Shown here: one piece after another, positions 1 to 64,000 of the stretch
How positions within the stretch are numbered: position 1 is the stretch's first letter
Layout: every line of letters begins with the position of its first letter
NCBI GenBank assembly: GCA_963817785.1
Contig: CAWFPL010000008.1
Span: 912,463-976,462 of the forward strand
Direction: 5' to 3'
Length of the DNA: 64,000 bases
From: an uncultured Pseudomonadota bacterium
GTDB lineage: Bacteria; Pseudomonadota; Gammaproteobacteria; Burkholderiales; SG8-39
Made by a program: the position numbers and the translations under genes
Notes under the pieces: generated by a model
Database searches by the model: none
Told to the model about the DNA's origin: nothing
What the model saw: the letters and a program-made list of their open reading frames with translations, nothing else

Positions 1-238
1 GGACCGGACCGCCCTCGAGTATTCTCTCCAGCACGCTCGTCGCCGGACCCGACTGGGAAACGTCGAAGGTGACGCTCTCGGCGCTGCCGCCTTCCGCGCG
101 GATCGCGTCAACCAGCTGTGCCGCACGCGCGGGGTTGCCGTGGCCGTGCACGATGACGTGCATCCCGCGTCGTGCCAGGGCCGTGCAGATCGCGCCGCCG
201 ATGGCTCCACTGCCGCCGGTCACCAGAGCTCGCTTCAC
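1..238 (-). CDS. 3-oxoacyl-ACP reductase (SDR, FabG-like), N-terminal part; the gene runs off the left edge
   Basis: Reverse translation from GTG at 238 gives VKRALVTGGSGAIGGAICTALARRGMHVIVHGHG..., the TGxxxGIG Rossmann motif of SDR ketoreductases. The start overlaps the upstream dehydratase stop (GTGA). It is absent from the ORF track because no stop lies in the window. Confidence 0.8.
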   Translation of the reverse strand, partial: MKRALVTGGSGAIGGAICTALARRGMHVIVHGHGNPARAAQLVDAIRAEGGSAESVTFDVSQSGPATSVLERILEGGPV

Positions 239-669
239 TTCCCTGTCCGCTCCCCAAGCACTACTGCCGCGCGCCCGCGAATGAGCTCCCTTTCCGCGGC
301 ATGCACCGCGAACTCGTAGAGCAGGTGCTGCGCACCGCCGATGAGTCTGCGTGCCTTCAGCACCAGATCGCATGCAATGTCGTCCAGGCGCTCGACCGTC
401 AGCGCGACGTCGCGTACGCCGGCCAGCATCCCCGGCCGCGAGCCACGCTGCTCGCTGAGGGCCCCGTGAACCGCCATCGCCTGCGCGGCGTATTCGATGC
501 CGCAGACGGCCGGGAGGATTCCGTGCTCGCGCAACGGGTTGGCCGGGTCGCGATGGCTGACCGCCCGGCAGGTAATGCTGTCGTCGTCGAAGTGGAGGAC
601 TTCGCTCAACAGGCTCATCGAGCCGCGATGAGGGATGAGCTGGCGAAAATCGCTTGCGCTCACCGGCAC
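235..669 (-). CDS. hotdog-fold 3-hydroxyacyl-ACP dehydratase (APE-cluster type)
   Basis: This is the C-terminal part of ORF 235..1047. It reads ...FRQLIPHRGSMSLLSEVLHFDDDSITCRAVSH...GILPAVCGIEYAAQAMAVHG, a FabA/FabZ-like hotdog signature. I moved the start to GTG 669, which overlaps the stop of the upstream KS-like gene. Confidence 0.7.
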   Translation of the reverse strand: MPVSASDFRQLIPHRGSMSLLSEVLHFDDDSITCRAVSHRDPANPLREHGILPAVCGIEYAAQAMAVHGALSEQRGSRPGMLAGVRDVALTVERLDDIACDLVLKARRLIGGAQHLLYEFAVHAAERELIRGRAAVVLGERTGK

Positions 670-1454
670 GGCTGCACCTCGACCGCGACGTGCCGCCCGC
701 CCACGTAGGTGAGCGGGATCGTTGCCGCGGCATCGCAGGCCGCCGCGGCGAGCAAGGGCAAGGCGTGCGCCGCCGGATTGGTCGCCAGCGTCCGCGGCAG
801 CGTCCGGGGAAACCGCGTGGTTTCGGCACCGCCCTCGATCGAGACTTTCCAGCGCCCGAGCGCTCTCGGCCCCGGCGCGGGCGTCAGCAAAACCGCCACC
901 CCGAACGAAGTCTCGATATTGCGAACCGCGCCCAGCGGGTCGGGATACGGCAGGTCGCAGGCCACGAGCAGCACGCACGCCTGCTCGGCGAGAACCAGCG
1001 ATACCGCTTCGACCAGGCCGACGGCGAACGACGCATCGCGGCCGCAAAGCGCCACCGAGCCCTGCCGCGAGCCCGCGCCGATGCTCCAGTAGCCGGGCGC
1101 CGCGTTATGCACCGAGTTGTGGAACAGAGTCGGCGATACCTCGCGCGGCGGCGCAGCGACCGCCTCGCAGAGCTTGTGCACGATCTCGCCGTCACCCGAA
1201 CTGGAGGTGAAGACCATGGTGACGCCGGCGGCCTCGCGCCCGGCGCCGCTCACGGCTTCCTGCGCCGCCGCGATGGCCCAGCGCACCAGTTTCGGGACCC
1301 GCCGCCGCTCGTTCTGCGGCAACAGCAGGGGATTCGGTTGCGCCGCGATGTCCGCATCGAACGGCGATGCGCCGCTCAGAACCCGACGCGCCGTCGGCCA
1401 ATCGGGCAGCCCCGGGGCGAGCACCCCCACGGACTCCAGATACGCCGCGCTCAC
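660..1454 (-). CDS. beta-ketoacyl synthase-like partner subunit (chain-length-factor-like)
   Basis: This is the C-terminal 264 aa of ORF 660..1697. I set the start at GTG 1454, which forms a GTGA overlap with the KS stop. The fold looks thiolase/KS-like and there is no clear TACSS active-site motif. It sits directly after the KS, as in APE clusters. Confidence 0.6.
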   Translation of the reverse strand: MSAAYLESVGVLAPGLPDWPTARRVLSGASPFDADIAAQPNPLLLPQNERRRVPKLVRWAIAAAQEAVSGAGREAAGVTMVFTSSSGDGEIVHKLCEAVAAPPREVSPTLFHNSVHNAAPGYWSIGAGSRQGSVALCGRDASFAVGLVEAVSLVLAEQACVLLVACDLPYPDPLGAVRNIETSFGVAVLLTPAPGPRALGRWKVSIEGGAETTRFPRTLPRTLATNPAAHALPLLAAAACDAAATIPLTYVGGRHVAVEVQPCR

Positions 1455-2638
1455 GCCAGCCTCTCGAACAGCAGGCTGCAGTTGCTGCCGCCGAAGCCGA
1501 TCGAATTGCTCATCACGTAGCGCAGCTCCCGCGACTCGGGCTCCACCACGACACGCGCGCTGAACGCCGGGTCGATCCGGCGCACGTTCAGGCAGCCGGG
1601 AACCAGATCGGCCTCCAGGCACAGGGCACAGATGACCGCCTCGGTGATGCCGGCAGCGCCGAGCGTATGGCCGGTCCAGCCCTTGGTCGAACTGCATGGG
1701 ACCGCGTCGCCGAACAAGCGGAATATGGCGCGGTCCTCGCTGCGGTCGTTCGCAGGGGTTCCGGTGCCGTGCATGTTGACGTAGTCGACGTCCGCCGGCT
1801 CGATGCCTGCCCGCCTGAGCGCGTCACCCATCGCCAGGAAGGCCCCCTCGCCTTCGGGCTCCGGGGACGACAGGTGATGGCCGTCCGAGCTCTCCCCGTA
1901 GCCGACCAGCGCCACACGCCCCTCGCCTGCCGGGAGCCGCTCGAGCAGCGCGAACCCCGCCGCCTCCCCGATCGAAATGCCGTCGCGCGCCACGTCGCAT
2001 GGGCGGCACGGTTCGCGTGACAGCAGCTCGAGGGAGCCGAATCCGTACAGCGTGGTGAGGCACAGGCTATCGACGCCGCCGACGACCGCCGCGTCGGCGT
2101 ATCCCGCCTGCATCATGCGGGCGGCGCTGGCGAACGCCTTCGCGCTGGACGAACACGCGGTCGAGATCGTCGCTGCCGGCCCCTCCAGGCCCAGAGATCG
2201 CTGCACGAAATCCGCGACCGAAAACAGGTTGAGAGAGTGACGCTCTCGAAACCATGACGGAAGCCTGCCTGTGTGCGCATCCCGCTCCCGGAAAGCGCGC
2301 TCACAATGCTCGATTCCGGAGGTGCTCGTGCCGATGATGACCGCCACGCGGTCCGCCCCGTAGCGCGCCCGCGCCTGCGCGACGGCCTCCTCGAAGCCAT
2401 CCTGCCGCAGTCCCATTTGCGCCAGACGATTGTTGCGGCAATCGAACTCCGACAGCCTCGCCGCGACCGGCTGCTCCTCCAATCCCGCGACCCGGCCGAT
2501 CCACGTATCCGCCGGCGCCCCCTCGAAATCCATGGGACGCAAGGCGCCGCGTCGCTCGACGAGCGCCTCGAGCGTCGCGGCGCGTCCCAGCCCCAGGGGA
2601 TTCGCCGTGGCGCAGTGCGAGATGACCAGCGGGCTCAC
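1451..2638 (-). CDS. beta-ketoacyl-ACP synthase (KS I/II type)
   Basis: ORF 1451..2860. It carries the active-site motif ATISTACSSSAKAF, then NMHGTGTPANDRSE and SSTKGWTGHTLGAAG. I set the start at GTG 2638 (VSPLVISHCATANPLG), giving about 395 aa. Confidence 0.85.
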   Translation of the reverse strand: MSPLVISHCATANPLGLGRAATLEALVERRGALRPMDFEGAPADTWIGRVAGLEEQPVAARLSEFDCRNNRLAQMGLRQDGFEEAVAQARARYGADRVAVIIGTSTSGIEHCERAFRERDAHTGRLPSWFRERHSLNLFSVADFVQRSLGLEGPAATISTACSSSAKAFASAARMMQAGYADAAVVGGVDSLCLTTLYGFGSLELLSREPCRPCDVARDGISIGEAAGFALLERLPAGEGRVALVGYGESSDGHHLSSPEPEGEGAFLAMGDALRRAGIEPADVDYVNMHGTGTPANDRSEDRAIFRLFGDAVPCSSTKGWTGHTLGAAGITEAVICALCLEADLVPGCLNVRRIDPAFSARVVVEPESRELRYVMSNSIGFGGSNCSLLFERLA

Positions 2639-2666
2639 GCGCAACTCTGAAAAGACATCGGGAAAA

Positions 2667-4988
2667 CTATACCGGAGACCCGCCCGCTTCGGGCCGGTGC
2701 GCGAAAACGGCAGCCAGAAACAGCGAGAACGCCGCGCCCATCCCGACCGTGACGCCGATTTCATGCAGCACCGGGATGCGCGAAACGGCGAGACAGCCGA
2801 ATGCCGAAAGCGTCGTCGCCGCGCACACCAGCAGCGAGCGCTGCGTGCGCGCACGCTCATCCTCGTCGGCGTGGCGTCGATCGAAGAACAGGGCGTAATT
2901 GAGCCCGACGCCGACCACCAGGAGCAGCGCGACCAGGTTGAACAGCGACAGCGCCTGCCCGAGCAGCAGCAGAAACGCGACGTCGAGCACGACGGCCGCC
3001 AGAATCGGGGCGATCACCCTTGCGGCCCGCCTCACGCTCCGAATGGTCAGGCACAGGAGCGCGAAGATCGCCAGCAGCCCCAGCGCCACGCGCCACAGGG
3101 CGCGATCCCGGTAAGTGCTGACCAGCTTGTTCGATTCGGCTTTCAGGTCGACGAATTCCTGCCCGTGGCGCGACGCCTCGCGGGCCAGTTCGGCGGGCGC
3201 CTTGACGCCGCGCAGCGTGGCCAACGCGTTCCAGCCGTCCTCGTTGTGAAACAGCAGCGAATCGATCTTCACCGCCAGGGCGGTGCCGGCGAAGCTGCGG
3301 ATGTCGAGCAGCGGCGCGGAGCGGGCGCGGGCCACGGCGTCGAGAAAGGGAGCGAAACCGCCCGGGCGGAACGGTGAATCGGCCAGCGCGGCATCGAGCC
3401 GGCTCGCCAGCACCTCTCTCGGTGGCAACGCGGCCTGGCGGTGCTCCTGGGTCTGCCTGCTCGGCAGATAGGTCGAGGGAACGTCAAAGCCCGCCAGCCA
3501 GCCCTTGCGCACCGCATCGCGCAGCCAGCCGGCGGCGGTTTCGCTCGCCTGCAGGGCGCCTTCGCGCGATTTTCCTCTGGCGAGGACCAGGTAGCGCAGG
3601 CTGGGCGCCCCGATCCCGTGACGCAGGCTCCGGTCGAGCTGCTTCGCCGATTCGGAGACCGGCGTCAGGCTCGAGATGTCGTCGTTCCACAGCCGGTCAT
3701 GCTTCCACGCCACCACGCCGAAGGCCGCGATCACCAGCAGCGTCGCAACCCATCGCAGGCGTAGGGCGAATTTCACGGCGCGGCTCAGCGCGGAGAACGG
3801 GGTGCCCGCGATCGGCGAGCCGAGGCGCACCGGGACCAGCGCCGGAAGGACCCAGCGCGTCGTCAGGCCCGCCGTGGCCACGCCTGCGACCGTCAGCACG
3901 CCGAGCTGGGCCAGGCCCGTGAAGCTGGAAAACACCATCGCGAGCGCACCGAACACCGTGGTGAGCACCGCAAGAGTCAGCGTCGGGCCGATGCGGGCCA
4001 GGGCGTCGGCCAGCGGCTCGCCCGCGCGAGCCTGCATGAACAGATAGGTCGGATAATCGATCGCCTCTCCGATCAGCGTGACGCCGAAGCCGAGCGTGAT
4101 GCCGTGCACTTTGCCGAATCCCAGTGCCACGGCCGTGACGCCGACCACGATGCCACTCACCACCGGCAGGAAGCTGGCGGCCAGCATCGCCGAGGAACGG
4201 TAGACCGCGTAAAGAATCCCGAGCACCAACGCGGCGCCGAGCGCCGACAGGCGCCAGATCTCCGATTCGACGGTATCGTGTATGCGGGCGGCGAAGACGC
4301 CGGGGCCGGATAGCAGCAAGCTGCCCGCACCGGATCGCGTGGCCGCGTATGCCGCGTGGATGGCGCGCACGGCCCTGCCCTGCGCAAGCGCGTCGAACGC
4401 CGGCGCGCGCGTCTGCGCAACCAGCAGCGCGCGACGACCGTCGTGCGAGAACCACACGCCGTCCCTCAGGCCCGGACCTTCGGCGGGGGTGAGCTGGGCC
4501 AGGATCTGCCGCATCTCTCCCGTCGGGTCGGAGCGCAATGTAGGGCGCACCAGGACTGCCGCCGGCGAACCGAGCAAACCGTAAGTCTCGGCCAGCGCCG
4601 CTTTGAGCCCTTCGATCGAGAAACGCTCCGCTCGCACGGCAGGACTCAGCAGATAGCGGTGCTCGAACAGGAACGCCTGCTCCTGCCGGAGTGTCCCGGA
4701 ATCGCCGTTGGCCACATAGGTAAACAGGCCGCTCGCCTTCAGCCGTTGCGCCAGCGCCATGCTGGTGCGTGCCAGAGCGGCGCTGGAGTCGCCCTGCAAG
4801 CCGATCAACACCAGGCGCGCGGCGGCACCATCGCGCAGCTGCCCCAGCAGGATGCGCTGGGTCGGCGTCGCCGACGGCGGCAGGAATGCCGACAGGTCGG
4901 TCGTCACCGACAGGTCCCGGACCAGCCAGGTGCCGCAAGCCGCGAGCACCGCCAACCAGAGGGCGACAACGCTCCGCGCGCCGCGCAT
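2667..4988 (-). CDS. MMPL/RND-superfamily exporter (APE-cluster transporter)
   Basis: ORF 2667..4991, about 773 aa, with two multi-helix hydrophobic blocks separated by large soluble loops. The ATG at 4988 overlaps the LolA-like stop. Confidence 0.75.
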   Translation of the reverse strand: MRGARSVVALWLAVLAACGTWLVRDLSVTTDLSAFLPPSATPTQRILLGQLRDGAAARLVLIGLQGDSSAALARTSMALAQRLKASGLFTYVANGDSGTLRQEQAFLFEHRYLLSPAVRAERFSIEGLKAALAETYGLLGSPAAVLVRPTLRSDPTGEMRQILAQLTPAEGPGLRDGVWFSHDGRRALLVAQTRAPAFDALAQGRAVRAIHAAYAATRSGAGSLLLSGPGVFAARIHDTVESEIWRLSALGAALVLGILYAVYRSSAMLAASFLPVVSGIVVGVTAVALGFGKVHGITLGFGVTLIGEAIDYPTYLFMQARAGEPLADALARIGPTLTLAVLTTVFGALAMVFSSFTGLAQLGVLTVAGVATAGLTTRWVLPALVPVRLGSPIAGTPFSALSRAVKFALRLRWVATLLVIAAFGVVAWKHDRLWNDDISSLTPVSESAKQLDRSLRHGIGAPSLRYLVLARGKSREGALQASETAAGWLRDAVRKGWLAGFDVPSTYLPSRQTQEHRQAALPPREVLASRLDAALADSPFRPGGFAPFLDAVARARSAPLLDIRSFAGTALAVKIDSLLFHNEDGWNALATLRGVKAPAELAREASRHGQEFVDLKAESNKLVSTYRDRALWRVALGLLAIFALLCLTIRSVRRAARVIAPILAAVVLDVAFLLLLGQALSLFNLVALLLVVGVGLNYALFFDRRHADEDERARTQRSLLVCAATTLSAFGCLAVSRIPVLHEIGVTVGMGAAFSLFLAAVFAHRPEAGGSPV

Positions 4989-5563
4989 CAATGCAACGTC
5001 TCCTGGACCTCCATCACCGTGCGGTCACCGCTTGCCTCCAGCACCTCGATCCGCTCGATGCGCGCGCGGCTGCCCGAGATGGTGATCCCCCGGACGTACT
5101 TGGTGAGACCGGGGGTGCGGGGCAGGAGCTGGAGCTGCCAGCGCTCTCGCATTCCGCTCACCGTCACGTGGAAGTCGCGCTCCAGCGCGGCGAGGTCGCC
5201 CGAGCGCGCCGCGCGCACCCCTTCGATCAGCGCGGCGATTCCCTCCGCCCCGTCCGCCCTCACCGTCACGCTCCTGTTGCCGGAGGCGTTCTCGATGGTC
5301 AATCGCTCTCCCCGCAGCACGAAGCGCTCGTCGCGCGGGGATTCCACGTGTTCCTCGAGCCGGTCGGGACGCCGGTAGGAAAGCGTGCCGCGCGACACCA
5401 GGGGAGCCTTGAGCAGCGGGCTGTAGCGGGTCTCGACGTAACTGGCGGTCGCGGATTCGACGCTCGCCAGCATTTTCATCAGCCCTTGCGCGTCGATCGG
5501 TTCGGCAGACGCCGTGGCCCCCAGCGCGAGCGCGGCGACGAGCGCCACGGCGGTATTAGCCAT
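4988..5563 (-). CDS. LolA-like outer-membrane lipoprotein carrier protein
   Basis: 191 aa with a signal peptide (MANTAVALVAALALGATASA). The size and position between the acyltransferase and the MMPL exporter are typical of APE clusters. Confidence 0.6.
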   Translation of the reverse strand: MANTAVALVAALALGATASAEPIDAQGLMKMLASVESATASYVETRYSPLLKAPLVSRGTLSYRRPDRLEEHVESPRDERFVLRGERLTIENASGNRSVTVRADGAEGIAALIEGVRAARSGDLAALERDFHVTVSGMRERWQLQLLPRTPGLTKYVRGITISGSRARIERIEVLEASGDRTVMEVQETLH

Positions 5564-6326
5564 GTCTTTCGTTCCAGAAGTCGTAGAAATTGAACCAGTT
5601 GTACGGGGCGCGACGCGCGTAGAGCGCCAGTCGCTCGACGTAGCGCTCGAGCTGCGCGACCGCCCAGTCGTTGCGCCCGGCTCTCGGCACCGGCTCTCCT
5701 GCGGTGAGCGTCTCCAGGTAGACCCGATAGCGCGAGCCGCCCTCGTACAAGCCGAAGAAGGTCACCACCGGAGCGGCAAGGGTGCCCGCGACGAGCAGCG
5801 GCCCGAGCGGAAACGGCGCCTGCGAGCCGAGGAAACTGCAGGCGTGCGTCTTGCCGCCGCCAAACGGCCGATCGCCGAGAATGCCGACGATCTCGCCCCT
5901 GTCCAGGCATTCCTTGACCTTGAGCACCGTCTCCGGACGGCCGGGGGCAATGACCCGATGCTTGAGCTCGGGAGCGATGCGCGACCACAGACGCGCGGTA
6001 TGCGCCGCGTCCCGGGAGTGCATGACGATGTTCACCGGCCGCATGGCCGAGCTCCTTCCCAGGGCGCGCACCATCTCGAAACTTCCGAGGTGCGAGCCGA
6101 GCAGGATGCAACCCCGGCCCGGGCGAAGCGCGTTCTCGACGGCGTCGGCCCCGTGTACCTCGATCTCGAATGCAGCCTCGCCGTCGCTCAGCAGAAATAC
6201 GCGGTCGTGAAGCGTCGCCGCAAAGCTGTAGAAGTGGCGCAACACCTCGCCGAAGCGCGCCCTGCGGCCCAGTGCGCGGCGCAGGAACGCCCTCGATGCG
6301 CGCCGCGCTCGCGGGGAGAACGCCAC
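5556..6326 (-). CDS. lysophospholipid/lipid A-type acyltransferase (LPLAT family)
   Basis: ORF 5556..6326 (GCILLGSHLGSFEM..., ILGDR...). The frame stays open and homologous-looking up to 6506, but contains no ATG/GTG/TTG there. The true N-terminus is probably near 6470 (CTG). See findings. Confidence 0.65.
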   Translation of the reverse strand: MAFSPRARRASRAFLRRALGRRARFGEVLRHFYSFAATLHDRVFLLSDGEAAFEIEVHGADAVENALRPGRGCILLGSHLGSFEMVRALGRSSAMRPVNIVMHSRDAAHTARLWSRIAPELKHRVIAPGRPETVLKVKECLDRGEIVGILGDRPFGGGKTHACSFLGSQAPFPLGPLLVAGTLAAPVVTFFGLYEGGSRYRVYLETLTAGEPVPRAGRNDWAVAQLERYVERLALYARRAPYNWFNFYDFWNERHG

Positions 6327-6462
6327 GAAATACCAGCAAACCGGATGCAGCAGCCAGCGCGTGGCCCGCCTGCCGAGCGCGAGCGTCAGCCGCCCGTACA
6401 GCGCGACCGCTAGCGCGCTGCCGCGCTCCTCCTGCGCCGCCCAGGCCGACGGATGGTCGAGC

Positions 6463-6765
6463 TCAGGCAGCGTCCCGCCCTCTGCAGCGAAGCTTGCCCG
6501 AGGCGATCAAGGTGTCGCCGCGCGACACGCGAAAAGCGATCGTCGCGTCGGCGTTGCGTTCCAGCTCGATCTCGAAGCGCTCGCCGGGATAGAGCGGCGC
6601 GTGGAACTTGGCTGCAGGTATCGCCTCGAGCGGGGTGCCGGCCATTTCTGCCGCCGCGCGGACGACGCGCGCCACCAGCAACACCCCCGGCACGACGGGA
6701 TCGCCGGGGAAGTGGCCCGCCAGCGCGGGGTGCGACGGCGCGACGACGTCGCTCACGCGCGTCAC
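6463..6765 (-). CDS. small hotdog-fold dehydratase/thioesterase (APE-cluster type)
   Basis: This is the C-terminal 100 aa of ORF 6463..7959: VTRVSDVVAPSHPALAGHFPGDPVVPGVLLVARV... (the HFPG.PVVPG motif). GTG 6765 overlaps the ligase stop (GTGA). Confidence 0.7.
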   Translation of the reverse strand: MTRVSDVVAPSHPALAGHFPGDPVVPGVLLVARVVRAAAEMAGTPLEAIPAAKFHAPLYPGERFEIELERNADATIAFRVSRGDTLIASGKLRCRGRDAA

Positions 6766-8108
6766 GCCGTATCCCGGTTGCGCGCCTGGGCGGCTTCGAG
6801 CAACGCGAGCAGCTGCGCCCGCGAGACCTTGCCGGTCTCCGTTCTCGGCAGCTCCGGCACCACGATCAGGGGCCGCGGCAGGAACGCCGGATCGATTCGA
6901 TCGCGCAGCACGCGAAGGATCGCCCCCTGCTCGAGCTGCGGGGCCACCACCACTGCCGCGAGCCTCGCCGTGCCCGCCGACGCGGCCCCGGGATCGAAGA
7001 ACATGCCGTCCTCGACGCCGGGAATGCTCAACAATTCCCGGGTGAGCGCCTCGAGCGACGCTCGCTTGCCGGCGATCTTGGCCATGTCCTCGGGGCGGCC
7101 CAGAAGCCTGAACTGCGTGTCGCTCAGCAGCTCGACGCGGTCGGGTATCCTGAGCGGGCGGGCCAGATGCCCGCCCTCCACCCAGGTTGCGCTCCCGGCC
7201 CGTCGCAACCCCATCCCGTCGCGCACGCGCCAGATCTCGCTGCGGGCGGGGCGTCGCAAGGCGAGCGCCCCGCCTTCCGTGCAACCATAGATTTCGTGCA
7301 ACGGCGCCGACCACCTCTGCTCCGCCTCGCGCGCCAGCTCCGGCGGCAGCGGCATCGTCGCGCTGAGTATTCCGGCCAGCGGCGGCATGGATGCGCCGTC
7401 GGCAACGCAGGCACGCAGATGAGTGGGCGTGGCGACCAGCCAGCGCTCGCCGGGCACGCTCCGCAGCGCGCTCGCCACGTCGCCCGGCAGCAGCGGTCGC
7501 CCGGAATGCACCGCCATCCCGTTTTGCAACGGCAGCATCACGGTCGTTTCCATGCCGTAAATGTGCTGCGGCGGGACCGTGCCCACGATGGAGCGCAGAC
7601 CGCCCTGCGCAAAGCCGAGCTCCCTGCCGAGCGAGCGCGCGTCCGCGACCAGCGATCCCCAGGATTGCGCGTGCGGCTGCGGCTCGCCCGTGCTGCCCGA
7701 CGTATAGGCGATGAGTGCAACTTGATCGCCAGGGACGCGCGGCACTTCCAGCGCCTCCCTCGAATGCGCGAACCGCGGCACCATGATGGCGTGCAGGCCC
7801 GGCGGAATCCCGCTGCCGTCGGCCAGGCAGTAAATGTCCGAATGAGCGCGATACAGGTCCATCAGGGCGCCCGGCGCCCTCGAGAAAGGCAGCAGGCTCA
7901 CCTGGCGCGCGATCAGCGCGGCCGCGAATCCCAGCATGAAGCTCAGCCGGTCTTCGCACAGGTTGAGCACGTGGCGCTTGCGCGGCAGCGCTGCGGCGAA
8001 AGCTGCCGCCGCGCCGCAGAAGTGCGCCGCGTCGACCGGCCTGCCGGCGTGCCAGCCGACCGCGTCGCCGCCGCGAAAGCCCTCCAGAAGCGGGAGCTCA
8101 GCGACCAT
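6762..8108 (-). CDS. AMP-dependent synthetase/ligase (acyl/aryl-ACP or -CoA ligase)
   Basis: 448 aa. The adenylation motifs are IAYTSGSTGEPQP, YGCTEGG and the C-terminal PRTETGKVSR. Confidence 0.85.
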   Translation of the reverse strand: MVAELPLLEGFRGGDAVGWHAGRPVDAAHFCGAAAAFAAALPRKRHVLNLCEDRLSFMLGFAAALIARQVSLLPFSRAPGALMDLYRAHSDIYCLADGSGIPPGLHAIMVPRFAHSREALEVPRVPGDQVALIAYTSGSTGEPQPHAQSWGSLVADARSLGRELGFAQGGLRSIVGTVPPQHIYGMETTVMLPLQNGMAVHSGRPLLPGDVASALRSVPGERWLVATPTHLRACVADGASMPPLAGILSATMPLPPELAREAEQRWSAPLHEIYGCTEGGALALRRPARSEIWRVRDGMGLRRAGSATWVEGGHLARPLRIPDRVELLSDTQFRLLGRPEDMAKIAGKRASLEALTRELLSIPGVEDGMFFDPGAASAGTARLAAVVVAPQLEQGAILRVLRDRIDPAFLPRPLIVVPELPRTETGKVSRAQLLALLEAAQARNRDTA

Positions 8109-8739
8109 CCGCGCCCCTTCCGCCCGGCTGCCGCGCGCCGATCCTGTAGCTCGGGATGCGGCGCAGAAATTCCACCAAGCCGGCGTGCTGGTGGTTCGGA
8201 TAGCGCCATCGCCGGAACAGGTATTCGGCCACGAAGAACAGCGCGAGCAGGACGTAGCTGACGAAATTGGTGAATATCGACCAGGCGTCCACCGTTCCCC
8301 ACAGCGCCAGGCCGAGCGATACCGACGCCATCGCGGCGAAAAACAGGACCCACAGGCCGGTCAGGATGCGCGTGTAGCGCACCAGCTCCGGCGGCAGCTC
8401 GCCGCCGCGCTCCAGGCGCGCGAACAGGCTGACCATCGGTTCGCGGCCGCGGCGCATGCTGGCCGCGAAGGTCGCGCACAACCCCAGATAGATCGCCAGC
8501 GGGGGTACGTAGAGCACGGCCGCGGGGAAGAGTACGGTGAGCGCAAGGCCGAGCGCGAGCACCAGCGCGCCGAGCAGCGCCGCGAGCAAAGGGCGCATGC
8601 GCGCCGCGAAGAGGCCCCATGCGACGAGCGCAAGTGCGACCGCCGCCAGGCCCGGCTCTCCGGTCACGGCGCTGAGATGCGACAAGACGGGGTACGCGCA
8701 GCAGGCAGCCACGGTGAGATATCGCCTGCGCCCGGGCAC
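8098..8739 (-). CDS. integral membrane protein of unknown function (APE-cluster associated)
   Basis: 213 aa with about 5 hydrophobic helices. It overlaps the ligase start and lies between the ACP and the ligase. Confidence 0.55.
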   Translation of the reverse strand: MPGRRRYLTVAACCAYPVLSHLSAVTGEPGLAAVALALVAWGLFAARMRPLLAALLGALVLALGLALTVLFPAAVLYVPPLAIYLGLCATFAASMRRGREPMVSLFARLERGGELPPELVRYTRILTGLWVLFFAAMASVSLGLALWGTVDAWSIFTNFVSYVLLALFFVAEYLFRRWRYPNHQHAGLVEFLRRIPSYRIGARQPGGRGADGR

Positions 8740-8748
8740 GGCTCGCGC

Positions 8749-9012
8749 TTACCGCGTCCGATGCTCTTCGACGTACGCGCTCAGCGCGCGGAGGCACGAG
8801 AAGGTCACCTTGTTGTTCTCGTCGTCCGAACGCAGCTTGAAGCCGTACTGCTGGGAAATCGCCAGCGCAACTTCCAGCAGGTCGATGGAATCCAGGCCCA
8901 GCCCTTCGCCGAAAAGCGGCGCCTCCGGATCGATTTCGCCGGGCGCGCAATCGAGATTGACCACCTCGACGATCAGCCGCGCGACCTCAGGTTCGAGATT
9001 CCTCTGTTGCAA
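8749..9012 (-). CDS. acyl carrier protein
   Basis: The motif GLGLDSIDLLEVALAI marks the phosphopantetheine-attachment Ser. I prefer TTG 9012, preceded by GGAGAG, which gives 87 aa. The track ORF extends to ATG 9141. Confidence 0.75.
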   Translation of the reverse strand: MQQRNLEPEVARLIVEVVNLDCAPGEIDPEAPLFGEGLGLDSIDLLEVALAISQQYGFKLRSDDENNKVTFSCLRALSAYVEEHRTR

Positions 9013-9213
9013 TACCTTCTCTCCCTGTACCGGACGAAACGGTCCGGGGCGAGCCCGGTCCGACCACTCGTCCGGCCAGGTCTCGCCGCAATCTTCCCCT
9101 CTCGCAATGTTACCAGCCGGCCCCTCGATCCAGCGAGCCATTTGACCCGGGATTTCGGCGCCTGGAGAAGGCTCGACCGAGTCCGAATCCGGCTTTCCAG
9201 GACGCGGCCGGGA

Positions 9214-9546
9214 TCAGTCGCCCTTCACCACGATCTCGTCGCTCACCGACGCGACGCCCTCCACCGAGCGCGCGATCTCCACGGCGCGCAACCTCTCGGC
9301 CTCGCTCTTCGCGGTGCCGCGGAGATACACGTGGCCCATGTCGGTCGTCACGTGAATGTCCAGGGCGCTGACGGTCTTGTCGGTCGCGAACTTCGCCTTG
9401 ATCTTGCTCGTGATCGCGCCGTCGTCGACGTACTCGCGGGCCTTCGTGCCGGCGCAACCGGCCAGGCCAGCGGCCAGCGTCACGCTCGCAAGCGCGATGA
9501 ACCGGCGTCTCGGAGGGCGGGGCGATGCCTTGTTGTCTGTGCGCAT
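9214..9546 (-). CDS. BON-domain lipoprotein
   Basis: 110 aa with the lipobox LAGLAGC followed by ...DIHVTTDMGHVYLRGTAKSEAERLRAVEIARSVEGVASV, a BON-domain pattern. Confidence 0.75.
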   Translation of the reverse strand: MRTDNKASPRPPRRRFIALASVTLAAGLAGCAGTKAREYVDDGAITSKIKAKFATDKTVSALDIHVTTDMGHVYLRGTAKSEAERLRAVEIARSVEGVASVSDEIVVKGD

Positions 9547-9895
9547 GATGTGCTCCTACGATAAGAACGAAACGCTACGGGAGGACGTTGGATGACCTTC
9601 GACGGATGCCCTGTAAAGCATTGGCGAGCGGGTACCTGATCTGCGTCAAAGTGTCCATGATACCGGAGGAAGCCCAGTCTCCCGTTCTGACGGGTCCGAA
9701 AATCCCTGGGCAGGTCACAAACGCAATCCCTGAGAATGCTGCGTCGCAGCGCCCGCTCCGGCGGCGCCTTGCGGACAAGCAGTTAAGAGACGACGCGTTC
9801 CCTTTTTGATCCACGTCAATCGGTGCCGCTTCGGCAGGCATAGCTTGATGTTCCCGAGCGCGCCATCGACGCGAACCGTCCGCAAGGAGGACACC

Positions 9896-10903
9896 ATGCA
9901 ACCCACCCCGGAACACCTGCGCTGGATGTACGAGAAGATGTCGCTTATCCGGCAGTACGAGGAGACCATGGCCAAGGTCTACCTCGAGGGCAAGCTGCCC
10001 CCCCACATTCAGAAGGGACTCGCGTTCGATATCGGATCGGGACCGGTGCCCGGCGAAATGCACCTCTCGGCGGGACAGGAGCCGGTCGCGGCGGGCGTGT
10101 GCGCGCACCTGAAGCGCGAGGACTCGGTCGTCGGCACGCACCGCGCGCACCACTTCGCCATCGCGAAGGGCGTGCCGCTCGATCGCATGACCGCGGAGAT
10201 CTTCGGCAAGGAGACCGGTCTCGGACACGGCAAGGGCGGCCACATGCACCTGTTCGACGCCGAGCACAAGTTCGGCTGCAGCGGCATCGTCGGCGCCAGC
10301 ATGCCGCAGGCCTGCGGCTTTGCGCTGGCGGCCAAGAAGCTCGGCAAGGACTGGGTTTCGGTGGCCTTCTTCGGGGAGGGCGCGGCCAATCAGGGGTCGT
10401 TTCACGAGTCGCTCAACCTCGCGGCGCTGTGGAAGCTGCCGGTGGTATTCGTGTGCGAGGACAACAAGTGGGCCATCTCGGTCGAGAAGAGCGTCGCGAC
10501 GGCGGTGCTCCGCAACAGCGACCGCGCCCCGGCGTACGGCATCCCCGGCGTGCACGTCGACCACAATGACGCGCTCGAGGTCTATGCGGCCGCGGGCGAG
10601 GCGGTGGCGCGCGCGCGCCGCGGCGAGGGCCCGACCCTGATCGAGGTCAAGACCGACCGCTTCTTCGGCCACTTCCAGGGCGATGCCGAGGCGTACCGGC
10701 CCAAGGGCGAGGTCGAGGAGCTGCACCGCCACGACCCGATCCCGGCGCTGGCCGCCGCCATCAAGCAGCGCGGCGTCGCCGACGAAGCCGCGCTCGAGCG
10801 CATGCGCGGCGAGGCCAAGCGCCAGGTCGACGCCGCCTTCGCCTTCGCGCGCTCGAGCGCCTACCCCCAACCCGCCGCAGCGCTGCAGCACGTGTTCGCC
10901 TGA
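9896..10903 (+). CDS. TPP-dependent 2-oxoacid/acetoin dehydrogenase E1 alpha subunit
   Basis: ORF 9806..10903. I set the start at ATG 9896, downstream of AAGGAGG. Motifs: GEMHLSAGQE, HRAH, GSGIVGASMPQA, FFGEGAANQGSFHESLN (TPP-binding). Confidence 0.85.
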   Translation: MQPTPEHLRWMYEKMSLIRQYEETMAKVYLEGKLPPHIQKGLAFDIGSGPVPGEMHLSAGQEPVAAGVCAHLKREDSVVGTHRAHHFAIAKGVPLDRMTAEIFGKETGLGHGKGGHMHLFDAEHKFGCSGIVGASMPQACGFALAAKKLGKDWVSVAFFGEGAANQGSFHESLNLAALWKLPVVFVCEDNKWAISVEKSVATAVLRNSDRAPAYGIPGVHVDHNDALEVYAAAGEAVARARRGEGPTLIEVKTDRFFGHFQGDAEAYRPKGEVEELHRHDPIPALAAAIKQRGVADEAALERMRGEAKRQVDAAFAFARSSAYPQPAAALQHVFA

Positions 10904-10936
10904 GCGCGCCCGCAACGAACCCGCAGGAGACAGATC

Positions 10937-12007
10937 ATGGCACTCGCAACCGCAACGACCGCCGTGCAAGCGAAACCCGAAGCCGCTGCAGCCGCGCGCA
11001 GGCTCACCATGGCCCAGGCGATGTCGGAGGCGATCGGCTCCGAGATGGAGCGCGATCCCAAGGTCTTCGTGATGGGAGAGGACATCGGCAAGTACGGCGG
11101 CATTTTCAGCGCCACTTCCGGCCTGCTCGATCGCTTCGGCAAGGAGCGCATCATGGACACGCCGATTTCCGAGACCGCGTTCCTCGGCACCGCGCTCGGC
11201 GCGGCGGCCGAAGGCATGCGCCCGATCGCCGAGCTGATGTTCGTCGACTTCTTCGGCGTGTGCATGGACCAGATCTACAACCACATCGCGAAGAACACCT
11301 ACATGTCGGGCGGAACCATGCGCCTGCCGCTGGTGATCACCACCGCGATCGGCGGCGGCTACGGCGACGCTGCGCAGCACTCGCAGTGCCTGTACGGCCT
11401 GTTCGCGCACGTGCCGGGCCTGAAGGTCGTGGTGCCATCGAACGCGTACGACGCCAAGGGGCTGATGATCTCGGCGATCCGCGACGACAACCCGGTGATG
11501 TACTTCTTCCACAAGGGGATCATGGGGCTGCCGTGGATGGCCTACTTCGAGGGCAGCACCAACGACGTTCCGGCCGAGGCCTATACGCTGCCGTTCGGCA
11601 AGGCGCGCATCGCCCGTGCCGGCACCGACCTCACCATCGTGACGATCAGCCAGATGGTGCACAAGGCGGCGCTCGCCGCGGAGGCGCTGCAACGCGAGGG
11701 CGTAAGCGCGGAAGTGATCGACCTGCGCACGCTGGTGCCGCTCGACGTGGACGGCGTGCTCGCGTCCGTGGCGAAGACCGGCCGGCTGCTGGTGGCCGAC
11801 GAGGACTACCTCAACTTCGGGCTGACCGGCGAGATCGCCGCGCTGGTGGCCGAGCGGCTCGACACGATCCGCCTCAAGGCGCCGGTGCGGCGCCTCGGGG
11901 TGCCCGGAGTGCCCATCCCGTACAGCCGGCCGCTCGAGCACGCCGCCATCCCGCAGGTGGAGTCCATCGTCGCGGCGGGCAAACAGCTGATGAGCGCGCG
12001 GCTCTAG
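10937..12007 (+). CDS. 2-oxoacid/acetoin dehydrogenase E1 beta subunit
   Basis: 356 aa with the transketolase-like pyrimidine-binding pattern VFVMGEDIGKYGGIFSATSGL...RIMDTPISE. An AGGAGA RBS precedes the start. Confidence 0.85.
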   Translation: MALATATTAVQAKPEAAAAARRLTMAQAMSEAIGSEMERDPKVFVMGEDIGKYGGIFSATSGLLDRFGKERIMDTPISETAFLGTALGAAAEGMRPIAELMFVDFFGVCMDQIYNHIAKNTYMSGGTMRLPLVITTAIGGGYGDAAQHSQCLYGLFAHVPGLKVVVPSNAYDAKGLMISAIRDDNPVMYFFHKGIMGLPWMAYFEGSTNDVPAEAYTLPFGKARIARAGTDLTIVTISQMVHKAALAAEALQREGVSAEVIDLRTLVPLDVDGVLASVAKTGRLLVADEDYLNFGLTGEIAALVAERLDTIRLKAPVRRLGVPGVPIPYSRPLEHAAIPQVESIVAAGKQLMSARL

Positions 12008-12021
12008 GCACGCCTGCGGCG

Positions 12022-12273
12022 ATGCTCGCGATCCGTCTCGGCGACGAGATGTGGGAGGGCGTCGAAATCGGCACCGAGGCGCTGCTCGAGAAGTGGCTGG
12101 TGAAGGAGGGCGACACGGTGAGCGCCGGCCAGCCCGTCGCCAACGTGGTGCTGGTGAAAGCGGCAATCGAGGTGAGCGCGCCGGCGAGCGGCCGCATCGC
12201 GAAGATCCTGGTCGCGTCCGAGCAGACCTTCGGGCCCGGCCGCGATCTCGCGCTGCTGGAGCCGGCGGGCTGA
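12022..12273 (+). CDS. lipoyl/biotinyl-attachment domain protein, 83 aa (E2 lipoyl domain only)
   Basis: ATG 12022 inside track ORF 11260..12273. The sequence GDTVSAGQPVANVVLVKAAIEVSAPASGRIAKILV is a lipoyl-Lys hairpin motif. No catalytic E2 domain follows it. Confidence 0.7.
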   Translation: MLAIRLGDEMWEGVEIGTEALLEKWLVKEGDTVSAGQPVANVVLVKAAIEVSAPASGRIAKILVASEQTFGPGRDLALLEPAG

Positions 12274-12286
12274 TCGAGCCGGAGGC

Positions 12287-13588
12287 GTGCTCGACTTCGG
12301 GCCGCGCGAGGTGAGCGCGGACGCCGAGGAGGAGGAGCGCAGCCGGCATGCGCGCGGCTGCCCAGGTCGCCGTTATTGGCGAGGGATTCACGAAGGCTTG
12401 GCGCTGTCCTACCGGCGCGGCGGACAAGGCTCGGGCACCTGGAGCGCCCGCCTGAAGCTCTCAGACGGCCGCTACGCGCTTCGCGCGCTCGGGACGGCTG
12501 AGAGACGACCACGCCCCCGCCAATGACGTGGACGTGCTGACCTTTGCGCGGCCCAGAAGGCCGCCCTGACGCTTCAGGATCAGGCCAAGCGGGACGAGGG
12601 CATCGTCACCCGGCCCGCCGCGGTCGCGGAAGCGGCCGAGAAGTACCTCGCCTGGTTCCGCCAGCATCGCAAATCGGTCAAGGAAACCGAGCACGCCTAC
12701 CGGGTCCACATCAAGCCCATCCTCGGGGATCGGCGCATCGCGGACCTGAAGGCCCCCGAGCTGCGCCAATGGCTCGACGGTCTCGCCGCGCAGCCCGCCC
12801 GGATCCGCTCGGGCCGCTTCGCTGAGAAGCAGCGCTTCAAGGCCGCCCCCGAGACCGCCGACGAAAAGCGGGCCCGGCGCTCGACCGCGAACCGGATTCT
12901 CAGCATCCTGAAGGCGATTCTCAACAAGGCGTTCCGCGACGGCCTGGTGTCCGACGATTCGGAATGGCGCAAGGTCAAGCCCTTCGAAAAGGCCGACGAG
13001 GCGCGCATCCGGTTCCTTAGCAATGCCGAGGCCGTGCGCCTGGTGAACGCCTGCGCGGGCGACTTCCGGCCCCTCGTGCGTGCGGCGCTGCTTGCGGGAG
13101 CGCGTTACGGCGAGCTGGTCACCCTCAAGGCGCAGGACGTTGACCTGCGCGCTGGCAAAATCCACCTGGCGACCGGCAAGTCGGGCCGCGCCCGTTACGT
13201 GCCGCTCAATCCCGAGGGAGTCGAGCTGTTTCGCGATCGACTCACCGGCGCGACCGGCGACGCCCTCGTCTTCGCTCACGCGAACGGAGCGGCCTGGGGA
13301 AAGAATCACCATGTGCGGCCGCTCGCCAACGCCTGCAAAGCGGCCAAGGTCAAGCCGGCGATCGCGTTCCACGAGCTGCGCCATACCTATGCGTCGCAAT
13401 TGGCGCAGGCCGGCGTCGATCTGCTGACCATCAGCAAGCTGCTCGGACACTCAGACACCCGCATCACCTCGAAGCACTACGCGCACCTGGCGGACAAGAC
13501 CCTGGCCGCCGCGGTGATGAAGCTGCCGAGCTTCGGGCCCGACAAGAAGGCCCTCGTGACCGAGGTCCGCAGGGCGGCTGCGGCATGA
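12287..13588 (+). pseudogene. tyrosine recombinase/integrase, disrupted
   Basis: Frame 2 carries integrase-like sequence from 12287 to 13588: GLALSYRRGGQGSGTWSARL... in the arm-binding region and HELRHTYASQLAQAGVDLLTISKLLGHSDTRITSKHYAHL in the catalytic domain. The frame is broken by TGA at 12524-12526. There is no start codon between 12527 and 12946, and no convincing N-terminal start. The intact catalytic part is track ORF 12947..13588. Confidence 0.75.
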
Positions 13589-13647
13589 AGCGCCCCTTGA
13601 CGGCCGGACAGTTTTGTCCGATAGTGACCTGACGTGCCGAGCGAGCC

Positions 13648-13863
13648 GTGCGGGGCAACGAATTCATCCGCCGGGTGCAGAGACACGCGAAGAGCAGTGG
13701 GCTCGCCTTCGAGTGGCGCCCCGATCGCGGCAGAGTCTCGCACGGCGTGCTGATCCTCGCCGACCGGCGCACCGTGGTCCGGAACCCGAAGAACGAGCTG
13801 AAAACCGGGACCTACCACGCCATGCTCAAACAGCTCGGGCTGACGGACAAGGACCTGCACTGA
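13648..13863 (+). CDS. hicA: HicA-family toxin (mRNA interferase)
   Basis: 71 aa with the C-terminal pattern VVRNPKNELKTGTYHAMLKQLGL, typical of HicA. It is immediately followed by HicB. Confidence 0.7.
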   Translation: MRGNEFIRRVQRHAKSSGLAFEWRPDRGRVSHGVLILADRRTVVRNPKNELKTGTYHAMLKQLGLTDKDLH

Positions 13864-13873
13864 GGAACAAGCG

Positions 13874-14302
13874 ATGCTGCGATTTACCTATCCCGTGAAA
13901 CTCACCCGCGACCGCAAGGACGGCGGCTTCGCGGTGACCTGCCGCGACCTGCCCGAGGCCATCACCCAGGGCGATTCGATCGAGAACGCGCTTTCCGAGG
14001 CCGAGGGCGCGGTGCAGGCGGCGATCGAGGCGCGCATCGAGGACGACATGGAACTCCCACAGCCTTCGCAGCCGAAGGCTGGCGAGAGGCTTGTCGCAAC
14101 GCCCATCGCGACCGCCCTGAAGGCCGCCGTGTATTTGACGATGAAAGAGCAGGACGTTTCCAAATCGGAACTCGCGCGCCGTATGCAGGTAGACGAGAAA
14201 GAGACGCGGCGGATGCTCGATCCCAGGCACCCGACCAAAGTACCGACGCTCGAACGCGCGCTCGCCGCGCTCGGCCGGCGCGCGGTGGTCGAGGTGAGTT
14301 AG
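13874..14302 (+). CDS. hicB: HicB-family antitoxin with C-terminal HTH
   Basis: 142 aa. The N-terminus YPVKLTRDRKDGGFAVTCRDLPEAITQGDSIENAL is the HicB fold pattern. The C-terminus SKSELARRMQVDEKETRRMLD is an HTH. Confidence 0.75.
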   Translation: MLRFTYPVKLTRDRKDGGFAVTCRDLPEAITQGDSIENALSEAEGAVQAAIEARIEDDMELPQPSQPKAGERLVATPIATALKAAVYLTMKEQDVSKSELARRMQVDEKETRRMLDPRHPTKVPTLERALAALGRRAVVEVS

Positions 14303-14340
14303 GGACAAGCTGACCACAAAAACGAAGAGGCAGCCCCGCT

Positions 14341-14868
14341 GTGCGAGCACGGAGAGCGGTCAATCTGCCACGCATGCACAAGATGCGCAGGGCCAAGCCC
14401 AAATCTATTACGGTAAACGCTGGTGCGGCGAAGCTGCGACGCGCGAAATGGACCGAATCGCTCACCACACCGGACCGCGCTACATCTTCGGTAACTGACT
14501 CGGATCGGTTCAAACGCGCATTGGAAACCGCGAAGTGCTGGGAGGATGCCCTTACTGCAGTCGGAGCATCTAGAGCAACAAGGCGGAAGGCGCTCGTTAT
14601 GCTCGCCTACGCTGGCGCCTTGAGGCCGCCCAAGAAAAAACGCGGTCGTAAACCACTGTCGCGCAATAACCGCGTCGAAAGGCACGGTCTGATTCGCTCC
14701 CTGTATCAGATCGGCGTCCTTATTCTGAAAAAGCGCGGCATAAAGCAGCCCACGCAGGAGTGCGCGGTTCTCGAAGGGTTGAGGCTCATGGATCACGGCA
14801 AAGCAAATGCCAACTTGAAAAGGCAAGCGCACGATTACGCCAAGCACAAGCTCGCAGCCGCTCTCTGA
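14341..14868 (+). CDS. hypothetical basic protein
   Basis: Track ORF of 175 aa in a visibly lower-GC stretch. I recognise no motif. An alternative start exists at ATG 14374. A terminator-like hairpin follows. Confidence 0.4.
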   Translation: MRARRAVNLPRMHKMRRAKPKSITVNAGAAKLRRAKWTESLTTPDRATSSVTDSDRFKRALETAKCWEDALTAVGASRATRRKALVMLAYAGALRPPKKKRGRKPLSRNNRVERHGLIRSLYQIGVLILKKRGIKQPTQECAVLEGLRLMDHGKANANLKRQAHDYAKHKLAAAL

Positions 14869-14946
14869 GACCCCGACGCGCTGCCCCCTCCTATACCGGA
14901 AGCCTGACGTGCCGCGCGTCGCATAAGCTGCGCGCGCATCTTCCCT

Positions 14947-14971
14947 CCCGGAAAATTCCCGGGGCTTTTTT
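14947..14971 (+). terminator. rho-independent terminator candidate
   Basis: A cccgg/ccggg stem (14947-14951 with 14959-14963) is followed by gc and a T6 run (14966-14971). Confidence 0.5.
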
Positions 14972-15024
14972 GGGGGGAAACGTCAACGGATGCTGCAATC
15001 CTCGCATAGACACACGGAGGATTT

Positions 15025-15240
15025 ATGGCATCGACCGCGACCAGCTACCGCGCTGGATTTTCCATCCGGGAGTTCGCCAGCATCGTCGGCGTGAGCCGTG
15101 CCCTCCTATACAGCCTGCCCGTTGTCACTGATCGCCCCCCATGCCACGTTCCCGCAGAGTCGCGAAATCCTGATCGAGCGACAGCTCGCGTAAGCCGCGC
15201 AACTACCGAGACCTCATTTCCCAAGGCTCGGTCCAGCTAA
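15025..15240 (+). CDS. AlpA/excisionase-like HTH protein, possibly frameshifted
   Basis: FSIREFASIVGVSRALLYSL resembles the AlpA/Xis HTH. After a C6 run (15135-15140), a different frame reads ...SREILIERQLA*, which looks like the normal C-terminus. Confidence 0.35.
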   Translation: MASTATSYRAGFSIREFASIVGVSRALLYSLPVVTDRPPCHVPAESRNPDRATARVSRATTETSFPKARSS

Positions 15241-15394
15241 AAATATGAAATGCGCATGTGAGTTCCGCGGAAAAACGGCAGTCGAATATAACATATTGAA
15301 TATTCTAATGAACTTCTCTCCTCAGGCTGAAATTCCGGGACGATTAATCACCGCGGCGCGCGAGACCACAACCGGTCTGTCTGCGTCCTCTTCC

Positions 15395-15423
15395 TTGACA
15401 CACTGTATTCCATATACGAAAAT
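15395..15423 (+). promoter_or_regulatory. sigma70-type promoter candidate for the IclR operon
   Basis: TTGACA (15395-15400), a 17-nt spacer, then GAAAAT (15418-15423). A second -10-like TAGAAT lies at 15437-15442, just before GTG 15451. The surrounding tract is AT-rich and contains the palindrome gaatat-N10-atattc (15284-15305). Confidence 0.35.
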
Positions 15424-15450
15424 GTTTTTCATCCCGTAGAATTTAGAGCC

Positions 15451-16194
15451 GTGACCGCCGTCCGTACCGCCGACCGCACCCTGGCGATCTTCGAAGCCTT
15501 CGAAGCAGTTCGTCGCCCGATGCTGCTTAGCGAACTCGCTGAGCAGGCCGGTGTTCCAGTGAGCAGTTGCCACGGCTTGGTCCAGACGCTTTTCGAGCGC
15601 GGTTATCTCTATTCGGTCACTCGCCGCAAGGAAATCTATCCGACGCGGCGGCTGCTGGATGTCTCGCAGACCATTGTGGCGCACGATCCGTTTTTGAACC
15701 GCATCGAGCGTGCGCTGCACAAGTTGCGCGATCGTACCGAGGAGACGGTTATCCTCGGCAAGCGCCAGGGCGATTCAGTTCTCTACCTAGAGGTGGTGCC
15801 GGGACTGCACACCATCCGATACACGGCCAGTCCGGGGGAGCGAAAACCCCTACATTCAAGTTCAATTGGTAAGGTGGTCCTGGGCAGCCTCGCTCCGGAG
15901 GCGCTCGACAAATGGCTGGATTCGCGCCGTCTGACTGCGACGACCACGCACACCATCGTTGATGCAGAGCAGTTGAAGGCCGACCTTGAAAAGGGCCACC
16001 GACGGGGCTATTTCATGACCAAGGGGGAGAACGTCGTCGATGTCACTGCTGTCGCGGTCCCGCTTCGGATCAACAAGGAGATTCTCGGCTTGGCGGTAGC
16101 CGGGCCGTCTCATCGCATGTCATCGCGATACCAAGACCACGCGGACTGCCTATTGGAGGCAGAGCGCTCCATCGAAGCGTTTTTCGGGAAATGA
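15451..16194 (+). CDS. IclR-family transcriptional regulator
   Basis: 247 aa. The N-terminal wHTH (ADRTLAIFEAFEAVRRPMLLSELAEQAGVPVSSCHGLVQTL) and the C-terminal effector domain (LGLAVAGPSHRM) are the IclR pattern. Confidence 0.85.
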   Translation: MTAVRTADRTLAIFEAFEAVRRPMLLSELAEQAGVPVSSCHGLVQTLFERGYLYSVTRRKEIYPTRRLLDVSQTIVAHDPFLNRIERALHKLRDRTEETVILGKRQGDSVLYLEVVPGLHTIRYTASPGERKPLHSSSIGKVVLGSLAPEALDKWLDSRRLTATTTHTIVDAEQLKADLEKGHRRGYFMTKGENVVDVTAVAVPLRINKEILGLAVAGPSHRMSSRYQDHADCLLEAERSIEAFFGK

Positions 16195-16967
16195 GAGCGC
16201 TCCAATTTCTCAAGGTCGAAGTGCGCGATAGCGTGCTGCGGGTCTGCATTAACCGTCCCGAGAAGCGAAACGCACTAAGTCGGGCCGTGCTGGAAGAACT
16301 CGGCCATATATTTGTGGAACATTGCACCGACACATCGCTGCGAGCAGCAGTGATCACTGGGTCAGGCGATAAGAGCTTCGCTGCCGGCGGTGACCTCAAG
16401 GAGTTTGCTTCGTTGCGCAGCGAAGCTGACGCGGATGCCCTATTTCGCCACGCCAACGAAGCACTCGGAGCGGTGCGCCGCTTCGCCGTACCCGTTATTG
16501 CGGCGCTTAACGGCCTCGCCCTTGGGGGCGGCGCAGAGCTTGCTCTTGCGTGCGATTTCCGCGTCGCGGCGGCACACGCTGGGATTGGCTTCGTTCAAGG
16601 TCGTCTCAACATCTCCACAGGATTCGGTGGCGGAACCGACCTTGTCCAACTTTTGGGGACACAGCGGGCGCTGCGCATTCTGGCGGAGGCCAGGATTCTT
16701 AACGCCGAAGAGGCCCGCGAGATTGGCTTGTTCGACGCCGTGGGAGCACAGAGCGAGCCGCTCGAGAACTGTATCGAGCGCTTCCTCGAACCTTTGCGCG
16801 CCCAGGTACCGCACGTACTACGCGCGTTCAAGACGCTGGCATCGGGCCAACGCCTTGGGCTGACGCGCGCCGAACGCGAGCGCCGCGAACAGACGGAGTT
16901 CGTGCGCACCTGGATACACCCTGATCACTGGGCCGCGGCAGATCGGCTGTTGGCCCGTAAATCGTGA
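16191..16967 (+). CDS. enoyl-CoA hydratase/isomerase (crotonase) family protein
   Basis: 258 aa with INRPEKRNAL, ITGSGDKSFAAGGDLKEF and ALNGLALGGGAELALACD (oxyanion-hole motifs). ATGA overlap with iclR. Confidence 0.85.
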   Translation: MRALQFLKVEVRDSVLRVCINRPEKRNALSRAVLEELGHIFVEHCTDTSLRAAVITGSGDKSFAAGGDLKEFASLRSEADADALFRHANEALGAVRRFAVPVIAALNGLALGGGAELALACDFRVAAAHAGIGFVQGRLNISTGFGGGTDLVQLLGTQRALRILAEARILNAEEAREIGLFDAVGAQSEPLENCIERFLEPLRAQVPHVLRAFKTLASGQRLGLTRAERERREQTEFVRTWIHPDHWAAADRLLARKS

Positions 16968-16975
16968 GGAAGAGC

Positions 16976-18601
16976 ATGAGCGCTGTAAATCAGGAAGCAC
17001 GAGGATCGAACAGGGTCCCACACCTTGGGACGGCAATCCCCTCCGGTATCGAGGCGCCAGTGGTCGTCACACCGGACATGTGCCGTACCCAAGAGATCGG
17101 ACAGCCCGGGGAGTTCCCATTCACGCGTGGAATCTTTCCTGATGGATTCCGCGGCCGCCTCTGGACCATGCGCCAGTACTCGGGGTTCGGCACGGCGGAA
17201 GAATCCAACGAGCGCTACCGCTTCCTGCTCAAGCAAGGACAGACGGGACTGTCGGTGGCGCTCGACCTGCCGACGCAATGCGGGCTCGACCCGGTCGATC
17301 CGATGGCGCGCCCCGAGATTGGTAAGGTCGGAGTGTCCCTTTCCAACCTGTCAGAAATGGAGAGCCTATTTCAGGGGATCGATCTTTCGCAAATCTCAAC
17401 CTCCTTCACCATCAATGGCAGCGCGGCCATCATCTATGCGATGTACGTTGCGTGCGCTGACCGCAACGGCGTATCGCGCGAGAAGCTCACTGGGACCATC
17501 CAGAATGACATCCTGAAGGAGTATGTCGCGCGCGGCACCTGGATCTTTCCGACACGCCCGTCCATGCGCCTGATTTCCGACACAGTGGTATTCGGCAGCC
17601 AGACGACGCCGCGCTTCAACACAATCTCGATCGCCGGCGCCCACATGCGCGACGCCGGCTGCACAGCCGCCGAGGAGATCGCCTATACGTTGGCCAACGG
17701 TCTTGCCTACGTCGACGAGCTGATCAAGCGCGGCGGCAGCGCCGACCAGTTCGCCAAGCGCCTGTCGTTCTTCTTCTATGTACATATGGACCTTTTCGAG
17801 GAGGTCGCCAAGTTCCGCGCGGCCCGACGAATCTGGGCTCGCTTGCTTAAAGAACGCTATGGCGTCACCGACCCCAAGGCGCAGATGTTCCGCTTCGGCG
17901 TCGTCTGTGGCGGCTCGTCTCTCGTGGCGCCGCAGCCCTACAACAACGTGGTGCGTGTCGCGACCGAGACGCTTGCCGCAGTCATGGGAGGCGCTCAATC
18001 GATCTTTACGTGTGCGTACGACGAAGCCTTCCAGATCCCGACCGAATTCTCGGCCGAGCTGGCGTTGCGCACGCAGCAGATTGTCGGCTACGAGAGTGGC
18101 GTGGCGCGCACCGTCGATCCCCTCGGGGGGAGCTATTACGTCGAATATCTCACCGACCAGATGGAAGACAGGATCATTGCGTTGATGAAGGAAGTCGAGA
18201 ATCACGGCGGCGCCGTCAAGGCAATCGAGGAGGGGTGGCTTCAGCTTCAGGTCGCTCGGCGCGCCCACGAGCGCAAGGTGCAGGTTGACAGCGGCGAGCG
18301 ACCAGTGGTTGGCTTGAACTGCTTCCGGCGCGAAGATCAACAGGTCGCTCCGGGAGAGATGTTCCATCTGGATCCTCGCGTCAGCCAACGCGTGCTCGAG
18401 AATTTCGAGGCGGTGCGTACGCACCGAAACGGGGCAGAGGTCAAGCGCACCCTTGACCGCCTTGCGCAGGCGTGCGCGAAGGACGACGAGAACCTGATGC
18501 CCTACCTCATCGACTGCTGTCACGCCTACGCTACGGTTGGCGAGATGGTCAGCCGCCTCAAGGCCCAATGGGGGGAATTTCGGGAGCCAGTACGCCTATG
18601 A
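16976..18601 (+). CDS. adenosylcobalamin-dependent acyl-CoA mutase, large (substrate-binding) subunit
   Basis: [66 protein letters not shown] and [10 protein letters not shown] are MCM/ICM-family barrel motifs. I set the start at ATG 16976, after GAGGAAG. Confidence 0.85.
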
Positions 18602-19020
18602 GCACATCATCACCCGCCACCACCCCATCCCTGCGCGGCAAGCGCATCCTGATTGCCAAACCCGGTCTGGACGGCCACGACGTGGGCGCCAAGGTGATCG
18701 CCTTGGCACTACGCGATGCGGGGGCCGACGTGATCTACACGGGACTGCGCAAGACTCCCGGTTTCATTGCACGTGCCGCGGTTGACGAGGACGTCGATGC
18801 CGTGGGGTTGTCAATTCTATCCGGCAGCCACAACGATCTGGTTGCCGAGACCATGGAGGAGCTGCGCGCCTTGAACGCCGTGGAGATTCCCCTGTTCGTT
18901 GGCGGCACCATTCCCGCTCATGACCAAGAGACGTTGCGCGCGCAAGGCGTGCGCGGGGTGTTCACGAGCGACATGCTGTTGGAGGACGTAGTCGCTTCGA
19001 TTGCACGCAGTCTCTCATGA
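18598..19020 (+). CDS. acyl-CoA mutase small subunit (B12-binding domain)
   Basis: 140 aa with RILIAKPGLDGHDVGAKVIALALRDAGADVIYTG (the DxHxxG cobalamin-binding motif) and SILSGSH. ATGA overlap with the large subunit. Confidence 0.85.
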   Translation: MSTSSPATTPSLRGKRILIAKPGLDGHDVGAKVIALALRDAGADVIYTGLRKTPGFIARAAVDEDVDAVGLSILSGSHNDLVAETMEELRALNAVEIPLFVGGTIPAHDQETLRAQGVRGVFTSDMLLEDVVASIARSLS

Positions 19021-20141
19021 GCCTGCCCCTGGAAGGCGTGCGGGTCATCGAGGTGGGCCATATGCTCATGGGGCCCTACTGTGGCATGCTGCTCGCCGAC
19101 CTCGGCGCGCAAGTGATCAAAATCGAGCCGCCCGAGGGCGACATCGGCCGAACCATCAGCCCCCACTGGATTGGCCCTCACAACGCCTATTTCGCCAGCC
19201 TCAACCGCAATAAGCAGAGCGTAGTGCTGGACCTCTCGTCTGTGGCTGGCCAAGAAGACTTGGGGAAGCTGGTGCAAGGCGCCCGCGGCCTGGTCACCAA
19301 CTTGCGGCCTACGGCGATTCGCAAGCTTGGCCTGACCTATGACCGTCTCAAGCGCTGGAATCCTAGCATCGTCTGCGTGGCGTTGACGGGCTACGGCCTC
19401 GATAGCCCTTACGCCGACCGTCCGGCCTACGACTACGTGATTCAGGCACTGACCGGCGTGATGGCGCTCACCGGCGACCCCGAGGGGCCGCCCACCAAGA
19501 CCGGGTATTCGGCGGTGGACAACTCAGCGGGCATCATGGGTGCCGTCGGTTTGCTCGCCAAGCTGGTCGAAGGCAAGGGCGGCCAGATCGACATAGCAAT
19601 GTACGATGTCATGCTGTCTCAGCTCAATTACCTCGCCGGCGCCTGGCTTAACGTGGGCGAGCGGGCCGAGCGATACCCGCGGTCCGCTCATCCTTACATC
19701 GTGCCGGCCCAGATCTTCCCGACCTGTGACGGCTGGGTAACTCTGTTCATCACCCACGATGACTTCTGGCGGCGGTTCTGCCTGGAGGTATCGCGGCCAG
19801 AATGGGTCGACGATGTGCGGCTAGCGACGATGGCAGCTCGGCGTGAAAACCGCAGCTTAGTCCTCAATCTAGTAAGTGGTGTCCTGGCCGCCGATACCAC
19901 TCAGCGCTGGGTGGCGCGACTCGCGCCCCTGGGCATCGTGATTGCCGGCGTCGAGAGCCTGGAGGCTGCGCTGGCAAGCGAGCATACGCGGTCCCGGGAT
20001 ATGGTCGTCGAGATACCGGCAGCGGGCGCGTCACTCCGTGCGGTGGGCAATCCGATCAAACTTTCCGGCGCCCGGGATCACTTCACGCCGCCGCCACAGC
20101 TCGGCGAACACAACGCAACCCTGCTCTCGGAGGGCCGATGA
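19017..20141 (+). CDS. family III CoA-transferase (CaiB/BaiF type)
   Basis: 374 aa. GVRVIEVGHMLMGPYCGMLLADLGAQVIKIEPPEGD...NRNKQSVVLDL is the family signature. ATGA overlap with the upstream gene. Confidence 0.85.
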   Translation: MSLPLEGVRVIEVGHMLMGPYCGMLLADLGAQVIKIEPPEGDIGRTISPHWIGPHNAYFASLNRNKQSVVLDLSSVAGQEDLGKLVQGARGLVTNLRPTAIRKLGLTYDRLKRWNPSIVCVALTGYGLDSPYADRPAYDYVIQALTGVMALTGDPEGPPTKTGYSAVDNSAGIMGAVGLLAKLVEGKGGQIDIAMYDVMLSQLNYLAGAWLNVGERAERYPRSAHPYIVPAQIFPTCDGWVTLFITHDDFWRRFCLEVSRPEWVDDVRLATMAARRENRSLVLNLVSGVLAADTTQRWVARLAPLGIVIAGVESLEAALASEHTRSRDMVVEIPAAGASLRAVGNPIKLSGARDHFTPPPQLGEHNATLLSEGR

Positions 20142-21046
20142 CAGCGATACGCGCACCCGAGTTGTTTGATCGTCGCGCGCTTGGCCGTGCGTTGAGCAGA
20201 GCGGCGCGCGCCACCGCCAGTGAGATCCTGCGCGATCCACTACGAGCGGTCACCCGAGCGCCGCGCATCGGCGTCACTGGCACTCCTGGCGTCGGCAAAA
20301 GTTCACTTATCGGACGGCTTGCTCGCCATCGGGTCGAGCGGAACGCGCCGCTGGCAGTGATCGCAGTCGACCCTTCCAGCCCGCGCAGCGGAGGCTCGCT
20401 GCTTGGAGACCGCGTGCGGATGGAGGACTTGGCCGATGACCCTCGCCTGTACATTCGCTCGTTACCTAGCGGCCAGGCGCACGATGGGCTGGGTGACAAC
20501 CTTCCGGAAGTGCTGGCGGCGGTCGACCAGTTCAATTTCACCGAGGTCATCCTCGAGACGGTCGGCGTCGGCCAGACAGGATACGGCGTGCGTCAGCTGG
20601 TGGATGTCGAAGTGCTAGTCCTCATGCCGGGCCTCGGGGACTCGGTCCAAGCGATGAAGGCGGGGATACTCGAGACGGCCGACGTCATTGTCATCAATAA
20701 AGCCGACCTGCCCGGCGCGGAGCGAACCATGACTGAGTTGCGCTCAGTCTTGGGAACCCGCTCAGACGCGGATTGCCCTCAGCTGCTCATGGTGCACAAG
20801 GACGACGACAGCGGAGTTCGCCGACTGAGCGAGGTACTCGACGGCGAACTTGAGCGAGCCCGTAAGCGCACGGGCAACGGAGCTTGGCGGCGTCGAGTCA
20901 ACCGTTATCGAGTGCAGAGCCTGATCGCTCGGCAGTTGGTGGAGACACTGGCCGCGCTACCGGAGACAACGTTCGATCGGTCCCTCGAGCACATCTATCG
21001 GGACGTGATTGCGAAAATGACTCGGTTAGTCAACGGTACGCGGTGA
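20138..21046 (+). CDS. meaB: MeaB/ArgK-type G3E GTPase (mutase chaperone)
   Basis: 302 aa with the P-loop GVTGTPGVGKSSLI, then LETVGVGQ and VINKADL. ATGA overlap with the CoA-transferase. Confidence 0.8.
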   Translation: MTAIRAPELFDRRALGRALSRAARATASEILRDPLRAVTRAPRIGVTGTPGVGKSSLIGRLARHRVERNAPLAVIAVDPSSPRSGGSLLGDRVRMEDLADDPRLYIRSLPSGQAHDGLGDNLPEVLAAVDQFNFTEVILETVGVGQTGYGVRQLVDVEVLVLMPGLGDSVQAMKAGILETADVIVINKADLPGAERTMTELRSVLGTRSDADCPQLLMVHKDDDSGVRRLSEVLDGELERARKRTGNGAWRRRVNRYRVQSLIARQLVETLAALPETTFDRSLEHIYRDVIAKMTRLVNGTR

Positions 21047-21135
21047 TCGAGACGAATACACCGACCAGGAATACAACGTTCGTCACGGAGAGCCATACCT
21101 CGGGTCGTCGTGCATCCCATATGGCAGCCGTTCAG

Positions 21136-21879
21136 CTACCTGCCGAGATAGGTGTCCACGACTCGCCGGTCATTGGAAAGCTCGGTGGCGGTACCCGAGA
21201 GCACGATGCGACCATGATCAATTACGAAAGCGCGATCAGCCATCGAAAGGCCAAGGGTCAGACTCTGTTCCGCTAGCACGATGCTCACGCCGTGCTCGCG
21301 CAGCTTCGACAATGTTTCGAAGACGGAGAGCACGATTTTCGGTGCGAGCCCTGTTGAGGGCTCATCCAGAAGAAGCACACGCGGATCGGTCATCAGTGCG
21401 CGAGCAATGGCCACCATTTGTTGCTCGCCGCCTGAAAGCGTCCCGGCGGGCTGGCGCAGCCGCTCGGCCAATACCGGAAACATGGCGAGCAGCCGCTCCT
21501 TGAGCTCGGCACGCCTGGGCGGGCCGCACAAGCGCCCCCCCAGGTCGAGGTGGTCGCCTACCGAAAGCCTTGGAAAGAGTTCCCGCCCGCTCGGCACATG
21601 GCCAATTCCCGCACGGGCGACGAGGTGTGGCGCGCGGCCCTCGATGGCCTCGCCGAAGAGCTGAACCCGCCCCTTGCGCGGCGCCAGGAGGCCGGCCACC
21701 GCGCGCAGCAGCGTGGTCTTTCCCGCCCCGTTCGCGCCGAGCACCACCGCGACTTCGTTCGCCCCCACTTCGAGCGACACGCCGTGCAAGATTGTGAGCG
21801 GACCAATTCCAGCGACCAACCCCTCGACGAGCAGCGCGGGTACTGGCGCACGCGGGCTCGTTCGGGGCGCGTGCGTCAT
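21136..21879 (-). CDS. ABC transporter ATP-binding protein (LivF-like)
   Basis: 247 aa with Walker A GANGAGKTTLL, signature LSGGEQQMVAIARAL and Walker B LLLDEPS. Confidence 0.85.
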   Translation of the reverse strand: MTHAPRTSPRAPVPALLVEGLVAGIGPLTILHGVSLEVGANEVAVVLGANGAGKTTLLRAVAGLLAPRKGRVQLFGEAIEGRAPHLVARAGIGHVPSGRELFPRLSVGDHLDLGGRLCGPPRRAELKERLLAMFPVLAERLRQPAGTLSGGEQQMVAIARALMTDPRVLLLDEPSTGLAPKIVLSVFETLSKLREHGVSIVLAEQSLTLGLSMADRAFVIDHGRIVLSGTATELSNDRRVVDTYLGR

Positions 21880-23657
21880 TGCGGCTCTCCGAGATAGGCG
21901 CGCACCACCACCGGATTCTTCAATACCTTGGCTGGAACATCTTCAGCGATCTTGCGACCGAAATCGAGTACCACCATGCGGTCCGAAAGATCCGCAATCG
22001 CGGCGATCACATGCTCGACGCAAACGATTCCGGCAACCCCGAATTGCCCGAGCCTCCGGATGACCGTTCGTACGGATTCCTGCTCGTCGCGCGTCATCCC
22101 CGCCATGACTTCATCGAGAAGCACGAGGTCAGGCTGAAGGGCGAGAACACGTGCGAGCTCAAGTTCGCGTTGAAGGCCCGGCGTAAGACGTTCGGCCGGA
22201 TCGAGCCATAGCCTGTCTAATCCGACTGTCCGCAAAACCCATGCCGCGTGCGCGACCGCTCGATGCGACTGCCGGCCGTGGCGGCTGGCCATCACCACAT
22301 TTTCCCAAACAGTCATGGAAGGCATGAGACGCGGAATCTGGAAGGTTCGCGCCATGCCCCTGTGCACGCGCCGGAACACAGGCAGCTTGATGACCGAGAC
22401 GCCGTTGAAGCGGATGTCGCCGCCGCTGGGCGTTACAAAACCAGTGATGGCATTGAAGAGCGTGGTTTTGCCTGCTCCGTTCGCTCCGATGATGCTCACC
22501 GTTTCACCGCGCCGGATCGTGAAGGAAACCTCGTCCAAGGCGACCAGTCCGCCAAAGCGCACGCTGAGGTCCGTGACCTCGAGGACCGCCGTATCGCCCT
22601 CCGGTACAGGTGGCGCGAGCGGTGCCTCACCGACCGGCAGGCTAGGCGGGGCGAGAGCGGCCCTGCGGCGCAACCAGCCGTAGCGGTTTGCCAGTGAGAC
22701 GAGTCCACCGGGCAAGGCAAGCACGGTGGCGATCACAACGACCCCGTACAGCGCCAGCTCAAGGTTCGGGAAATATACGAGAAACTGCTCTCCCACCACC
22801 ATCAGTACCGCGGTGCCGATCAGTGGCCCCCAGAGGGTGCCAATGCCACCGAAGAGCACGAAGACTACGGTGCGCAGATCGATCGCCGGGTCGAAGGCGC
22901 TCGAGGGATCGAGGTAGCTGCGGCTCCAGGCAACAAGGCCCCCCGCTAAGCCGGCCAGCACTGCGCTGAGAACAAACGCTATCACCTTGACACGCGTGGT
23001 AGGGACACCGAGCGCAGTGGCGGCATCCTCGTCCTCGCGCACGCTCATCGCATCTAGACCGAATCCGGAGCGTGCAAAGAAAGCATTCAGCGCGAAGGCC
23101 GCGCACGCAAGCAGGGCCATTCCCGCGTACACCGCGACCGGCGTGAGCTGCGCAGGAAGCGTGACCCCCATGGAACCGCCGACGTAGTTCCAATCGGAGA
23201 ACGCAACACTCAGAATTCGAGCCAGGCCGAACATACCAAGAGCGAAGAGAATTCCTCTAAGCCGCAGCATGATCGGCCCGAGGACCGCCGCGCTCACCGC
23301 GGCGACGACTCCTCCGAGCCCGATTGCGAAATACCACGGGACGTGGCCGTGCATTACGAACACGGCGGTACTGTACGCACCCAATCCGTAAAAGGAAGCC
23401 TGACCGAAGGACAAGTAGCCGGTGAAGCCGCTAATCAGATTCCATCCGTACGCCAGCGCAACGAACGTCAGGACGTCGGTTGCAAGCTGCAGCGTATAGG
23501 CGGAGCCCGTGAACGGGATCGCGATGGCGAGAGCGACAAAGACAGCGCCAATCAGCGCAGCGCGTGCCAAGCTTTGCGAACCACCTACTTCCGAAATCCC
23601 CGCGCGACGAGCTGCTTCCGTCTTCTCGTCGCCCCCCTCTGTGATGTTGTTCTCCAA
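21876..23657 (-). CDS. fused branched-chain-type ABC permease (LivM-like) and ATPase (LivG-like)
   Basis: 593 aa. The N-terminal ~330 aa are polytopic. The C-terminal part carries GANGAGKTTLFNAITG and LLDEVMAGM. Confidence 0.8.
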   Translation of the reverse strand: MENNITEGGDEKTEAARRAGISEVGGSQSLARAALIGAVFVALAIAIPFTGSAYTLQLATDVLTFVALAYGWNLISGFTGYLSFGQASFYGLGAYSTAVFVMHGHVPWYFAIGLGGVVAAVSAAVLGPIMLRLRGILFALGMFGLARILSVAFSDWNYVGGSMGVTLPAQLTPVAVYAGMALLACAAFALNAFFARSGFGLDAMSVREDEDAATALGVPTTRVKVIAFVLSAVLAGLAGGLVAWSRSYLDPSSAFDPAIDLRTVVFVLFGGIGTLWGPLIGTAVLMVVGEQFLVYFPNLELALYGVVVIATVLALPGGLVSLANRYGWLRRRAALAPPSLPVGEAPLAPPVPEGDTAVLEVTDLSVRFGGLVALDEVSFTIRRGETVSIIGANGAGKTTLFNAITGFVTPSGGDIRFNGVSVIKLPVFRRVHRGMARTFQIPRLMPSMTVWENVVMASRHGRQSHRAVAHAAWVLRTVGLDRLWLDPAERLTPGLQRELELARVLALQPDLVLLDEVMAGMTRDEQESVRTVIRRLGQFGVAGIVCVEHVIAAIADLSDRMVVLDFGRKIAEDVPAKVLKNPVVVRAYLGEPQ

Positions 23658-23658
23658 G

Positions 23659-24519
23659 CTACGCAGTTCGCCGGAAGCCTTGCGGCCGCATGACCATCAC
23701 AAGGATCAACAGTGCGTAAGGCAGTACATTTTCCGCATCACCACCCAGATAGTAACCCACTACCGATTGCCCGAGCCCGAGCAGCAGCGCGGCAATCGCC
23801 ACCCCCACATAGTCCCCAAGGCCGCCCAGCGCGATGATGACGAATGCCAGAATGGTGAGATTGTCGGCGGAGGCAGCCGCCATCGGGATGACCAGGATGA
23901 GCAAGGCGCCCGCCGCCGAGGCGAGTCCCACGCCGAGCGCGAACGCCACAAGCCGAACTCGCCCGACATCGATTCCGCAACAGGCGGCACCGGTCGAGCT
24001 CTGCGAGGCTGCCAATAGTGCTTTGCCGAACAGCGTCCGGTTGAGCCCGTAGTAGAGAATGAAGGCGATCGCCGCTGCGAACAGGCCGGAAGCCACCAAT
24101 GCCTTACTCAAGGTCACACCGCCGATCGTCCACGTGGACTGGAGATAGGGAAGCGATACGTAGTCCGATCCCCAGAGCTGCAGCGCCAGTTCGATCAACA
24201 CGTAATTGAGCCCGAAAGTGATCATCAGACTCAGGAGCTCGGCCTTGCGTCCGAAGCGGACCAAGGGCTCGAGCAGCATCGGCTGAAGAATGCCCCCGAC
24301 TACGAACATGACAACGAAGATGATCGGCAGAGCGACCAGCGGATTGACCCCCAGATGGGTCGTCGCCCAGAAGGTGAATAGTCCGGCCATGACGATGAAG
24401 CTACCGTGGGCGAGGTTCACCACCCCCATCACCCCGAATATCAAATTCAGGCTCTGCGCGATGAGAACGTAGGTGCCACCCAGCAAGATGCCGTTGATCA
24501 GGAGCTGCAGCGCAAGCAT
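23659..24519 (-). CDS. branched-chain-type ABC permease (LivH-like)
   Basis: 286 aa, polytopic. MLALQLLINGILLGGTYVLIAQSLNLIFGVMGVVNLAHG is the LivH N-terminal pattern. Confidence 0.85.
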   Translation of the reverse strand: MLALQLLINGILLGGTYVLIAQSLNLIFGVMGVVNLAHGSFIVMAGLFTFWATTHLGVNPLVALPIIFVVMFVVGGILQPMLLEPLVRFGRKAELLSLMITFGLNYVLIELALQLWGSDYVSLPYLQSTWTIGGVTLSKALVASGLFAAAIAFILYYGLNRTLFGKALLAASQSSTGAACCGIDVGRVRLVAFALGVGLASAAGALLILVIPMAAASADNLTILAFVIIALGGLGDYVGVAIAALLLGLGQSVVGYYLGGDAENVLPYALLILVMVMRPQGFRRTA

Positions 24520-24624
24520 GTCCGCCCAGTCACTTCCGCAAGCCCGTCGACGCTCGACGCGGCGGCGGGAACCCCGCCCGCCGCGCGAACGCGCCGAACA
24601 CCCGTACCCGCTATGCGCGCCTGA

Positions 24625-25776
24625 TTATTGGCCGGTATAAGGCGCGACAAGCTTCGCCTCCGCCAAACTCGAGGGCGTAAGCAGCTTGATCTCACCGTTC
24701 TGGATCTGCACCAGCTCCTGCTCGTAGCCGAGCGCCAGTCCGCTGGGATCGACCTTATAAGTTCCCTGGACCGTGTCCACCGTGTGGTGCAGGAGCCACG
24801 TGCGGAGCTTTTCCTGATCGAGTGAGTGGGTGGCTTTGACAGCAGCGCCGAGAACCTGTATCGCGGCATACCCGGAAGCCGCGTGGTAATCCGGGGAGCC
24901 ATGAAACATCGCCTTGTAATGAGCGACAAATTCGCTGTTGCCCCGGCTCTTGAAGTTGTGCCACCAACCCGTATTGGAAATGATCCCGTTGGCGAGCGGA
25001 CCGACCGCTTGCAGGAAGGAAGCCTCCACTGGCCCGATTGTCTCGGCGAAATACTTCGGCGCAAAACCTTGCGCGTGAAGCGCCTTCGCAATGCCCACCG
25101 CATCCGGGAAGTAGGTGCAGCCAATCACCACGTCCGGCTGGGCGTTTTTGATCGCGAGCGCCATCGAGTTGAAGTCGGGTTCCGGAAGCGAATAGGTTGC
25201 CTTGTACACGACCTTCATCCCGAGCTTTTCCGCCTGGGCGATTCGCGCGTCGTAGCACACAAGCGAGAACGCAGACTTGAGCCCCAGCACAGCCACGGTC
25301 TTAGCCCCAGCGCGCTTCACCATGGGCAACAACGTGCTGAGGTAGCGCTCGGAGGAGGCGATACCCTGGAAGTTCCACTTGTTTCCGGGAACATAGATAC
25401 CCGGCATCGACGCCTCAGGCTCCACGACGGCGTACTGGTACTTGTTGAACAAAGGAGCCACGGCATTGGTGACGCCGCTCGAATACGGACCGACGAGCAA
25501 TGACGCCTTGTCTTCGGTAAGGAGCCTCGTGTAGAGCCGCACCGCGGTTCCGGGGTTGCTCTGATCGTCGTAGATTTTGAGTTCGATCTTGCGGCCCAGC
25601 CAGCCGCCATGCGCATTCGCCTCAGCGACTGCGAGTTTCATGCCGTTCAGGTTGTAGTCGGCGTCCACAGCGAAGGCACCGGTCTGCGAGCTTGTCGCCC
25701 CAACCACAATCGGCCCACCCGCCGCGTACGCGGCACCGCCGCACATGACAAACAGCGCAGCAGCGCGGAAGAGCAT
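24625..25776 (-). CDS. ABC transporter periplasmic substrate-binding protein (LivK/type I PBP fold)
   Basis: ORF 24625..25821. I set the start at ATG 25776, 5 nt after AAGGAG. It has a signal peptide (MLFRAAALFVMCGGAAYA) and the pattern IVVGATSSQTGAFA. Confidence 0.8.
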   Translation of the reverse strand: MLFRAAALFVMCGGAAYAAGGPIVVGATSSQTGAFAVDADYNLNGMKLAVAEANAHGGWLGRKIELKIYDDQSNPGTAVRLYTRLLTEDKASLLVGPYSSGVTNAVAPLFNKYQYAVVEPEASMPGIYVPGNKWNFQGIASSERYLSTLLPMVKRAGAKTVAVLGLKSAFSLVCYDARIAQAEKLGMKVVYKATYSLPEPDFNSMALAIKNAQPDVVIGCTYFPDAVGIAKALHAQGFAPKYFAETIGPVEASFLQAVGPLANGIISNTGWWHNFKSRGNSEFVAHYKAMFHGSPDYHAASGYAAIQVLGAAVKATHSLDQEKLRTWLLHHTVDTVQGTYKVDPSGLALGYEQELVQIQNGEIKLLTPSSLAEAKLVAPYTGQ

Positions 25777-25984
25777 GCGCGCTCCTTCCCCTATCCGAAG
25801 TCTTGCTGAACCTGGGACCATAAATGCCTCCTTGGGTTAACCACCGAAAGTCACTTCGCACTTGTTGTTTAACGCCCCATTCGAACGTTCGCGTCCCGAT
25901 CGTGCGCGGCGCCGTGGCGCGACGGTACGGACGCCCCGAGGTGGCGCCCTCGTCTTGACAGGCCCCGCCCCCGCGAGCACTATG

Positions 25985-25998
25985 TCCGTACAAACGGA
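25985..25998. promoter_or_regulatory. palindromic operator candidate (TCCGT-N4-ACGGA) in the divergent intergenic region
   Basis: tccgtacaaacgga is embedded in a direct repeat aTGTCCG...aTGTCCG. It lies downstream of TTGACA at 25954-25959 and upstream of the MaoC gene. Confidence 0.25.
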
Positions 25999-26310
25999 TG
26001 TCCGACTTAATGTGAGCACTCGAAGAATGGATCATTCAAGAAGTGAAGTCAACTTAGGCCAGTGGCTCACCGAGAATGCATCTCATCGTGCGTTCCCTTG
26101 TGGCTTGCGCGACGAGGTTTGGCAGCCGCACTGGATCGCCCAACAGCCTGCTGCAACGATAGGTCGTGGCGTGATGCTGGGCAAATTGCCCATCATCAAG
26201 CTTGCGCCGTCCAAATGAGTGGACGGCATTCCTCGGTACCCCGCCGGCTGCTAGGGTCTGCTTAGCCCGGCCATTGCTCCCTTTCTTGAGGTCCCCTCGA
26301 GACATACCTG

Positions 26311-26829
26311 ATGCCCACGAGATCCAAGCAGATTGCCAATGCACGCTACCGTGCCGACATTGGGCGGTACCTGGAGGACTTTAAGGTCGGCGACGTGTAT
26401 GAGCATCGGCCCGGCAGGACGCTCACGGACGCGGACAACATCCAGTTCTCGCTCCTAACGATGAATAACCACCCACTCCATTGCGACGCGGTCTACGCCC
26501 GAAACAGCGAGTTCGGGCGCCCACTGGTGAACAGCGCCCTTACGCTGGCCGTGGTGCTGGGCATGTCGGTAGCGGACGTCAGTGCCAAGGCGATCGCCAA
26601 CCTCGGCTGGAGCGACATCAAGCTTTTAGCGCCGGTTTTCCCCGGCGACACCATTTACGCCGAGTCCGAGGTACTAGAGCTGCGAGAATCCAAGTCCCGT
26701 CCGACCCAAGGTGTAGTCACCGTGCGTACCACAGGCAAGAAAGCAGACGGCACGGTATTCATGACCTTCGTGCGCTCGGTATTGGTACCCAAGCGCGGCC
26801 ATGGCGTCGGAGACGTCGCTAGCTATTGA
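26311..26829 (+). CDS. MaoC-like (R)-specific enoyl-CoA hydratase/dehydratase
   Basis: 172 aa with FKVGDVYEHRPGRTLTDADNIQFSLLTMNNHPLHCD, the MaoC hotdog hydratase motif (as in itaconyl/mesaconyl-CoA hydratase-type proteins). Confidence 0.8.
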   Translation: MPTRSKQIANARYRADIGRYLEDFKVGDVYEHRPGRTLTDADNIQFSLLTMNNHPLHCDAVYARNSEFGRPLVNSALTLAVVLGMSVADVSAKAIANLGWSDIKLLAPVFPGDTIYAESEVLELRESKSRPTQGVVTVRTTGKKADGTVFMTFVRSVLVPKRGHGVGDVASY

Positions 26830-27027
26830 GAGGACCTGGGCACCGGCATAGTGTGCTGGGCCTCGAGTGGTGCATCGCAGCGAGGCCATCGAATACCAGC
26901 GCGGCGGCCTTTCGAGAGCGTACTCGAGGTGCACATCCGCTTTGCGGAGCGCTTGCCTTCTTTCGCACAGCTAGCCGTCACGACTCGGTCAGCTACGCAC
27001 CGTAACATGTGTTGAGAGGATTTCTCC

Positions 27028-28179
27028 ATGAGCAATGATAACGAGCAGGAACGTCTGATCCTCGACGCAGTTGACCGTTTTTTGGAGACGGAGGTTAGAC
27101 CCCACGTGCAAGAACTCGAGCACGAGGACATCTATCCCACCGAAATCGTGGAAAAGATGAAAGAGCTCGGACTATTCGGCTGCACGATCTCCCAGGGCTA
27201 CGGCGGCCTTGGGCTTTCCACGTCGACCTACGCAAAGCTCGTCGAGCGCATTTCCGCCGTGTGGATGTCACTTTCTGGAGTCATCAACTCCCATCTGATG
27301 ATGGCCTTTGCGGTCGAGCGCCATGGAACCGAGGCGCAGAAACGCCATTTCCTGCCGCAATTCGCCACTGGGGAATTGCGTGGTGGCGTCGGTCTCACGG
27401 AGCCAAACGCTGGCACCGACCTGCAGGCAATTCGAACAGTCGGAGTGCGCGAAGGCGACCAGTACGTGATCAATGGAACCAAGATGTGGATTACAAACGG
27501 GCTTCATGGCAACTGCTTCTCTCTACTCGTTAAGACCGACCCCCAGGCCGAACCGCGTCACATGGGCATGAGCCTCTTCATTGCCGAGAAGGCTCAAGGC
27601 TTCACCGTCAGCCGAAAGCTGAAAAAGCTGGGTTACAAGGGCATCGACACCTGCGAATTGGTATTTAACGATTACCGCGTCGCCAGCGACCGGCTGATCG
27701 GTGGCAAGGAAGGGCGCGGCCTACAGCAAGTCCTTTCAGGGCTAGAGCTCGGACGCATTAACGTTGCTGCACGCGGCGTGGGCGTGGCACGCGCCGCACT
27801 GCAGGACGCGGTGGTCTACTCGCAGCAGCGACGAACGTTCGGCAAGCCAATTTGCGAGCATCAAGCCATCCAGCTCAAGCTTGGAGATATGGCAACCCGC
27901 GTCGAGGCGGCCCGCCTGCTCGTGGAAGCCGCGGCACGCGCGTTCGATCGCGGAGAACGCTGCGACATGGAATCCGGTATGGCCAAGCTCTACGCGACGG
28001 AAGCCGCAATGGACAATTCGCTCGATTCCATGCGCATCCACGGCGGCTACGGGTACTCGACGGAATTCAACGTTGAGCGTTACTTTCGCGACAGTCCCTT
28101 GCTATTGATCGGCGAGGGCACCAACGAGATGCAGCGCATCATCATCGCCAAGCAGCTAATCAAGCGGAATCCGGCATGA
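27028..28179 (+). CDS. acyl-CoA dehydrogenase
   Basis: 383 aa with GLTEPNAGTDL, KMWITNG, the C-terminal YEGTNEMQ-like GEGTNEMQRIIIAKQL, and catalytic-Glu context. Confidence 0.9.
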   Translation: MSNDNEQERLILDAVDRFLETEVRPHVQELEHEDIYPTEIVEKMKELGLFGCTISQGYGGLGLSTSTYAKLVERISAVWMSLSGVINSHLMMAFAVERHGTEAQKRHFLPQFATGELRGGVGLTEPNAGTDLQAIRTVGVREGDQYVINGTKMWITNGLHGNCFSLLVKTDPQAEPRHMGMSLFIAEKAQGFTVSRKLKKLGYKGIDTCELVFNDYRVASDRLIGGKEGRGLQQVLSGLELGRINVAARGVGVARAALQDAVVYSQQRRTFGKPICEHQAIQLKLGDMATRVEAARLLVEAAARAFDRGERCDMESGMAKLYATEAAMDNSLDSMRIHGGYGYSTEFNVERYFRDSPLLLIGEGTNEMQRIIIAKQLIKRNPA

Positions 28180-29366
28180 GCCTGCCCCTTCACGGCTTGC
28201 GTATCATCGCCGTGGAGCAATACGGCGCCGGGCCATTCGGCACACAGCACATGGCCGATCTCGGTGCCGAAGTCATCAAGGTTGAGAATCCCGAAGAGGG
28301 CGGCGACGTTGGACGCGCGGTGGGACCTTACTTTTTCGCTCCCGGCGACAGCCATTTTCACGAATCCTTCAATCGAAACAAGAAGAGCATCACGATTAAC
28401 CTCAAGAAACCCGAAGGGCAAGCGGTGCTTCACGATCTGGTCCGGACCGCTGACGGTGTTTTCGACAACCTGCGCGGAGATCTACCGGCCAAATTGGGTC
28501 TGACCTACGCAGACCTCAAGGCCCACAATCCAGCAATTGTCTGTGCACATCTTTCCGCCTACGGTCGAAGTGGATCCCGCGCTTCTTGGCCGGGATACGA
28601 CTACCTGATGCAGGCTGAGGCAGGATACCTTTCTCTGACAGGCGAGCCTGGAGGGCCGCCCGCCCGTTGCGGAATTTCGATCATCGACATGATGACCGGC
28701 GTTACTGCCGCGTTTGCGTTGTTGGCCGGAATCGTGAGCGCACGCAGTACGGGCATCGGCCGTGACGTTGACGTAAGCCTGTTCGACGTCGCTCTGCACA
28801 ACCTCACCTATCTTGGTACGTGGTACCTGAATGAGGGGGTAGCGGCGCAACGCGAGCCTCGATCGAGTCACCCTTCCCTCACGCCGAGTCAACTCTACCG
28901 TACCCGAGATGGCTGGCTTTTCATCATGTGCAACAAGGAGAAATTCTGGCCCCTGCTGGCGCAGGCCTTAGGGAAACCAGAGTGGGCCGAGCATCCGGAC
29001 TTCTGCAACTTCAAAGCGCGTCTTGCCAATCGCGCCCGATTAACCGAACTCCTGGACGAAGTGCTGAGCACTGCCACCACCGCGGAATGGCTCGAGCGCC
29101 TCAGTGGTAAGGTTCCGGTAGCTCCCGCTTACGGAGTGGCTGAAGCCTTGGACAATCCGTTTGTCAAAGAGCAAGAACGCGTCATCGAGGCTGAGCATCC
29201 GGTCCGCGGCAAGATTCGGACTCTTGCCTGCCCGGTGCGCTGTTCCGGCGAACCCGATCGGATCGGGATCGCCCCGGCGCTGGGCGAGGACACCGAGGCC
29301 GTTCTGCAGGCCATCGGCTATGACTGCGAGCAAATCGCTCAACTTCGCGAGAAAAGGGTGGTATGA
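28176..29366 (+). CDS. family III CoA-transferase
   Basis: 396 aa with GLRIIAVEQYGAGPFGTQHMADLGAEVIKVENP...NRNKKSITINL. ATGA overlap with the ACAD gene. Confidence 0.85.
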   Translation: MSLPLHGLRIIAVEQYGAGPFGTQHMADLGAEVIKVENPEEGGDVGRAVGPYFFAPGDSHFHESFNRNKKSITINLKKPEGQAVLHDLVRTADGVFDNLRGDLPAKLGLTYADLKAHNPAIVCAHLSAYGRSGSRASWPGYDYLMQAEAGYLSLTGEPGGPPARCGISIIDMMTGVTAAFALLAGIVSARSTGIGRDVDVSLFDVALHNLTYLGTWYLNEGVAAQREPRSSHPSLTPSQLYRTRDGWLFIMCNKEKFWPLLAQALGKPEWAEHPDFCNFKARLANRARLTELLDEVLSTATTAEWLERLSGKVPVAPAYGVAEALDNPFVKEQERVIEAEHPVRGKIRTLACPVRCSGEPDRIGIAPALGEDTEAVLQAIGYDCEQIAQLREKRVV

Positions 29367-30115
29367 GCAAGGAATCACCCTCGCCGCTGGTCGCCAGCCA
29401 GCCGCAGTATGTGCTCGTGGCGCAGGCGCTAATGCGCGACATCGCGCGAGGGCACTATCCCGTGGGGAAGTTATTGCCGACCGAACTGGAGCTCTGCACC
29501 CAGTTCCAGGTCAGCCGCCACACGATACGGGAAGCCATACGCAAGCTACTTGAGAGAGGGATGATCGTTCGCCAGCGCGGGGTCGGCACCCGAGTCAAGG
29601 CGAGCCAAACGCACTCCAGCTACGTCCAATCGACAACCTCGATCTCCGACCTGACGCAGTACGTGAAGGATACGCGTCTCGTGACGACCAAAGGTCAGGA
29701 GGTCATTGCCGATGAGGCGCTGAGCGCAAAGCTCAAGTGCGCCGTGGGTCAGCGCTGGATCTGCGTAAATGGCTTCCGATACGTAGGCAGGGAGAAGTTG
29801 CCGATAGCGCTCACCGAGATTTACATCAATCCAATATACGGTGAGATTCAGAGGTTCATCGGCGTCACGAAGGTGCCGGTGTACACACTGATCGAAGAGC
29901 AATTCGGTGAGCGTGTTGTCGAAGTGAAGCAGGAGCTTCGCGCAGTCACGCTCTCCGCAGGAGACGCCAAACGTCTTAAGGCCAAAGTCGGCTCCGCTGG
30001 CCTGCTCATCGTACGACACTATATGGGAGCCAAGGACCAAGTGCTGGAGGTTGCGGTAAACCTCCATCCCGCCGACCGCTTTTCGTACCTTATGTCATTG
30101 CGTCTGCAGCTATAG
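29363..30115 (+). CDS. GntR-family regulator with UTRA effector domain (HutC subfamily)
   Basis: 250 aa with the wHTH LPTELELCTQFQVSRHTIREAIRKLLERGMIVRQRGVGTRV and a UTRA-sized C-terminus. ATGA overlap with the CoA-transferase. Confidence 0.85.
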   Translation: MSKESPSPLVASQPQYVLVAQALMRDIARGHYPVGKLLPTELELCTQFQVSRHTIREAIRKLLERGMIVRQRGVGTRVKASQTHSSYVQSTTSISDLTQYVKDTRLVTTKGQEVIADEALSAKLKCAVGQRWICVNGFRYVGREKLPIALTEIYINPIYGEIQRFIGVTKVPVYTLIEEQFGERVVEVKQELRAVTLSAGDAKRLKAKVGSAGLLIVRHYMGAKDQVLEVAVNLHPADRFSYLMSLRLQL

Positions 30116-30314
30116 GCGCCTGGCGTCACGGCTCGCCCCACTGAGCGACACGCCGACGCTCTAGCGGTCTCTAATGCATGGCGAGCGACCCTAGACAACC
30201 GCCAATCTTCTTTCGCATCTGAGCCTTAGAGTCAGTCCTCTCTGAGTTCAGTGCTCGCCCTAGCGGAATCAGTTTTGATTGAATTCATCATGACATAGTG
30301 ATTTACTGTCCGGC

Positions 30315-31088
30315 ATGGGCTCTAGCTCCGCGTCCCCAGGCATCCTTGGGCAATCGCGTTACGCGCTCGTCGCACGCTCCCTTTGCGACCACATCAACGC
30401 GGACCGCTATCCGATCGGCACGCTGCTGCCGACGGAAGTGGCTCTGTGCCAGCAATTCGGCGTATCGCGCACCACCCTGCGTGAGGCGATCCGGTGGTTG
30501 AGCGATCGCGGCATGGTCTCGGCGCGCCGCGGGATTGGCACGATGGTTCTCGCAAAGCAGCCCGCGACGCGATACGTCCACGCCGTCGATTCGATTGCCG
30601 ACGTCTTTCAGTACGCGAAGAACTTGCGCAACCCAATTGTCTTGAGCACGCACGAGTTCGACGTCGCCGTAGCCGATGAAGAGCTGCTGCGCGGCGCGGC
30701 TGGACAGCGCTGGATTCGTATGGAGCTGACCCGGACCTTCCTCGGGGACACAACGCCGCTGCTTTACGCACAGGTTTATGTACCGCACATGTTCGGGACC
30801 ATTGCACAACTGGCCCCGACCTGCAGTAACCCGATCTACACACTGCTCGAAAGCGAATACGGCGAGCAAATCCTTGCTGTGGAACTGGAGTTCGGAGCGG
30901 CCCCCATTGATACCAGACCGGCACAAATGCTTCACGTCGCACCCGGCTCACCAAGCCTTTGCGTCATCAGGCATTACTTTGGTTCCAGCAAACGCCTCTT
31001 GCTAGTAACGGTGAGCCATTATCACCCCGACCGCTACAGTTATCGGATGCGGTTGGATTTCAATCCGCAGCTTTCAAAAAGGCCGTGA
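30315..31088 (+). CDS. GntR-family regulator with UTRA domain (paralog of the preceding gene)
   Basis: 257 aa with LPTEVALCQQFGVSRTTLREAIRWLSDRGMVSARRGIGTMV. It is collinear with the 29363 protein. Confidence 0.8.
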   Translation: MGSSSASPGILGQSRYALVARSLCDHINADRYPIGTLLPTEVALCQQFGVSRTTLREAIRWLSDRGMVSARRGIGTMVLAKQPATRYVHAVDSIADVFQYAKNLRNPIVLSTHEFDVAVADEELLRGAAGQRWIRMELTRTFLGDTTPLLYAQVYVPHMFGTIAQLAPTCSNPIYTLLESEYGEQILAVELEFGAAPIDTRPAQMLHVAPGSPSLCVIRHYFGSSKRLLLVTVSHYHPDRYSYRMRLDFNPQLSKRP

Positions 31089-31172
31089 CAATGGCCTCCC
31101 ATTCAGCTCCGAGCGCTTCGCATCGCCTAGATTCGACGCCCAACCGATCAACGTGTTCCCAAGAGGAGTCAC

Positions 31173-32618
31173 ATGGACAACGCAGCCATCGCCCACAACG
31201 CAACGCCTGACCCATTAATCTCTGCATCGTTGTCTTCTTTTGCTTCCGAATTGCGCCTGGATGACGTGCCTGACCCAGTCTGTCAATGCGCCAAGCTTCA
31301 CATGCTCGACGCCATTGGCATTGCCCTCGCTTCGAGCACGGAGAAGTTCGCGCTGCAGATCGTTGGCGCTCTCAGCGGTTTGGCCGGACGTGGGGACTAC
31401 CCCGTGATCGGCTTTCCGCACAAGCTTCCGATTCGAGACGCAGTGCTCGCCAACGGAGCCTTGATACACGGCATCGATTTCGACGACACGCACTCGGCTG
31501 GTGTAATCCACGTTTCGGCTAGTGCATTGCCGATGGCGCTTGCCGCGGCCCAAAGTATCGCCGGCACCGGAAAGGATGTCCTCCTCGCCTACCTCATTTG
31601 CGTGGAAACGGCCAGCCGAATTGCTATCGCAGCCAAAGGCGGATTCCACGTGAAGGGATTTCATCCGACCGGCATGGTTGCAGCCTTTGGCGCCGTGCTT
31701 GGCGTTGGCAGACTGTGGGGATTGACCGAGCCAGAACTCGCCCATGCGCAGGGCCTAGTTCTCAGCAAGGCAAGTGGCTCGTTCGAATTTATCGAAGACG
31801 GTGCGTGGAACAAGCGGTTCCATCCTGGATGGGCTGTTGCAGCCGCGATCACAGCGTGCGCCTTGGCCAAAGCTGGCGTCATCGGTGCCCGCAAAACCTA
31901 CGAAGGGCGCTACGGGCTTTTCAAATCATATCTCGGCGACGCATGGCAAGCCGATCTCTCCGCCTGCACGGCAGGCTTGGGCTCAAAGTGGGAGATGCTC
32001 GCGGTAGCGCTCAAGCCGTACCCCGTCTGCCACTTCAACCATGCCTTCATTGACGCGGCGCTTGCGTTGCGCAAGGATTATTCGATCGCGCCTGACCAGA
32101 TCGAATCGATCCAAGCGCTTATCGGCAAAGACCAGATCGGCATTGTCTGCGAACCCGAGGCAAACAAGCGCCGCCCACAGAACGCCTACGATGCCCGATT
32201 CTCCTTGCCTTTCGCCATCGCCACGGCGCTCATACACGGTCGTCTTACGATGAACGAGATCGCGGATTCCGCCATCCATGATCATCGCGTGCTCGGGCTA
32301 TGCGACCACACCACGTATGCGATCGACGATACAAGCGCTTACCCTCGCCACTACTCGGGAACTCTAGTGATTCGCCTACGCGACGGCCGCACGTTCAGCC
32401 ACCGGGAAGAGATTAACCGCGGTTCGACGGAAAAACCGCTTAGCAAGGACGATGTACTGGATAAGTTCCGGCAAACCGCCTGCAAAGCGCTGCCAGCTGC
32501 CAAAGTGGAGAAGACGATTCGCGATGTGCTCGATCTGGAGTCACTCACCGGCGTAGATGCCTTCGTATCGGCGCTTGCCCCCGCAGTATCGTCTACCGCC
32601 CTGCGGGAGATGGCGTAA
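31173..32618 (+). CDS. MmgE/PrpD-family protein (2-methylcitrate dehydratase superfamily)
   Basis: 481 aa. The size and the patterns HMLDAIGIALASS, NGALIHGIDFDDTH and KPYPVCHFNHAFIDAAL fit MmgE/PrpD. A GAGGAG RBS precedes the start. Confidence 0.8.
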   Translation: MDNAAIAHNATPDPLISASLSSFASELRLDDVPDPVCQCAKLHMLDAIGIALASSTEKFALQIVGALSGLAGRGDYPVIGFPHKLPIRDAVLANGALIHGIDFDDTHSAGVIHVSASALPMALAAAQSIAGTGKDVLLAYLICVETASRIAIAAKGGFHVKGFHPTGMVAAFGAVLGVGRLWGLTEPELAHAQGLVLSKASGSFEFIEDGAWNKRFHPGWAVAAAITACALAKAGVIGARKTYEGRYGLFKSYLGDAWQADLSACTAGLGSKWEMLAVALKPYPVCHFNHAFIDAALALRKDYSIAPDQIESIQALIGKDQIGIVCEPEANKRRPQNAYDARFSLPFAIATALIHGRLTMNEIADSAIHDHRVLGLCDHTTYAIDDTSAYPRHYSGTLVIRLRDGRTFSHREEINRGSTEKPLSKDDVLDKFRQTACKALPAAKVEKTIRDVLDLESLTGVDAFVSALAPAVSSTALREMA

Positions 32619-32776
32619 CGCCAGACACCCTTGCCGCCGAGTTTGGCGGCATATTCACCAAGGTTGGTGCAGTGAATATTGCACGCTGTTCGGAGTCGAA
32701 CCTCTGACACGAATCGTGCCGCCAACCGCGACTCACATTATAGGGTCCTGTCCCACGAAATCGGAGGATGTGTGCT

Positions 32777-33208
32777 ATGGCGCCAAGAGCCACTCTAGTA
32801 CTCGGCGTGATCGGCGCCGATATCCATAATATCGGAATCACCATCTTGGCCTCGGCATTGAGCTCCGCCGGGTTCAAAGTAGTAAATCTGGGAATCTTGG
32901 TGTCGCAGACAGAATTCGTGAAGGCGGCCGTGGAGACGGCAGCCGACGCAATTCTTGTCTCATCGCTGTGTGGCCACGGCGAGCTCGACTGCAAAGGCCT
33001 GCGCGCCCAATGCACCGAGGCCGGGCTCGAGAACATCGTTCTCTACGTGGGCGGCAATTTGGTCGTCGGCAAGCAGGACTGGGAGCCGATCGCGCACAAG
33101 TTCGTGGCGATGGGTTACGACCGTGCCTATCCACCTGCCACGACCCCGCATCGCGTGGTCGAGGACCTGACGGCCGATCTCGTAGACAAAGGGAGGGCAA
33201 GAACATGA
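32777..33208 (+). CDS. glutamate-mutase-like B12-binding small subunit (GlmS/MutS type)
   Basis: [32 protein letters not shown] (the DxHxxG motif) and [11 protein letters not shown] match methylaspartate mutase sigma. The start could be ATG 32777 or 32768. Confidence 0.8.
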
Positions 33209-34665
33209 CCCGCGTGCAAAGTAACACCCTCCCGAGCATGACGCGGTGGGACGAGGATCGCTTCCAGGAAGTGCGGCGGAGCGTGCTGGCAGCATGGCCC
33301 ACCGGTAGTGAAGTCGATCTTGACGAAGCTGCCGCCTACCACCGCGAGATGGCGCCAGCTAAGAACACCGCTTGGAGACTTCGACAGGCGCGCGCCCAAG
33401 GCACGACGCTGGTGCAACCGCGCGCCGGCGTCGCCGACGTCGAGCAGCAAATTGCGCTTCTCCAACGGCTACGAGTCGCAGGCGCAGATCTCCTCCCTAC
33501 GACTGTGGACTCGTACACTCGAGAATGCCGCTACGAGGATGCCGCGCGCGGCCTCGCGCAAAGCCGGGAAGCGGGCCGCTCACTGCTCAACGGCTTTCCC
33601 GCCGTCAACTATGGTGTACGAACTTGCCGTCGCCTCGTCGAGGCGGTGGATGCACCCCTGTTCGCTCGCACCGCGGCGCCCGACTGCCGCCTTACTCACG
33701 AAATCATGTACGCGGGCGGCTATAGCTCGTGCACGGCAGGCCCGATTGTCTTCTCGTTGGGGTATGCCAAGGATTATCCTCTGGCGAATGCGATCGAAGC
33801 CTGGCAATACTCGTATCGCATGATGGGCGCCTACCATGAGCGGGGCGTCACCTTGAGCGTCGAGCACTACTTGCCGATCTCGACCTTGGTCCCGCATGCG
33901 ACGTCGATGGCCTGCGCGCTCCTGGATTCCCTGATCGCCGCCGCGCAAGGTGTGCGCGACATCTCCCTCGGATTCGGCCAGCAATGCCATCTTGTCCAGG
34001 ATGCCGCCGCGCTGCGCGCCTATCCGGCCCTCGGCCGTCATTATCTCCACACCTTCGGCTTCACTGACGTAGAACTGAGCACGGTGATGTCGCAGTGGAT
34101 GGGTGGGTTTCCCAGCGACGAAGGACAGGCGTTCGGTGTCATCTGCATGGCCGCGCTCGCCGGTTACCTGGGCGGCGTTACTTACATGATCTCGAAGTCG
34201 CCCCACGAAGCGGCAGGCATCCCAACACCAGAGGCGAACATGCACGGCGTGAGTGCCTCGAAGATGGTGCTCAGAATGCTCGCTGACCAAAAGCTCGCCC
34301 CCATCCCAGAGATTGCCGCCGAGCAAGCGATCCTGGAAGCCGAGACGCGAGCCATCGTAGACCGCGCGCTCGAGCTCGGCGAGGGAGACGCCGCTCTGGC
34401 GGCAATTCGGGCGATCGAAGCCGGCGTCATTGACGTGCCCTTCTCGCCGCATCGTTCGAACGCCAACCAAGCGCTGCCGGCGCGAGATTGGCGCGGCGCT
34501 GTTCGGCTCGCGCAAGTCGGGGGCGTGCCGATTCCGAAGGAAATCCGCGAGCATCACCAGGCCGAACTCGCACGCCGCACGGCAGGGCGGGCAGAACGGC
34601 AACCCTGGGAACTGTTACTAGCCGATGTGAACGCGATCAGCGAAGGCATGCTGCTCCCCGACTGA
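33205..34665 (+). CDS. glutamate-mutase-like large subunit (GlmE/MutE type), atypical active site
   Basis: ATG 33205 forms an ATGA overlap and gives 486 aa. The protein is collinear with clostridial GlmE as I recall it: [42 protein letters not shown]-like [11 protein letters not shown], and [11 protein letters not shown]. Confidence 0.8.
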
Positions 34666-34690
34666 CCTCGCCGCTGGGAGACTGAGGGAG

Positions 34691-35137
34691 GTGAGCCAAC
34701 AACCTTTACGCGGTGTGCGGTTCGTAGATCTCACGACGGTCCTGATGGGCCCTTTCGCGACGCAGATTCTTGGCGATTACGGCGCTGACGTCATCAAAGT
34801 TGAATCGCCCGCGGGAGATCCCGTACGCGGAATCGGTCCGGCCCGCCAACCGGTATGGGTTCGATCTTCCTGCAGGCCAACCGCAACAAGCGCAGCCTGG
34901 TGCTTGACCTGCGCACTTCCGAAGGCCTGGCGTTATTGCGGGAGCTCATCGCCACTGCAGACATCTTCGCCTACAACTTGCGACCGCAGGCGATGGAAAA
35001 GCTCGCTCTTACGTATAGCGGTCCATGTAAGCGCCGAGATCCTCGCCTCGCTCGGTCGCGCACCGCAGGACATCGCGGCGCTGGCCGAACGCGCCATCAC
35101 CCGGATCGACCCCGAAAGCGCTGCGCTGCCGACCTAG
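34691..35137 (+). pseudogene. family III CoA-transferase remnant (frameshift plus large internal deletion)
   Basis: Frame 2 reads [44 protein letters not shown]. Frame 1 (ORF 34855..) continues with [25 protein letters not shown]...[13 protein letters not shown]. Frame 2 then gives only the extreme C-terminus ([20 protein letters not shown]). About 250 central residues are missing. Confidence 0.8.
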
Positions 35138-36012
35138 GCTCGCCTACGTCCCTCGACGGGCTTGGTTGGCAGCTTGTCCGGCTTGCTCGGACCCCACACG
35201 CGGCTATAGTAGGTGTCGGCGAGCTGCAGCGCACCGACCGGGTTGTGCGCAAGCACACGGTCCTTCGTGACCAGCGTGGTAACCAGTCCCCGCGAGTAGC
35301 GGATGAACAGACTGTCGTGCCCCACGCACAGGCCGACGATTACGTTCAGCTCACAACCGGCACGGTTAAGTAGTTCGGCCTGCGATATGGGATTGCAGAT
35401 TGCCTCGAACGTTCCTGGACGGATCTTATCTTCGTCCTTGAGCCCGATTTCCTCCTTCGGCACACCGCCGTTCTTGCAGGCGACCGAGGCGACTTCCAGC
35501 CCGTGGCTCTCGAGAATGGCGCTAAACACGCGCGACAGATCGACGAAGCTAATGCAGGTGGCGATGCCGACGTGGCGAAACCCCATGCGCTTGGCAAAGT
35601 GACAGATCTCCTCGACCCGCGTCCACTTGCAATAACCTTCGCTTTCCACAGCCGCCGAAACTCGCGCGATGCGCTCGATGAAGGGATTGCGTCGATAATC
35701 CTGCGCATCAGCGATACCCTCGGGGTCGACCTTGGATGGGCAAAATCCGGGGCCTCGCTCATCGCTCTCCCCTTGGCGACATGCGCGAACCGTGTTCGGG
35801 CAATACGCGCAGGCCGGCGTTTCGTATGCAGCCACTACCGCATTCTTAATCCAGGGGTCATACAAAACGAGCCTACGCTCAGCCTCAAGCCGCTTCAACC
35901 GTTTTGAGCTGAGCGATTCAAGATTCTCCCTTGAAGGGGAAACGATGGATTCCAGGCGCAAATGCGACTCGTTCCGGCGACTCACGGGAACCGTGACGGC
36001 AGCACACGTCAA
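35134..36012 (-). CDS. Cys-rich metal-binding protein (DUF1847-like by recollection)
   Basis: Track ORF of 292 aa with [20 protein letters not shown] and [14 protein letters not shown]. The true start is uncertain, since several internal TTG/GTG codons are available. Confidence 0.5.
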
Positions 36013-36336
36013 AAGGGAGTAGCTGACCGGACCCGATTACTTGTCAGGCCGACGGCTTCATCGGACACCGCGTAGCCTTAAAGTGCGAACGCACGTGCGT
36101 TTGATTGGCGGATTAAAGTGCTGTCAAAGTCGGTCGAGCGCTCCACCAGCAGTAGTGAGCGACAGTAGCCCGGCGCCCTTGAAAATCACCAAATAGTGAT
36201 CGCTGCGCAAGACATCCACGTCGTATCGCCGAATTCCGCACCGCGTACTGATTCTGTATGCGGGCACATTCCAAATTCTCCGTATGTCTTATCCATCGCT
36301 GCTGGAGAGGCGGAGACGATGGCGGAGCTCTGCAAA

Positions 36337-36430
36337 TGGCGGAAGAGGTAGGAGTCGAACCTACCAGAGACGTCAGACGCCTCTCCCCGGATTTGAAGTC
36401 CGTGCGTCCCACCGGGGACGTTGCTCTTCC
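36337..36430 (-). tRNA. selC: tRNA-Sec (anticodon UCA)
   Basis: The reverse complement reads GGAAGAGCAACGTCCCCGGTGGGACGCACGGACTTCAAATCCGGGGAGAGGCGTCTGACGTCTCTGGTAGGTTCGACTCCTACCTCTTCCGCCA. It has the anticodon loop CUUCAAAUC, a long variable arm, the T-loop GGTTCGACTCC and a 3' GCCA. It is closely collinear with E. coli selC as I remember it. Confidence 0.9.
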
Positions 36431-38241
36431 TCGGAAAGCTTGCGTGCGAAGCGCAGGTCGCCCGCTCGCCGCGTGTAGCCGGCCTCGTCGAGGTACTCGA
36501 GCATCGCAATCGTCAGATTGCGGCCGAGGCCGCTGCGGTCGCGAAACTGCGCCGCCGTGAATCCGCGTTTTTTCGACTCGCGGTCCAGCGTCACCGCCAG
36601 ATCCACTAATCGGTCGACCATCTCCGGCAAGAAGAAGCGGTTCGGGGCCACGCGATGCACACGCCCCGCGCGCGCCACCCGATGCAGGAATTCGGCCACC
36701 ATCTTGGGCTCCATCGCGACACGCTCCGCCAACTCGTGTACTCGAGGGGGCCTGCCGCCCTCGCCCCCGAGGAGCAGCGCGCACCTTTGCCAAAGGACCT
36801 CATCCTGCGCCGAGAGTGCCGGGACGTGACTGGGCAGGCGCAGGCTCGGGCCTTCGCGCGCGAGTTGTCCGGCGCCGACCAGGGACTCGATTACCGCCGC
36901 GAGCGGAGCACCGACGTCTGCTGGCCGCGGGCCGATCGCATCAGGATACGCCGCGTGCCAGGCAGCGACGGAACTCACAAGCGCCTCGCAATGCGCCTCC
37001 CACCGTTCTCGCCGCATCATGTGGCGCACCCCGCGCACGGCGAAGGCGACGAGTCCCTCCGCACGAAGGGGAGGAACGTGGAACGTCCTTTCAAACCACT
37101 CAACGTTCACTATTCCCTTGGTCAACAGAGCGTCGAGGGCCTGTTCGGCGGATCGGCCCACGAACAGCCCAAGCGTGGCGACGCGCTCGGGCCGCGAAGC
37201 GCCTCGTTCGGGTGGCAGCGGATCGACCACCACACCCGCGCCGACGAGTCGCCAGGAGCCCGGATCGCGCAGCAGCAGACGGTCGCCGTGCCACGCCGAA
37301 ACCGCGCGCGGAAAAGCAAGCCGCGCAAAGCGCCCGAATGGCGAGAGCCTCGCCTGCAGCATCGCGGTACCCAAGTGCACGCCGAGCGTGACGGCCCGGA
37401 CGAGTGGCGCCTGGAGCCACGCCACCTCGATGTCGACGTGCCGCGACACGGGCGCAGGTGCCGAATCCGCAAGCACATCACCGCGCTGCAGCTGGCCGCG
37501 CGCGACGCCGTGCAGGGCTAGCGCGCAGCGCTGTCCAGCGGTTGTGCGAGCCGCTTCGCAACCGTTCGCGCGCAAACTGCGCACGCGCGCGCGGCGTGCC
37601 GCGGGCAGCACCTGCACCTCGTCCCCCAGCGTGACTGCGCCCGACAGGACGGTGCCCGTGGCGACGAGACCAATGCCGTCGATCACGAAGGCGCGATCCA
37701 CGTTCATCCGGAAACGTGGCGCCGTGGCGTGCGGCGGCACGCTGCCGGCGATGGCGGTGAGCCTATTACGCAGCCCATCGAGCCCGTGGCCGGTGACCGC
37801 GGACACCTGCAGAACCTCGGATCCCTCGAATCGGCCCCGGGCGAGTAGAGCACGCAATTCGACCTCTGCCTGCGCCGCGCGCTCGGGCGCCGTGCGGTCG
37901 ACCTTGCTTAGCACGGCGAGCAGCCGCGGCGCACCGAGATGCTCGAGGATGGCCACGTGCTCGCGCGTCTGCGGCATGGGTCCGTCGTCGGCAGCAACCA
38001 CCAGCAGCGCGAGGTCAATACCCTGCACGCCTGCAGTCATGTTGCGCACGAAGCGCTCGTGCCCCGGTACGTCGATGAACGCAATTGGCGCGCCGCCGGC
38101 GAGGGGCAGATAGGCGAAGCCGAGGTCGATGGACATGCCGCGGCGCTTTTCCTCCGGCAGCCGATCAGTGTCGACGCCGGTGAGCGCGCGCACGAGGGCG
38201 GTCTTGCCGTGGTCCACGTGGCCGGCCGTGGCGACGATCAC
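36373..38241 (-). CDS. selB: selenocysteine-specific translation elongation factor SelB
   Basis: 622 aa with [30 protein letters not shown] and the C-terminal winged-helix region. GTGA overlap with selA. The ORF 3' end runs 58 nt into selC. Confidence 0.9.
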
Positions 38242-39629
38242 AGCGTGCGGCCTTCGAGCTGATTAAGAAAGGCCGCCTCCTCCTCCAGGCAGCGCAGGTC
38301 GAGCCACAGCGCGTCGTTGTGAATGCGCCCGATCACAGGAATCGGCAGGGAGCGGAGCGATTGTGCAATGCGCGCGGGCTTCACCGTCGCGGAGGCAATG
38401 CGCAGCGCTGCGCTCGGCAGGCGGTCTACCGGCAACGACCCGCTGCCGACCTGGCTCGCGCAGCCCTCGACCGTCACTTCGGCCTGCGCACCGCAGAAGC
38501 GCTGCACCCGCGGCAGGACACGCTCGGCAAGGGCCGCGATGTCTGCGGCGGGCCGCGTCAGGACCCGAAGCGTGGGCAGTCGCTCGCGTAAGCGCTCCGG
38601 ATCCAGGTACAAGCGCAGTACTGCCTGCAATGAGGCGATGCGGCCCTTGTCCAGTCGCAATGCGCGCTTCATCGGGTTGTTGCGTAGCCTTTCCACGAGC
38701 TCGCGCCGGCCGACGACCAGCCCTGCCTGCGGACCGCCGAGCAGCTTGTCACCGCTGAACGTGACGAGGTCGGCCCCCGCCGCAAGCGCGCGCATGGGCG
38801 TCGGCTCGGCGGGCAGACCCCAGCGCTCGAGCTGTGCGAGGGCGCCGCTGCCCAGGTCGACGATGAACGGTAAACCGTGGGCGTGCGCAAGGCGCGCCAG
38901 CTCGGCTTGCGGCGGGGCGGCGGTGAAGCCCACCAGCGCATAGTTGCTCGGGTGAACCTTCAATATGGCCGCCGTATCAGGGCCGATTACCCTCTGGTAG
39001 TCGACGAGGTGCGTGCGGTTCGTGGTCCCCACCTCGCGCAGGCGGCAGCCCGCCGCCTCGATGATTTCCGGGAGGCGGAACGAGCCACCGATCTCCACGA
39101 GCTCGCCGCGCGACACCGGCACTTCGCGCCCTGCGGCGAGCGCATTGAGCGCGAGCAGCACAGCGGCCGCATTGTTGTTTACGGCGGTGGCCGCCTCTGC
39201 GCCCGTAATGCGGCAAACGAGCATCTCGAGGTGTGAGTCGCGCTCCCCACGTTCGCCCGCCTCGAGGTCGTATTCGAGGTTCAAGGGCTCGGCGAGAGCC
39301 GCGCCACAGGCCTCGATCGCCTCGCGCGGCAGGAGCGCGCGCCCGAGGTTGGTGTGCAGCACTGTGCCGGTGAGGTTGAACACGCGGCGTAGCGTAGGCC
39401 GCGCAGCCGCCTCGAGCCGGCATAGCAGCGCATGCACGACGCCGTCATAGGACAACGCGCCCGCGGCGCCCGCCTTCAGCGCCGCCCGGTGCTCCGCAAG
39501 CAGCGCGCGCAGTTCGGCCACAACCACTTCGCGCGCACAGGTGGCGATGGGCACAGCGAGGCGTGGGTCCCGTAGGATCCGGTCGACCGAGGGGATAGTG
39601 GCGAGCGGCATGGCAATCATCGTACCCAC
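38238..39629 (-). CDS. selA: L-seryl-tRNA(Sec) selenium transferase SelA
   Basis: About 460 aa with [27 protein letters not shown], and [13 protein letters not shown] (PLP-Lys region). The start is ambiguous: GTG 39629, ATG 39620 or ATG 39611. Confidence 0.9.
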
Positions 39630-39686
39630 GCTGAGGTATTCTTAGAAATACGTTCAGGCTCTGGGGCCATACTGGGATGGAATATC

Positions 39687-40610
39687 ATGGAACTGCGCCA
39701 GCTGCGCTACTTTGTGCGTATCGTCGACTTGGGAAGCCTCTCCAAGGCGGCAGCCGACCTCTATGTCGCTCAGCCCGCGCTCTCCAAGCAGATGGCGGCG
39801 TTGGAGGGTGAGCTGAGGACCGCGCTGCTCGTCCGCAGCCCGCGCGGCGTTACCGCGACCGAGGCCGGGCACACCTTCTACCGGCAGGCGCAGTCGGTGC
39901 TGCGGCAGATGGCGCGCATCCCGGACGAGGTCCGCTCAGCCGAGGCCAGCCCCACTGGCGTGGTCGCGATTGGCATGCCGTTTAGCGCCTCCAATATCTT
40001 AGCGCCCGCCCTAGTCAAGGCGGTGGGCGAGCGTCTACCTGGCATTCGGCTGGCCATCACGCAGCAAGGTAGTGGTCAGCTCGAAGGTCTGCTCGCCGGA
40101 GGCCGGCTCGACCTGGGCCTGCTCTACGAACGCGCGCGACCCTCGCCGCAAATCGAGGAGCAGCGACTCCTGACGGAGGAGCTGTACCTTGTCACGCGCG
40201 CGCCTGGCAGTAAGGCAAGCGCTACGCTCGCGGAAGCGGCCCGCCAGCGCCTCATTCTGCCAGGGCCCTTCAATTCGACCCGCCAAGTCGTCGAAAGGGC
40301 CTTTATCAAGGCGGGCCTCGAACTGGGGCTCGCGGCCGAGGTGGATGTGCCCTGGTCGAGCGCCGCGATGGTCGCGGCTGGGCTGGGCGCCACGATCGTG
40401 TCGCGTTCAGCGCTGTACCCGGAGAGGCCCGGAAGTGGCCTCAGCGTCAGGCGGATCGTACGCCCGGCGCTCACCCGCGCGCTGAATCTATGCAACGTCC
40501 GCGGCGAAACACCGGCGCACACGGTGGCGCTGGTGTCGCACACCGTGCGGCAGGTCGCACACGACCTCATCGAGCGCGGCGCCTGGCGCGGGGCGGCCAG
40601 CCATACCTAG
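39687..40610 (+). CDS. LysR-family transcriptional regulator
   Basis: 307 aa with MELRQLRYFVRIVDLGSLSKAAADLYVAQPALSKQMAALE, the LysR HTH. Confidence 0.9.
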   Translation: MELRQLRYFVRIVDLGSLSKAAADLYVAQPALSKQMAALEGELRTALLVRSPRGVTATEAGHTFYRQAQSVLRQMARIPDEVRSAEASPTGVVAIGMPFSASNILAPALVKAVGERLPGIRLAITQQGSGQLEGLLAGGRLDLGLLYERARPSPQIEEQRLLTEELYLVTRAPGSKASATLAEAARQRLILPGPFNSTRQVVERAFIKAGLELGLAAEVDVPWSSAAMVAAGLGATIVSRSALYPERPGSGLSVRRIVRPALTRALNLCNVRGETPAHTVALVSHTVRQVAHDLIERGAWRGAASHT

Positions 40611-40688
40611 TGGTTATACCGGTAGCGCCAACTCGTATTTCCCAGGAATGGCCAGCCCGCCTACCATCGAACCGAACGAGGATTCGTC

Positions 40689-41810
40689 ATGTCCGCTCAA
40701 CTCGCCCCCGCTTCTACGCCAGCCGGCCCGGTGCCAGAAGGCACCGACCTAGTCGAGTGGTACTACGAGCAGGGCTTCTCCGACGGCCTGCCAGTAGTGC
40801 CGCCTACGCCCGCCAAGCTGGCGGCGATGCTTGAGGCGCTCGGCGGCGATCCCGGAAAGCTCGAGGCGCGCGTTCCGCCGCGCTGGGGCGGACTCACGCG
40901 CGAAGTGCTGGCGATAAACATGGTGCTGGCGGGCTGCAAGCCGGAATACGCCCCAGTCGTACGCGCAGCGATACTGGCGCTGTGCGAAACCGCATTCAAC
41001 CTGAACGGAGTGCAGGCCACTACGCACATGGCTTCGCCGCTGCTCGTGGTAAACGGGCCAATCGCGCGCAAGATCGGAATGAACGCCGGGTGCAATGCGT
41101 TCGGCTCGGGCAACCGCGCCAACGCCACTATCGGCCGTGCGATCCGGCTCATCCTTCTCAACGTGGGCGGCGGCTGGCCTGGCGATCTGGACAAAAGTAC
41201 CCTGGGCCATCCCGGCAAGTACACCTACGCGGTCGCCGAGAACGAGGCGTTGGGACTCCTTGCCCCCTACCATGTCGAGAAGGGTTTCAAGGCCGAGGAT
41301 TCCACCGTGTTCCTGATGGCCGCGGAGCCGCCGCACAGCGTTACCAACCATGTTGCCAACGACCCGCAGGGCATCCTCGATTCTATCTGCTCGGCGATGA
41401 GCACGTTCGCGCACAACAATGCGGTGTCGAGCGGCCATTGCGCGGTGGTGCTCGGGCCCGAGCACGCGGCAACGATCGCGAAGCATGGCTGGAAGCGCCA
41501 CGACGTAAAGAACTACCTGTGGACGAACTCGGGCAACAAGTTCGGTCAACTCGCCTTCAACCACCGCTACGGCAAGGTCTACAACCGCAGCCTCCCGGTG
41601 TGGTACAAGAGGGAGCTTGACTCGCACATTCCGATCGTGCCGAGCGCGGAGAACATCCACCTATTCGTCATCGGCGGCGAGGCCGGGCGCTTTTCCGCCT
41701 TCATCCCTGGTTGGGGCCACATGACCTCGCCCGTGCTGCGCGAGATCGAAGGCAACGCCAGGCCGTTGCAGGGCGGCCCGCGCTGTGTCGACGGTACCTG
41801 CTATCTCTGA
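40689..41810 (+). CDS. conserved-looking protein of unknown function (373 aa)
   Basis: A GAGGA RBS precedes the start. Blocks such as GFSDGLPVVPPT, LAINMVLAGCKPEY, FNLNGVQATTHMASP and NRANATIGRAIRLILLNVGG look like a real enzyme, but I cannot assign a family. It lies 16 nt upstream of the selenoprotein gene. Confidence 0.7.
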   Translation: MSAQLAPASTPAGPVPEGTDLVEWYYEQGFSDGLPVVPPTPAKLAAMLEALGGDPGKLEARVPPRWGGLTREVLAINMVLAGCKPEYAPVVRAAILALCETAFNLNGVQATTHMASPLLVVNGPIARKIGMNAGCNAFGSGNRANATIGRAIRLILLNVGGGWPGDLDKSTLGHPGKYTYAVAENEALGLLAPYHVEKGFKAEDSTVFLMAAEPPHSVTNHVANDPQGILDSICSAMSTFAHNNAVSSGHCAVVLGPEHAATIAKHGWKRHDVKNYLWTNSGNKFGQLAFNHRYGKVYNRSLPVWYKRELDSHIPIVPSAENIHLFVIGGEAGRFSAFIPGWGHMTSPVLREIEGNARPLQGGPRCVDGTCYL

Positions 41811-41826
41811 CAAAGGAGGCGTCCTA

Positions 41827-42366
41827 ATGCAACCTGTATATGACCCGCGCGGCGTGGTCGGGGCTGAGAAGAAGGCCACCGCGGCGCGCATCAAGGCGCT
41901 CGACGGACTGCGCCTGGGCATTCTCGACAACACCAAATGGAATGCCAACAAGCTCCTTCGCGAACTGCGGGATCAGCTGCAGACCGGACACCCGCTCGCC
42001 GAGGTCCACTATTACCGCAAGGAGAGCTTTTCGCGGTTCGCCGCCCCCGAGCTTATCGAGCAAATCCGCGCTGAGAACGACATCGTCGTCACCGCCATCG
42101 GCGACTGAGGCTCGTGCACGTCGTGCTGTATGCATGACGGCATCAGTCTGGAGTCGCTGGGCGTACCGACCGCGGTGATCGTGACGACGGTGTTCCTGCA
42201 CGAAGCGCGCGTGCAGCGTGAGGCGCTCGGGATGACCGGCATCGTACCGGTGGTGATCGAGCACCCGCTCTCGTCGCTGTCGGATGAGGAGATCCGCGGC
42301 CGCGCGGCACAGGCGCTCGCCCAGGTGATCGGCGTGTTGCAGGGCACCCAGCCCGATCCCTTATGA
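41827..42366 (+). CDS. selenoprotein with in-frame UGA (Sec) at 42106-42108, motif AIGD-U-GSCTSCC (UGSC-type)
   Basis: Track ORFs 41785..42108 and 42130..42366 are in the same frame and are separated only by this TGA. ATG 41827 follows AAGGAGG. GC3-rich coding continues across the TGA. A SECIS-like hairpin lies just downstream, and selABC are nearby. The stop overlaps the next gene (ATGA). Confidence 0.75.
42114..42143 (+). promoter_or_regulatory. bacterial SECIS-like stem-loop
   Basis: gtgc(a)cgtcgtgc-tgtat-gcatgacggcat forms about 12 bp with a bulged A at 42118. The 5-nt loop UGUAU contains GU, and the apex lies about 20 nt 3' of the UGA. Confidence 0.55.
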
Positions 42367-43592
42367 GCGGCGTGCTCGAGGGCCTCATGGTCCTCGACCT
42401 TACGCGCTTCCTCTCGGGCCCCCACTGCACCCTGCTGCTTGCGGGCCTGGGTGCGGAGGTGATCAAGATCGACGAGCCAGCGCGGGGCGACCCGGCGGCG
42501 CTCGCACCCCCTTTCGCGGGTCCCGCGGGCGCCTCCCTTGAGCGCGCCTCGCCCGGCGACTACGGCATCGCCTATCTCAAGCGCGCGCGCGGCAAGCAGT
42601 CCGCCATGCTCAATCTCAAGGACCCGCGCGGATGCGAACTCTTCGTGCGCCTTGCCGAACGCGCGGACGTCGTGGTGGAGAACTTCCGACCAGGGGTGGC
42701 CGAACGTCTCGGCATCGGTTACGAAGTGCTCGCAGCGCGCAACCCGCGCCTCGTCTATTGCGCGCTCTCCGGCTACGGCGCCACAGGGCCTGATAAGGAC
42801 TTGAAGGCGTACGACCTGATGGCGCAGGCCGCGGCCGGGCTTATGAGCATCACCGGCGCCCCCGAGGGGCTACCGATGAAGACCGGCGGCGCGCTTTCCG
42901 ACATGATCGCCGGCTCGTACGCCGCGCTTGGCATCGTGGCGGCGCTCCACGCCCGGGACCGGACTGGGTTCGGGCAAGCGATCGACGTGTCAATGCTGGA
43001 TTGCCTGTTCTCGATGATGATGGACGAGCCACTCGACTGCTACGAGAAGCTCGGGCTGGCTGCGCGCCAGGGCAACCGCATCATGCGCTTCTCGCCGTTC
43101 AACGCCTTTCGCGCGCGCGACGGCTGGGTGACGGTCGGCGCGGCCACGCAAGACGAGTGGAATGCGTTGCTCGAAGCCATCGACCGCAATGACCTGCGCG
43201 CCCACGCGGGGTTCAGCCGGGTCGAGTGGCGCATCGCGCACAACGAGGATGTCGATCGTATTGTCGGCGAATGGACCGCGCATCTCACCGTGCGAGAGGT
43301 GATCGACCGTCTGCGCCGCGCAGACGTGCCTTGCGCTGCCGTGCGGACGCCGCAGGAAGCAATTGCGTGCGCACAGCTGAAGATGCGGGGCATGGTGCAA
43401 GAGTTGCGCCGCCCTGACGGGAGCGGCACAGGCGTCGCGGCGGCGGACATACCACTCAAGTTCAGCCGTTCTGCTGCATCGCACGATCGACCTGCACCGG
43501 TGCCGGGCGCGCAGACCGCGGCCGTGCTGGAAAGGTTTCTAGGCCTTTCCGCGGGCGAGATCGCCCATTTCCAAGCGCAAGGAATCGTCTAG
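42363..43592 (+). CDS. family III CoA-transferase
   Basis: 409 aa with GLMVLDLTRFLSGPHCTLLLAGLGAEVIKIDEP and ENFRPGVAERLGIGY. ATGA overlap with the selenoprotein stop. Confidence 0.85.
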   Translation: MSGVLEGLMVLDLTRFLSGPHCTLLLAGLGAEVIKIDEPARGDPAALAPPFAGPAGASLERASPGDYGIAYLKRARGKQSAMLNLKDPRGCELFVRLAERADVVVENFRPGVAERLGIGYEVLAARNPRLVYCALSGYGATGPDKDLKAYDLMAQAAAGLMSITGAPEGLPMKTGGALSDMIAGSYAALGIVAALHARDRTGFGQAIDVSMLDCLFSMMMDEPLDCYEKLGLAARQGNRIMRFSPFNAFRARDGWVTVGAATQDEWNALLEAIDRNDLRAHAGFSRVEWRIAHNEDVDRIVGEWTAHLTVREVIDRLRRADVPCAAVRTPQEAIACAQLKMRGMVQELRRPDGSGTGVAAADIPLKFSRSAASHDRPAPVPGAQTAAVLERFLGLSAGEIAHFQAQGIV

Positions 43593-44229
43593 CGACCATC
43601 GCTGGTAGGGATGGAACGTGCACGCCGCCATCGTTCCTCACAGGCCATAGCTTGGATCCGCCTGTTGAATTCCGAAACGCTTTGACCCGCATTTTCGTCT
43701 CGTGTTGACGCGGGTGAAGTCTCGAAGCCTGTGCGAAATCAGACGGCCCCGTGACTGGCGTCGTGGGCAGCGACGGAACCACGATTGACGAGCAGCGCGC
43801 CGCGCTCGCCCAGATCGTAGAGTGGAGCGGATCGAGTTCGACCCGGCGACAGGCGAAGGCCGGGTGATTTACCGGCTCCCGCTCGGTGCCGGGGCCCGGT
43901 TCAACATGCGGAAAGCCGCTCGGGAGCTAGGGCTCTCCGCGAGCGAGGTATGGATGGCGTCCCCACGGGGATCTGAGCTTTGCGCTTCAGAGACGCTGAG
44001 CTGGGAGTATCGAGCAGCGGCTTGACGCGCTGAGCGCGTTTCCAGCGTTCTCAAGCTAGGGGGGTAGCAGCTCGCGCGGCTGCGCGTAGCAAGACGCAGC
44101 CTGACCGTGATTTCGAGCTGTCTTGGGGTGCTGGCAGCGCGCGCTAGGGGGGCATGATCCCTGAGCTGTTTCATCGCTCGCTGAGCGTTTCTAGCGCGTT
44201 CCAGATAGGGGGGAAACAGAGGTCTAGTA

Positions 44230-45411
44230 CGGTGACACGTTAATTACGCAACATAGTGATGGCCGAGCTTTCGATCCGCATCTTGGCGCGTGAAGGTCCA
44301 GTCGATGCCGCGGCCCTCGGCGTTGCGCCGGCGTTCCCAGGCGTTGAGCTCGCGCTGCGCGCGGGCTCGGTCCATCAATCGCCGCCCGAGGCATTGACGC
44401 TCCAGGATACTGATCTCGGTCTCCGCCATGTTCAGCCAACTGGCGTGCTTGGGCGTGTGGTGAAACTGCACGCGTCGCAGCAGGGCGTGAGCGGCCGAGC
44501 GGCCCAGGACCTCCTCGAAGCACGAACGGAAGTGGGTATTGAGGTTGTCCAGAACCAAATGGACCTTCTGGGCCGAGGCGTAGGTGCGTTCCAGCAGTTG
44601 GCGCACGAAGCCGACGAACTCGGGCTTGGTTCGGCGCTCGGTCACCTCGATCGTGCGACGCCCTGCCTTGGGTTCGACCGCCACGAACACGTTGCAGGTG
44701 CCTTGGCGCACGTATTCGTAATCGCATTTGCCCGGTCTGCCGGGCTTCATGGGCAGCGGCGCTCGGCTGTCTCGGATCAATTGCTTGCTCTTCTCGTCGA
44801 TGCAGATCACGGGCTCGCGCGCGCGATAGGGCTGCGCATAGAGCTCGAGCACGTCGTACATGCGTCGACGGTACTCCTCGGTCAACACCCCGATGCACCA
44901 CATCAGCTTGCGCCAGGGCTTGAGGCGGTTTTTTTTAGCAGCCGGCGCACGCTCTCGCGACTGATCCGGCGCATCTGCGGGTGGCGGCGCGCCGCCCGGG
45001 TCAGCAACGCCACCGTCCAGCGTTTGGCCCCCTGGGGCGGTGAGGAGCATGCCAAGGCGCTCACCTCGGCCAGCGCCTCGGCTCGGTACTGCTGGGGTTT
45101 GCCCGGGCGCGCCACATCGCGCAGCGCAAAGTCCAAGCCTCCCTCCAAGTATGCCGCCCGGGTGCGCCAGATCGCGGTACGGCCCACCCCGAGCACCTCC
45201 ATGATCTGGCGCTCGGGCACGTTTCGATCCAAGGCCGCAAGGATGTGGGCGCGGTTGAACTCGCGCGCCCTGTGTGCACCCTTGGATCGGAACTGCTGCA
45301 CCGCTTCACGCTCCCGCTTGCTCAAGGTCAGCTCGGTTTGGCGCATCGCCCATGCTCCTCGTTCGGTGGGGATGCGCCATGATACTATGTTCCGTAATTA
45401 ACGTGTCTGCG
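44230..45411 (-). mobile_element. IS630-family insertion sequence (1182 bp) with TA target duplication in CTAG
   Basis: The terminal inverted repeats are cggtgacacgttaattacgcaacatagt and the reverse complement of actatgttccgtaattaacgtgtctgcg. Flanks read ctagTA|IS|TActag. Confidence 0.85.
44244..45346 (-). CDS. IS630-family transposase (two frames joined by a -1 frameshift at an A8 run)
   Basis: ORF 44903..45346 carries the HTH part and ORF 44244..45050 carries the DDE part. They overlap at the A8 run (plus-strand T8 at 44929-44936), and ...RRLLKK|NRLKPWRK reads through after a -1 slip. Confidence 0.8.
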
Positions 45412-45864
45412 TACTAGCTGCGCGAAACGCGGCAGCACCGCTTCTGACCGTGATTTCGAGCTGCATCGGGCTGCAGTGTAGCTGCCGATCTGTGCTGCCA
45501 GCTTGCGGCAATAAGAGTCAATTATGAACGGATCGGCGCAAGACGATTCGGATGGTATAGATCCATCACGCCATGTAAGTCGCAGCAAACGCGTCGTACT
45601 CAGCCTCAGACTTACAAGTGCGCTGTTCCGTTGCCGATAGGGTCAATGTACAGATGGCCAGCGGCACCGAGTTCGAGTGTCTTACGGATCCAATGCCGAA
45701 AAAACTTACATAAAAGTGAATGGCCACCGAATTCGGTAACGGGATTTTTCGCATGCAACTGATTATGCTAATTTCTTCTTGGTTGGCATGAGCTTTGCTT
45801 GCAATATTCGAACAGGCTCGCAAGCTCGACGCAGTCCTCGATCGAAACCATGTGGAGGATCAAG

Positions 45865-46575
45865 ATGATCAAGCTAAGGCAGTTTCTGGGCCGGGCCACC
45901 ATCGTGGGCGCCGCCATTGCTGGGCTTGTCGCGGTCTCTGCGGCGCAGGCCAGCGTCGTGGTGCTCAACTTCGCCGGCCTGAATGGCGATGCCCAAGAGC
46001 ACCCGTTGACCTATTACGACGGCGGTTCCGGTAGCCTCGGTTCCGGACCCGGACCGAACTACGGCATCGTCTTCGGCACCGATGCGTTGGCCTGCAGCGG
46101 ACAGCCTGGGGGTAATTGCAACAGCAGTGCGATTCCGGGTGGCCCCGGCGCGAATCTCCTGTTCTTCCTGACCGGGCCCGGTGACATGATGAATGTCCCC
46201 GCCGGATTCGATACCGGCTTTTCTTTCTTCTACAGCGCCATCAACAACCCTGGCAACGTCGATGTCTGGTCGGGACTGGATGCCACCGGGTCGCTCCTGG
46301 CGACAATCAATCTTCCCGTGACGCCCAGCACGCCCGGCTCCAACGGCTGCTACCCCTCGGGATCCTTCTGCCCATATATGGCAGCCGGTGCCAGCTTTGC
46401 GGGAACGGCCTTGTCGGTCAACTTCAGCGGCACGGCCAACCAGATCGCATTTGCCGACATCACATTGGGTTCGGCGAATGCCGGTGGCACCACGGTTCCT
46501 GAGCCGGCAACGCTCGCTCTCCTTGGCATCGGTCTAGCCGGACTCGGATTCTCGCGCCGCCGCAAGCTGAGCTGA
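45865..46575 (+). CDS. PEP-CTERM sorting-domain secreted protein
   Basis: ATG 45865 follows GGAGGA. It has a signal peptide (GAAIAGLVAVSAAQA) and the C-terminal VPEPATLALLGIGLAGLGFSRRRK, which is the PEP-CTERM anchor. Confidence 0.85.
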   Translation: MIKLRQFLGRATIVGAAIAGLVAVSAAQASVVVLNFAGLNGDAQEHPLTYYDGGSGSLGSGPGPNYGIVFGTDALACSGQPGGNCNSSAIPGGPGANLLFFLTGPGDMMNVPAGFDTGFSFFYSAINNPGNVDVWSGLDATGSLLATINLPVTPSTPGSNGCYPSGSFCPYMAAGASFAGTALSVNFSGTANQIAFADITLGSANAGGTTVPEPATLALLGIGLAGLGFSRRRKLS

Positions 46576-46596
46576 GTAGTCAGCGTCACTCACAGG

Positions 46597-46625
46597 AAGC
46601 CCGCTATGTGCGGGCTTTCTTGTTT
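46597..46625 (+). terminator. rho-independent terminator
   Basis: An aagcccgc / gcgggctt 8-bp stem with a 5-nt loop is followed by tcttgttt. Confidence 0.75.
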
Positions 46626-46933
46626 CCGCGCTGCTGTGCGCTTCCAGGAAGGTTTGAGTGTGGAGCGTCTTATTGCTTCCGCTCATCGCACCCCGCGCCG
46701 CGCTCCCACCGGCCGCAGGGGTCGACCACGACGAGCCGGTGCTGCTCGCACTAGAGGTGCCCCCTCCCTTTGTCCCCTTGGTGCCGGAATACTACGCCCG
46801 CTCAAATCTGCTGCGGGGAGGAAATCCACAGAGGGAGAGACGGCCGTTTTATCCGTATGTCCCGTTGGCGCCGACGAGCCGGTTATAGGTTGCGGCTAGA
46901 TTGAGGGCAGAAGAGCACGGGCCTGCACCGAGG

Positions 46934-47575
46934 ATCGAGTAGGGCGGGAGGTTACCCTCCCGGCCCTCTCACACCACCGGACGTGCGGTTCCGCATCCGG
47001 CGGTTCATGAAGCACACTGGAGGCGCTGCTGAGTAGCGAGCAACGAGACCAGCCCCATGTGAGTGAAGGAGGACGTGGGAAGCGCCTGGTTCAGGTGCGA
47101 GGCCCCGGCGTTCCACCAGGGGCCGCGCCCGTTCACCGAGGACTTCCACGCCCGCTCGGGGTCGAGCCCCAGAGCAATCAGGCGGCGCCGGCGCGTGGCC
47201 GGGCGCTTCCACTGCCGCCACAGTAGGCAGCGCAGCCGCCGCCGCAGCCACTGGTCGAGCTCTTCCAGGACGCGGACCCCCGGCGCGTGCCGGAAGTATC
47301 CGATCCAGCCCCGCAGCAGCGGGTTCAGATCCTCGATCGTGTGCCGCAGCGACCGACCGCGCCCTATGCGCAGCAGTTCCCGCACCCGCTCCTTGAACCG
47401 GGTCACGCTCTGCGCAGCGATGCGCAGCCTCGTGTCCCGCTGTGCCGTAACGCTGTAGCCGAGGAACTTGCGCTTCCACGGTCGTTCCACCGCGCTCTTG
47501 GCCGTGTTCATGCGCAGCTTGTTAACGGGGGTCGAGAACCGCGTGTTGCTGGGGTTTGACGCGCAGCGCCCCTAA
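46934..47575 (-). mobile_element. group II intron 3' remnant (truncated IEP, domain V, domain VI)
   Basis: A maturase-domain ORF is followed by a domain V-like hairpin at 46973-47005 (ACCGCCGGAUGCG-GAAC-CGCACGUCCGGUGGU with a 2-nt bulge). A GC-rich domain VI-like hairpin ends ...CCCUACUCGAU at 46934. Confidence 0.6.
47005..47511 (-). pseudogene. group II intron reverse transcriptase/maturase, C-terminal fragment only
   Basis: NTAKSAVERPWKRKFLGYS...LNPLLRGWIGYFRHA...LRCLLWRQWKRP is the GIIM maturase pattern. The RT palm/finger domains are absent upstream. Confidence 0.7.
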
Positions 47576-47628
47576 AATCCTTCGCCGCGTAGGTTCGATG
47601 AATTTCTGATCGTGCGCTCACCCGCGCA

Positions 47629-47696
47629 GGGATATCCACGGCGGCGCGCGGGCGGCGATCAAGACGCACGCGAACGCGTGCCGCGGTGGATATCCC
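47629..47696. repeat. 17-bp inverted repeat (1 mismatch) with a 34-nt spacer
   Basis: gggatatccacggcggc (47629-47645) pairs with gccgcggtggatatccc (47680-47696). Confidence 0.6.
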
Positions 47697-47872
47697 GTCG
47701 GCGCGCTGCCCGTTGCCCAATTTGCCCGGTGAGATGGGTTCGACGCCTGAGCGGGCGGCGCAATGCTCTGAGGTGTTGTACCTTGGGTCTCGAGGCTGTG
47801 ATGAGCGGCTCGCTCGATCGGCTGGGCCGATCGGCCAAGGCCGCGGGCTCGCGCTATTCTTGAGCGCAGACG

Positions 47873-47921
47873 CCGCAAAAACGAAGGCCCGGGCGAGTTC
47901 CTGGAAGAACCCCGGGCCTTC
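47873..47921 (-). terminator. strong hairpin followed by a T5 run on the minus strand
   Basis: A perfect 11-bp stem gaaggcccggg/cccgggccttc (47883-47893 with 47911-47921) has an inner gttc/gaac pairing. On the minus strand it is followed by gTTTTTg (47875-47879). Confidence 0.45.
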
Positions 47922-48017
47922 TACACGGGCGGCGCACGCGAAGCGCGCGCGCGTCGTCTGCATTGCCTTTATGCCCGCAATGCACGGCGTTGTCCAGTCC
48001 TTGCCTGGAACGCGTGC

Positions 48018-48452
48018 ATGGCGGCGGTGCCCGAGGCGTCTCATCGGCTCTACAACTGCCGGCGTTGCGGCGAGCAGGTGCAGGTGTGCCGGGGCTGCGA
48101 CCACGGCAACATCTACTGCGCCGGGGGGTGCGCGGCGCTTCGCCGGCGCGAGTCGTTACGCCGCGCCGGGCAGCGCTACCAGTTGAGCTTCCGCGGGGCG
48201 TGCCGCCACGCGGCGCGCCAGCGGACCTGGCGCATGCGCCAAGCCCATAAAGTGACGCATCAGGGTTCCCCTCGTGCCGCCTTGGCTGCCACAGTGGTGG
48301 CTACTTCGCTTGACAGCACAAGGCTGGTACATGATGGCCAAAGTCCGCCGGTTGGATCGCGCACCTTGCCGGGCGCGGGGCCGCGCTGCAGTTTCTGCGC
48401 TCGGGCGCTCTCGGCCTTCGCACGGTTGGGAGCGTTACGCGGCGGACCATAA
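48018..48452 (+). CDS. Cys-rich (zinc-ribbon-like) small protein upstream of istA
   Basis: 144 aa with YNCRRCGEQVQVCRGCDHGNIYCAGGCAALRRRESLRRAGQRYQ. It ends 15 nt before istA. Confidence 0.5.
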   Translation: MAAVPEASHRLYNCRRCGEQVQVCRGCDHGNIYCAGGCAALRRRESLRRAGQRYQLSFRGACRHAARQRTWRMRQAHKVTHQGSPRAALAATVVATSLDSTRLVHDGQSPPVGSRTLPGAGPRCSFCARALSAFARLGALRGGP

Positions 48453-48467
48453 AGAGGGCTGCGCGCC

Positions 48468-50009
48468 ATGATCCCGCGCGCGCTCGAAGCCGAGATCCTG
48501 CGCCTGCATCACACCGAGCACTGGCCCGTGGGCACAATCGCTCGGCAGCTTCGCGTGCACCACGGCACCGTGCGCCGCGTGCTCGCTCAAGCCGGCGTGC
48601 TGACGGCCCCGCGCACAGCGCGCGCCTCGATCGTCGAGCCCTATGTCGGCTTCATCACCGAGACGCTCGCCAAGTATCCGACACTACGTGCCTCGCGCCT
48701 GTACGCGATGGTGCGCAGCCGCGGCTATCCGGGCGCTGCGGATCACTTCCGCGCCATCATCGCGCGGCTGCGCCCACGGCCGGCGGCCGAAGCCTATCTG
48801 CGGCTACGCACATTGCCGGGGGACCAAGGCCAGACTGACTGGGCTCACTTCGGCAAGCTCGCCGTGGGCCGCGCCGTGCGTCCTCTGATGGCCTTCGTGA
48901 TGGTGCTCTCGTACTCGCGGATGCTGTTCCTGCGCTTTTATCTGGGCGCCTCGATGAGCGAGTTCCTGCGCGGCCATGTGGAGGCGTTCGCGTATTTCAA
49001 CTCCGTGCCGCGTGTCTTGCTCTACGATAATCTTAAGAGCGCCGTGCTCGAGCGCGTCGATCAGGCGATTCGCTTCCATCCGAAGTTGCTCGAGCTGGCC
49101 GCCCATTACCGGTTCCAGCCGCGGCCCGTGGCGGTGGCGCGCGGAAATGAAAAAGGGCGCGTGGAGCGCTCGATTCGTTTTGCCCGCGAGGCGTTCTTCG
49201 CCGGGCGCACGTTCCGCGATCTCGAGGATCTGAACGCGCAAGCGCTTGCGTGGTGCGCGGGGGCGGCCGCCGAGCGGCCCTGCCCCGAGGATCGTACGCG
49301 CAGCGTGCGCGAGGTGTTCGAGGAGGAGCGCTCCTGTCTTCTCGCCTTGCCTGATAACCCGTTCCCGTGCGAAGCGAGAATCGAGGCGAGCGTGCATAAG
49401 ACGCCTTACGTGCGCTTTGACTGGAACGAGTACTCGATTCCTCACACGCACGTCAACCGCACCCTGGTCGTGCTCGCCACGCTCCAGAGCGTGCGCATCC
49501 TCGAGGGCGCTCAAGTCCTCGCCACTCACCCCAGAAGCTTCGATCGGGGCGCGAGAATCGAGGATCCGGCCCACCTCGAAGCCCTCGTCGCTCACAAGCG
49601 CGCCGCCCGAGCGCATCGCGCGCAGGACCGCCTGCAGCACGCCGCACCCAGTGCGAAGCCCCTGTTCCTGCGCGCCGCTGAGCGCGGCGCCCACTTGGGC
49701 GTGCTCACCCGGGGGCTGCTGCAGTTGCTCGACAGCCACGGCGCGCAAGCGCTCGAGGCGGCGATCGCCGCGGCGCTCGCCGAAGACGCTGCGCACCTCG
49801 GGGCCGTGCGCCACTTCATCGACGCCCACGCCCATGCGCGCGGCGAGCGCCCGCCCATTGCGGTCGCGCTGCCCAAGGACCCGCGGCTCGAGCACTTGAG
49901 CGTGCGCTCGCAGCCCTTAAGCGATTACGAACGACTCGCCGAAGGAGTCCCCGATGAACGCCCCGAGCGATCGAATCCCGAGCACACCGACGACGAACCT
50001 CAGTCTTGA
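48468..50009 (+). CDS. istA: IS21-family transposase IstA
   Basis: 513 aa with an N-terminal HTH ([21 protein letters not shown]) and the DDE region ([12 protein letters not shown]...[11 protein letters not shown]). Confidence 0.9.
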
Positions 50010-50754
50010 GGCGGCCCGCGGCCGGCTGCGCCGGCTCGGCCTCTACGGGCTGCTCGAGCAGTTGCCCGAACTCCTCGCCGAGCCCTGGCTCGCGCGGGTG
50101 ATCGACATCGAGGAGGCCGAGCGCACCCGGCGCTCGCTCAAGCGTCGGCTCGACAACGCCCGCCTGGGCGCCTTCAAGCCGCTTGCCGAGTTCGACTGGG
50201 CCTGGCCCACCAAGTGCGATCGCGCCGCGATCGAAGAGCTCTTCTCGCTCGGCTTCCTCGCCGAAGCCGCCAACGTGATCCTGATCGGCCCCAACGGCCT
50301 GGGCAAGACGATGCTCATGAAAAACCTCGCCCACCAAGCGCTGCTCCAGGGCTACAGCGCGCGCTTCACCCTCGCCTCGGACATGCTCCATGACCTGGCC
50401 GCCCAGGACTCGAGCACCGCGCTCGCGCGGCGCCTGCGCCGCTATAGCAGCCCGACACTGTTGTGCATTGATGAGCTCGGGTATCTGTCCTACGACAGCC
50501 GCTACGCCGACCTGCTCTTCGAGGTGATCACCCGCCGCTACCAGGCCCAGCGGCCCGTCGCCTTGACTACGAACAAGGTCTTTGGCGAATGGAATCAGGT
50601 CTTCCCCAACGCGGCTTGCGTCGTCACCCTGATCGATCGACTCCTCCACCGCTCCGAGATCATCGCCCTGGAGGGCGAATCCTACCGCCTCAAGGAAGCC
50701 CAGGAACGCGCCGCACACAAAGCGAAATCCCGCGGCCGCGCCCCACGCAAGTGA
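49954..50754 (+). CDS. istB: IS21-family helper ATPase IstB
   Basis: 266 aa with Walker [12 protein letters not shown] and Walker [10 protein letters not shown], in the IstB/DnaC-like pattern. Confidence 0.9.
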
Positions 50755-50766
50755 GCGCTGAAGCCG

Positions 50767-50976
50767 ATGTTGCGACCCAACGATTTGCCGCTCGTGTGTC
50801 TGCCCACCGGGCTCTCCGATGAGGCCGCTGCAAGCCTGCTCGAGTTCCTCTACGAGCTCACCGAGGCGCTCGAACGTCACTACGCCGCCCAGCTTCGCCG
50901 CTACTATCAACCACCCGCCGACATCGCACAGCACGATCTTGATGTCGATCCCCCGAGCACCGATCCGCCGTTCTGA
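50767..50976 (+). CDS. small hypothetical protein downstream of istB
   Basis: 69-aa track ORF, 12 nt after the istB stop. No motif recognised. Confidence 0.35.
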   Translation: MLRPNDLPLVCLPTGLSDEAAASLLEFLYELTEALERHYAAQLRRYYQPPADIAQHDLDVDPPSTDPPF

Positions 50977-51270
50977 TCGTTGCCTTCCCCTCTCGCCCGA
51001 GTGCGCCTACCGACCCATCGCGCGCCCATCCTCAAAATGACGCGCTTTTACATCCCCGGCAACACGCCTGCTCTGCCGCACGCATCGCGCGCCAGCAAGC
51101 GGTCGGCAGCTCCGGCGCGATCGCAACCGAGAGCCCGCGGCCATGACTGCCTCGCCAGCCCTCAGAAGCCCTCAGGAGCCTTCAGGCGCGACGCGGCAGC
51201 TCGAAGCTACCCTGACACCACCTTGGTTCGCAGCGTCCAGCCGCAAGGCCATGCGCATGCAGGTCACGGC

Positions 51271-51450
51271 ATGATGGCAACGCCGGATGAGCTCACCGAG
51301 CTCGCCGAGCTGATCTCGCTTGTCTACGGCGACCACGGCGAGGCAGCAGTCACCGAGGAATTCACCAGCGCGCTCAAACATCCGCGAGATTCGCTCGAAG
51401 CCCTGCGCTGGGTCGCAGGCGTCGAGCTTCGACTGCGCACGCTCCAATGA
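51271..51450 (+). CDS. small hypothetical protein
   Basis: The ATG 51271 sub-ORF of track ORF 50980..51450 (MMATPDELTELAELISLVYGDHGE...). No motif recognised. Confidence 0.25.
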   Translation: MMATPDELTELAELISLVYGDHGEAAVTEEFTSALKHPRDSLEALRWVAGVELRLRTLQ

Positions 51451-51764
51451 TCGCAGCCGAGCAGCCATGACGCCACGCACTCGCTCGAGGCTCACGCACG
51501 CGCGCCGCTACTGCGCGGCGACCTACCTGAGCGCCATTCGGCCGCACCGCGTTGCTTGTAGGCTATCGCCGCGCGACGGAGCGCCTGCTCAAGCGCCGCT
51601 CGCGCTGGCACGCTTTAGAAAATGCCGGCGCTCGCGATGGCCGAGGCCAAATCAAGCCGGGTGGGGGTGGCGTACCCCCGCGACTGCCGATCGCCGCGCG
51701 AAGTTGACGTTCCTCTCCGCTTTCGCGCCGCCTTTTTGAATCTTCTGTGTAACCGTTAACGACC

Positions 51765-52385
51765 ATGCCTATCCGCCCGCTCAGACCTGACGAATCGCAC
51801 CTAGCCGAGATGCTGCCGGAGGGTGAGGATCTCGGGCCGGCGATGCGCGAATGCAGTAAGCGGCAGCGCGTTTTCGTGGTGCTCTTGCTCGATCAGGGCT
51901 CGAAGCAGGATCGCACGCGGGCGGCGGAGATGGCGGGCTACCAGGGGAGCACGAGGAACTCGCTCAAGGTGACGGCGCACTGGCTTGCGCACAATCCGAA
52001 GGTGCAGGCTGCGGTGTTGGAAGAGGCGCGCAAGCGCATGACTCTCGGCACGGGGGCGGCGGCGGCGCTGCTCCTGGAGACGATCGCCGACGAGAAGGCC
52101 CACCGCAAGGACCGGCTGCGCGCGGCTGCGGATCTGCTGGACCGCTCGGGCATTCCCGCGATGAGCGAGCACAAGGTCAGCGTGGAGCGCACGCTCTCGC
52201 GCGATGAAAAGCTGCTGCGGGTAGTGGAGCTATCGAGGCTGCTCGGGCGCAACCCGTCGGAATTCCTCGGGAGCCTGGTCGAGCTGCTGCCGGATGACCT
52301 CAAGACGCTCGAGCGGGCCGAGGTGGACGTTACGCCCGAGGGCGGCCACCATGGAGATCAAGATGACTATGCAAATCGAAGGTGA
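51765..52385 (+). CDS. phage terminase small subunit-like protein
   Basis: 206 aa. QRVFVVLLLDQGSKQDRTRAAEMAGYQGSTRNSLKVTAHWLAHNPKVQAAV resembles the HTH-like N-terminal domain of TerS (Terminase_2/P27 type). Confidence 0.5.
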   Translation: MPIRPLRPDESHLAEMLPEGEDLGPAMRECSKRQRVFVVLLLDQGSKQDRTRAAEMAGYQGSTRNSLKVTAHWLAHNPKVQAAVLEEARKRMTLGTGAAAALLLETIADEKAHRKDRLRAAADLLDRSGIPAMSEHKVSVERTLSRDEKLLRVVELSRLLGRNPSEFLGSLVELLPDDLKTLERAEVDVTPEGGHHGDQDDYANRR

Positions 52386-52896
52386 GTTGGAATCCGGCGC
52401 GGGCGCACCTGAGGCGGCGGACGCCGTGCTGGAGGCGCTGGTTGGCGTGCACGCGGAACTCGCGCGCGCCGAGGAAATCCGGCAGGCGCTCGAGGCGCTG
52501 GCCGAAACCCTCGGCGAGCTCATGGTCGCGAGCGCGCACCGCGACGTGGCCCCTGGCGCACCGCATGGCGTGCCGGCCGCTGCACCCGATGACGAACCTG
52601 ATGGCGAACCTTGGCGCGTCCCGGCTGCTCTACGCACTGGCGCAGAGGAGGGTATCGAGGATGCCGTACCGGCCGATGCGGCGAGTGGTGCGCCCGCAGC
52701 GCTGCCCGCCGGCTATCGGCTCGAGATGGGCGCCAACCAGGCCGTCACAGTCATGGTGACGGGCCGCGACGCCGGGGAAAACATCGCCTCGGCCGACGTG
52801 CTGGCGGGCAGCAAGGCCCTGCGATTGCGCGTGCTCGGGCGCGATCCCGAGGGCCGCATCAGCTCCGCCGAAGTCAGACTGCTCACGACGCACTGA
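52351..52896 (+). CDS. hypothetical acidic protein (phage-module)
   Basis: The ATG 52351 sub-ORF of 52294..52896. It overlaps the TerS-like gene end. No motif recognised. Confidence 0.4.
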   Translation: MEIKMTMQIEGELESGAGAPEAADAVLEALVGVHAELARAEEIRQALEALAETLGELMVASAHRDVAPGAPHGVPAAAPDDEPDGEPWRVPAALRTGAEEGIEDAVPADAASGAPAALPAGYRLEMGANQAVTVMVTGRDAGENIASADVLAGSKALRLRVLGRDPEGRISSAEVRLLTTH

Positions 52897-52904
52897 GCAC
52901 CCCA

Positions 52905-53273
52905 ATGGGCAACGACCCGAGACGCGACCCCGCGCCGAGCGCCACTCTGGCGGAGATGACGGAGAGGCTGGACGACGCGCTCGCCGAGGAGGATGAGGGT
53001 GTTCGGGAGTTCGGCGAGATGCTTGAGGGCCTTGAGCAGATACTCGGGGCGCTGCTGACGCTGAGAGGCAGCGGGTCGGTCCTCGCCTCCCCGCGTGCCG
53101 AGGGGCTGGAGGCGGCGGTCTGCGACGTCACCGCGATGCGCGACGAACTCGAACGCAGGCAGGGGAACGCCCGGCGCCGCAGGGAGCGGCTCGAGCAAAG
53201 CGTGCGCCGCGACGAAAACGGCCAGGTCGTCAGCGTGCACGTCAAGCCGCGTGGCGAGTTCGAACTGCACTAG
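52905..53273 (+). CDS. hypothetical coiled-coil protein (phage-module)
   Basis: ATG 52905 within track ORF 52611..53273, 122 aa, Glu/Arg-rich. Confidence 0.4.
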   Translation: MGNDPRRDPAPSATLAEMTERLDDALAEEDEGVREFGEMLEGLEQILGALLTLRGSGSVLASPRAEGLEAAVCDVTAMRDELERRQGNARRRRERLEQSVRRDENGQVVSVHVKPRGEFELH

Positions 53274-53287
53274 CTGAAGGAGGCGAT

Positions 53288-53659
53288 ATGGTCAAACCCG
53301 CAACGGTCTTTAGCGCGAGCGCTTCGGTCACCACGAGCGCCACGTGCGCCGCGAGCCTGACGCACGATGGTCAAACTTTTTGGTATTGCTCGGGGCTCAC
53401 GATCACCTATGGCGGCGCGACTGCGGCCTCGCTCCAGAAGGCAACGCTCACCGGTCTCAAGGGCGGCCCGATCACGCTGGCGCTCGCCGTGCCCGGGAGC
53501 GTGACGAGCGGCGGCGCGCTCAATCTCGACTTCCCGAGCGCGCTTGCCGGCGTGGATCAGAACACAGACGTCACGCTCAGCCTGCCGGCGATGGGCGCGG
53601 GCAATGCCTTTGCCTGCGCGAGCGTGCGCGGCTACCGGGGCGCCCGGCAGCTCGCGTAG
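53288..53659 (+). CDS. hypothetical protein (phage-module)
   Basis: 123 aa with a strong RBS (GAAGGAGG) 5 nt upstream. The sequence is Ser/Thr/Ala/Gly-rich. Confidence 0.5.
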   Translation: MVKPATVFSASASVTTSATCAASLTHDGQTFWYCSGLTITYGGATAASLQKATLTGLKGGPITLALAVPGSVTSGGALNLDFPSALAGVDQNTDVTLSLPAMGAGNAFACASVRGYRGARQLA

Positions 53660-53790
53660 CACGACGGCTACGCGCGGTTGCGCTACTGCCGAACCTTTCG
53701 GCGTCGACAATGCAAGCAAATAGCGCGGCGCGCCGCACTGATTCAGGTTGGAAGCCCTGTCAGGCTCCTGAGCGACAGGGCATTGTTCTA

Positions 53791-54837
53791 GGCTCTGTCC
53801 TAATTACGTGTTGGTACAATTGGCGGTCTGAGTAGCAGAAGGCGGACCTCCGATGCGCAAACGAGACCTCGAACGGCTCCTAAAGGAGCTGACCAAACTG
53901 AGTCCCAACCAGCTGCGCAAGGTGTCGAACGCGGTTCGGCATCTGGAGGGCCGGCAGGAGGTCCACCGGCTGCTTGAAAAGCGCATAGAGGCGGTCGCGA
54001 AGTGCCCCTGGTGCAGCGGCGCCGAGTTCATTCGGTTCGGGCATTCTGTCAGCGGTAGCCAGCGGTACCAGTGCCAGCGCCCGGGCTGCGAGAAGACGTT
54101 CACGAGCCTGACCGGGACCACTCTGGTGGGAGCCCGCAACAAGCCGAAGCTCCTGCAGAACGCGCTCTGCATGAAGGAGGGGCTGTCGGTGCGGGAGACG
54201 GCCGAGAAACTGGGCGTTAACCGCAACACCGCCTTCCGGTTGCGGCACCTGATGATGCCGGAGCTCGAGAAGCACCAACCCTCCGATTTGCAAGGGGTTA
54301 TCGAGGCGGATGAGATGTTCTTCCGCAAGTCGTACAAGGGCCAAAAGAAGGGCTTGCCGCGCAAGGCGTATCGGCGCGGGACGCGGGCCGGAAAGCGCGG
54401 CATATCGGCCGAGCAAGTCGCCGTCGAGACCGCGGTATCCCGCGGCTCCCCGTACAGTTTCATCGAGGTCCTGCCCTCGACACCGAACGCCGGCGACATC
54501 ACGATGGCGTTGGGTCCGAAGCTGCGGACAGACGCGGTGCTCGTCACGGACGCTTCTCAGACCTATCTGACCGTCGGGAAGGCACTAGGCGTCACCGTTC
54601 GCCAGATTCCCCGCGGCTCGCACAAGCTCGGCCCGTACCACGTGCAGAACGTCAACGCTCTGCATAGCCGGATTCGCGACCGCTTGAGCAGGTTCCGAGG
54701 CGTCGCCACGAAGCACCTCCCAAGCTACCTGGCCTGGTTCCGATTCTTCGACCGGAAGTCACTCAACGTAGACCCGCAGACACTCTTGCTGGACGCCATT
54801 GGCGTGCCTCTTACCAACACGTAACTAGGACAGAGCC
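53791..54837 (+). mobile_element. IS1595-family insertion sequence (1047 bp) with 8-bp target duplication
   Basis: The 26-bp inverted repeats are ggctctgtcctaattacgtgttggta (53791-53816) and taccaacacgtaactaggacagagcc (54812-54837), with 1 mismatch. The direct repeat ttgttcta lies at 53783-53790 and 54838-54845. Confidence 0.9.
53853..54824 (+). CDS. IS1595-family transposase
   Basis: 323 aa with an N-terminal zinc ribbon (CPWCSGAEFIRFG...YQCQRPGCEKTF), an HTH (LSVRETAEKLGVNRNTAFRLRH) and the DDE block (VIEADEMFF). Confidence 0.85.
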   Translation: MRKRDLERLLKELTKLSPNQLRKVSNAVRHLEGRQEVHRLLEKRIEAVAKCPWCSGAEFIRFGHSVSGSQRYQCQRPGCEKTFTSLTGTTLVGARNKPKLLQNALCMKEGLSVRETAEKLGVNRNTAFRLRHLMMPELEKHQPSDLQGVIEADEMFFRKSYKGQKKGLPRKAYRRGTRAGKRGISAEQVAVETAVSRGSPYSFIEVLPSTPNAGDITMALGPKLRTDAVLVTDASQTYLTVGKALGVTVRQIPRGSHKLGPYHVQNVNALHSRIRDRLSRFRGVATKHLPSYLAWFRFFDRKSLNVDPQTLLLDAIGVPLTNT

Positions 54838-54842
54838 TTGTT

Positions 54843-55766
54843 CTATGGGCCTGGATACTCGTAGTTGTGATGATGATGGGGAGTGCATCGCTTCCCCTCT
54901 GGCTTTCCTGGGTCATATTGTTCGCAAAAGAAGGTCGTCCACCAGCGTTTGTATATGTCCATGTAATCGATTCTGCCATAGACATAAAACGGCCTGAATT
55001 GATGCAGGCAAACATCGATAACACGATCTACGCATTCCGTTCCTTTGGAGGAAGGAACGAAATGATTGAACGCCTGCCTAGGGTGAAGCATCTGATTGGC
55101 AAGCTTGTCCGCCTTGGTGGTAGGAGGATGACGATAGGTATCGGGCTGGGCTTCTTCAAAGCAAGTTTGAATGATGGAAACGTGGTGAGCCGTGGTTGCC
55201 CCGTAATTTTCCACTCGAATCTTGATCCCCCTGTCGGTCCCCGTGACTACTGCTGGATCGTGTTCAATCGTCTTGAGTGCAACATACGCCCTCAATTGCC
55301 GCTTCGCAGTATCCGCAGCGCCCTCTACCAATTTACTCGTTGCATCCCACAAGCGAGCCGTGTAGAGAACGAGAAGGCCGCTGAAAAGCACGAGCAACAA
55401 TTCGGTCGGGTGATCGAGAAAAGTGTCGTACCAATCATGCTCTGCGGCTCCATTGGCTTCGGATTTCTCGTTCTCCGGCTTGGAGATCGCCTGCGCGACC
55501 AGGGCCGGAAGCAACTTGCTAGCGCCATCGTTTTTGGCGGCCTTTTCGTTGCTGCCTTTGGCTGGCTGTTCGTTGTACTGCTGGCTGCGGTTTTGAACGG
55601 GCGCTTGTGAGTCAACCTTCGCCCAAACGGAAACGCTCAGCGCAAGCAGAAATCCGGTGAACAGTCCGCGCGTAGCCAGCAAGCGATGTTTTCCCGCTAG
55701 CTGTAGGTGTGTCGCGTACCCGCCAGTCGCGGTGAGCGAGGTTCTGTCGGCGGCCAGTGATCCCAC
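54843..55766 (-). CDS. membrane-anchored protein of unknown function
   Basis: 307 aa in a low-GC stretch. It has two hydrophobic helices (LFTGFLLALSVSVWA; LLLVLFSGLLVLYTA), a low-complexity linker and a ~170-aa C-terminal domain that ends in His/Cys-rich sequence (CTPHHHHNYEY). Confidence 0.55.
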   Translation of the reverse strand: MGSLAADRTSLTATGGYATHLQLAGKHRLLATRGLFTGFLLALSVSVWAKVDSQAPVQNRSQQYNEQPAKGSNEKAAKNDGASKLLPALVAQAISKPENEKSEANGAAEHDWYDTFLDHPTELLLVLFSGLLVLYTARLWDATSKLVEGAADTAKRQLRAYVALKTIEHDPAVVTGTDRGIKIRVENYGATTAHHVSIIQTCFEEAQPDTYRHPPTTKADKLANQMLHPRQAFNHFVPSSKGTECVDRVIDVCLHQFRPFYVYGRIDYMDIYKRWWTTFFCEQYDPGKPEGKRCTPHHHHNYEYPGP

Positions 55767-55774
55767 AATCGACG

Positions 55775-56203
55775 TCAGTTTATGAGGCGATGCCTAACGA
55801 GGTAGCCCCGTCCCTTGTGATCTAGCGCCCAGTACTGGTCGGATTCAAGGGCGCCATAGCTTTGCACCATGTCGGCAGCCTCTAGTTCCTCAAGATGGAA
55901 TTGAGCCGTCTGCACACCCGCAGAAACCGCAAGTGCGACCTGCTTGCTCGTGGCTTGCTCCACCCTGGAGAGACATACAAGTACCCTTTCTTTGACGTCC
56001 TCAAGGCGAGCTTCGCGTTGCTCCCATTGCTTCCGGTATGGGCTTGCCTGCTGTGCATGGTCACCTCGGGACACCTTGAGCTGCGATTCAAGGTACTCAA
56101 TGTAGGCCGCGTCGCTGCGCTGCTTCTCTTCCGCCTCCGTCAATGCCTTTTCCGCTGCCGGCGATAGCTGGATTCCCTCGAGGGCCTTTCGAAGTGTGCT
56201 CAT
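55775..56203 (-). CDS. coiled-coil plus winged-helix DNA-binding-like protein
   Basis: The track ORF extends to TTG 56311, but I prefer ATG 56203. The C-terminus VLVCLSRVEQATSKQVALAVSAGVQTAQFHLEELEAADMV looks like a wHTH. It ends 8 nt before the next gene. Confidence 0.45.
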   Translation of the reverse strand: MSTLRKALEGIQLSPAAEKALTEAEEKQRSDAAYIEYLESQLKVSRGDHAQQASPYRKQWEQREARLEDVKERVLVCLSRVEQATSKQVALAVSAGVQTAQFHLEELEAADMVQSYGALESDQYWALDHKGRGYLVRHRLIN

Positions 56204-56776
56204 AGGTTTCGTGGCGCTCCCTGTGGCATCTTGATCGCTAGTCAGAGGTCCGCGTCGCCGCGCGGCTCTGCGCTGGCGAATGTTGGCGAGAGGACTGCAG
56301 TTAATGCTCAACGTGCCTAGCCCCGGTTATTGAGGGTCCGATTGAGGGTCTCAGCTGGCGTCCCCACGGGGGTTTGCTTGCCAGGTAAATCAAATTTCGA
56401 CGCCTTGGGAAGCCGCCGTATCGGCTGCGTAATGGACCTCAGCCCCAGCCGCCTCCTGGGGTGCGCCAAACGGAATGAATGGGCGTTGGTGGTTATGTAT
56501 GCGCATTGGCGTTCTCGAAGGCGAGCAGCACGCGCTGGTGGCGAAGCTGCAGCAGGCGAGGCCTTTCCCGGGGGCCGAGCGCATCCTCACGATCGAGGTG
56601 TGCGTGTTGAGTGCACCGGTGGCTTCAGCGTCGCGTGCGCCTCGAACACCACGCCGACGATCGTGTTGCGCGGAACCGGCGCAGGTGCTGTACCGCATCC
56701 AGCGCGAGTTCCACGCCGCGCTGCAGCCGCTGACGCGCGCCGCCGCGCCGATGCCGTTCTGATCCTCCTGCCGTAG

Positions 56777-57760
<984 letters not shown>

Positions 57761-57808
57761 CCGCCTTGCCTCGAACCTGACGGCGGCGCGGCGCGCTGCG
57801 GGGGATTC

Positions 57809-57837
57809 CATGTCTTGCAGAATTCTTACAAGACATG
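57809..57837. promoter_or_regulatory. AT-rich palindrome between the WYL gene and cas3 (operator candidate)
   Basis: catgtcttg-cagaattctta-caagacatg has perfect 9-bp arms around a GAATTC core. It begins 49 nt after the WYL stop. Confidence 0.4.
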
Positions 57838-58116
57838 CGGATCAATTCTGCGCGACCAGCGGCTTTCGTGACCGATTCAAGCGCTTGGCCTCGGAGCGCG
57901 ACGGCGCATAGACTGCCTACCGAAGGGCCGTGCGCCCGCATCGGCGAACGCCGGCCACTATCGCCCATTGATAGCGGCCGCGCGCAAAATCACCGAGCCC
58001 CTGAGCAGGGGGCCGCGCCGGGCACGAAACGCCGGCAGGGAGGAGCCGATGATTCGTCGCAGCGCCTGCGTTTACTTTATCGGGACCCCAGCGCTCACGT
58101 CGCCCCAGGCCGGCGC

Positions 58117-64000
<5,884 letters not shown>

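Follow-up and report, generated by a model that had tools for sequence, protein, structure and literature searches.

Glutamate (methylaspartate) mutase (EC 5.4.99.1) is known from Clostridium cochlearium, C. tetanomorphum, E. coli O157:H7 and haloarchaea, with structures under PDB 1CCW, 1I9C and 6H9E. In this enzyme Glu171 contacts the glycyl amine, and Arg100 and Tyr177 contact the acrylate carboxylate (PMC10947579). In the haloarchaeal methylaspartate cycle, mesaconate is activated by a CoA-transferase and hydrated by a MaoC-type hydratase, and a fumarase/citramalate-CoA-transferase/lyase route for mesaconate is known as well (PMC4682846). The itaconate/methylsuccinate cluster of saprophytes, represented by P. 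aeruginosa PA0878-PA0883 and by Cupriavidus necator, consists of a MaoC-type hydratase, an acyl-CoA dehydrogenase (ACAD), an MmgE/PrpD protein, a family III CoA-transferase and a citramalyl-CoA lyase, among them the enzymes named Ich, Mcd, Msi, Ict and Ccl (PMC12290011, PMC9875883). MmgE/PrpD enzymes act via C2 enolates on substituted succinates (PMC12290011). A B12 mutase is unreported for this cluster, and the words 'mutase' and 'B12' in the paper's supplements match unrelated proteome rows alone.

The window analysed here, meaning the whole stretch of 64 kb, contains genes reminiscent of both systems. A C5-dicarboxylate catabolic gene set, as proposed in the sequence-only reading, is supported, and the locus is best explained as two modules acting on branched and linear C5-dicarboxylic acids, module A (maoC-acad-coaT-gntR1) and module B (gntR2-prpD-like-glmS-glmE). 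The features are:

15451-21046, plus strand: second B12 module with IclR, crotonase-family protein, acyl-CoA mutase, family III CoA-transferase and MeaB chaperone (Pfam/NCBIfam)
16976-18601 (large) and about 18600-19020 (small), plus strand: split acyl-CoA mutase of the second B12 module (Pfam/NCBIfam)
21136-25821, minus strand: Liv-type ABC importer (Pfam: ATPase, permease-ATPase fusion, permease, Peripla_BP_6 binding protein)
26311-26829, plus strand: MaoC/MC_hydratase gene (Pfam MC_hydratase and MaoC)
27028-28179, plus strand: ACAD gene (all ACAD Pfam domains)
28176-29366, plus strand: family III CoA-transferase gene (Pfam CoA_transf_3, full length)
29363-30115, plus strand: GntR/UTRA (HutC-type) regulator 1, gntR1 (Pfam GntR and UTRA)
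30315-31088, plus strand: GntR/UTRA regulator 2, gntR2 (Pfam GntR and UTRA)
31173-32618, plus strand: MmgE/PrpD-family gene, prpD-like (Pfam MmgE_PrpD_N and _C)
32777-33208, plus strand: glmS, cobalamin-binding small subunit (Pfam B12-binding)
33205-34665, plus strand: glmE, catalytic subunit (PF06368/TIGR01503, Met_asp_mut_E)
34691-35137, plus strand: CoA-transferase pseudogene (residues 6-53 alone match CoA_transf_3)

Pfam and NCBIfam searches bore out the MaoC, ACAD, CoA-transferase, PrpD-family, GlmE and both GntR/UTRA genes. The ATGA overlaps at 28176 and 29363, read earlier as coupling the ACAD, CoA-transferase and GntR genes, are both real, and a third one at 33205 joins glmS and glmE. 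A single-operon layout is contradicted by gaps of 198 bp (maoC/acad), 199 bp (gntR1/gntR2), 84 bp (gntR2/prpD) and 158 bp (prpD/glmS). The genes of the earlier list exist, but the S subunit is the ORF at 32777-33208 upstream of glmE and not the last ORF. The latter was rejected as GlmS. It is what is left of a family III CoA-transferase gene: no more than about 54 residues at the N-terminus and about 35 at the C-terminus match an intact 404-aa CoA-transferase that follows glmE in a relative (locus L012), and the part between them is frameshifted and deleted. The GTG at 32968 was replaced by the ATG at 33205 as the start of GlmE. The canonical lyases had been described as missing from the window, and tblastn with reference proteins over the whole 64 kb agreed, detecting no methylaspartate ammonia-lyase, no class I fumarase/mesaconase and no HpcH/CitE-type lyase. 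MutL is also not encoded within the 64-kb window.

The glmS gene is preceded by a GGAGG ribosome-binding site, and its product carries an intact DIHNIG (DxHxxG) motif and is 60% identical to GlmS of Desulfitobacterium. GlmE scores 514 bits against PF06368/TIGR01503 (TIGR01503 cut-off 390) and is 48% identical to C. cochlearium GlmE (1CCW, E = 4e-132). Alignment to 1CCW and to 120 homologues showed that GlmE retains Arg66, Arg100 and Arg149 (the three-arginine claw), Tyr181 and the Lys/Glu of the KxPHEA motif, the claw and Tyr181 being invariant among the 120 homologues, and that it carries the substitutions Glu171 to Thr, Tyr177 to Phe, His150 to Thr, Gln147 to Phe and Asn178 to Ser. Glu171, Tyr177 and His150 are replaced in all members of its clade (40/40) and in none of the canonical enzymes (0/77). 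Likewise, RT[AS][AS]PD and a second, 14-letter signature occur in 40/40 clade members, at places where 77/77 canonical enzymes have RHGTPD and [FY]EGGGISYNIPYAK. There are 35 clade-specific positions, concentrated at residues 147-158, 171-180, 215-220 and 255-257. The clade is discrete, with 70-88% identity inside, then a gap to 54% (P0042, which has Thr171 and Phe177 in common with it) and then no more than 51%, and it was found in 9 of 185,579 species genomes, all of them betaproteobacterial MAGs. Annotation understates the diversity of the GlmE superfamily by far: the canonical signature is present in only 43 of the best 150 representatives of 50% clusters, some members have a fused E-S architecture, and proteins with Val, Asn or Pro at position 171 score above the TIGR01503 cut-off too.

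In the relatives' loci, the variant mutase recurs beside the PrpD-like gene, MutL (with most clade members), carboxylate transporters (always TRAP, TctC or MFS), CoA-transferases and ACADs, with differing gene orders:

L011: GntR2-PrpD-MutL-GlmS-GlmE-MaoC-ACAD-CoAT-GntR1
L019: GlmS-GlmE, convergent with Ccl-like lyase, MFS, GntR1, CoAT, ACAD
L014: TRAP, then GntR2-PrpD-MutL-GlmS-GlmE-MFS
L010: lactonase-PrpD-GlmS-GlmE-MutL
L012: GlmS-GlmE-CoAT-ACAD

The PrpD-like gene adjoins the variant GlmS-GlmE pair in L010, L011 and L014, and in L020 its product is fused to MeaB. GntR2 travels with the mutase module, its orthologues (56-69%) lying directly upstream of PrpD/MutL-GlmS-GlmE in L007/L016, L011, L014, L015 and L017. 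The association of modules A and B exceeds chance, as they are adjacent in other genomes with differing gene orders; the functional tie of the mutase to the gene set, assumed earlier, is upheld by this pairing in L011 and L019. Methylaspartase and mesaconase are absent from every variant locus examined.

These observations bear on whether the enzyme is an ordinary glutamate mutase, with the PrpD-like protein or an unlinked methylaspartase making mesaconate from 3-methylaspartate for module A. The TIGR01503 equivalog score, the 48% identity to the clostridial enzyme, the full set of retained cofactor contacts, the presence of MutL, the glutamate-mutase chaperone, in relatives, and the nearby Liv-type binding protein, from a family often binding amino acids, would agree with that. 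We consider it most improbable, because the three residues are replaced throughout the clade, the TIGR01503 cut-off does not discriminate at position 171, methylaspartase is adjacent in the canonical Desulfitobacterium locus (racemase-GlmS-MutL-GlmE-MAL-mesaconase) and absent from the window and the variant loci, the gene order is mutL-glmS-glmE instead of glmS-mutL-glmE, and the transporters of the other loci are of carboxylate types. That glutamate is not the physiological substrate is, in our judgement, fairly likely. The former suggestion of pieces of a methylaspartate-type pathway is not supported, since the mutase lacks both the amine-binding Glu171 and the acrylate-binding Tyr177 and no clade member adjoins methylaspartase.

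Alternatively, the mutase module might be a passenger, decaying or without connection to its neighbours, on a lower-GC segment acquired horizontally; lying beside module A would then have no function today. Between 14 and 36 kb the GC content is 0.59-0.64, against flanks of 0.66-0.71, and a tRNA-Sec marks the end of the segment; moreover, a dead CoA-transferase directly follows glmE, MutL is missing here, the 64 kb have no lyase, and several loci carry the mutase without module A. This appears quite unlikely, however, given that GlmS, GlmE and PrpD show no damage and, measured against their orthologues, strong purifying selection (dN/dS of 0.13-0.15, 0.08-0.12 and 0.10-0.13, respectively), identical copies occur in several metagenome assemblies, the modules are also adjacent in L011 and L019, and no integrase or att repeat was found. 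The variant clade is under purifying selection, and the mutase represents a rare conserved branch, probably an undescribed vitamin-B12 enzyme feeding a non-amino C5 diacid into itaconate/methylsuccinate-type breakdown.

Module A would be an itaconate/methylsuccinate-type CoA-dependent funnel, in which CoA transfer would activate the acid, the ACAD would oxidise the saturated ester to mesaconyl-CoA and the MaoC hydratase would convert this to citramalyl-CoA, which a citramalyl-CoA lyase encoded elsewhere in the genome would have to split into acetyl-CoA and pyruvate. The MaoC protein is predicted to be a mesaconyl-/itaconyl-CoA hydratase of the (R)-enoyl-CoA hydratase type, forming citramalyl-CoA; its best NCBIfam match is RipB_Ich (215 bits, below the cut-off of 340), its nearest solved structure is beta-methylmalyl-CoA dehydratase 8HGN, and it is 76% identical to its counterpart in an Azospirillum plasmid cassette (L025) and 80% to that in L011. 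The ACAD, a predicted methylsuccinyl-CoA-type dehydrogenase with a GEGT catalytic-Glu motif, is 73% identical to L025, 78-79% to L011/L019 and about 38% over 140 residues to PA0879, of whose damaged sequence the readable part alone was compared. The CoA-transferase (67% to L025, 73-74% to L011/L019) is a predicted dicarboxylate:succinyl-CoA transferase, with weak best NCBIfam matches to succinate-glutarate and succinyl-CoA:mesaconate transferases. GntR1 travels with this cassette, its orthologues (63-66%) coming after it in L011 and L019. The Azospirillum cassette, 67-76% identical over the three enzymes, adds a RipC/Ccl-type lyase; its lyase and hydratase best match RipC_Ccl and RipB_Ich, and its PrpD gene adjoins the ACAD, as Msi adjoins Mcd. 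Module A is of the itaconate/methylsuccinate type, but not orthologous to the characterised Pseudomonas/Cupriavidus enzymes. The ACAD and the PrpD-family protein, taken before as oddities, both have family counterparts in the published cluster (PMC12290011, PMC9875883; compare the Azospirillum cassette).

The PrpD-like protein belongs to an uncharacterised MmgE/PrpD subfamily and is predicted to process the free-acid mutase product as a dehydratase or isomerase. Its His-Asp-His carboxylate/base motif is conserved, and it has His at the position of IDS-epimerase Tyr145 and Val at that of Msi Tyr148. Relatives (52-68% identical) sit with family III CoA-transferases and HpcH/CitE lyases and without a hydratase, consistent with mesaconate being formed first and then passing into the known fumarase/citramalate-CoA-transferase/lyase route.

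The gene identities, the active-site substitutions with their conservation, the purifying selection and the recurrent neighbourhoods are observations; which acid the mutase takes, which way the flux runs and what the PrpD-like protein does are inferred, as follows. Module B would contain an adenosylcobalamin carbon-skeleton mutase of the glutamate-mutase fold, whose arginine claw would grip two carboxylates and whose amino-group-binding glutamate is gone. The kept claw and the lost amine contact suggest that a linear C5-dicarboxylate without an alpha-amino group is most likely converted to a 3-methyl-branched C4-dicarboxylate. The PrpD-like protein, in the place of methylaspartase, would remove water from 3-methylmalate to give mesaconate, the same dehydration chemistry as that of PrpD on 2-methylcitrate, and mesaconate would then enter module A. 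We give about even weight to this reading as a whole, that is, an AdoCbl mutase for a C5-dicarboxylate without an amino group, with 2-hydroxyglutarate to 3-methylmalate as leading candidate and a PrpD-like dehydratase; the 2-hydroxyglutarate/3-methylmalate pair specifically is proposed tentatively. The glutamate mutase of clostridia turns over L-2-hydroxyglutarate slowly, yielding threo-3-methylmalate, and the stabilisation of a glycolyl radical is close to that of a glycyl radical. In addition, three independent loci have a gene for a hydroxy-acid enzyme beside the mutase: in L010 an SMP-30/gluconolactonase-type lactonase, in L009 an FMN-dependent alpha-hydroxy-acid dehydrogenase and in L013 an isopropylmalate/tartrate-dehydrogenase-family enzyme. 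Against this pair, these are single instances and may be unrelated genes; Glu171 might also hydrogen-bond a hydroxyl, so that its loss does not single out a hydroxy acid; and the His at the epimerase Tyr position gives the PrpD-like protein a two-base-like arrangement that could make it an isomerase and not a dehydratase. Moreover, the pathway in the window is incomplete (no lyase, no MutL, a dead CoA-transferase), and GlmE lies above the 'methylaspartate mutase' equivalog cut-off, but so do clearly non-canonical members.

A route through 3-methylmalate gives the ACAD nothing to do. Yet five loci have an ACAD after the variant mutase, and three types are represented: Mcd-like ones (window, L011, L019), a different one (L012) and PimC/PimD-like dicarboxylyl-CoA dehydrogenases (L018). 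This favours a saturated product. A close rival of the leading candidate is an interconversion of glutarate and (S)-methylsuccinate. Here the PrpD-like protein, as a functional analogue of methylsuccinate isomerase, would provide the (R)-form, the one that the CoA-transferase prefers; mesaconyl-C4-CoA would come from the ACAD and citramalyl-CoA from MaoC. Every gene would then have a role, and the gene content equals the published methylsuccinate route of Ict, Msi, Mcd and Ich (PMC12290011). The arrangement of PrpD and ACAD in the Azospirillum cassette, a mutase-neighbouring CoA-transferase of L009 whose best match is succinate-glutarate CoA-transferase (472 bits), and pocket replacements towards less polar Thr, Phe, Val and Ala point the same way; by CIP priorities, we infer, exchanging NH2 for H in (2S,3S)-3-methylaspartate gives (S)-methylsuccinate, the isomer needing an isomerase. 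The fragmentation-recombination by which this fold works would nevertheless need a carboxymethyl radical, which has no captodative stabilisation, and we know of no enzyme of this kind. The PrpD-like protein shares only 26-28% of its residues with the methylsuccinate isomerase characterised from C. necator and has Val at Msi Tyr148, the ACAD resembles PA0879 distantly, and the lactonase and hydroxy-acid dehydrogenases beside the mutase would be unexplained. We hold this conversion to be unlikely; if true, the pathway would be a natural source or sink for methylsuccinate.

The same less polar pocket, with new His215, His257 and Gln255, the kept claw without the amine contact, and the diversity of the superfamily would also suit a different C5/C6 diacid that bears something other than an amine at C2. 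Candidates are 2-methyleneglutarate, which gives 3-methylitaconate in nicotinate fermentation, 2-oxoglutarate with 3-methyloxaloacetate as product, and 2-methylglutarate with 2,3-dimethylsuccinate; the PrpD-like protein would then act on the product by isomerising a double bond, by decarboxylation or by epimerisation. The C2-enolate chemistry of MmgE/PrpD enzymes on substituted succinates would allow this (PMC12290011). However, neither the window nor any of the examined loci has nicotinate-pathway genes, 2-methyleneglutarate and 2-methylglutarate are not known to be common substrates in the environment, and 3-methyloxaloacetate would leave the CoA module without use. Such substrates seem very unlikely, even though sp2 migrating groups rearrange readily, as in methylmalonyl-CoA and 2-methyleneglutarate mutases.

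The Liv-type importer reported near the module is present, whereas its sole assignment to this module is unsupported. It is a probable uptake system for the acid(s) handled by the flanking modules, and is at least as likely part of the second B12 (acyl-CoA mutase) operon directly upstream. Its binding protein is 77% identical to one beside the MeaB::PrpD fusion in L020, and related mutase operons have a TRAP transporter at its place. This second operon, which the sequence-only reading did not mention, recurs in L020, Paraburkholderia and Xanthobacter; its acyl-CoA mutase is closest to HcmA (4R3U), with the MCM-type Tyr and Arg (substrate-carboxylate binding) present and the HcmA Asp absent.

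Compared with known systems, the variant shares with GlmS/GlmE glutamate mutase the TIM-barrel E subunit and the Rossmann-fold B12-binding S subunit with DxHxxG, identities of 48% (GlmE) and 60% (GlmS), the claw, Tyr181 and the cofactor-binding Lys/Glu, and, in its relatives, the MutL chaperone. It differs in Thr171, Phe177, Thr150 and about 30 more clade-specific pocket positions, in the order mutL-glmS-glmE, never linked to methylaspartate ammonia-lyase/mesaconase, and in its linkage to an MmgE/PrpD protein, carboxylate transporters, CoA-transferases and ACADs. With the itaconate/methylsuccinate cluster, the locus has in common the hot-dog hydratase, ACAD, MmgE/PrpD protein and family III CoA-transferase, the predicted end in citramalyl-CoA and, in the Azospirillum relative of its cassette, the lyase; in contrast, its genes are not orthologous (PrpD-like 26-28% to Msi, ACAD about 38% to the readable part of PA0879), the window has no lyase, and the PrpD gene lies beside a B12 mutase, not the ACAD. 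By its proposed reaction, the mutase may be likened to the AdoCbl-dependent 2-methyleneglutarate mutase of Eubacterium barkeri in nicotinate fermentation, which turns a non-amino dicarboxylate with a C5 backbone into a methyl-branched succinate derivative; that enzyme is a single fused polypeptide, whereas the window enzyme is split and nicotinate-pathway genes are absent. Finally, the proposed sequence of a B12 mutase, elimination to mesaconate, hydration to a (citra/methyl)malyl compound and a lyase follows the logic of the methylaspartate pathway/cycle, from which the locus departs in having no methylaspartase, a lost amine-binding residue, an MmgE/PrpD protein as the proposed eliminating enzyme, and an ACAD.

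The region from 26311 to 35137 is made up of a left-hand module (module A, maoC-acad-coaT-gntR1) and a right-hand module (module B, gntR2-prpD-like-glmS-glmE), with the following features.

26311-26829 (+), MaoC/MC_hydratase protein
27028-28179 (+), acyl-CoA dehydrogenase (ACAD)
28176-29366 (+), family III CoA-transferase
29363-30115 (+), GntR/UTRA regulator 1
30315-31088 (+), GntR/UTRA regulator 2
31173-32618 (+), MmgE/PrpD protein
32777-33208 (+), B12-binding small subunit (GlmS) with DIHNIG motif, Pfam B12-binding
33205-34665 (+), Met_asp_mut_E protein (GlmE), PF06368 / TIGR01503
34691-35137, CoA-transferase pseudogene; only the first ~50 residues match CoA-transferase

Both ATGA overlaps described in the sequence-only reading (28176 and 29363) were confirmed, and a further one at 33205 couples glmS to glmE. 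The right-hand ORF of that reading (34691-35137) is not GlmS: it gave only a partial CoA-transferase match, its two ends correspond to those of the intact CoA-transferase of 404 residues located 3' of glmE in a relative locus (L012), its middle part is frameshifted and deleted, and it is a pseudogene. The earlier remark that the classical lyases are missing held, as tblastn with methylaspartase, a mesaconase subunit and six HpcH/CitE-type lyases drawn from other loci found none in the 64 kb. MutL is also absent from the 64-kb window. The window has neither lyase nor MutL and carries a dead CoA-transferase; the remainder of the 1.7-Mb contig may supply genes that the pathway needs, or the pathway may be partly degenerate in this genome.

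GlmE aligns over its full length to the Clostridium cochlearium enzyme (E = 4e-132), without gaps around the pocket of 1CCW, and scores 514 bits against the TIGR01503 cut-off of 390, a criterion (TIGR01503/PF06368) that is non-discriminating here, since it is passed as well by representatives whose residue 171 (C. cochlearium numbering) is Val, Asn or Pro. GlmS is 60% identical to Desulfitobacterium GlmS and keeps DxHxxG. Among 120 homologues, GlmE belongs to a discrete clade of about 40–41 clusters at 70–88% identity, below which there is a gap to one 54% relative (P0042) and then the canonical enzymes at ≤51%. The arginine claw Arg66/Arg100/Arg149 is conserved in the window GlmE and the whole clade, and the window protein retains Tyr181 and the KxPHEA cofactor contacts; its substitutions are Glu171 to Thr, Tyr177 to Phe, His150 to Thr and Asn170 to Cys. 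In the known enzyme the glycyl half is held by Arg66, Arg149 and Glu171, the last of which contacts the amine, and the acrylate half, with its carboxylate, by Arg100 and Tyr177 (PMC10947579). Position 171 is Thr in the window GlmE, in 40/40 clade members and in P0042, and Glu in 77/77 canonical homologues. The changes of Tyr177 to Phe and of His150, beside Arg149, to Thr are clade-wide, and P0042 has Phe177 as well. Every clade member carries the signature RT[AS][AS]PD, and all 77 canonical sequences carry RHGTPD ... [FY]EGGGISYNIPYAK. Furthermore, 35 of 486 positions are fixed differences between clade and canonical enzymes, more than half of them in the stretches 147–158, 171–180, 215–220 and 255–257, beside known pocket residues. 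The dN/dS values of GlmE, GlmS and PrpD against four to five orthologues are 0.08–0.15, that is, strong purifying selection. The pattern is one of a functional enzyme whose substrate has changed rather than of a gene in decay. The pocket residues set the enzyme apart from standard glutamate mutases, and a true glutamate mutase is unlikely. What follows directly from these data is that it would bind a dicarboxylate of glutamate-like geometry without an anchor for the alpha-amine.

A search of 185,579 species, each represented by one genome, for two signature peptides of the clade found nine loci, a lower bound for the clade, all in betaproteobacterial/Burkholderiales MAGs. The neighbourhoods of the variant mutase in relative loci are as follows (CoAT, CoA-transferase).

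L011: TctC, GntR2-PrpD-MutL-GlmS-GlmE-MaoC-ACAD-CoAT-GntR1 (both window modules, in opposite order, plus MutL)
L019: (MutL)-GlmS-GlmE, convergent with Ccl-like lyase, MFS, GntR1, CoAT, ACAD and truncated PrpD
L014: TRAP, divergent from GntR2-PrpD-MutL-GlmS-GlmE-MFS
L015, L016 and L017: TRAP, divergent from GntR-MutL-GlmS-GlmE
L012: GlmS-GlmE-CoAT-ACAD
L018: TctC-GlmS-GlmE-PimC/PimD-like ACADs
L013: GlmS-GlmE-unknown-TctC-isopropylmalate/tartrate-dehydrogenase family
L009: FMN-dependent alpha-hydroxy-acid dehydrogenase-GlmS-GlmE, then succinate-glutarate-type CoA-transferase and crotonase
L010 (the 54% GlmE): lactonase-PrpD-GlmS-GlmE-MutL

The recurrent partners of the mutase are thus a GntR/UTRA regulator, MutL, a carboxylate transporter, the PrpD-like protein and CoA-transferase/ACAD genes. 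The product of the mutase, it follows directly, would be handled by the MmgE/PrpD enzyme, activated with CoA, or both. The Desulfitobacterium methylaspartase (MAL) gave no tblastn match at E ≤ 1e-3 in the window or the 28 fetched loci. A shared GntR operator sought in five intergenic regions yielded only 9–11-mers, at about chance frequency.

The PrpD-like protein keeps the family motif His-x2-Asp-x10-His (equivalents of His88/Asp91/His102), and it represents a subfamily separate from methylsuccinate isomerase (Msi), cis-aconitate decarboxylase, IDS epimerase and 2-methylcitrate dehydratase. In Msi (PA0881 / Q0K3E6) the catalytic residues are His102 and Tyr148 (PMC12290011); the position of Tyr148 is Val in the PrpD-like protein, with a His one residue earlier, which is conserved in the aligned subfamily members and lies at the position of the second base of IDS epimerase, Tyr145. 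The absent Msi tyrosine was rejected as proof against an isomerase, as this His fills the IDS-epimerase tyrosine position. Since His replaces the IDS-epimerase base and the Msi Tyr is Val, the residues are compatible with isomerase and lyase alike. In L020, a 71% relative forms a fusion with the B12-chaperone MeaB within an acyl-CoA mutase operon, and relatives of 52–68% identity neighbour TauD-type dioxygenases, family III CoA-transferases and HpcH/CitE lyases, with no hydratase there. Three loci combine such relatives with TauD-type 2-oxoglutarate dioxygenases, HpcH/CitE lyases and CoA-transferases (L021, 8297-14632; L022, 10001-13546; L023, 8876-12451), and in these clusters oxygen-dependent reactions may replace the B12 or ACAD steps for acids of the same class.

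The ACAD and the PrpD protein are no anomalies in this setting, since a hot-dog hydratase, an ACAD, an MmgE/PrpD protein and a family III CoA-transferase make up the published itaconate/methylsuccinate cluster of saprophytes (PMC12290011, PMC9875883); all four families are co-located at 26311-32618, with the two GntR genes intervening. A tblastn search of plasmids found a cassette in Azospirillum brasilense (L025), in which a CoA ester lyase is divergent from MaoC-PrpD-ACAD-CoA-transferase-GntR; the window MaoC, PrpD, ACAD and CoA-transferase are 76, 51, 73 and 67% identical to its proteins, respectively, and the best models for its lyase and hydratase are RipC_Ccl and RipB_Ich, both under cut-off. 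A Cupriavidus plasmid match (L024) was set aside, as there is no cassette around the hit. The reference enzymes were synthetic gene sequences printed in the supplement of PMC12290011, whose damaged text makes all identities to them approximate: 26–28% between the window PrpD-like protein and C. necator Msi, and ~38% between the window ACAD and PA0879 over only 140 alignable residues. With these values, orthology of the two proteins to Msi and Mcd, as gene content had implied, was dropped. Moreover, the methylsuccinate isomerase gene always adjoins the dehydrogenase gene (PMC12290011), as prpD does in the Azospirillum cassette, whereas in the window 3 kb separates prpD from acad, and prpD has glmS as its neighbour. 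Ccl, the (S)-citramalyl-CoA lyase, is part of the Pseudomonas/Cupriavidus cluster and the lyase is present in L025 and L019, but the window has no HpcH/CitE-type match. On these comparisons the window cassette does not appear to be orthologous to the characterised Pseudomonas/Cupriavidus enzymes, and analogy and context are therefore the grounds for naming module A an itaconate/methylsuccinate-type module, rather than membership of that cluster.

Directly upstream lies a second B12 system.

15451-21046 (+), IclR, crotonase-family protein, split acyl-CoA mutase, family III CoA-transferase and MeaB

Its mutase is closest to 2-hydroxyisobutyryl-CoA mutase (HcmA), but the HcmA Asp is absent and the methylmalonyl-CoA-mutase-type Tyr and Arg, which bind the substrate carboxylate, are present. 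Paraburkholderia and Xanthobacter share the operon, followed by a TRAP transporter, with a large subunit 74–75% identical in full-length alignment; in L020 the MeaB::PrpD fusion comes next, together with a binding protein that shares 77% identity with that of the window. The operon (window, L020 and L026–L028) is widespread and apparently uncharacterised, and its composition recalls the sbm operon of E. coli. The Liv-type importer converges on this operon and points away from maoC; as the 77% binding protein or TRAP transporters follow the second-mutase operon elsewhere, it may serve the second operon, the module A side or both. Among solved structures, the Liv-type binding protein and the DctP proteins of the relatives' TRAP systems had only distant matches (E 1e-16 to 1e-20), from which no ligand could be transferred. 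Two different B12 mutases thus flank one importer and, when genomes are compared, have a PrpD-like partner in common, which suggests that they draw on one pool of C5 diacids.

We give about an even chance to the reading that the variant GlmS/GlmE is an undescribed adenosylcobalamin-dependent carbon-skeleton mutase acting on a nitrogen-free C5-dicarboxylate and forming, with its MmgE/PrpD partner, a B12-dependent entry by which linear C5 diacids would reach the mesaconyl/citramalyl-CoA route. The candidate reactions are 2-hydroxyglutarate to 3-methylmalate and glutarate to methylsuccinate. The former is ranked first, since a glycolyl radical gains stabilisation of the kind that the glycyl radical has in the normal fragmentation-recombination mechanism, and clostridial glutamate mutase reportedly converts 2-hydroxyglutarate slowly to 3-methylmalate. 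The PrpD-like protein would then dehydrate 3-methylmalate to mesaconate, an archetypal PrpD reaction because 3-methylmalate is 2-methylcitrate minus the carboxymethyl arm, its gene would stand in for the methylaspartase of classical operons, and mesaconate would pass on to the citramalyl-CoA route. This ranking also draws on the place of the PrpD-like gene, on the known route for mesaconate through CoA-transferase, MaoC hydratase or class I fumarase and citramalyl-CoA lyase (PMC4682846), and on the lactonase, alpha-hydroxy-acid dehydrogenase and substituted-malate dehydrogenase that flank the mutase in one locus apiece. Conversion of glutarate to (S)-methylsuccinate is a close rival: it would give a role to every gene, the ACAD included, account for the recurrent ACADs of three types, and lend an isomerase a stereochemical purpose, since the CoA-transferase prefers the (R)-acid (PMC12290011), but it requires a poorly stabilised carboxymethyl radical.

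The segment of ~14000-36400 has a GC content of 0.59–0.64 against 0.66–0.71 on both flanks and ends at tRNA-Sec; no integrase and no att-type or direct repeat bounding it was found, and it may be a horizontally acquired catabolic island. At its right end and beyond are the following features.

35134-35961 (-), DUF1847 protein
36338-36431 (-), tRNA-Sec
36373-38241 (-), SelB
38238-39629 (-), SelA
41827-42360 (+), UGSC-family gene
42363-43592, family III CoA-transferase
44244-45050 (-), DDE_3 transposase
45799-46575 (+), PEP-CTERM protein
48468-50009 (+), Mu-type transposase (rve + Mu-transpos_C_2)

The DUF1847 gene (Pfam E = 1e-59, no NCBIfam match) lies between the dead CoA-transferase and tRNA-Sec, and its stop and the end of the pseudogene ORF overlap. 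The UGSC-family gene, a few kb from the selenium genes, has an in-frame TGA in AIGD-U-GSCTSC, where gene callers give two ORFs, and is likely a selenoprotein gene; it is located between a gene for an unknown 373-aa protein without family match and the CoA-transferase gene, with a LysR regulator upstream. The transposases and the PEP-CTERM protein are to the right of the selenium locus. In the high-GC part at 1-14000, six long ORFs (e.g. 9575-12427 on the - strand and 6453-8261 on the + strand) have no Pfam match and are either wrong frames in GC-rich DNA or unfamiliar genes.

In the GlmE family at large, the canonical Arg-Arg-Arg-His-Glu-Tyr-Tyr signature was found in 43 of the best 150 50%-identity-cluster representatives, and most such clusters in P0244–P0393 are GlmE-like proteins that lack Glu171, portions of the canonical pocket, or both; several representatives, of ~630–640 aa, are E-S fusions. 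Many of the non-canonical proteins exceed the TIGR01503 equivalog cut-off ('methylaspartate mutase subunit E') and are probably misannotated as methylaspartate mutase, and the family looks under-explored. A simple rule, canonical RHGTPD plus EGGGISYNIPY versus clade RTA[AS]PD, would flag untrustworthy 'methylaspartate mutase' annotations, and the proposed function, if true, would offer a first handle on the large set that lacks the glutamate-binding signature. No publication naming such an enzyme was found within the literature searched. To our knowledge, the adenosylcobalamin isomerase reactions described so far number no more than about a dozen, and extending the glutamate-mutase fold to a new class of substrate would be a genuine gain for B12 enzymology. 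Such a function would further matter for the sources and sinks of branched C5 acids, as the origin and fate of environmental methylsuccinate and related acids is an open point in PMC12290011, and enzymes that branch or unbranch C5-diacids are relevant to itaconate and methylsuccinate bioproduction and to polymer upcycling (PMC9875883).

Compared with known systems, the canonical Desulfitobacterium locus has the order racemase-GlmS-MutL-GlmE-MAL-...-mesaconase, with MAL adjacent to the mutase, whereas none is near the variant. Other C2 substituents on the substrate (methylene, oxo or methyl) are possible; for the first of these, the 2-methyleneglutarate mutase of E. barkeri is a fused polypeptide, whereas the subunits are split here, and this architecture alone argues against simple membership. 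The fold and the cofactor chemistry of the variant mutase are familiar, and its substrate and pathway role appear new.

Follow-up and report, generated by a model that had tools for sequence, protein, structure and literature searches.

To our knowledge, only about a dozen AdoCbl-dependent isomerases have been described, and the GlmE fold has kept a single known substrate since the enzyme was discovered around 1960. We know of only one enzyme that carries out an AdoCbl-dependent 1,2-shift on a free, non-amino C5 dicarboxylate, 2-methyleneglutarate mutase, and this enzyme belongs to the methylmalonyl-CoA mutase family, not to PF06368. Contact roles in the glutamate mutase active site are assigned in PMC10947579: the Glu171 carboxylate hydrogen-bonds the migrating glycyl amine, Tyr177 hydrogen-bonds the acrylate carboxylate, and a claw of Arg66, Arg100 and Arg149 grips the two carboxylates. 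Substrates of the PrpD family have a common succinate backbone and are processed by a shared enolate mechanism (PMC12290011). As hallmarks of the (S)-(R)-methylsuccinate isomerase Msi we take a gene always next to that of the methylsuccinyl-CoA dehydrogenase and close similarity in sequence to the C. necator and P. aeruginosa enzymes.

The window, meaning the whole 64-kb stretch of DNA that was analysed, encodes a GlmS-like, B12-binding small subunit (32777–33208, plus strand; 143 aa) and a GlmE-like catalytic subunit of what we call the T171 clade (33205–34665, plus strand; 486 aa). Both open reading frames are intact and overlap in an ATGA; the first starts at an ATG 9 nt 3' of a GGAGG, an alternative ATG at 32768 being too near that site. 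The small subunit matches PF02310, NCBIfam PRK02261 (198 bits, cut-off 110) and 1I9C chain A (167 bits), with the base-off/His-on DxHxxG motif GADIHNIG aligned with GSDCHAVG. The sole Pfam match of the catalytic subunit is Met_asp_mut_E (PF06368; 514.5 bits, gathering score 26.6), and it scores 514 bits against the ‘methylaspartate mutase’ equivalog TIGR01503 (cut-off 390). It is 43–50% identical to authentic glutamate mutases and aligns to chain B of 1CB7, 1CCW and 1I9C at 444 bits (phmmer), gap-free over residues 111–214; the numbering of the PDB GlmE chains equals that of the literature. Its AF2 model (pLDDT 93.3) superposes on 1CB7_B and 6H9E_B with TM scores of 0.95/0.96 and an rmsd of 1.4–1.5 Å (Foldseek). 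MCM structures are related only as a distant fold (TM about 0.5, 14–16% identity), and the Pfam search returned no match to the acyl-CoA mutase family PF01642. The earlier note had read the two ORFs as a GlmS/GlmE-type pair, and both the family scores and the superposition on Clostridium cochlearium GlmE agree.

Alignment to solved GlmE places the claw arginines in QPRAGV (Arg66), SYTRECRY (Arg100) and FARTAA (Arg149), all three invariant in the clade, as the earlier note had proposed for this protein. Tyr181, Lys326 and Glu330 are also kept; Lys326 and Glu330, which we take to be adenosine-ribose contacts, are invariant in the T171 clade and in canonical GlmE alike. The window segment aligned to the GlmE segment containing Glu171 is GGWTSNEGGGISYNVPYAK, with Thr at the Glu171 equivalent (residue 177; codon ACG, 33733–33735, plus strand). 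A further Thr occupies the His150 equivalent (residue 156; codon ACC, 33670–33672, plus strand), right after the kept Arg149. Both replacements had been noticed from the sequence and stand in the proper alignment. The Tyr177 equivalent is Phe (residue 183), and further swaps relative to GlmE are Gln147 to Phe, Gly172 to Ala, Ser176 to Val, Pro180 to Gly, Gly217 to Leu, loss of Gly221 and His291 to Ser; these changes, Tyr177 to Phe included, were not in the earlier note. Counting beyond Glu171 and Tyr177, about ten positions where barrel strands 3, 4, 5 and 7 end C-terminally, as placed by the secondary structure of the AF2 model, carry other fixed residues, most of them smaller or more hydrophobic. 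The loss of Glu171 removes one negative charge from the pocket and would thus fit a substrate without an NH3+ group. Our main reading, to which we give a probability of roughly 0.7, is that the pair forms a working AdoCbl carbon-skeleton mutase with a pocket re-specified to take a dicarboxylate lacking the 2-ammonium group.

These changes extend across a clade of uncultured Burkholderiales. The signature F147/T150/A151/T171/A172/V176/F177/G180/L217/delta-G221 is common to 42/42 relatives (70–88% identity) and is also found in 16 sequenced loci. Position 171 is Thr in 42/42 clade members versus Glu in 79/79 canonical GlmE; canonical sequences also have Tyr177 (78/79) and His150 (78/79), and the clade-type substitutions occur in none of the 79. 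Residue 291 is Ser, Thr or Ala within the clade (Ser in the window), the other swaps being nearly all fixed. Clade and canonical enzymes are fixed differently at 26 sites, 15 of them within residues 147–221, and the same comparison reveals no new acidic residue in the barrel. The dN/dS of the clade is 0.07–0.16. In the phylogeny, P0042 joins the T171 clade in a single monophyletic lineage, with the canonical enzymes as its sister group; P0042 is an orphan, a search for its cultured or closer relatives having found none. The earlier note had asked whether the clade has a conserved Thr: Thr171 is invariant through both the clade and P0042, and Glu is invariant in the canonical set. At the level of sequence, the loss of Glu171 is a clade signature, more than chance and not a one-off. 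Of 159 PF06368 sequences, made up of cluster representatives and references, only 57 keep Glu171; other GlmE-like lineages have Leu, Val or Ile there, and the family includes many lineages with very different pockets. T171-clade mutases carry the name ‘methylaspartate mutase’ in public records, and profile scores show that the curated TIGR01503 threshold does not separate them from true glutamate mutases.

Methylaspartase, the partner of canonical glutamate mutase, is missing from the neighbourhood. A tblastn search of the 64 kb with two methylaspartate ammonia-lyase queries (E ≤ 1e-3) was empty, in line with what the earlier note had reported for the surrounding genes, and at the same threshold none was found in about 20 clade loci (about 10 kb read on each side). 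In both canonical controls (L019 and L020), methylaspartate ammonia-lyase directly follows GlmE in the order S-L-E-MAL. The canonical order is S-L-E and that of the clade is L-S-E or lacks L; MutL/GlmL accompanies the clade mutase in most loci and is missing in the window. The passed equivalog threshold for methylaspartate mutase counts against a non-glutamate reading, and the pair could still be a glutamate mutase in which another residue or water does the work of Glu171, the methylaspartase gene lying in some other part of the genome. Such an enzyme would account for the passed TIGR01503 and PRK02261 cut-offs, the identity to authentic enzymes within the same fold and the usual MutL/GlmL companion, and the methylaspartase search covered the window and the roughly 10-kb flanks of the clade loci. 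We nevertheless find it hardly credible. Glu171 is replaced together with His150 and Tyr177 throughout the clade and retained throughout the canonical set, no acidic residue compensates, and methylaspartase is found in 0 of about 20 loci, adjacent as it is in both controls; the gene order differs and a dedicated PrpD partner is present. Even the Glu171Gln exchange reportedly cost Madhavapeddi and Marsh, in 2001, about 50-fold in kcat.

Upstream of the pair lies PrpD1, an MmgE/PrpD-family paralogue (31173–32618, plus strand; PF03972, PF19305) which among solved structures is nearest to B. subtilis ‘IRG1’, cis-aconitate decarboxylase and IDS epimerase. All PrpDs that reach 67% identity to PrpD1 adjoin mutase genes: those of 5/5 metagenome loci from a reciprocal search, in which the PrpD is at least 68% identical and MutL-GlmS(-GlmE) lies directly downstream, and those of four loci from other searches. 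Conversely, a PrpD1 orthologue adjoins the mutase in five loci found through GlmE (the window, L006, L009, L016 and L025). A locus of the sister lineage (L017) has a PrpD in the same place that is only 42% identical to PrpD1, and PrpDs at most 56% identical sit in mutase-free MaoC-PrpD-ACAD-CoAT clusters. By this genomic coupling, PrpD1 is dedicated to the mutase genes. A conserved PrpD neighbour, raised in the earlier note, is thus borne out by the reciprocal search and falls short in the other direction, since about half of the clade loci have no PrpD1 within 10 kb and PrpD is not a universal neighbour. In L016, PrpD1 occurs together with PrpD2, the latter beside the dehydrogenase, and this co-occurrence speaks for separate roles.

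PrpD1 keeps the family set, with Asp as its second residue: His88, Glu/Asp91, His102, His152, Lys202 and Lys266 (motifs HGIDFDDTHSAGVIH, GFHPTG, AWNKR and LKPYP), by the list of carboxylate-binding and catalytic residues in PMC12290011. The second catalytic base of the isomerase, Tyr148, precedes His152 by four residues; PrpD1 has Val at this site and PrpD2 has Gln, an assignment that is moderately certain given OCR damage in the reference DNA, the isomerase genes having been recovered in that form from the supplement of PMC12290011. PrpD1 is ~25–35% identical to the characterised isomerases and family members over partial, OCR-degraded alignments. Given that low partial identity and the non-conserved catalytic Tyr, we reject orthology between PrpD1 and the characterised methylsuccinate isomerase; PrpD1 also adjoins mutase genes rather than a dehydrogenase, unlike the Msi gene. 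Also rejected was a match on a C. necator plasmid (L021), which has no dehydrogenase neighbour and differs from the characterised isomerase. With its low identity to characterised family members, PrpD1 may be a dehydratase, an epimerase or an isomerase.

The remaining neighbours, which the earlier note had listed as a PrpD-family protein, two GntR regulators and CoA-transferases, were all identified in place. GntR2 (30315–31088, plus strand), a GntR/UTRA regulator, is the conserved first gene of the mutase operon, with relatives (50–69% identity) upstream of PrpD1 or MutL in 12 loci (L001, L006, L009, L010, L011, L012, L016, L025, L026, L027, L028 and L030). A second GntR/UTRA regulator, GntR1 (29363–30115, plus strand), belongs to a hydratase–dehydrogenase–transferase module and co-occurs with ACAD and CoAT in L006, L013, L025 and L027; both regulators were assigned by Pfam and loci comparison. 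The module comprises a MaoC-type, Ich/RipB-like (R)-enoyl-CoA hydratase (26311–26829, plus strand; PF19315 MC_hydratase, PF01575; 215 bits against NCBIfam RipB/Ich, under the 340 cut-off), an acyl-CoA dehydrogenase (27028–28179, plus strand; profile matches) and a family III CoA-transferase (28176–29366, plus strand; PF02515, 380 bits) whose best NCBIfam matches, all below cut-off, are succinate-glutarate and succinyl-CoA:mesaconate CoA-transferases. It is 67–75% identical to an Azospirillum MaoC-PrpD-ACAD-CoAT cluster (Ccl/RipC-like lyase, Ich-like hydratase, PrpD, ACAD, CoAT), the dehydrogenase at 73% and the transferase at 67%; with the methylsuccinyl-CoA dehydrogenase PA0879, the dehydrogenase shares only 108 aa at ~32% identity in an OCR-degraded comparison. 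The Azospirillum lyase scores 227 bits against NCBIfam RipC/Ccl, under the 375 cut-off. No CoA-ester lyase was found in the window; lyase is also absent from L006 and L016 and present in the mutase-free Azospirillum and Pseudosulfitobacter clusters. A rule by which the mutase replaces the lyase was dropped, as L013 has both (the lyase in two frames). From their family matches, the surrounding genes appear to resemble those of branched C5-dicarboxylate (itaconate/methylsuccinate) catabolism.

These itaconate-type neighbours, RipB/Ich-like here and with RipC/Ccl-like lyases in related clusters, would suit a GlmE-type mutase that has arrived by convergence at the reaction of the Eubacterium barkeri enzyme, the interconversion of 2-methyleneglutarate and 3-methylitaconate. 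PrpD1 would then be a methylitaconate isomerase, and the Ich-like hydratase and the CoA-transferase would handle the product as they do itaconate. A C2 exomethylene fits the neutral, more hydrophobic pocket, a pi system in the migrating group eases the shift, and the allylic isomerisation could be within reach of a PrpD-type enolate mechanism (PMC12290011). We rate this version as very unlikely all the same: the only known source of 2-methyleneglutarate is the anaerobic fermentation of nicotinate, nicotinate genes are found in no locus, the acyl-CoA dehydrogenase is left without a role, and the invariant Thr hydroxyl is not accounted for. Huhta and Marsh are also said to have found that 2-methyleneglutarate inhibits wild-type glutamate mutase and traps the adenosyl radical.

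Directly downstream of GlmE is a decayed family III CoA-transferase (34691–35137, plus strand) with a frameshift at 34852 and an internal deletion of ~250 codons. Its profile match is confined to the N-terminal 48 positions; relative to the transferase of L007, where the order GlmS-GlmE-CoAT-ACAD is intact, it is 90% identical over residues 1–50 and 71% over residues 51–115, in different frames, followed by the C-terminal 23 residues. With MutL missing as well, the local pathway may be partly eroded. An ABC uptake system (21136–25821, minus strand; Peripla_BP_6 binding protein, two permeases and ATPases) flanks the cluster and is tied to the pathway only by position. In L025 the same transporter adjoins the module, and in L004 a similar one comes after GlmE. 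Neither a B12 riboswitch nor any other Rfam element was detected in the operon surroundings, and scans for promoters and terminators did not exceed the shuffled expectation. An island integrated at tRNA-Sec was rejected, since no repeat of at least 14 nt from 36291–36400 (the 3' part of the tRNA-Sec gene and about 50 nt beyond) has a second copy in the window.

TRAP, TctC and LIV-type ABC transporters and extra beta-oxidation genes differ among loci, and a TRAP binding protein had no solved structure match at E ≤ 1e-20, giving no ligand clue. Such variable company would be expected if the substrate were an entirely different acid, such as a tricarboxylate or a dicarboxylate that has six carbons or is otherwise substituted, and the C5 analogy misleading. 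The pocket is changed on its ‘glycyl’ as well as its ‘acrylate’ side, one loop residue is deleted, PF06368 holds lineages with very different pockets, and the PrpD-family pocket is said to take larger C3 substituents (PMC12290011). We consider this unlikely: the claw arginines and Tyr181 are in place with no insertions near the pocket, suggesting glutamate-like carboxylate spacing, and the most constant companions are C5-type enzymes.

On the reading of a mutase re-specified for a C5 dicarboxylate, the enzyme would interconvert a 1,5-dicarboxylate with the linear glutarate skeleton and a 1,4-dicarboxylate with a 3-methyl substituent on the succinate skeleton, the adenosyl radical abstracting a hydrogen ahead of the 1,2-shift. 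PrpD1 would act on the branched isomer, since its family always deprotonates the carbon next to a carboxylate in substituted succinates, and the Ich-like hydratase, acyl-CoA dehydrogenase and CoA-transferase would link that isomer to mesaconyl-/citramalyl-CoA-type intermediates. The earlier note had likewise suggested a carbon-skeleton mutase for a dicarboxylate lacking the 2-amino group, a proposal that the Thr171 alignment and, where coupled, the conserved PrpD support. We searched the literature for a non-glutamate GlmE-type enzyme and found no precedent. This would probably be the first GlmE-type AdoCbl mutase with a non-glutamate substrate and, with its PrpD partner, an undescribed route between linear and branched C5 dicarboxylates in Burkholderiales.

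The leading candidate, put forward tentatively, is the interconversion of 2-hydroxyglutarate and 3-methylmalate, with PrpD1 as 3-methylmalate dehydratase or mesaconate hydratase and flux in either direction. It would be a hydroxy analogue of the methylaspartate pathway with PrpD1 in place of methylaspartase. Roymoulik et al. reportedly found in 2000 that L-2-hydroxyglutarate was the only non-amino analogue rearranged by wild-type glutamate mutase. A strict Thr, rather than Val, Leu or Ala, fits a hydrogen-bonding role, and 3-methylmalate, being 2-methylcitrate minus one carboxymethyl arm, would naturally suit a PrpD-type dehydratase. L003 also counts for this candidate, as there an FMN-dependent 2-hydroxyacid dehydrogenase immediately precedes GlmS. 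Tyr177 to Phe and Ser176 to Val alter the acrylate side, which 2-hydroxyglutarate and glutamate have in common, so the real substrate may differ there; moreover, simple oxidation readily turns 2-hydroxyglutarate into 2-oxoglutarate, so that taking a B12 route instead needs a physiological rationale, which the reverse direction would supply.

Our second guess is a mutase for glutarate and (S)-methylsuccinate, which we regard as doubtful though worth keeping in view. PrpD1 would epimerise methylsuccinate to the (R)-form, which the CoA-transferase prefers, and the steps of dehydrogenase, hydratase and lyase would lead on to pyruvate and acetyl-CoA, a B12-dependent glutarate pathway into the methylsuccinate route. 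In Betaproteobacteria, experiments have established both a PrpD-family (S)-(R)-methylsuccinate isomerase and a methylsuccinyl-CoA dehydrogenase, and natural methylsuccinate sources are poorly known according to the same authors (PMC12290011). Methylsuccinate and glutarate are exact de-amino analogues of 3-methylaspartate and glutamate, the pocket is more hydrophobic (F147, V176, F177, L217), every enzyme of the window module gains a role, and by CIP rules (3S)-methylaspartate would map to (S)-methylsuccinate, the isomer needing an epimerase. However, fragmentation–recombination needs a stabilised migrating radical, and a carboxymethyl radical has no captodative stabilisation of the kind found in a glycyl or glycolyl radical, making the reaction far harder. 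A hydrogen substituent does not predict an invariant Thr where other lineages have Leu, Val or Ile; PrpD1 has Val at the isomerase's catalytic Tyr148, besides the low identity in partial, OCR-degraded alignments; and PrpD2 already stands beside the dehydrogenase in L016, making PrpD1 redundant.

If true, a GlmE-type mutase for a non-amino dicarboxylate adds a new reaction to B12 enzymology, provides a natural experiment on protein control of fragmentation–recombination without a glycyl radical, and makes the T171 clade one representative of a much larger unexplored PF06368 set. It could also be a long-sought biocatalyst: routes from 2-hydroxyglutarate or glutarate to mesaconate and methacrylate precursors have been proposed with engineered glutamate mutase. 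It could further fill a gap in branched C5-dicarboxylate metabolism, the environmental sources of these acids being described as unclear in PMC12290011. The annotation of clade proteins above a curated equivalog threshold exposes a systematic misannotation.

Compared with glutamate mutase (EC 5.4.99.1) GlmS/GlmE of C. cochlearium and C. tetanomorphum (1CCW, 1CB7, 1I9C, 6H9E), the window pair has the same two subunits from overlapping genes, a DxHxxG B12 subunit, a TIM-barrel E subunit (43% identity to that of C. cochlearium), the Arg claw, Tyr181 and Lys326/Glu330, and usually a MutL/GlmL protein among its relatives. Unlike the clostridial systems, the clade has no adjacent methylaspartase or mesaconase, occurs in respiratory Burkholderiales rather than fermenting Firmicutes and has a dedicated PrpD-family partner. 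With 2-methyleneglutarate mutase (EC 5.4.99.4) of E. barkeri it would share an AdoCbl 1,2-shift on a free, non-amino C5 dicarboxylate, as proposed here, followed by an isomerase on the branched product; unlike that enzyme, the window protein matches GlmE strongly.

The characterised methylsuccinate clusters, mainly betaproteobacterial, similarly place a family III CoA-transferase, a MaoC-type hydratase, an acyl-CoA dehydrogenase and an MmgE/PrpD protein side by side, the last acting on a free branched C5 acid. They differ in that the window hydratase is Yersinia RipB-like, no lyase is present in the window and a B12 mutase is attached. By analogy, the locus also recalls the methylaspartate pathway or cycle (glutamate mutase, methylaspartase, mesaconase or mesaconate CoA-transferase, and mesaconyl-CoA hydratase), which runs from a mutase that forms a branched C5 acid, through a second enzyme that strips off the C2 substituent and leaves mesaconate, to CoA-transferase and hydratase. 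Here a PrpD-family enzyme would stand in for the ammonia-lyase, the mutase is without its amine contact and, if the analogy holds, water rather than ammonia would be eliminated.

The gene pair opens with a GlmS-like gene (32777-33208, + strand, 143 aa; Pfam B12-binding), which has a GGAGG motif 9 nt upstream of its ATG and is joined by an ATGA overlap to a GlmE-like gene (33205-34665, + strand, 486 aa; Pfam Met_asp_mut_E, 514 bits). Both proteins pass the NCBIfam methylaspartate mutase equivalog models (subunit S, 198 bits against a cut-off of 110; subunit E, 514 against 390), so an annotation pipeline would call the pair glutamate mutase, and public records of relatives carry that name. In a PDB search, the E subunit gave a single long alignment to Clostridium cochlearium GlmE (1CB7/1CCW/1I9C, 6H9E; 444 bits), gap-free across the active-site region, and the S subunit, an intact B12 subunit, scored 167 bits against 1I9C_A in an alignment that includes the DxHxxG cobalt-ligand motif. 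An AlphaFold model of the GlmE-like protein, computed from an alignment of 47 sequences, had a pLDDT of 93.3 and matched 1CB7_B with a TM score of 0.95 and an rmsd of 1.4 Å. The protein belongs to the GlmE structural family.

Within this fold, the adenosine- and carboxylate-binding residues are intact and the substrate pocket is rebuilt. GlmE chain numbering equals literature numbering, and Arg66, Arg100, Arg149, Tyr181, Lys326 and Glu330 are all retained; for the three arginines, alignment to C. cochlearium GlmE confirms what the earlier note had proposed. The same alignment and direct reading of the codons also bear out its two substitutions, Glu171 to Thr (ACG, 33733-33735, + strand) and His150 to Thr (ACC, 33670-33672, + strand). 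Further changes, which that note had not recorded, are Gln147 to Phe, Gly151 to Ala, Asn170 to Cys, Gly172 to Ala, Ser176 to Val, Tyr177 to Phe, Pro180 to Gly, Gly217 to Leu, His291 to Ser and deletion of Gly221. In glutamate mutase, crystallography from 2022 has the migrating glycyl fragment held by Arg66, Arg149 and Glu171, the last bonding its amine, the acrylate fragment held by Arg100 and Tyr177, and Tyr181 touching the product radical (PMC10947579). Read against these roles, the changes remove one contact per substrate half and leave the carboxylate claw intact.

The altered pocket is shared by a whole clade and is no accident. Among 5.8 billion proteins searched, 41 relatives were found at 70-88% identity to the window GlmE, mainly from Betaproteobacteria/Burkholderiales metagenome bins, followed by an identity gap down to an orphan sequence (P0042, 54%) and then canonical, Glu171-bearing GlmE of Firmicutes (~50%). 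The Thr singled out earlier proved invariant: T171, A172, V176, F177, G180, L217 and the one-residue deletion occur in 42/42 clade members in the alignment, F147, T150 and A151 occur in at least 40 of the 41 members covering that region, and direct reading found the twelve-residue signature identical in the DNA of 16 independent loci. Canonical GlmE sequences have E171 in 79/79, H150 in 78/79 and Y177 in 78/79. Clade and canonical enzymes are fixed for different residues at 26 alignment columns, 15 of which fall within residues 147-221, a segment that makes up ~15% of the protein and spans barrel strands 3-5 in the AlphaFold model; the changed pocket residues sit on the C-terminal ends of strands 3-5 and 7. 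Among these 26 differences, two acidic residues are lost and no new acidic residue appears in the barrel. Pairwise dN/dS between the window GlmE gene and ten relatives is 0.07-0.16, indicating purifying selection that maintains the altered protein. In a neighbour-joining tree, the clade and P0042 group together as the sister lineage of the canonical Glu171 enzymes.

The clade has lost the link to methylaspartase. Fourteen clade loci were read, located by protein look-ups and by scanning species-representative genomes; carriers of the clade include the MAGs JAHCKM010000001, JACRPO010000012 and JAZKAV010000011. The fourteen loci come without exception from uncultured Burkholderiales or 'Betaproteobacteria' bins and share the core order GntR/UTRA regulator, PrpD (optional), MutL (GlmL), GlmS and GlmE, often with a TRAP or TctC-type carboxylate transporter beside it. 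Both canonical controls, one a Desulfitobacterium genome and the other a bin labelled Betaproteobacteria, have the classical order GlmS-MutL-GlmE-methylaspartase, and the former also has a class I fumarase/mesaconase a few genes beyond methylaspartase. By tblastn with two methylaspartase queries, no methylaspartase was detected in the 64-kb window, as the earlier note had stated for the neighbourhood, or in any clade locus.

A link to a PrpD-family protein has been gained instead. PrpD1 (31173-32618) retains the family's carboxylate-binding and catalytic His/Asp/His/His/Lys/Lys set, and its orthologues (67-81% identity) immediately adjoin the mutase genes in L006, L009, L016 and L025. PrpD adjacency, which the earlier note had wanted checked as a clade feature, holds for the window and these four loci; in the core of the clade, PrpD is optional. 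In the sister lineage P0042 the order is PrpD-GlmS-GlmE-MutL, and its PrpD shares just 42% identity with PrpD1. In a reciprocal test on 80 metagenome loci encoding PrpD1 relatives, all five with a PrpD at least 68% identical to PrpD1 had MutL-GlmS directly downstream and, on contigs that extended far enough, also a GlmE bearing the T171 signature, and no mutase was found in any locus with a PrpD at most 56% identical. Many of the latter, nearer to the second paralogue PrpD2, are clusters of MaoC hydratase, PrpD, acyl-CoA dehydrogenase and CoA-transferase, in some cases together with a CoA-ester lyase. PrpD1 thus represents a branch, dedicated to the mutase, of a PrpD lineage whose usual role is in a CoA-dependent pathway for a small dicarboxylate. 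Both paralogues occur in L016, one per module, which argues for different jobs. Known PrpD-family substrates all have a succinate (1,4-dicarboxylate) backbone and are deprotonated next to a carboxylate (PMC12290011). A separate 2.3-kb contig (L080, 368-2325) carries a PrpD-family gene distantly related to PrpD1 (40% identity) and, after it, a MutL/GlmL-like gene (36%), a possible sign of a further PrpD-mutase pair beyond the clade.

Upstream of the mutase genes, the window encodes an Ich/RipB-like MaoC hydratase (26311-26829), followed by an acyl-CoA dehydrogenase (27028-28179), a family III CoA-transferase (28176-29366) and another GntR regulator; of the genes around the mutase, the earlier note had listed the PrpD-family gene, the two GntR regulators and the CoA-transferases. 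This module is also found with the mutase in L006, L013, L016 and L025, and in L027 as far as the contig extends. It is 67-75% identical to an annotated Azospirillum brasilense plasmid cluster that comprises a RipC/Ccl-like lyase, MaoC, PrpD, dehydrogenase, transferase and GntR without a mutase, and a Pseudosulfitobacter plasmid has a similar cluster. Its layout mirrors the itaconate/methylsuccinate cluster of Pseudomonas aeruginosa and Cupriavidus necator, in which the PrpD-family protein is the (S)-(R)-methylsuccinate isomerase and the dehydrogenase is methylsuccinyl-C4-CoA dehydrogenase (PMC12290011). Judged by sequence comparison, the resemblance is one of logic, not of orthology: against reference genes from an OCR-damaged supplement (PMC12290011), the window PrpD is ~25-35% identical to the isomerase in partial alignments and only a 108-aa stretch of the dehydrogenase aligns (~32%). 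The second catalytic base of the isomerase, Tyr148, is Val in PrpD1. A cluster of MaoC/Ich-like hydratase, PrpD2-type protein, acyl-CoA dehydrogenase and family III CoA-transferase, often with a Ccl-like lyase and a GntR regulator, is widespread in soil and aquatic metagenomes and on the Azospirillum and Pseudosulfitobacter plasmids (L022, L023, L039-L068 and others). This apparently so far uncharacterised cluster also parallels the methylsuccinate cluster; its PrpD is ~25-31% identical to the characterised isomerase in partial, OCR-degraded alignments, and its dehydrogenase barely aligns with PA0879. In L013, a Ccl-like lyase in two pieces in different frames (2890-3665, - strand), which may reflect a frameshifted pseudogene or a misassembly, lies between GlmE and the GntR1-CoA-transferase-dehydrogenase-PrpD2 module. 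As L013 carries both, we do not retain the idea that the mutase stands in for the lyase.

The window locus has been rearranged recently, as three features show. Directly 3' of GlmE lies a family III CoA-transferase pseudogene (34691-35137, + strand), whose orthologue stands intact behind GlmE in L007 (GlmS-GlmE-CoA-transferase-acyl-CoA dehydrogenase). Residues 1-50 of the pseudogene are 90% identical to that intact copy, followed by a frameshift at 34852, residues 51-115 in another frame, a ~250-codon internal deletion and the last 23 residues; the same wreck occurs in L014 and L015, with fragments in L025. MutL is missing from the window (no homologue in its 64 kb) and from L025 (ena:ERZ27237541 k141_157569), a close relative with the same gene set and a GlmE 85% identical to that of the window. 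An inversion distinguishes the window from L025: the GntR2-PrpD1-GlmS-GlmE segment is turned around with respect to the SelA/SelB side and the hydratase-dehydrogenase-transferase side. The window mutase genes themselves are intact and bear the full signature.

Further upstream, 6 kb from the cluster, the window carries a second B12 system (15451-21046, + strand), encoding an IclR regulator (15451-16194), an enoyl-CoA hydratase (16191-16967), the large subunit of a split acyl-CoA mutase (16964-18601), a small B12-binding subunit (within 18472-19020; DGHDVG), a family III CoA-transferase (19017-20141) and MeaB (20138-21046). The closest solved relative of this mutase is 2-hydroxyisobutyryl-CoA mutase HcmA (511 bits). 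At the specificity positions the window mutase instead has the Tyr (MRQYSGF) and Arg (VARGTW) of the methylmalonyl-CoA-mutase type, so it may act on a carboxylated acyl-CoA. On the Pseudosulfitobacter plasmid (L023), an acyl-CoA mutase and MeaB lie beside the MaoC-PrpD-dehydrogenase cluster. Both B12 clusters of the window fall in a stretch at ~14-36 kb with a GC content of 0.59-0.64, against 0.66-0.71 outside. The left edge of this stretch has genes for a phage-type integrase (12527-13588) and for a HicB antitoxin (13844-14302), and the right edge has tRNA-Sec. These features suggest an acquired island, but the rest of the window showed no repeat of at least 14 nt from 36291-36400, at the 3' end of tRNA-Sec. 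The selenocysteine block (35134-39629, - strand) comprises tRNA-Sec (36341-36430; Rfam, 73.8 bits), SelB (36373-38241) and SelA (38238-39629), adjoined by a DUF1847 protein (35134-36012) whose 90-residue N-terminal extension had no family match. Beyond it, on the + strand, lie a LysR regulator (39687-40610), a protein of 373 aa (40689-41810) that matched no family, two small UGSC-family proteins annotated in L015 (within 39687-43592) and a fourth family III CoA-transferase (42363-43592), for which the best NCBIfam match is succinyl-CoA:mesaconate CoA-transferase (274 bits, below cut-off). Mobile and defence elements occupy 44900-61000: HTH/transposase fragments (44903-45397), a group II intron RNA domain (46934-47005), a maturase remnant (47005-47571), IS21-type IstA/IstB (48453-50754), an IS1595-type transposase (53832-54824), a WYL-domain regulator (56777-57760) and a Cas3 helicase-nuclease (58362-60941).

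Every computational test run supports the reading of the earlier note, a carbon-skeleton mutase for a dicarboxylate without the 2-amino group, with substrate and activity as predictions only. The enzyme would retain the glutamate-mutase-type 1,2-shift, interconverting glutarate and 3-methylsuccinate skeletons, on a substrate without the ammonium group. Charge bookkeeping fits such a substrate: three arginines less Glu171 with glutamate (net -1) equal three arginines with a plain dicarboxylate (-2). PrpD1 would then handle the branched isomer, as its family acts on substituted succinates, and the hydratase, dehydrogenase and transferase would link that isomer to mesaconyl- or citramalyl-CoA-type intermediates. 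From sequence and context, 2-hydroxyglutarate/3-methylmalate is the leading candidate pair, at a probability of roughly 0.3, because the glycolyl radical is stabilised and the invariant Thr could hydrogen-bond the hydroxyl. To our knowledge, 2-hydroxyglutarate is the sole non-amino analogue rearranged by wild-type glutamate mutase. As a truncated 2-methylcitrate, 3-methylmalate would suit a PrpD-type dehydratase, and we also count for this pair an FMN-dependent 2-hydroxyacid dehydrogenase gene that precedes GlmS in L003. Glutarate/methylsuccinate, second in rank and unlikely, is biologically attractive but chemically hard, and would make PrpD1 redundant where PrpD2 occurs. Third in rank, and rather doubtful, is another acid altogether.

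When 1.84 billion cluster representatives were searched exhaustively with HMMER, 241 matched PF06368 at E <= 1e-30. In an alignment of the 150 best of these (P0121-P0270) and nine reference sequences, Glu171 is kept in only 57/159 sequences, and the family therefore holds many uncharacterised specificities. The remaining sequences have Thr, Val, Leu, Ser, Gly, Ile or Ala at position 171, and in many of them the arginine claw is incomplete as well, while Lys326 and Glu330 persist nearly everywhere. One near-canonical variant (Leu171 and Thr150, otherwise canonical) adjoins AtuA/DUF4387 genes in the context LysR / AtuA-DUF4387-GlmS-MutL-GlmE-MFS-metallo-beta-lactamase-CobA, without methylaspartase. 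Of the uncharacterised specificities in the family, the T171 clade lies closest to the known enzyme and has the clearest pathway context.

Full-text literature searches, with much subscription literature outside their coverage, found no description of a GlmE-type enzyme with a non-glutamate substrate, and the finding is of high interest for both B12 enzymology and C5-dicarboxylate metabolism. The only mutase for a non-amino free dicarboxylate that we know of is 2-methyleneglutarate mutase, which is MCM-like and unrelated to the window protein; its pair, 2-methyleneglutarate/3-methylitaconate, ranks fourth and is improbable here. Compared with a bona fide glutamate mutase, the window protein lacks four defining features (Glu171, Tyr177/His150, methylaspartase linkage and operon order), and glutamate as the continuing substrate ranks fifth, the least probable reading. 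The protein nevertheless scores above the curated sequence threshold for that enzyme, a cut-off that thus does not discriminate between the two.

Follow-up and report, generated by a model that had tools for sequence, protein, structure and literature searches.

At a UGA codon, termination is replaced by insertion of selenocysteine (Sec) when SelB, carrying GTP and Sec-tRNA(Sec), is bound to the apical loop of the SECIS hairpin. For the bacterial form of this element (bSECIS) a published consensus (Zhang and Gladyshev, via Fig. 2 of PMC13188914) was used here as the yardstick: the apical loop is 3–9 nt and the upper stem 4–16 bp, a G stands within the first two loop positions and is usually followed by G or U, the spacing between the UGA and the loop is 16–37 nt, and the minimum free energy is ≤ −7.5 kcal/mol (PMC13188914).

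The ‘UGSC-containing protein’ came to notice first in Hyphomonas neptunium and in metagenomes from the ocean, and was reported in 2007 as a selenoprotein with function unknown (PMC1976440). In the Global Ocean Sampling data UGSC was placed in the top five selenoprotein families, with 255 Sec and 21 Cys sequences, and in non-marine samples it was the most frequently used selenoprotein family; the same 2008 paper reported a ‘UGSC/Unknown_1 fusion’ and suggested a ‘likely Trx-like fold’ for the protein (PMC2398784). The family was still described as uncharacterized in a 2026 review (PMC13188914). These mentions are catalogue entries, in which no function has been proposed for nearly twenty years, and an earlier note on the present DNA, which was made from the sequence alone and stated that no biochemical function was known to it, is borne out by all three sources.

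A second point of reference is provided by the glycine and D-proline reductases of fermenting anaerobes, in which a small Sec subunit of the U-x-x-C type (GrdA, GrdB or PrdB) stands beside a larger non-selenoprotein subunit (GrdE or PrdA, from a family that we take to be Gly_reductase).

The window analysed here is the whole stretch of 64,000 nucleotides from an uncultured bacterium of the Burkholderiales. The features that enter into the comparison with these systems are as follows.

36338–36431, minus strand: selC, tRNA-Sec with anticodon UCA (ARAGORN; Rfam RF01852, 73.8 bits)
36373–38241, minus strand: selB, Sec-specific elongation factor (TIGR00475, 393 bits)
38238–39629, minus strand: selA, selenocysteine synthase (TIGR00474, 569 bits, cutoff 268)
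39687–40610, plus strand: LysR-family regulator, upstream of the module (profile matches; a LysR gene is adjacent in many loci)
40689–41810, plus strand: partner gene of 373 aa, from a ‘dark’ family (conserved adjacency to UGSC; no annotation match)
41813–41819, plus strand: ribosome-binding site (RBS) AAGGAGG, 7 nt upstream of ATG 41827 (read from the sequence)
41827–42366, plus strand: predicted UGSC-family selenoprotein gene, 179 codons, with Sec94 in AIGD-U-GSCTSCC
42100–42158, plus strand: extended hairpin (−36.6 kcal/mol, z = −5.68)
42106–42108, plus strand: predicted Sec-encoding UGA, codon 94 (TGA in 66 loci and TGC in 10; Cys in full-length homologues)
42114–42143, plus strand: predicted bacterial SECIS core (fold; published bSECIS criteria, PMC13188914)
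42363–43592, plus strand: family-III (CaiB-type) CoA-transferase, last gene of the operon (PF02515, 372 bits)

The frame-mate ORFs 41785–42108 and 42130–42366 are both present in the ORF list, and the translation around the in-frame TGA reads ...DIVVTAIGD*GSCTSCCMHDG.... The terminal stop of the gene is TGA 42364–42366, which shares bases with the start codon of the gene that follows (ATGA). Downstream of the in-frame TGA the GC3 is 0.87 in frame, compared with 0.67 and 0.47 in the other frames, and dN/dS values calculated against eleven relatives are 0.09–0.43 after the TGA and 0.09–0.25 before it. The ATG at 42130, which is the nominal start of the second ORF, lies inside the hairpin apex and is not preceded by an RBS. 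The earlier note had described two same-frame ORFs parted by TGA 42106–42108, coding sequence on both sides of that codon, and a second half with neither an RBS nor a sensible start, and all of these points were reproduced. A scan of the 64-kb window for pairs of ORFs in one frame, parted by a lone TGA and with coding-like GC3 on both sides, returned two sites. The one at 10901 was rejected, its appearance being unlike coding read-through, which leaves 41827–42366 as the sole convincing candidate for read-through of a TGA in the window. In public assemblies, gene callers split the UGSC gene into products of 93 aa and 78 aa.

With the UGA translated as Cys, the full-length protein scored 164 bits against NCBIfam NF041046 (cutoff 125; profile positions 2–146 of 147) and 200 bits against Pfam PF24696 (cutoff 25; profile positions 2–171 of 172). 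The label ‘UGSC family (seleno)protein’, which the earlier note had given, is therefore upheld by a full-length product that lies above both curated cutoffs. A search of 5.8 billion proteins returned 1,506 UGSC relatives. The best 120 of these are all full length, with at least 90% Cys in the Sec column, and the best matches are 52–63% identical to the window protein. Past the Sec column, residues G95, S96, C97, S99, C101, D104, E109, T120, F123, E126, H146, P147, S149 and R159 are invariant among the best 120, so that homologues in which Cys is aligned with Sec and conservation continues, which the earlier note had proposed to look for, are seen at full length.

The motif was found in 76 of 80 related genome loci (a sample biased towards relatives of the window), the column being TGA in 66 and TGC in 10. 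The TGA loci come from Burkholderiales, Nitrosomonadales, several Alphaproteobacteria, ‘Deltaproteobacteria’, Methylomirabilales and Entotheonella. Cultured carriers of the Sec form are Vineibacter terrae and Reyranella; those of the Cys form are Advenella, Bordetella petrii and Parapusillimonas. In its length, its U/C-G-S-C motif and the column that this occupies, and in the coexistence of Sec and Cys forms, the gene agrees with the described family (NF041046 / PF24696), and nothing sets it apart. The selenoprotein finding itself is already known, being covered by curated models and by a name from NCBI's pipeline.

The RNA that follows the UGA was compared with the bSECIS consensus. The core comprises 12 bp with a bulged A at 42118 and an apical loop UGUAU at 42127–42131 (ΔG −17.6 kcal/mol); the upper stem is of 8 bp (42119–42126 / 42132–42139), with a 4-bp lower extension past the bulged A. 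The 5-nt loop and the 8-bp stem are both within the published limits, as is the distance of 18 nt (42109–42126) that separates the loop from the UGA, and the energies of −17.6 (core) and −36.6 kcal/mol (extended) are below the published ceiling. The second loop position is the G of U-G-U-A-U, which is invariant in 61 distinct sequences. The hairpin thus resembles the bacterial consensus in its site within the coding region directly after the UGA, and in its loop, stem, loop G, spacing and energy, whereas its sequence is unrelated to that of the E. coli fdhF SECIS. No Rfam model detected it at either gathering or permissive thresholds. For the extended hairpin, none of 200 dinucleotide-preserving shuffles folded as well; its lower stems contain the UGA itself and are lineage-specific, with pairs that are only partly conserved.

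The apical hairpin folds in every TGA locus and is predicted in no TGC locus. In the apical stem 83% of cells are paired across the 61 distinct sequences, compared with 30–42% in controls in which the 3′ partners were slid by 1–3 columns, and six apical pairs are unbroken throughout. Pair 18:36 changes from G-C to A-U in 12 sequences, a compensatory change, and pair 21:33 is always paired but occurs as three types, G-U, G-C and A-U. The codons at the apex are frozen, Cys100 being TGC and Cys101 TGT in 67 of 67 loci. The reduction in synonymous-site entropy over the SECIS (codons 95–105) is borderline overall (p = 0.053), since variation at wobble positions is confined to those that covary. The Sec forms carry an invariant C-T-S-C-C-M-H-D and the Cys forms a looser C-(T/C)-S-x-C-x-R-D, so that a part of the encoded peptide seems to be imposed by the RNA structure. 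The hairpin of about 12 bp with a bulged A and a UGUAU loop that the earlier note had drawn at 42114–42143 is present as described there, its geometry fits a bacterial SECIS on all four published counts, and its conservation extends, with covariation, to the orthologous TGA loci while it is absent from the TGC loci.

The genes selC, selB and selA, which had been placed 2.2–5.5 kb upstream, were confirmed by profile, ARAGORN and Rfam matches, and SelB has the SECIS-binding winged-helix domain (PF09107) at residues 558–598. In a weak test, with an approximate E. coli SelD as the query, no match to selD was obtained in the 64-kb window; the gene may lie in another part of the genome. A DUF1847 gene adjoins selC. 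Elsewhere, selA/selB lie within 8 kb in 21 of the 66 TGA loci and in none of the 10 TGC loci, and in two loci (L029 and L032) selA/selB follow UGSC on the same strand. This proximity in TGA loci suggests that, in these organisms, UGSC is among the main proteins served by the Sec machinery.

Taken from sequence, then, 41827–42366 is a single gene in which the in-frame TGA is the predicted selenocysteine codon; the full-length family match, the conserved Sec column, the SECIS and the sel genes agree with the view of the earlier note that one selenoprotein gene is hidden here as two ORFs. Three observations that it had named as counting against read-through were absent: conservation does not cease at the TGA but continues past it, the downstream part is under coding selection, and the hairpin is kept in orthologous TGA loci.

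What is new here is the genomic context of UGSC. To the catalogue papers the present analysis adds the partner ORF, a fusion to a thioredoxin-reductase-like domain, the linkage to CoA-transferase genes and a predicted flavodoxin-like fold. The partner ORF ends 16 nt before the UGSC start. The partner has no Pfam match even at E ≤ 10, and none in NCBIfam or among PDB sequences; profile searches of the UGSC and partner families against PDB sequences gave nothing below E = 0.2, and when 60 diverse partner members were combined into a profile there was again no PDB-sequence match, nor does any of these members have a real NCBIfam match. At least 7,994 partner relatives exist, all labelled ‘hypothetical’, and an exhaustive profile search gave 5,588 representatives at 50% clustering. 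The partner belongs to a very large superfamily that is absent from all domain databases.

Neighbourhoods were examined through pre-annotated contigs and targeted tblastn; clustering of our own ORF calls was dropped, as the long antisense ORFs of high-GC DNA confounded it. In essentially every locus with upstream DNA the gene immediately preceding UGSC encodes the partner (68–92% identity), and the partner is better conserved than UGSC itself. In the annotated contexts the UGSC gene, which gene callers have mostly divided at the TGA, adjoins the partner in 11 of 11 cases, and these include partners only ∼ 40% identical to that of the window. Moreover, the two proteins occur as fusions in both orders. 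In P0278, P0279 and P0286 UGSC precedes the partner, whereas in P0245 and P0265 the partner precedes UGSC and the protein ends at UGSC profile position 92; P0245 ends in ‘...VVTAIGD’, the last residue being that before Sec, and the fusions of this order are cut exactly at the Sec codon. In P0301 the partner is fused to a thioredoxin-reductase-like domain (TIGR01292, 331 bits, redox motif CAVC), and the fusion gene is immediately preceded by a UGSC gene of the Sec type. The pairing of UGSC with the partner is an obligate genomic partnership, fusions included.

The wide partner superfamily keeps D32-G-L-P..P-P-T40, C83, T112, N145, G149-R150, E184 and G329-G330. The close subfamily has in addition an invariant C366-x4-C371 in a C-terminal tail that is absent from the wider superfamily. 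Two further cysteines follow the state of UGSC: Cys251 is present in 59 of 59 Sec-type loci and 0 of 9 Cys-type loci, and Cys135 in 55 of 59 and 1 of 9, respectively. The correlation is suggestive, but phylogeny confounds it: the Cys class amounts essentially to a single clade.

The AF2 model of P0001, the closest Cys homologue (62% identical), was used as a structural proxy for UGSC. It is a (βα)x5 sandwich (pLDDT 90, pTM 0.84) in which the Sec/Cys position is at the start of helix 3, at a strand-to-helix junction, so that U94-G-S-C97 maps to the helix N-terminus as a CxxC-type motif. The best PDB matches of the model were flavodoxin, WrbA and lumazine synthase, at generic TM scores of 0.4–0.5, and no thioredoxin was among the top 50. 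The (βα)x5 topology and the flavodoxin-like matches therefore leave the ‘Trx-like fold’ of 2008 unsupported, as judged from a proxy sequence and from TM scores of only 0.4–0.5. The model of the partner is of moderate confidence (pLDDT 74, pTM 0.80), and the C366-x4-C371 tail falls in a low-confidence region that is probably flexible. Foldseek gave this model no credible match in the PDB: class-I fumarase and Toblerone-fold hydrolases were considered as relatives of the partner and rejected, the TM score being only ∼ 0.2.

The gene order at the locus is LysR regulator, partner, UGSC and family-III CoA-transferase. From the overlap of its start with the UGSC stop, the CoA-transferase gene is probably translationally coupled to UGSC; it is followed by ∼ 650 nt of intergenic DNA, and no consensus promoter or terminator was found for the operon. 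The regulator does not qualify as a ‘selenium metabolism-associated LysR’ (134 bits, cutoff 250). Among 62 loci with enough DNA a CoA-transferase III gene is immediately downstream in 25 (∼ 40%), and the adjacency is therefore frequent without being universal. In a distant lineage (L094) the order of partner, UGSC and CoA-transferase recurs under an IclR regulator. Recurrent neighbours include TctC and DctM carboxylate transporters, acyl-CoA dehydrogenase, acyl-CoA synthetase, thioesterase, 2-hydroxyacid dehydrogenase and thioredoxin-reductase-like genes. The last of these lie nearby in loci L090 and L094, and only 7 of 76 loci have one at a distance of 3 kb or less; one such nearby gene may be the housekeeping trxB.

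As a whole, the locus is probably best explained as a UGSC-family selenoprotein gene that forms an obligate two-protein redox enzyme with its upstream partner. A ribosome arriving at UGA 42106 would meet the SECIS hairpin 18 nt downstream, and the product would be a flavodoxin-like α/β protein of ∼ 180 residues with Sec94 at a strand-to-helix junction. Cys97 would lie one helical turn from Sec94 (U-x-x-C), an arrangement that would suit cycling between selenol/thiol and selenenylsulfide. UGSC would then be the small redox subunit of an enzyme with the 373-residue partner, and no free-standing antioxidant; the partner would supply the substrate site, with the conserved Asp32, Cys83, Arg150 and Glu184 as candidate residues, and in this subfamily would add a flexible C-terminal C-x4-C tail. 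The UGSC/partner enzyme may receive its reducing power from NAD(P)H, with a thioredoxin-reductase-like flavoprotein as the intermediary. In this genome the module would share a transcript with a family-III CoA-transferase gene, under control of a LysR regulator, which makes a carboxylic acid or the corresponding CoA thioester the probable substrate. From the gene context we infer, then, a two-subunit (seleno)thiol reductase of carboxylate or acyl-CoA metabolism. The invariant residues of UGSC far exceed the need of a simple electron carrier, and UGSC may therefore take a direct part in catalysis.

Several other readings of the locus were weighed against this one. That there is no read-through at all, the region being either a pseudogene inactivated by a nonsense mutation or a pair of small genes (93 aa and 78 aa), agrees with the products that gene callers report in public assemblies. 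It is nevertheless exceedingly improbable, since the TGA stands at the identical column in 66 independent genomes and is followed by an invariant GSCTSCCMHD, both halves are under purifying selection, the second piece has no RBS and opens with an ATG inside the hairpin loop, the Cys homologues are contiguous, and the SECIS is conserved with sel genes adjacent. If read-through is accepted, UGSC could still be a free-standing thioredoxin-fold thiol oxidoreductase or antioxidant whose neighbours are coincidental. This is the default in the literature, where a ‘likely Trx-like fold’ was suggested and the protein was grouped with redox proteins (PMC2398784, PMC13188914), and a UxxC motif at a helix N-terminus would be in keeping with it. 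Such a role is very unlikely, however, given the (βα)x5 model without a thioredoxin in its top 50 PDB matches, and the adjacency of the partner in 11 of 11 contexts together with its fusion to UGSC both ways. A binding role for the U/C94-x2-C97-x3-C101 cluster, towards a metal or an iron-sulfur cluster, or as a carrier of selenium or sulfur, would dispense with selenenylsulfide cycling. Three Cys/Sec positions are conserved on one helix face (in the close homologues C94 at ≥ 90%, C97 and C101 in all), Cys100 is a fourth in the window protein, and the DUF1847 gene next to selC might also be taken to favour this idea. On the other hand, Cys101 is replaced in fusion P0279 (CGSCTSWAV), and therefore only U/CxxC is universal, while the thioredoxin-reductase-like fusion points to dithiol/disulfide chemistry; we accordingly give the binding role little chance.

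A reading that shares the two-protein architecture is that of a substrate reductase on the plan of glycine or D-proline reductase, with UGSC as the selenoprotein that performs catalysis and not as a mere electron carrier. In such an enzyme Sec94, in a nucleophile-elbow-like G-D-U-G-S turn, would attack a substrate bound by the partner, the adduct would be resolved by Cys97 with formation of a selenenylsulfide, and the thioredoxin-reductase system would re-reduce the latter. The UxxC motif also occurs in PrdB (PMC2398784, table), and the obligate pairing with fusions in both orders, the very many invariant residues of UGSC, the modelled position of Sec at a strand-to-helix junction, the thioredoxin-reductase-like donor linked to the module, and the tracking of the Sec state by partner Cys135 and Cys251 would all be expected of it. 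Against this, the only hmmscan matches of UGSC at E ≤ 10 are PF24696 and a 12.6-bit match to ERO1, with none to GRDB (PF07355). The partner, which matches no Pfam family at E ≤ 10 and no NCBIfam family, does not match the PrdA/GrdE family, so that UGSC is not paired with a pyruvoyl proenzyme subunit of the PrdA or GrdE kind; there is no sign of a pyruvoyl group, and the Sec/Cys correlation in the partner suffers from the phylogenetic confounding noted above, the Cys class being close to one clade. On this balance a catalytic role of that specific kind is unlikely, and the two-protein redox enzyme with UGSC as its small redox subunit is the explanation retained.

The likeness of this proposed enzyme to the glycine and D-proline reductases would lie in architecture only, as neither UGSC nor the partner has detectable sequence homology to their subunits. 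By analogy it would extend to a plausible thioredoxin-system reductant and to small carboxylate substrates; it does not extend to a pyruvoyl cofactor, of which there is no sign in UGSC or the partner, or to the hosts, which for UGSC are mostly aerobic Proteobacteria in place of fermenting anaerobes. A further parallel concerns the tail of the partner. In the α subunit of class Ia ribonucleotide reductase a C-terminal dithiol tail shuttles electrons from thioredoxin to the buried active site, and the partner likewise ends in a C-x4-C motif that is probably flexible. The comparison is one of pure analogy, and the motif is peculiar to the close subfamily, the wider superfamily lacking it.

The UGSC gene described here is a textbook-quality case of a bacterial selenoprotein cut in two by gene callers. 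The constant partner, the fusions and the frequent CoA-transferases also turn a family known from catalogues into one with a concrete, testable hypothesis for its function. That hypothesis, of an undescribed but widespread two-subunit (seleno)cysteine-dependent reductase, driven by a thioredoxin-reductase-like flavoprotein, acting on a carboxylate or acyl-CoA substrate and drawing on a partner superfamily of > 5,500 clusters at 50% identity, is tentative and may well prove wrong in this full form. If true, it would define a new enzyme class, with a logic like that of the glycine and proline reductases but unrelated to them in sequence, found mainly in aerobic Proteobacteria.

The selB and tRNA-Sec genes of the window lie on the minus strand, and the selB reading frame enters the tRNA-Sec gene, giving an overlap of 59 nt.

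36338-36431, minus strand: tRNA-Sec gene (selC)
36373-38241, minus strand: selB

The 5' part of selC therefore also encodes the last ∼ 20 codons of selB. An identical 59-nt overlap was found in seven related loci, and in seven other related loci the frame of selB stays open across the whole tRNA gene. A related Betaproteobacteria MAG (locus L014) carries two tRNA-Sec genes, at 268-361 and 1740-1833, separated by ∼ 1.4 kb.

The sel genes are flanked by a mutase E-chain homologue and a DUF1847 protein, between which lies a short open reading frame with similarity to family-III CoA-transferases. Two full-length paralogues of this transferase family are also present in the window.

19017-20129: full-length family-III CoA-transferase paralogue
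28176-29363: full-length family-III CoA-transferase paralogue
32968-34665: methylaspartate (glutamate) mutase E-chain homologue (PF06368, 514 bits)
34691-35137: 148-codon ORF, corresponding to no more than the first ∼ 40–48 residues of a family-III CoA-transferase
35134-36012: DUF1847 protein

The 148-codon ORF is apparently the remnant of a CoA-transferase gene, and the corresponding stretch of the identical public contig (L081) is without a gene call. The two full-length paralogues share ∼ 30% identity with the CoA-transferase of the UGSC operon, and CoA-transferases are plentiful in this region. A DUF1847 homologue is also found near the UGSC gene at the related locus L031.

The partner protein encoded directly upstream of UGSC (40689-41810) is a member of a very large superfamily, which is without Pfam, NCBIfam or PDB coverage. 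Grouping at 50% identity gave 5,588 clusters for this superfamily, and 1,540 of these had E ≤ 1e-30. Forms of ∼ 420 and ∼ 710 amino acids carry extra regions, and the homologues P0252, P0259 and P0271, which are of this extended kind, gave no Pfam match. At the divergent locus L096, a second ORF, of 359 amino acids (1448-2527), lies between the partner gene and a Sec-truncated UGSC gene; this ORF, for which a Pfam search returned no match, may encode a partner paralogue.

Downstream of the UGSC operon, an intergenic direct repeat and a match to a catalytic intron model were recorded.

44036-44070 and 44185-44219: 35-nt direct repeat, copies 77% identical
46934-47005, minus strand: group II catalytic intron model RF00029 (Rfam, 46.2 bits; gathering score 40)

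The repeat contains TAGGGGGG, a third copy of which is located at ∼ 44146. The minus-strand ORFs adjoining the intron match (46952-47479 and 47508-48104) had no Pfam match.

Across the related loci L001-L080, the peptide encoded over the SECIS element (window 42115-42138, codons 97–104) is invariantly C-T-S-C-C-M-H-D in Sec-type genes, and the matching codons of Cys-type genes specify C-(T/C)-S-x-C-x-R-D, such that the His position of the Sec forms is occupied by a nearly invariant Arg. The peptide sequence over the SECIS element seems to be constrained by the RNA hairpin.
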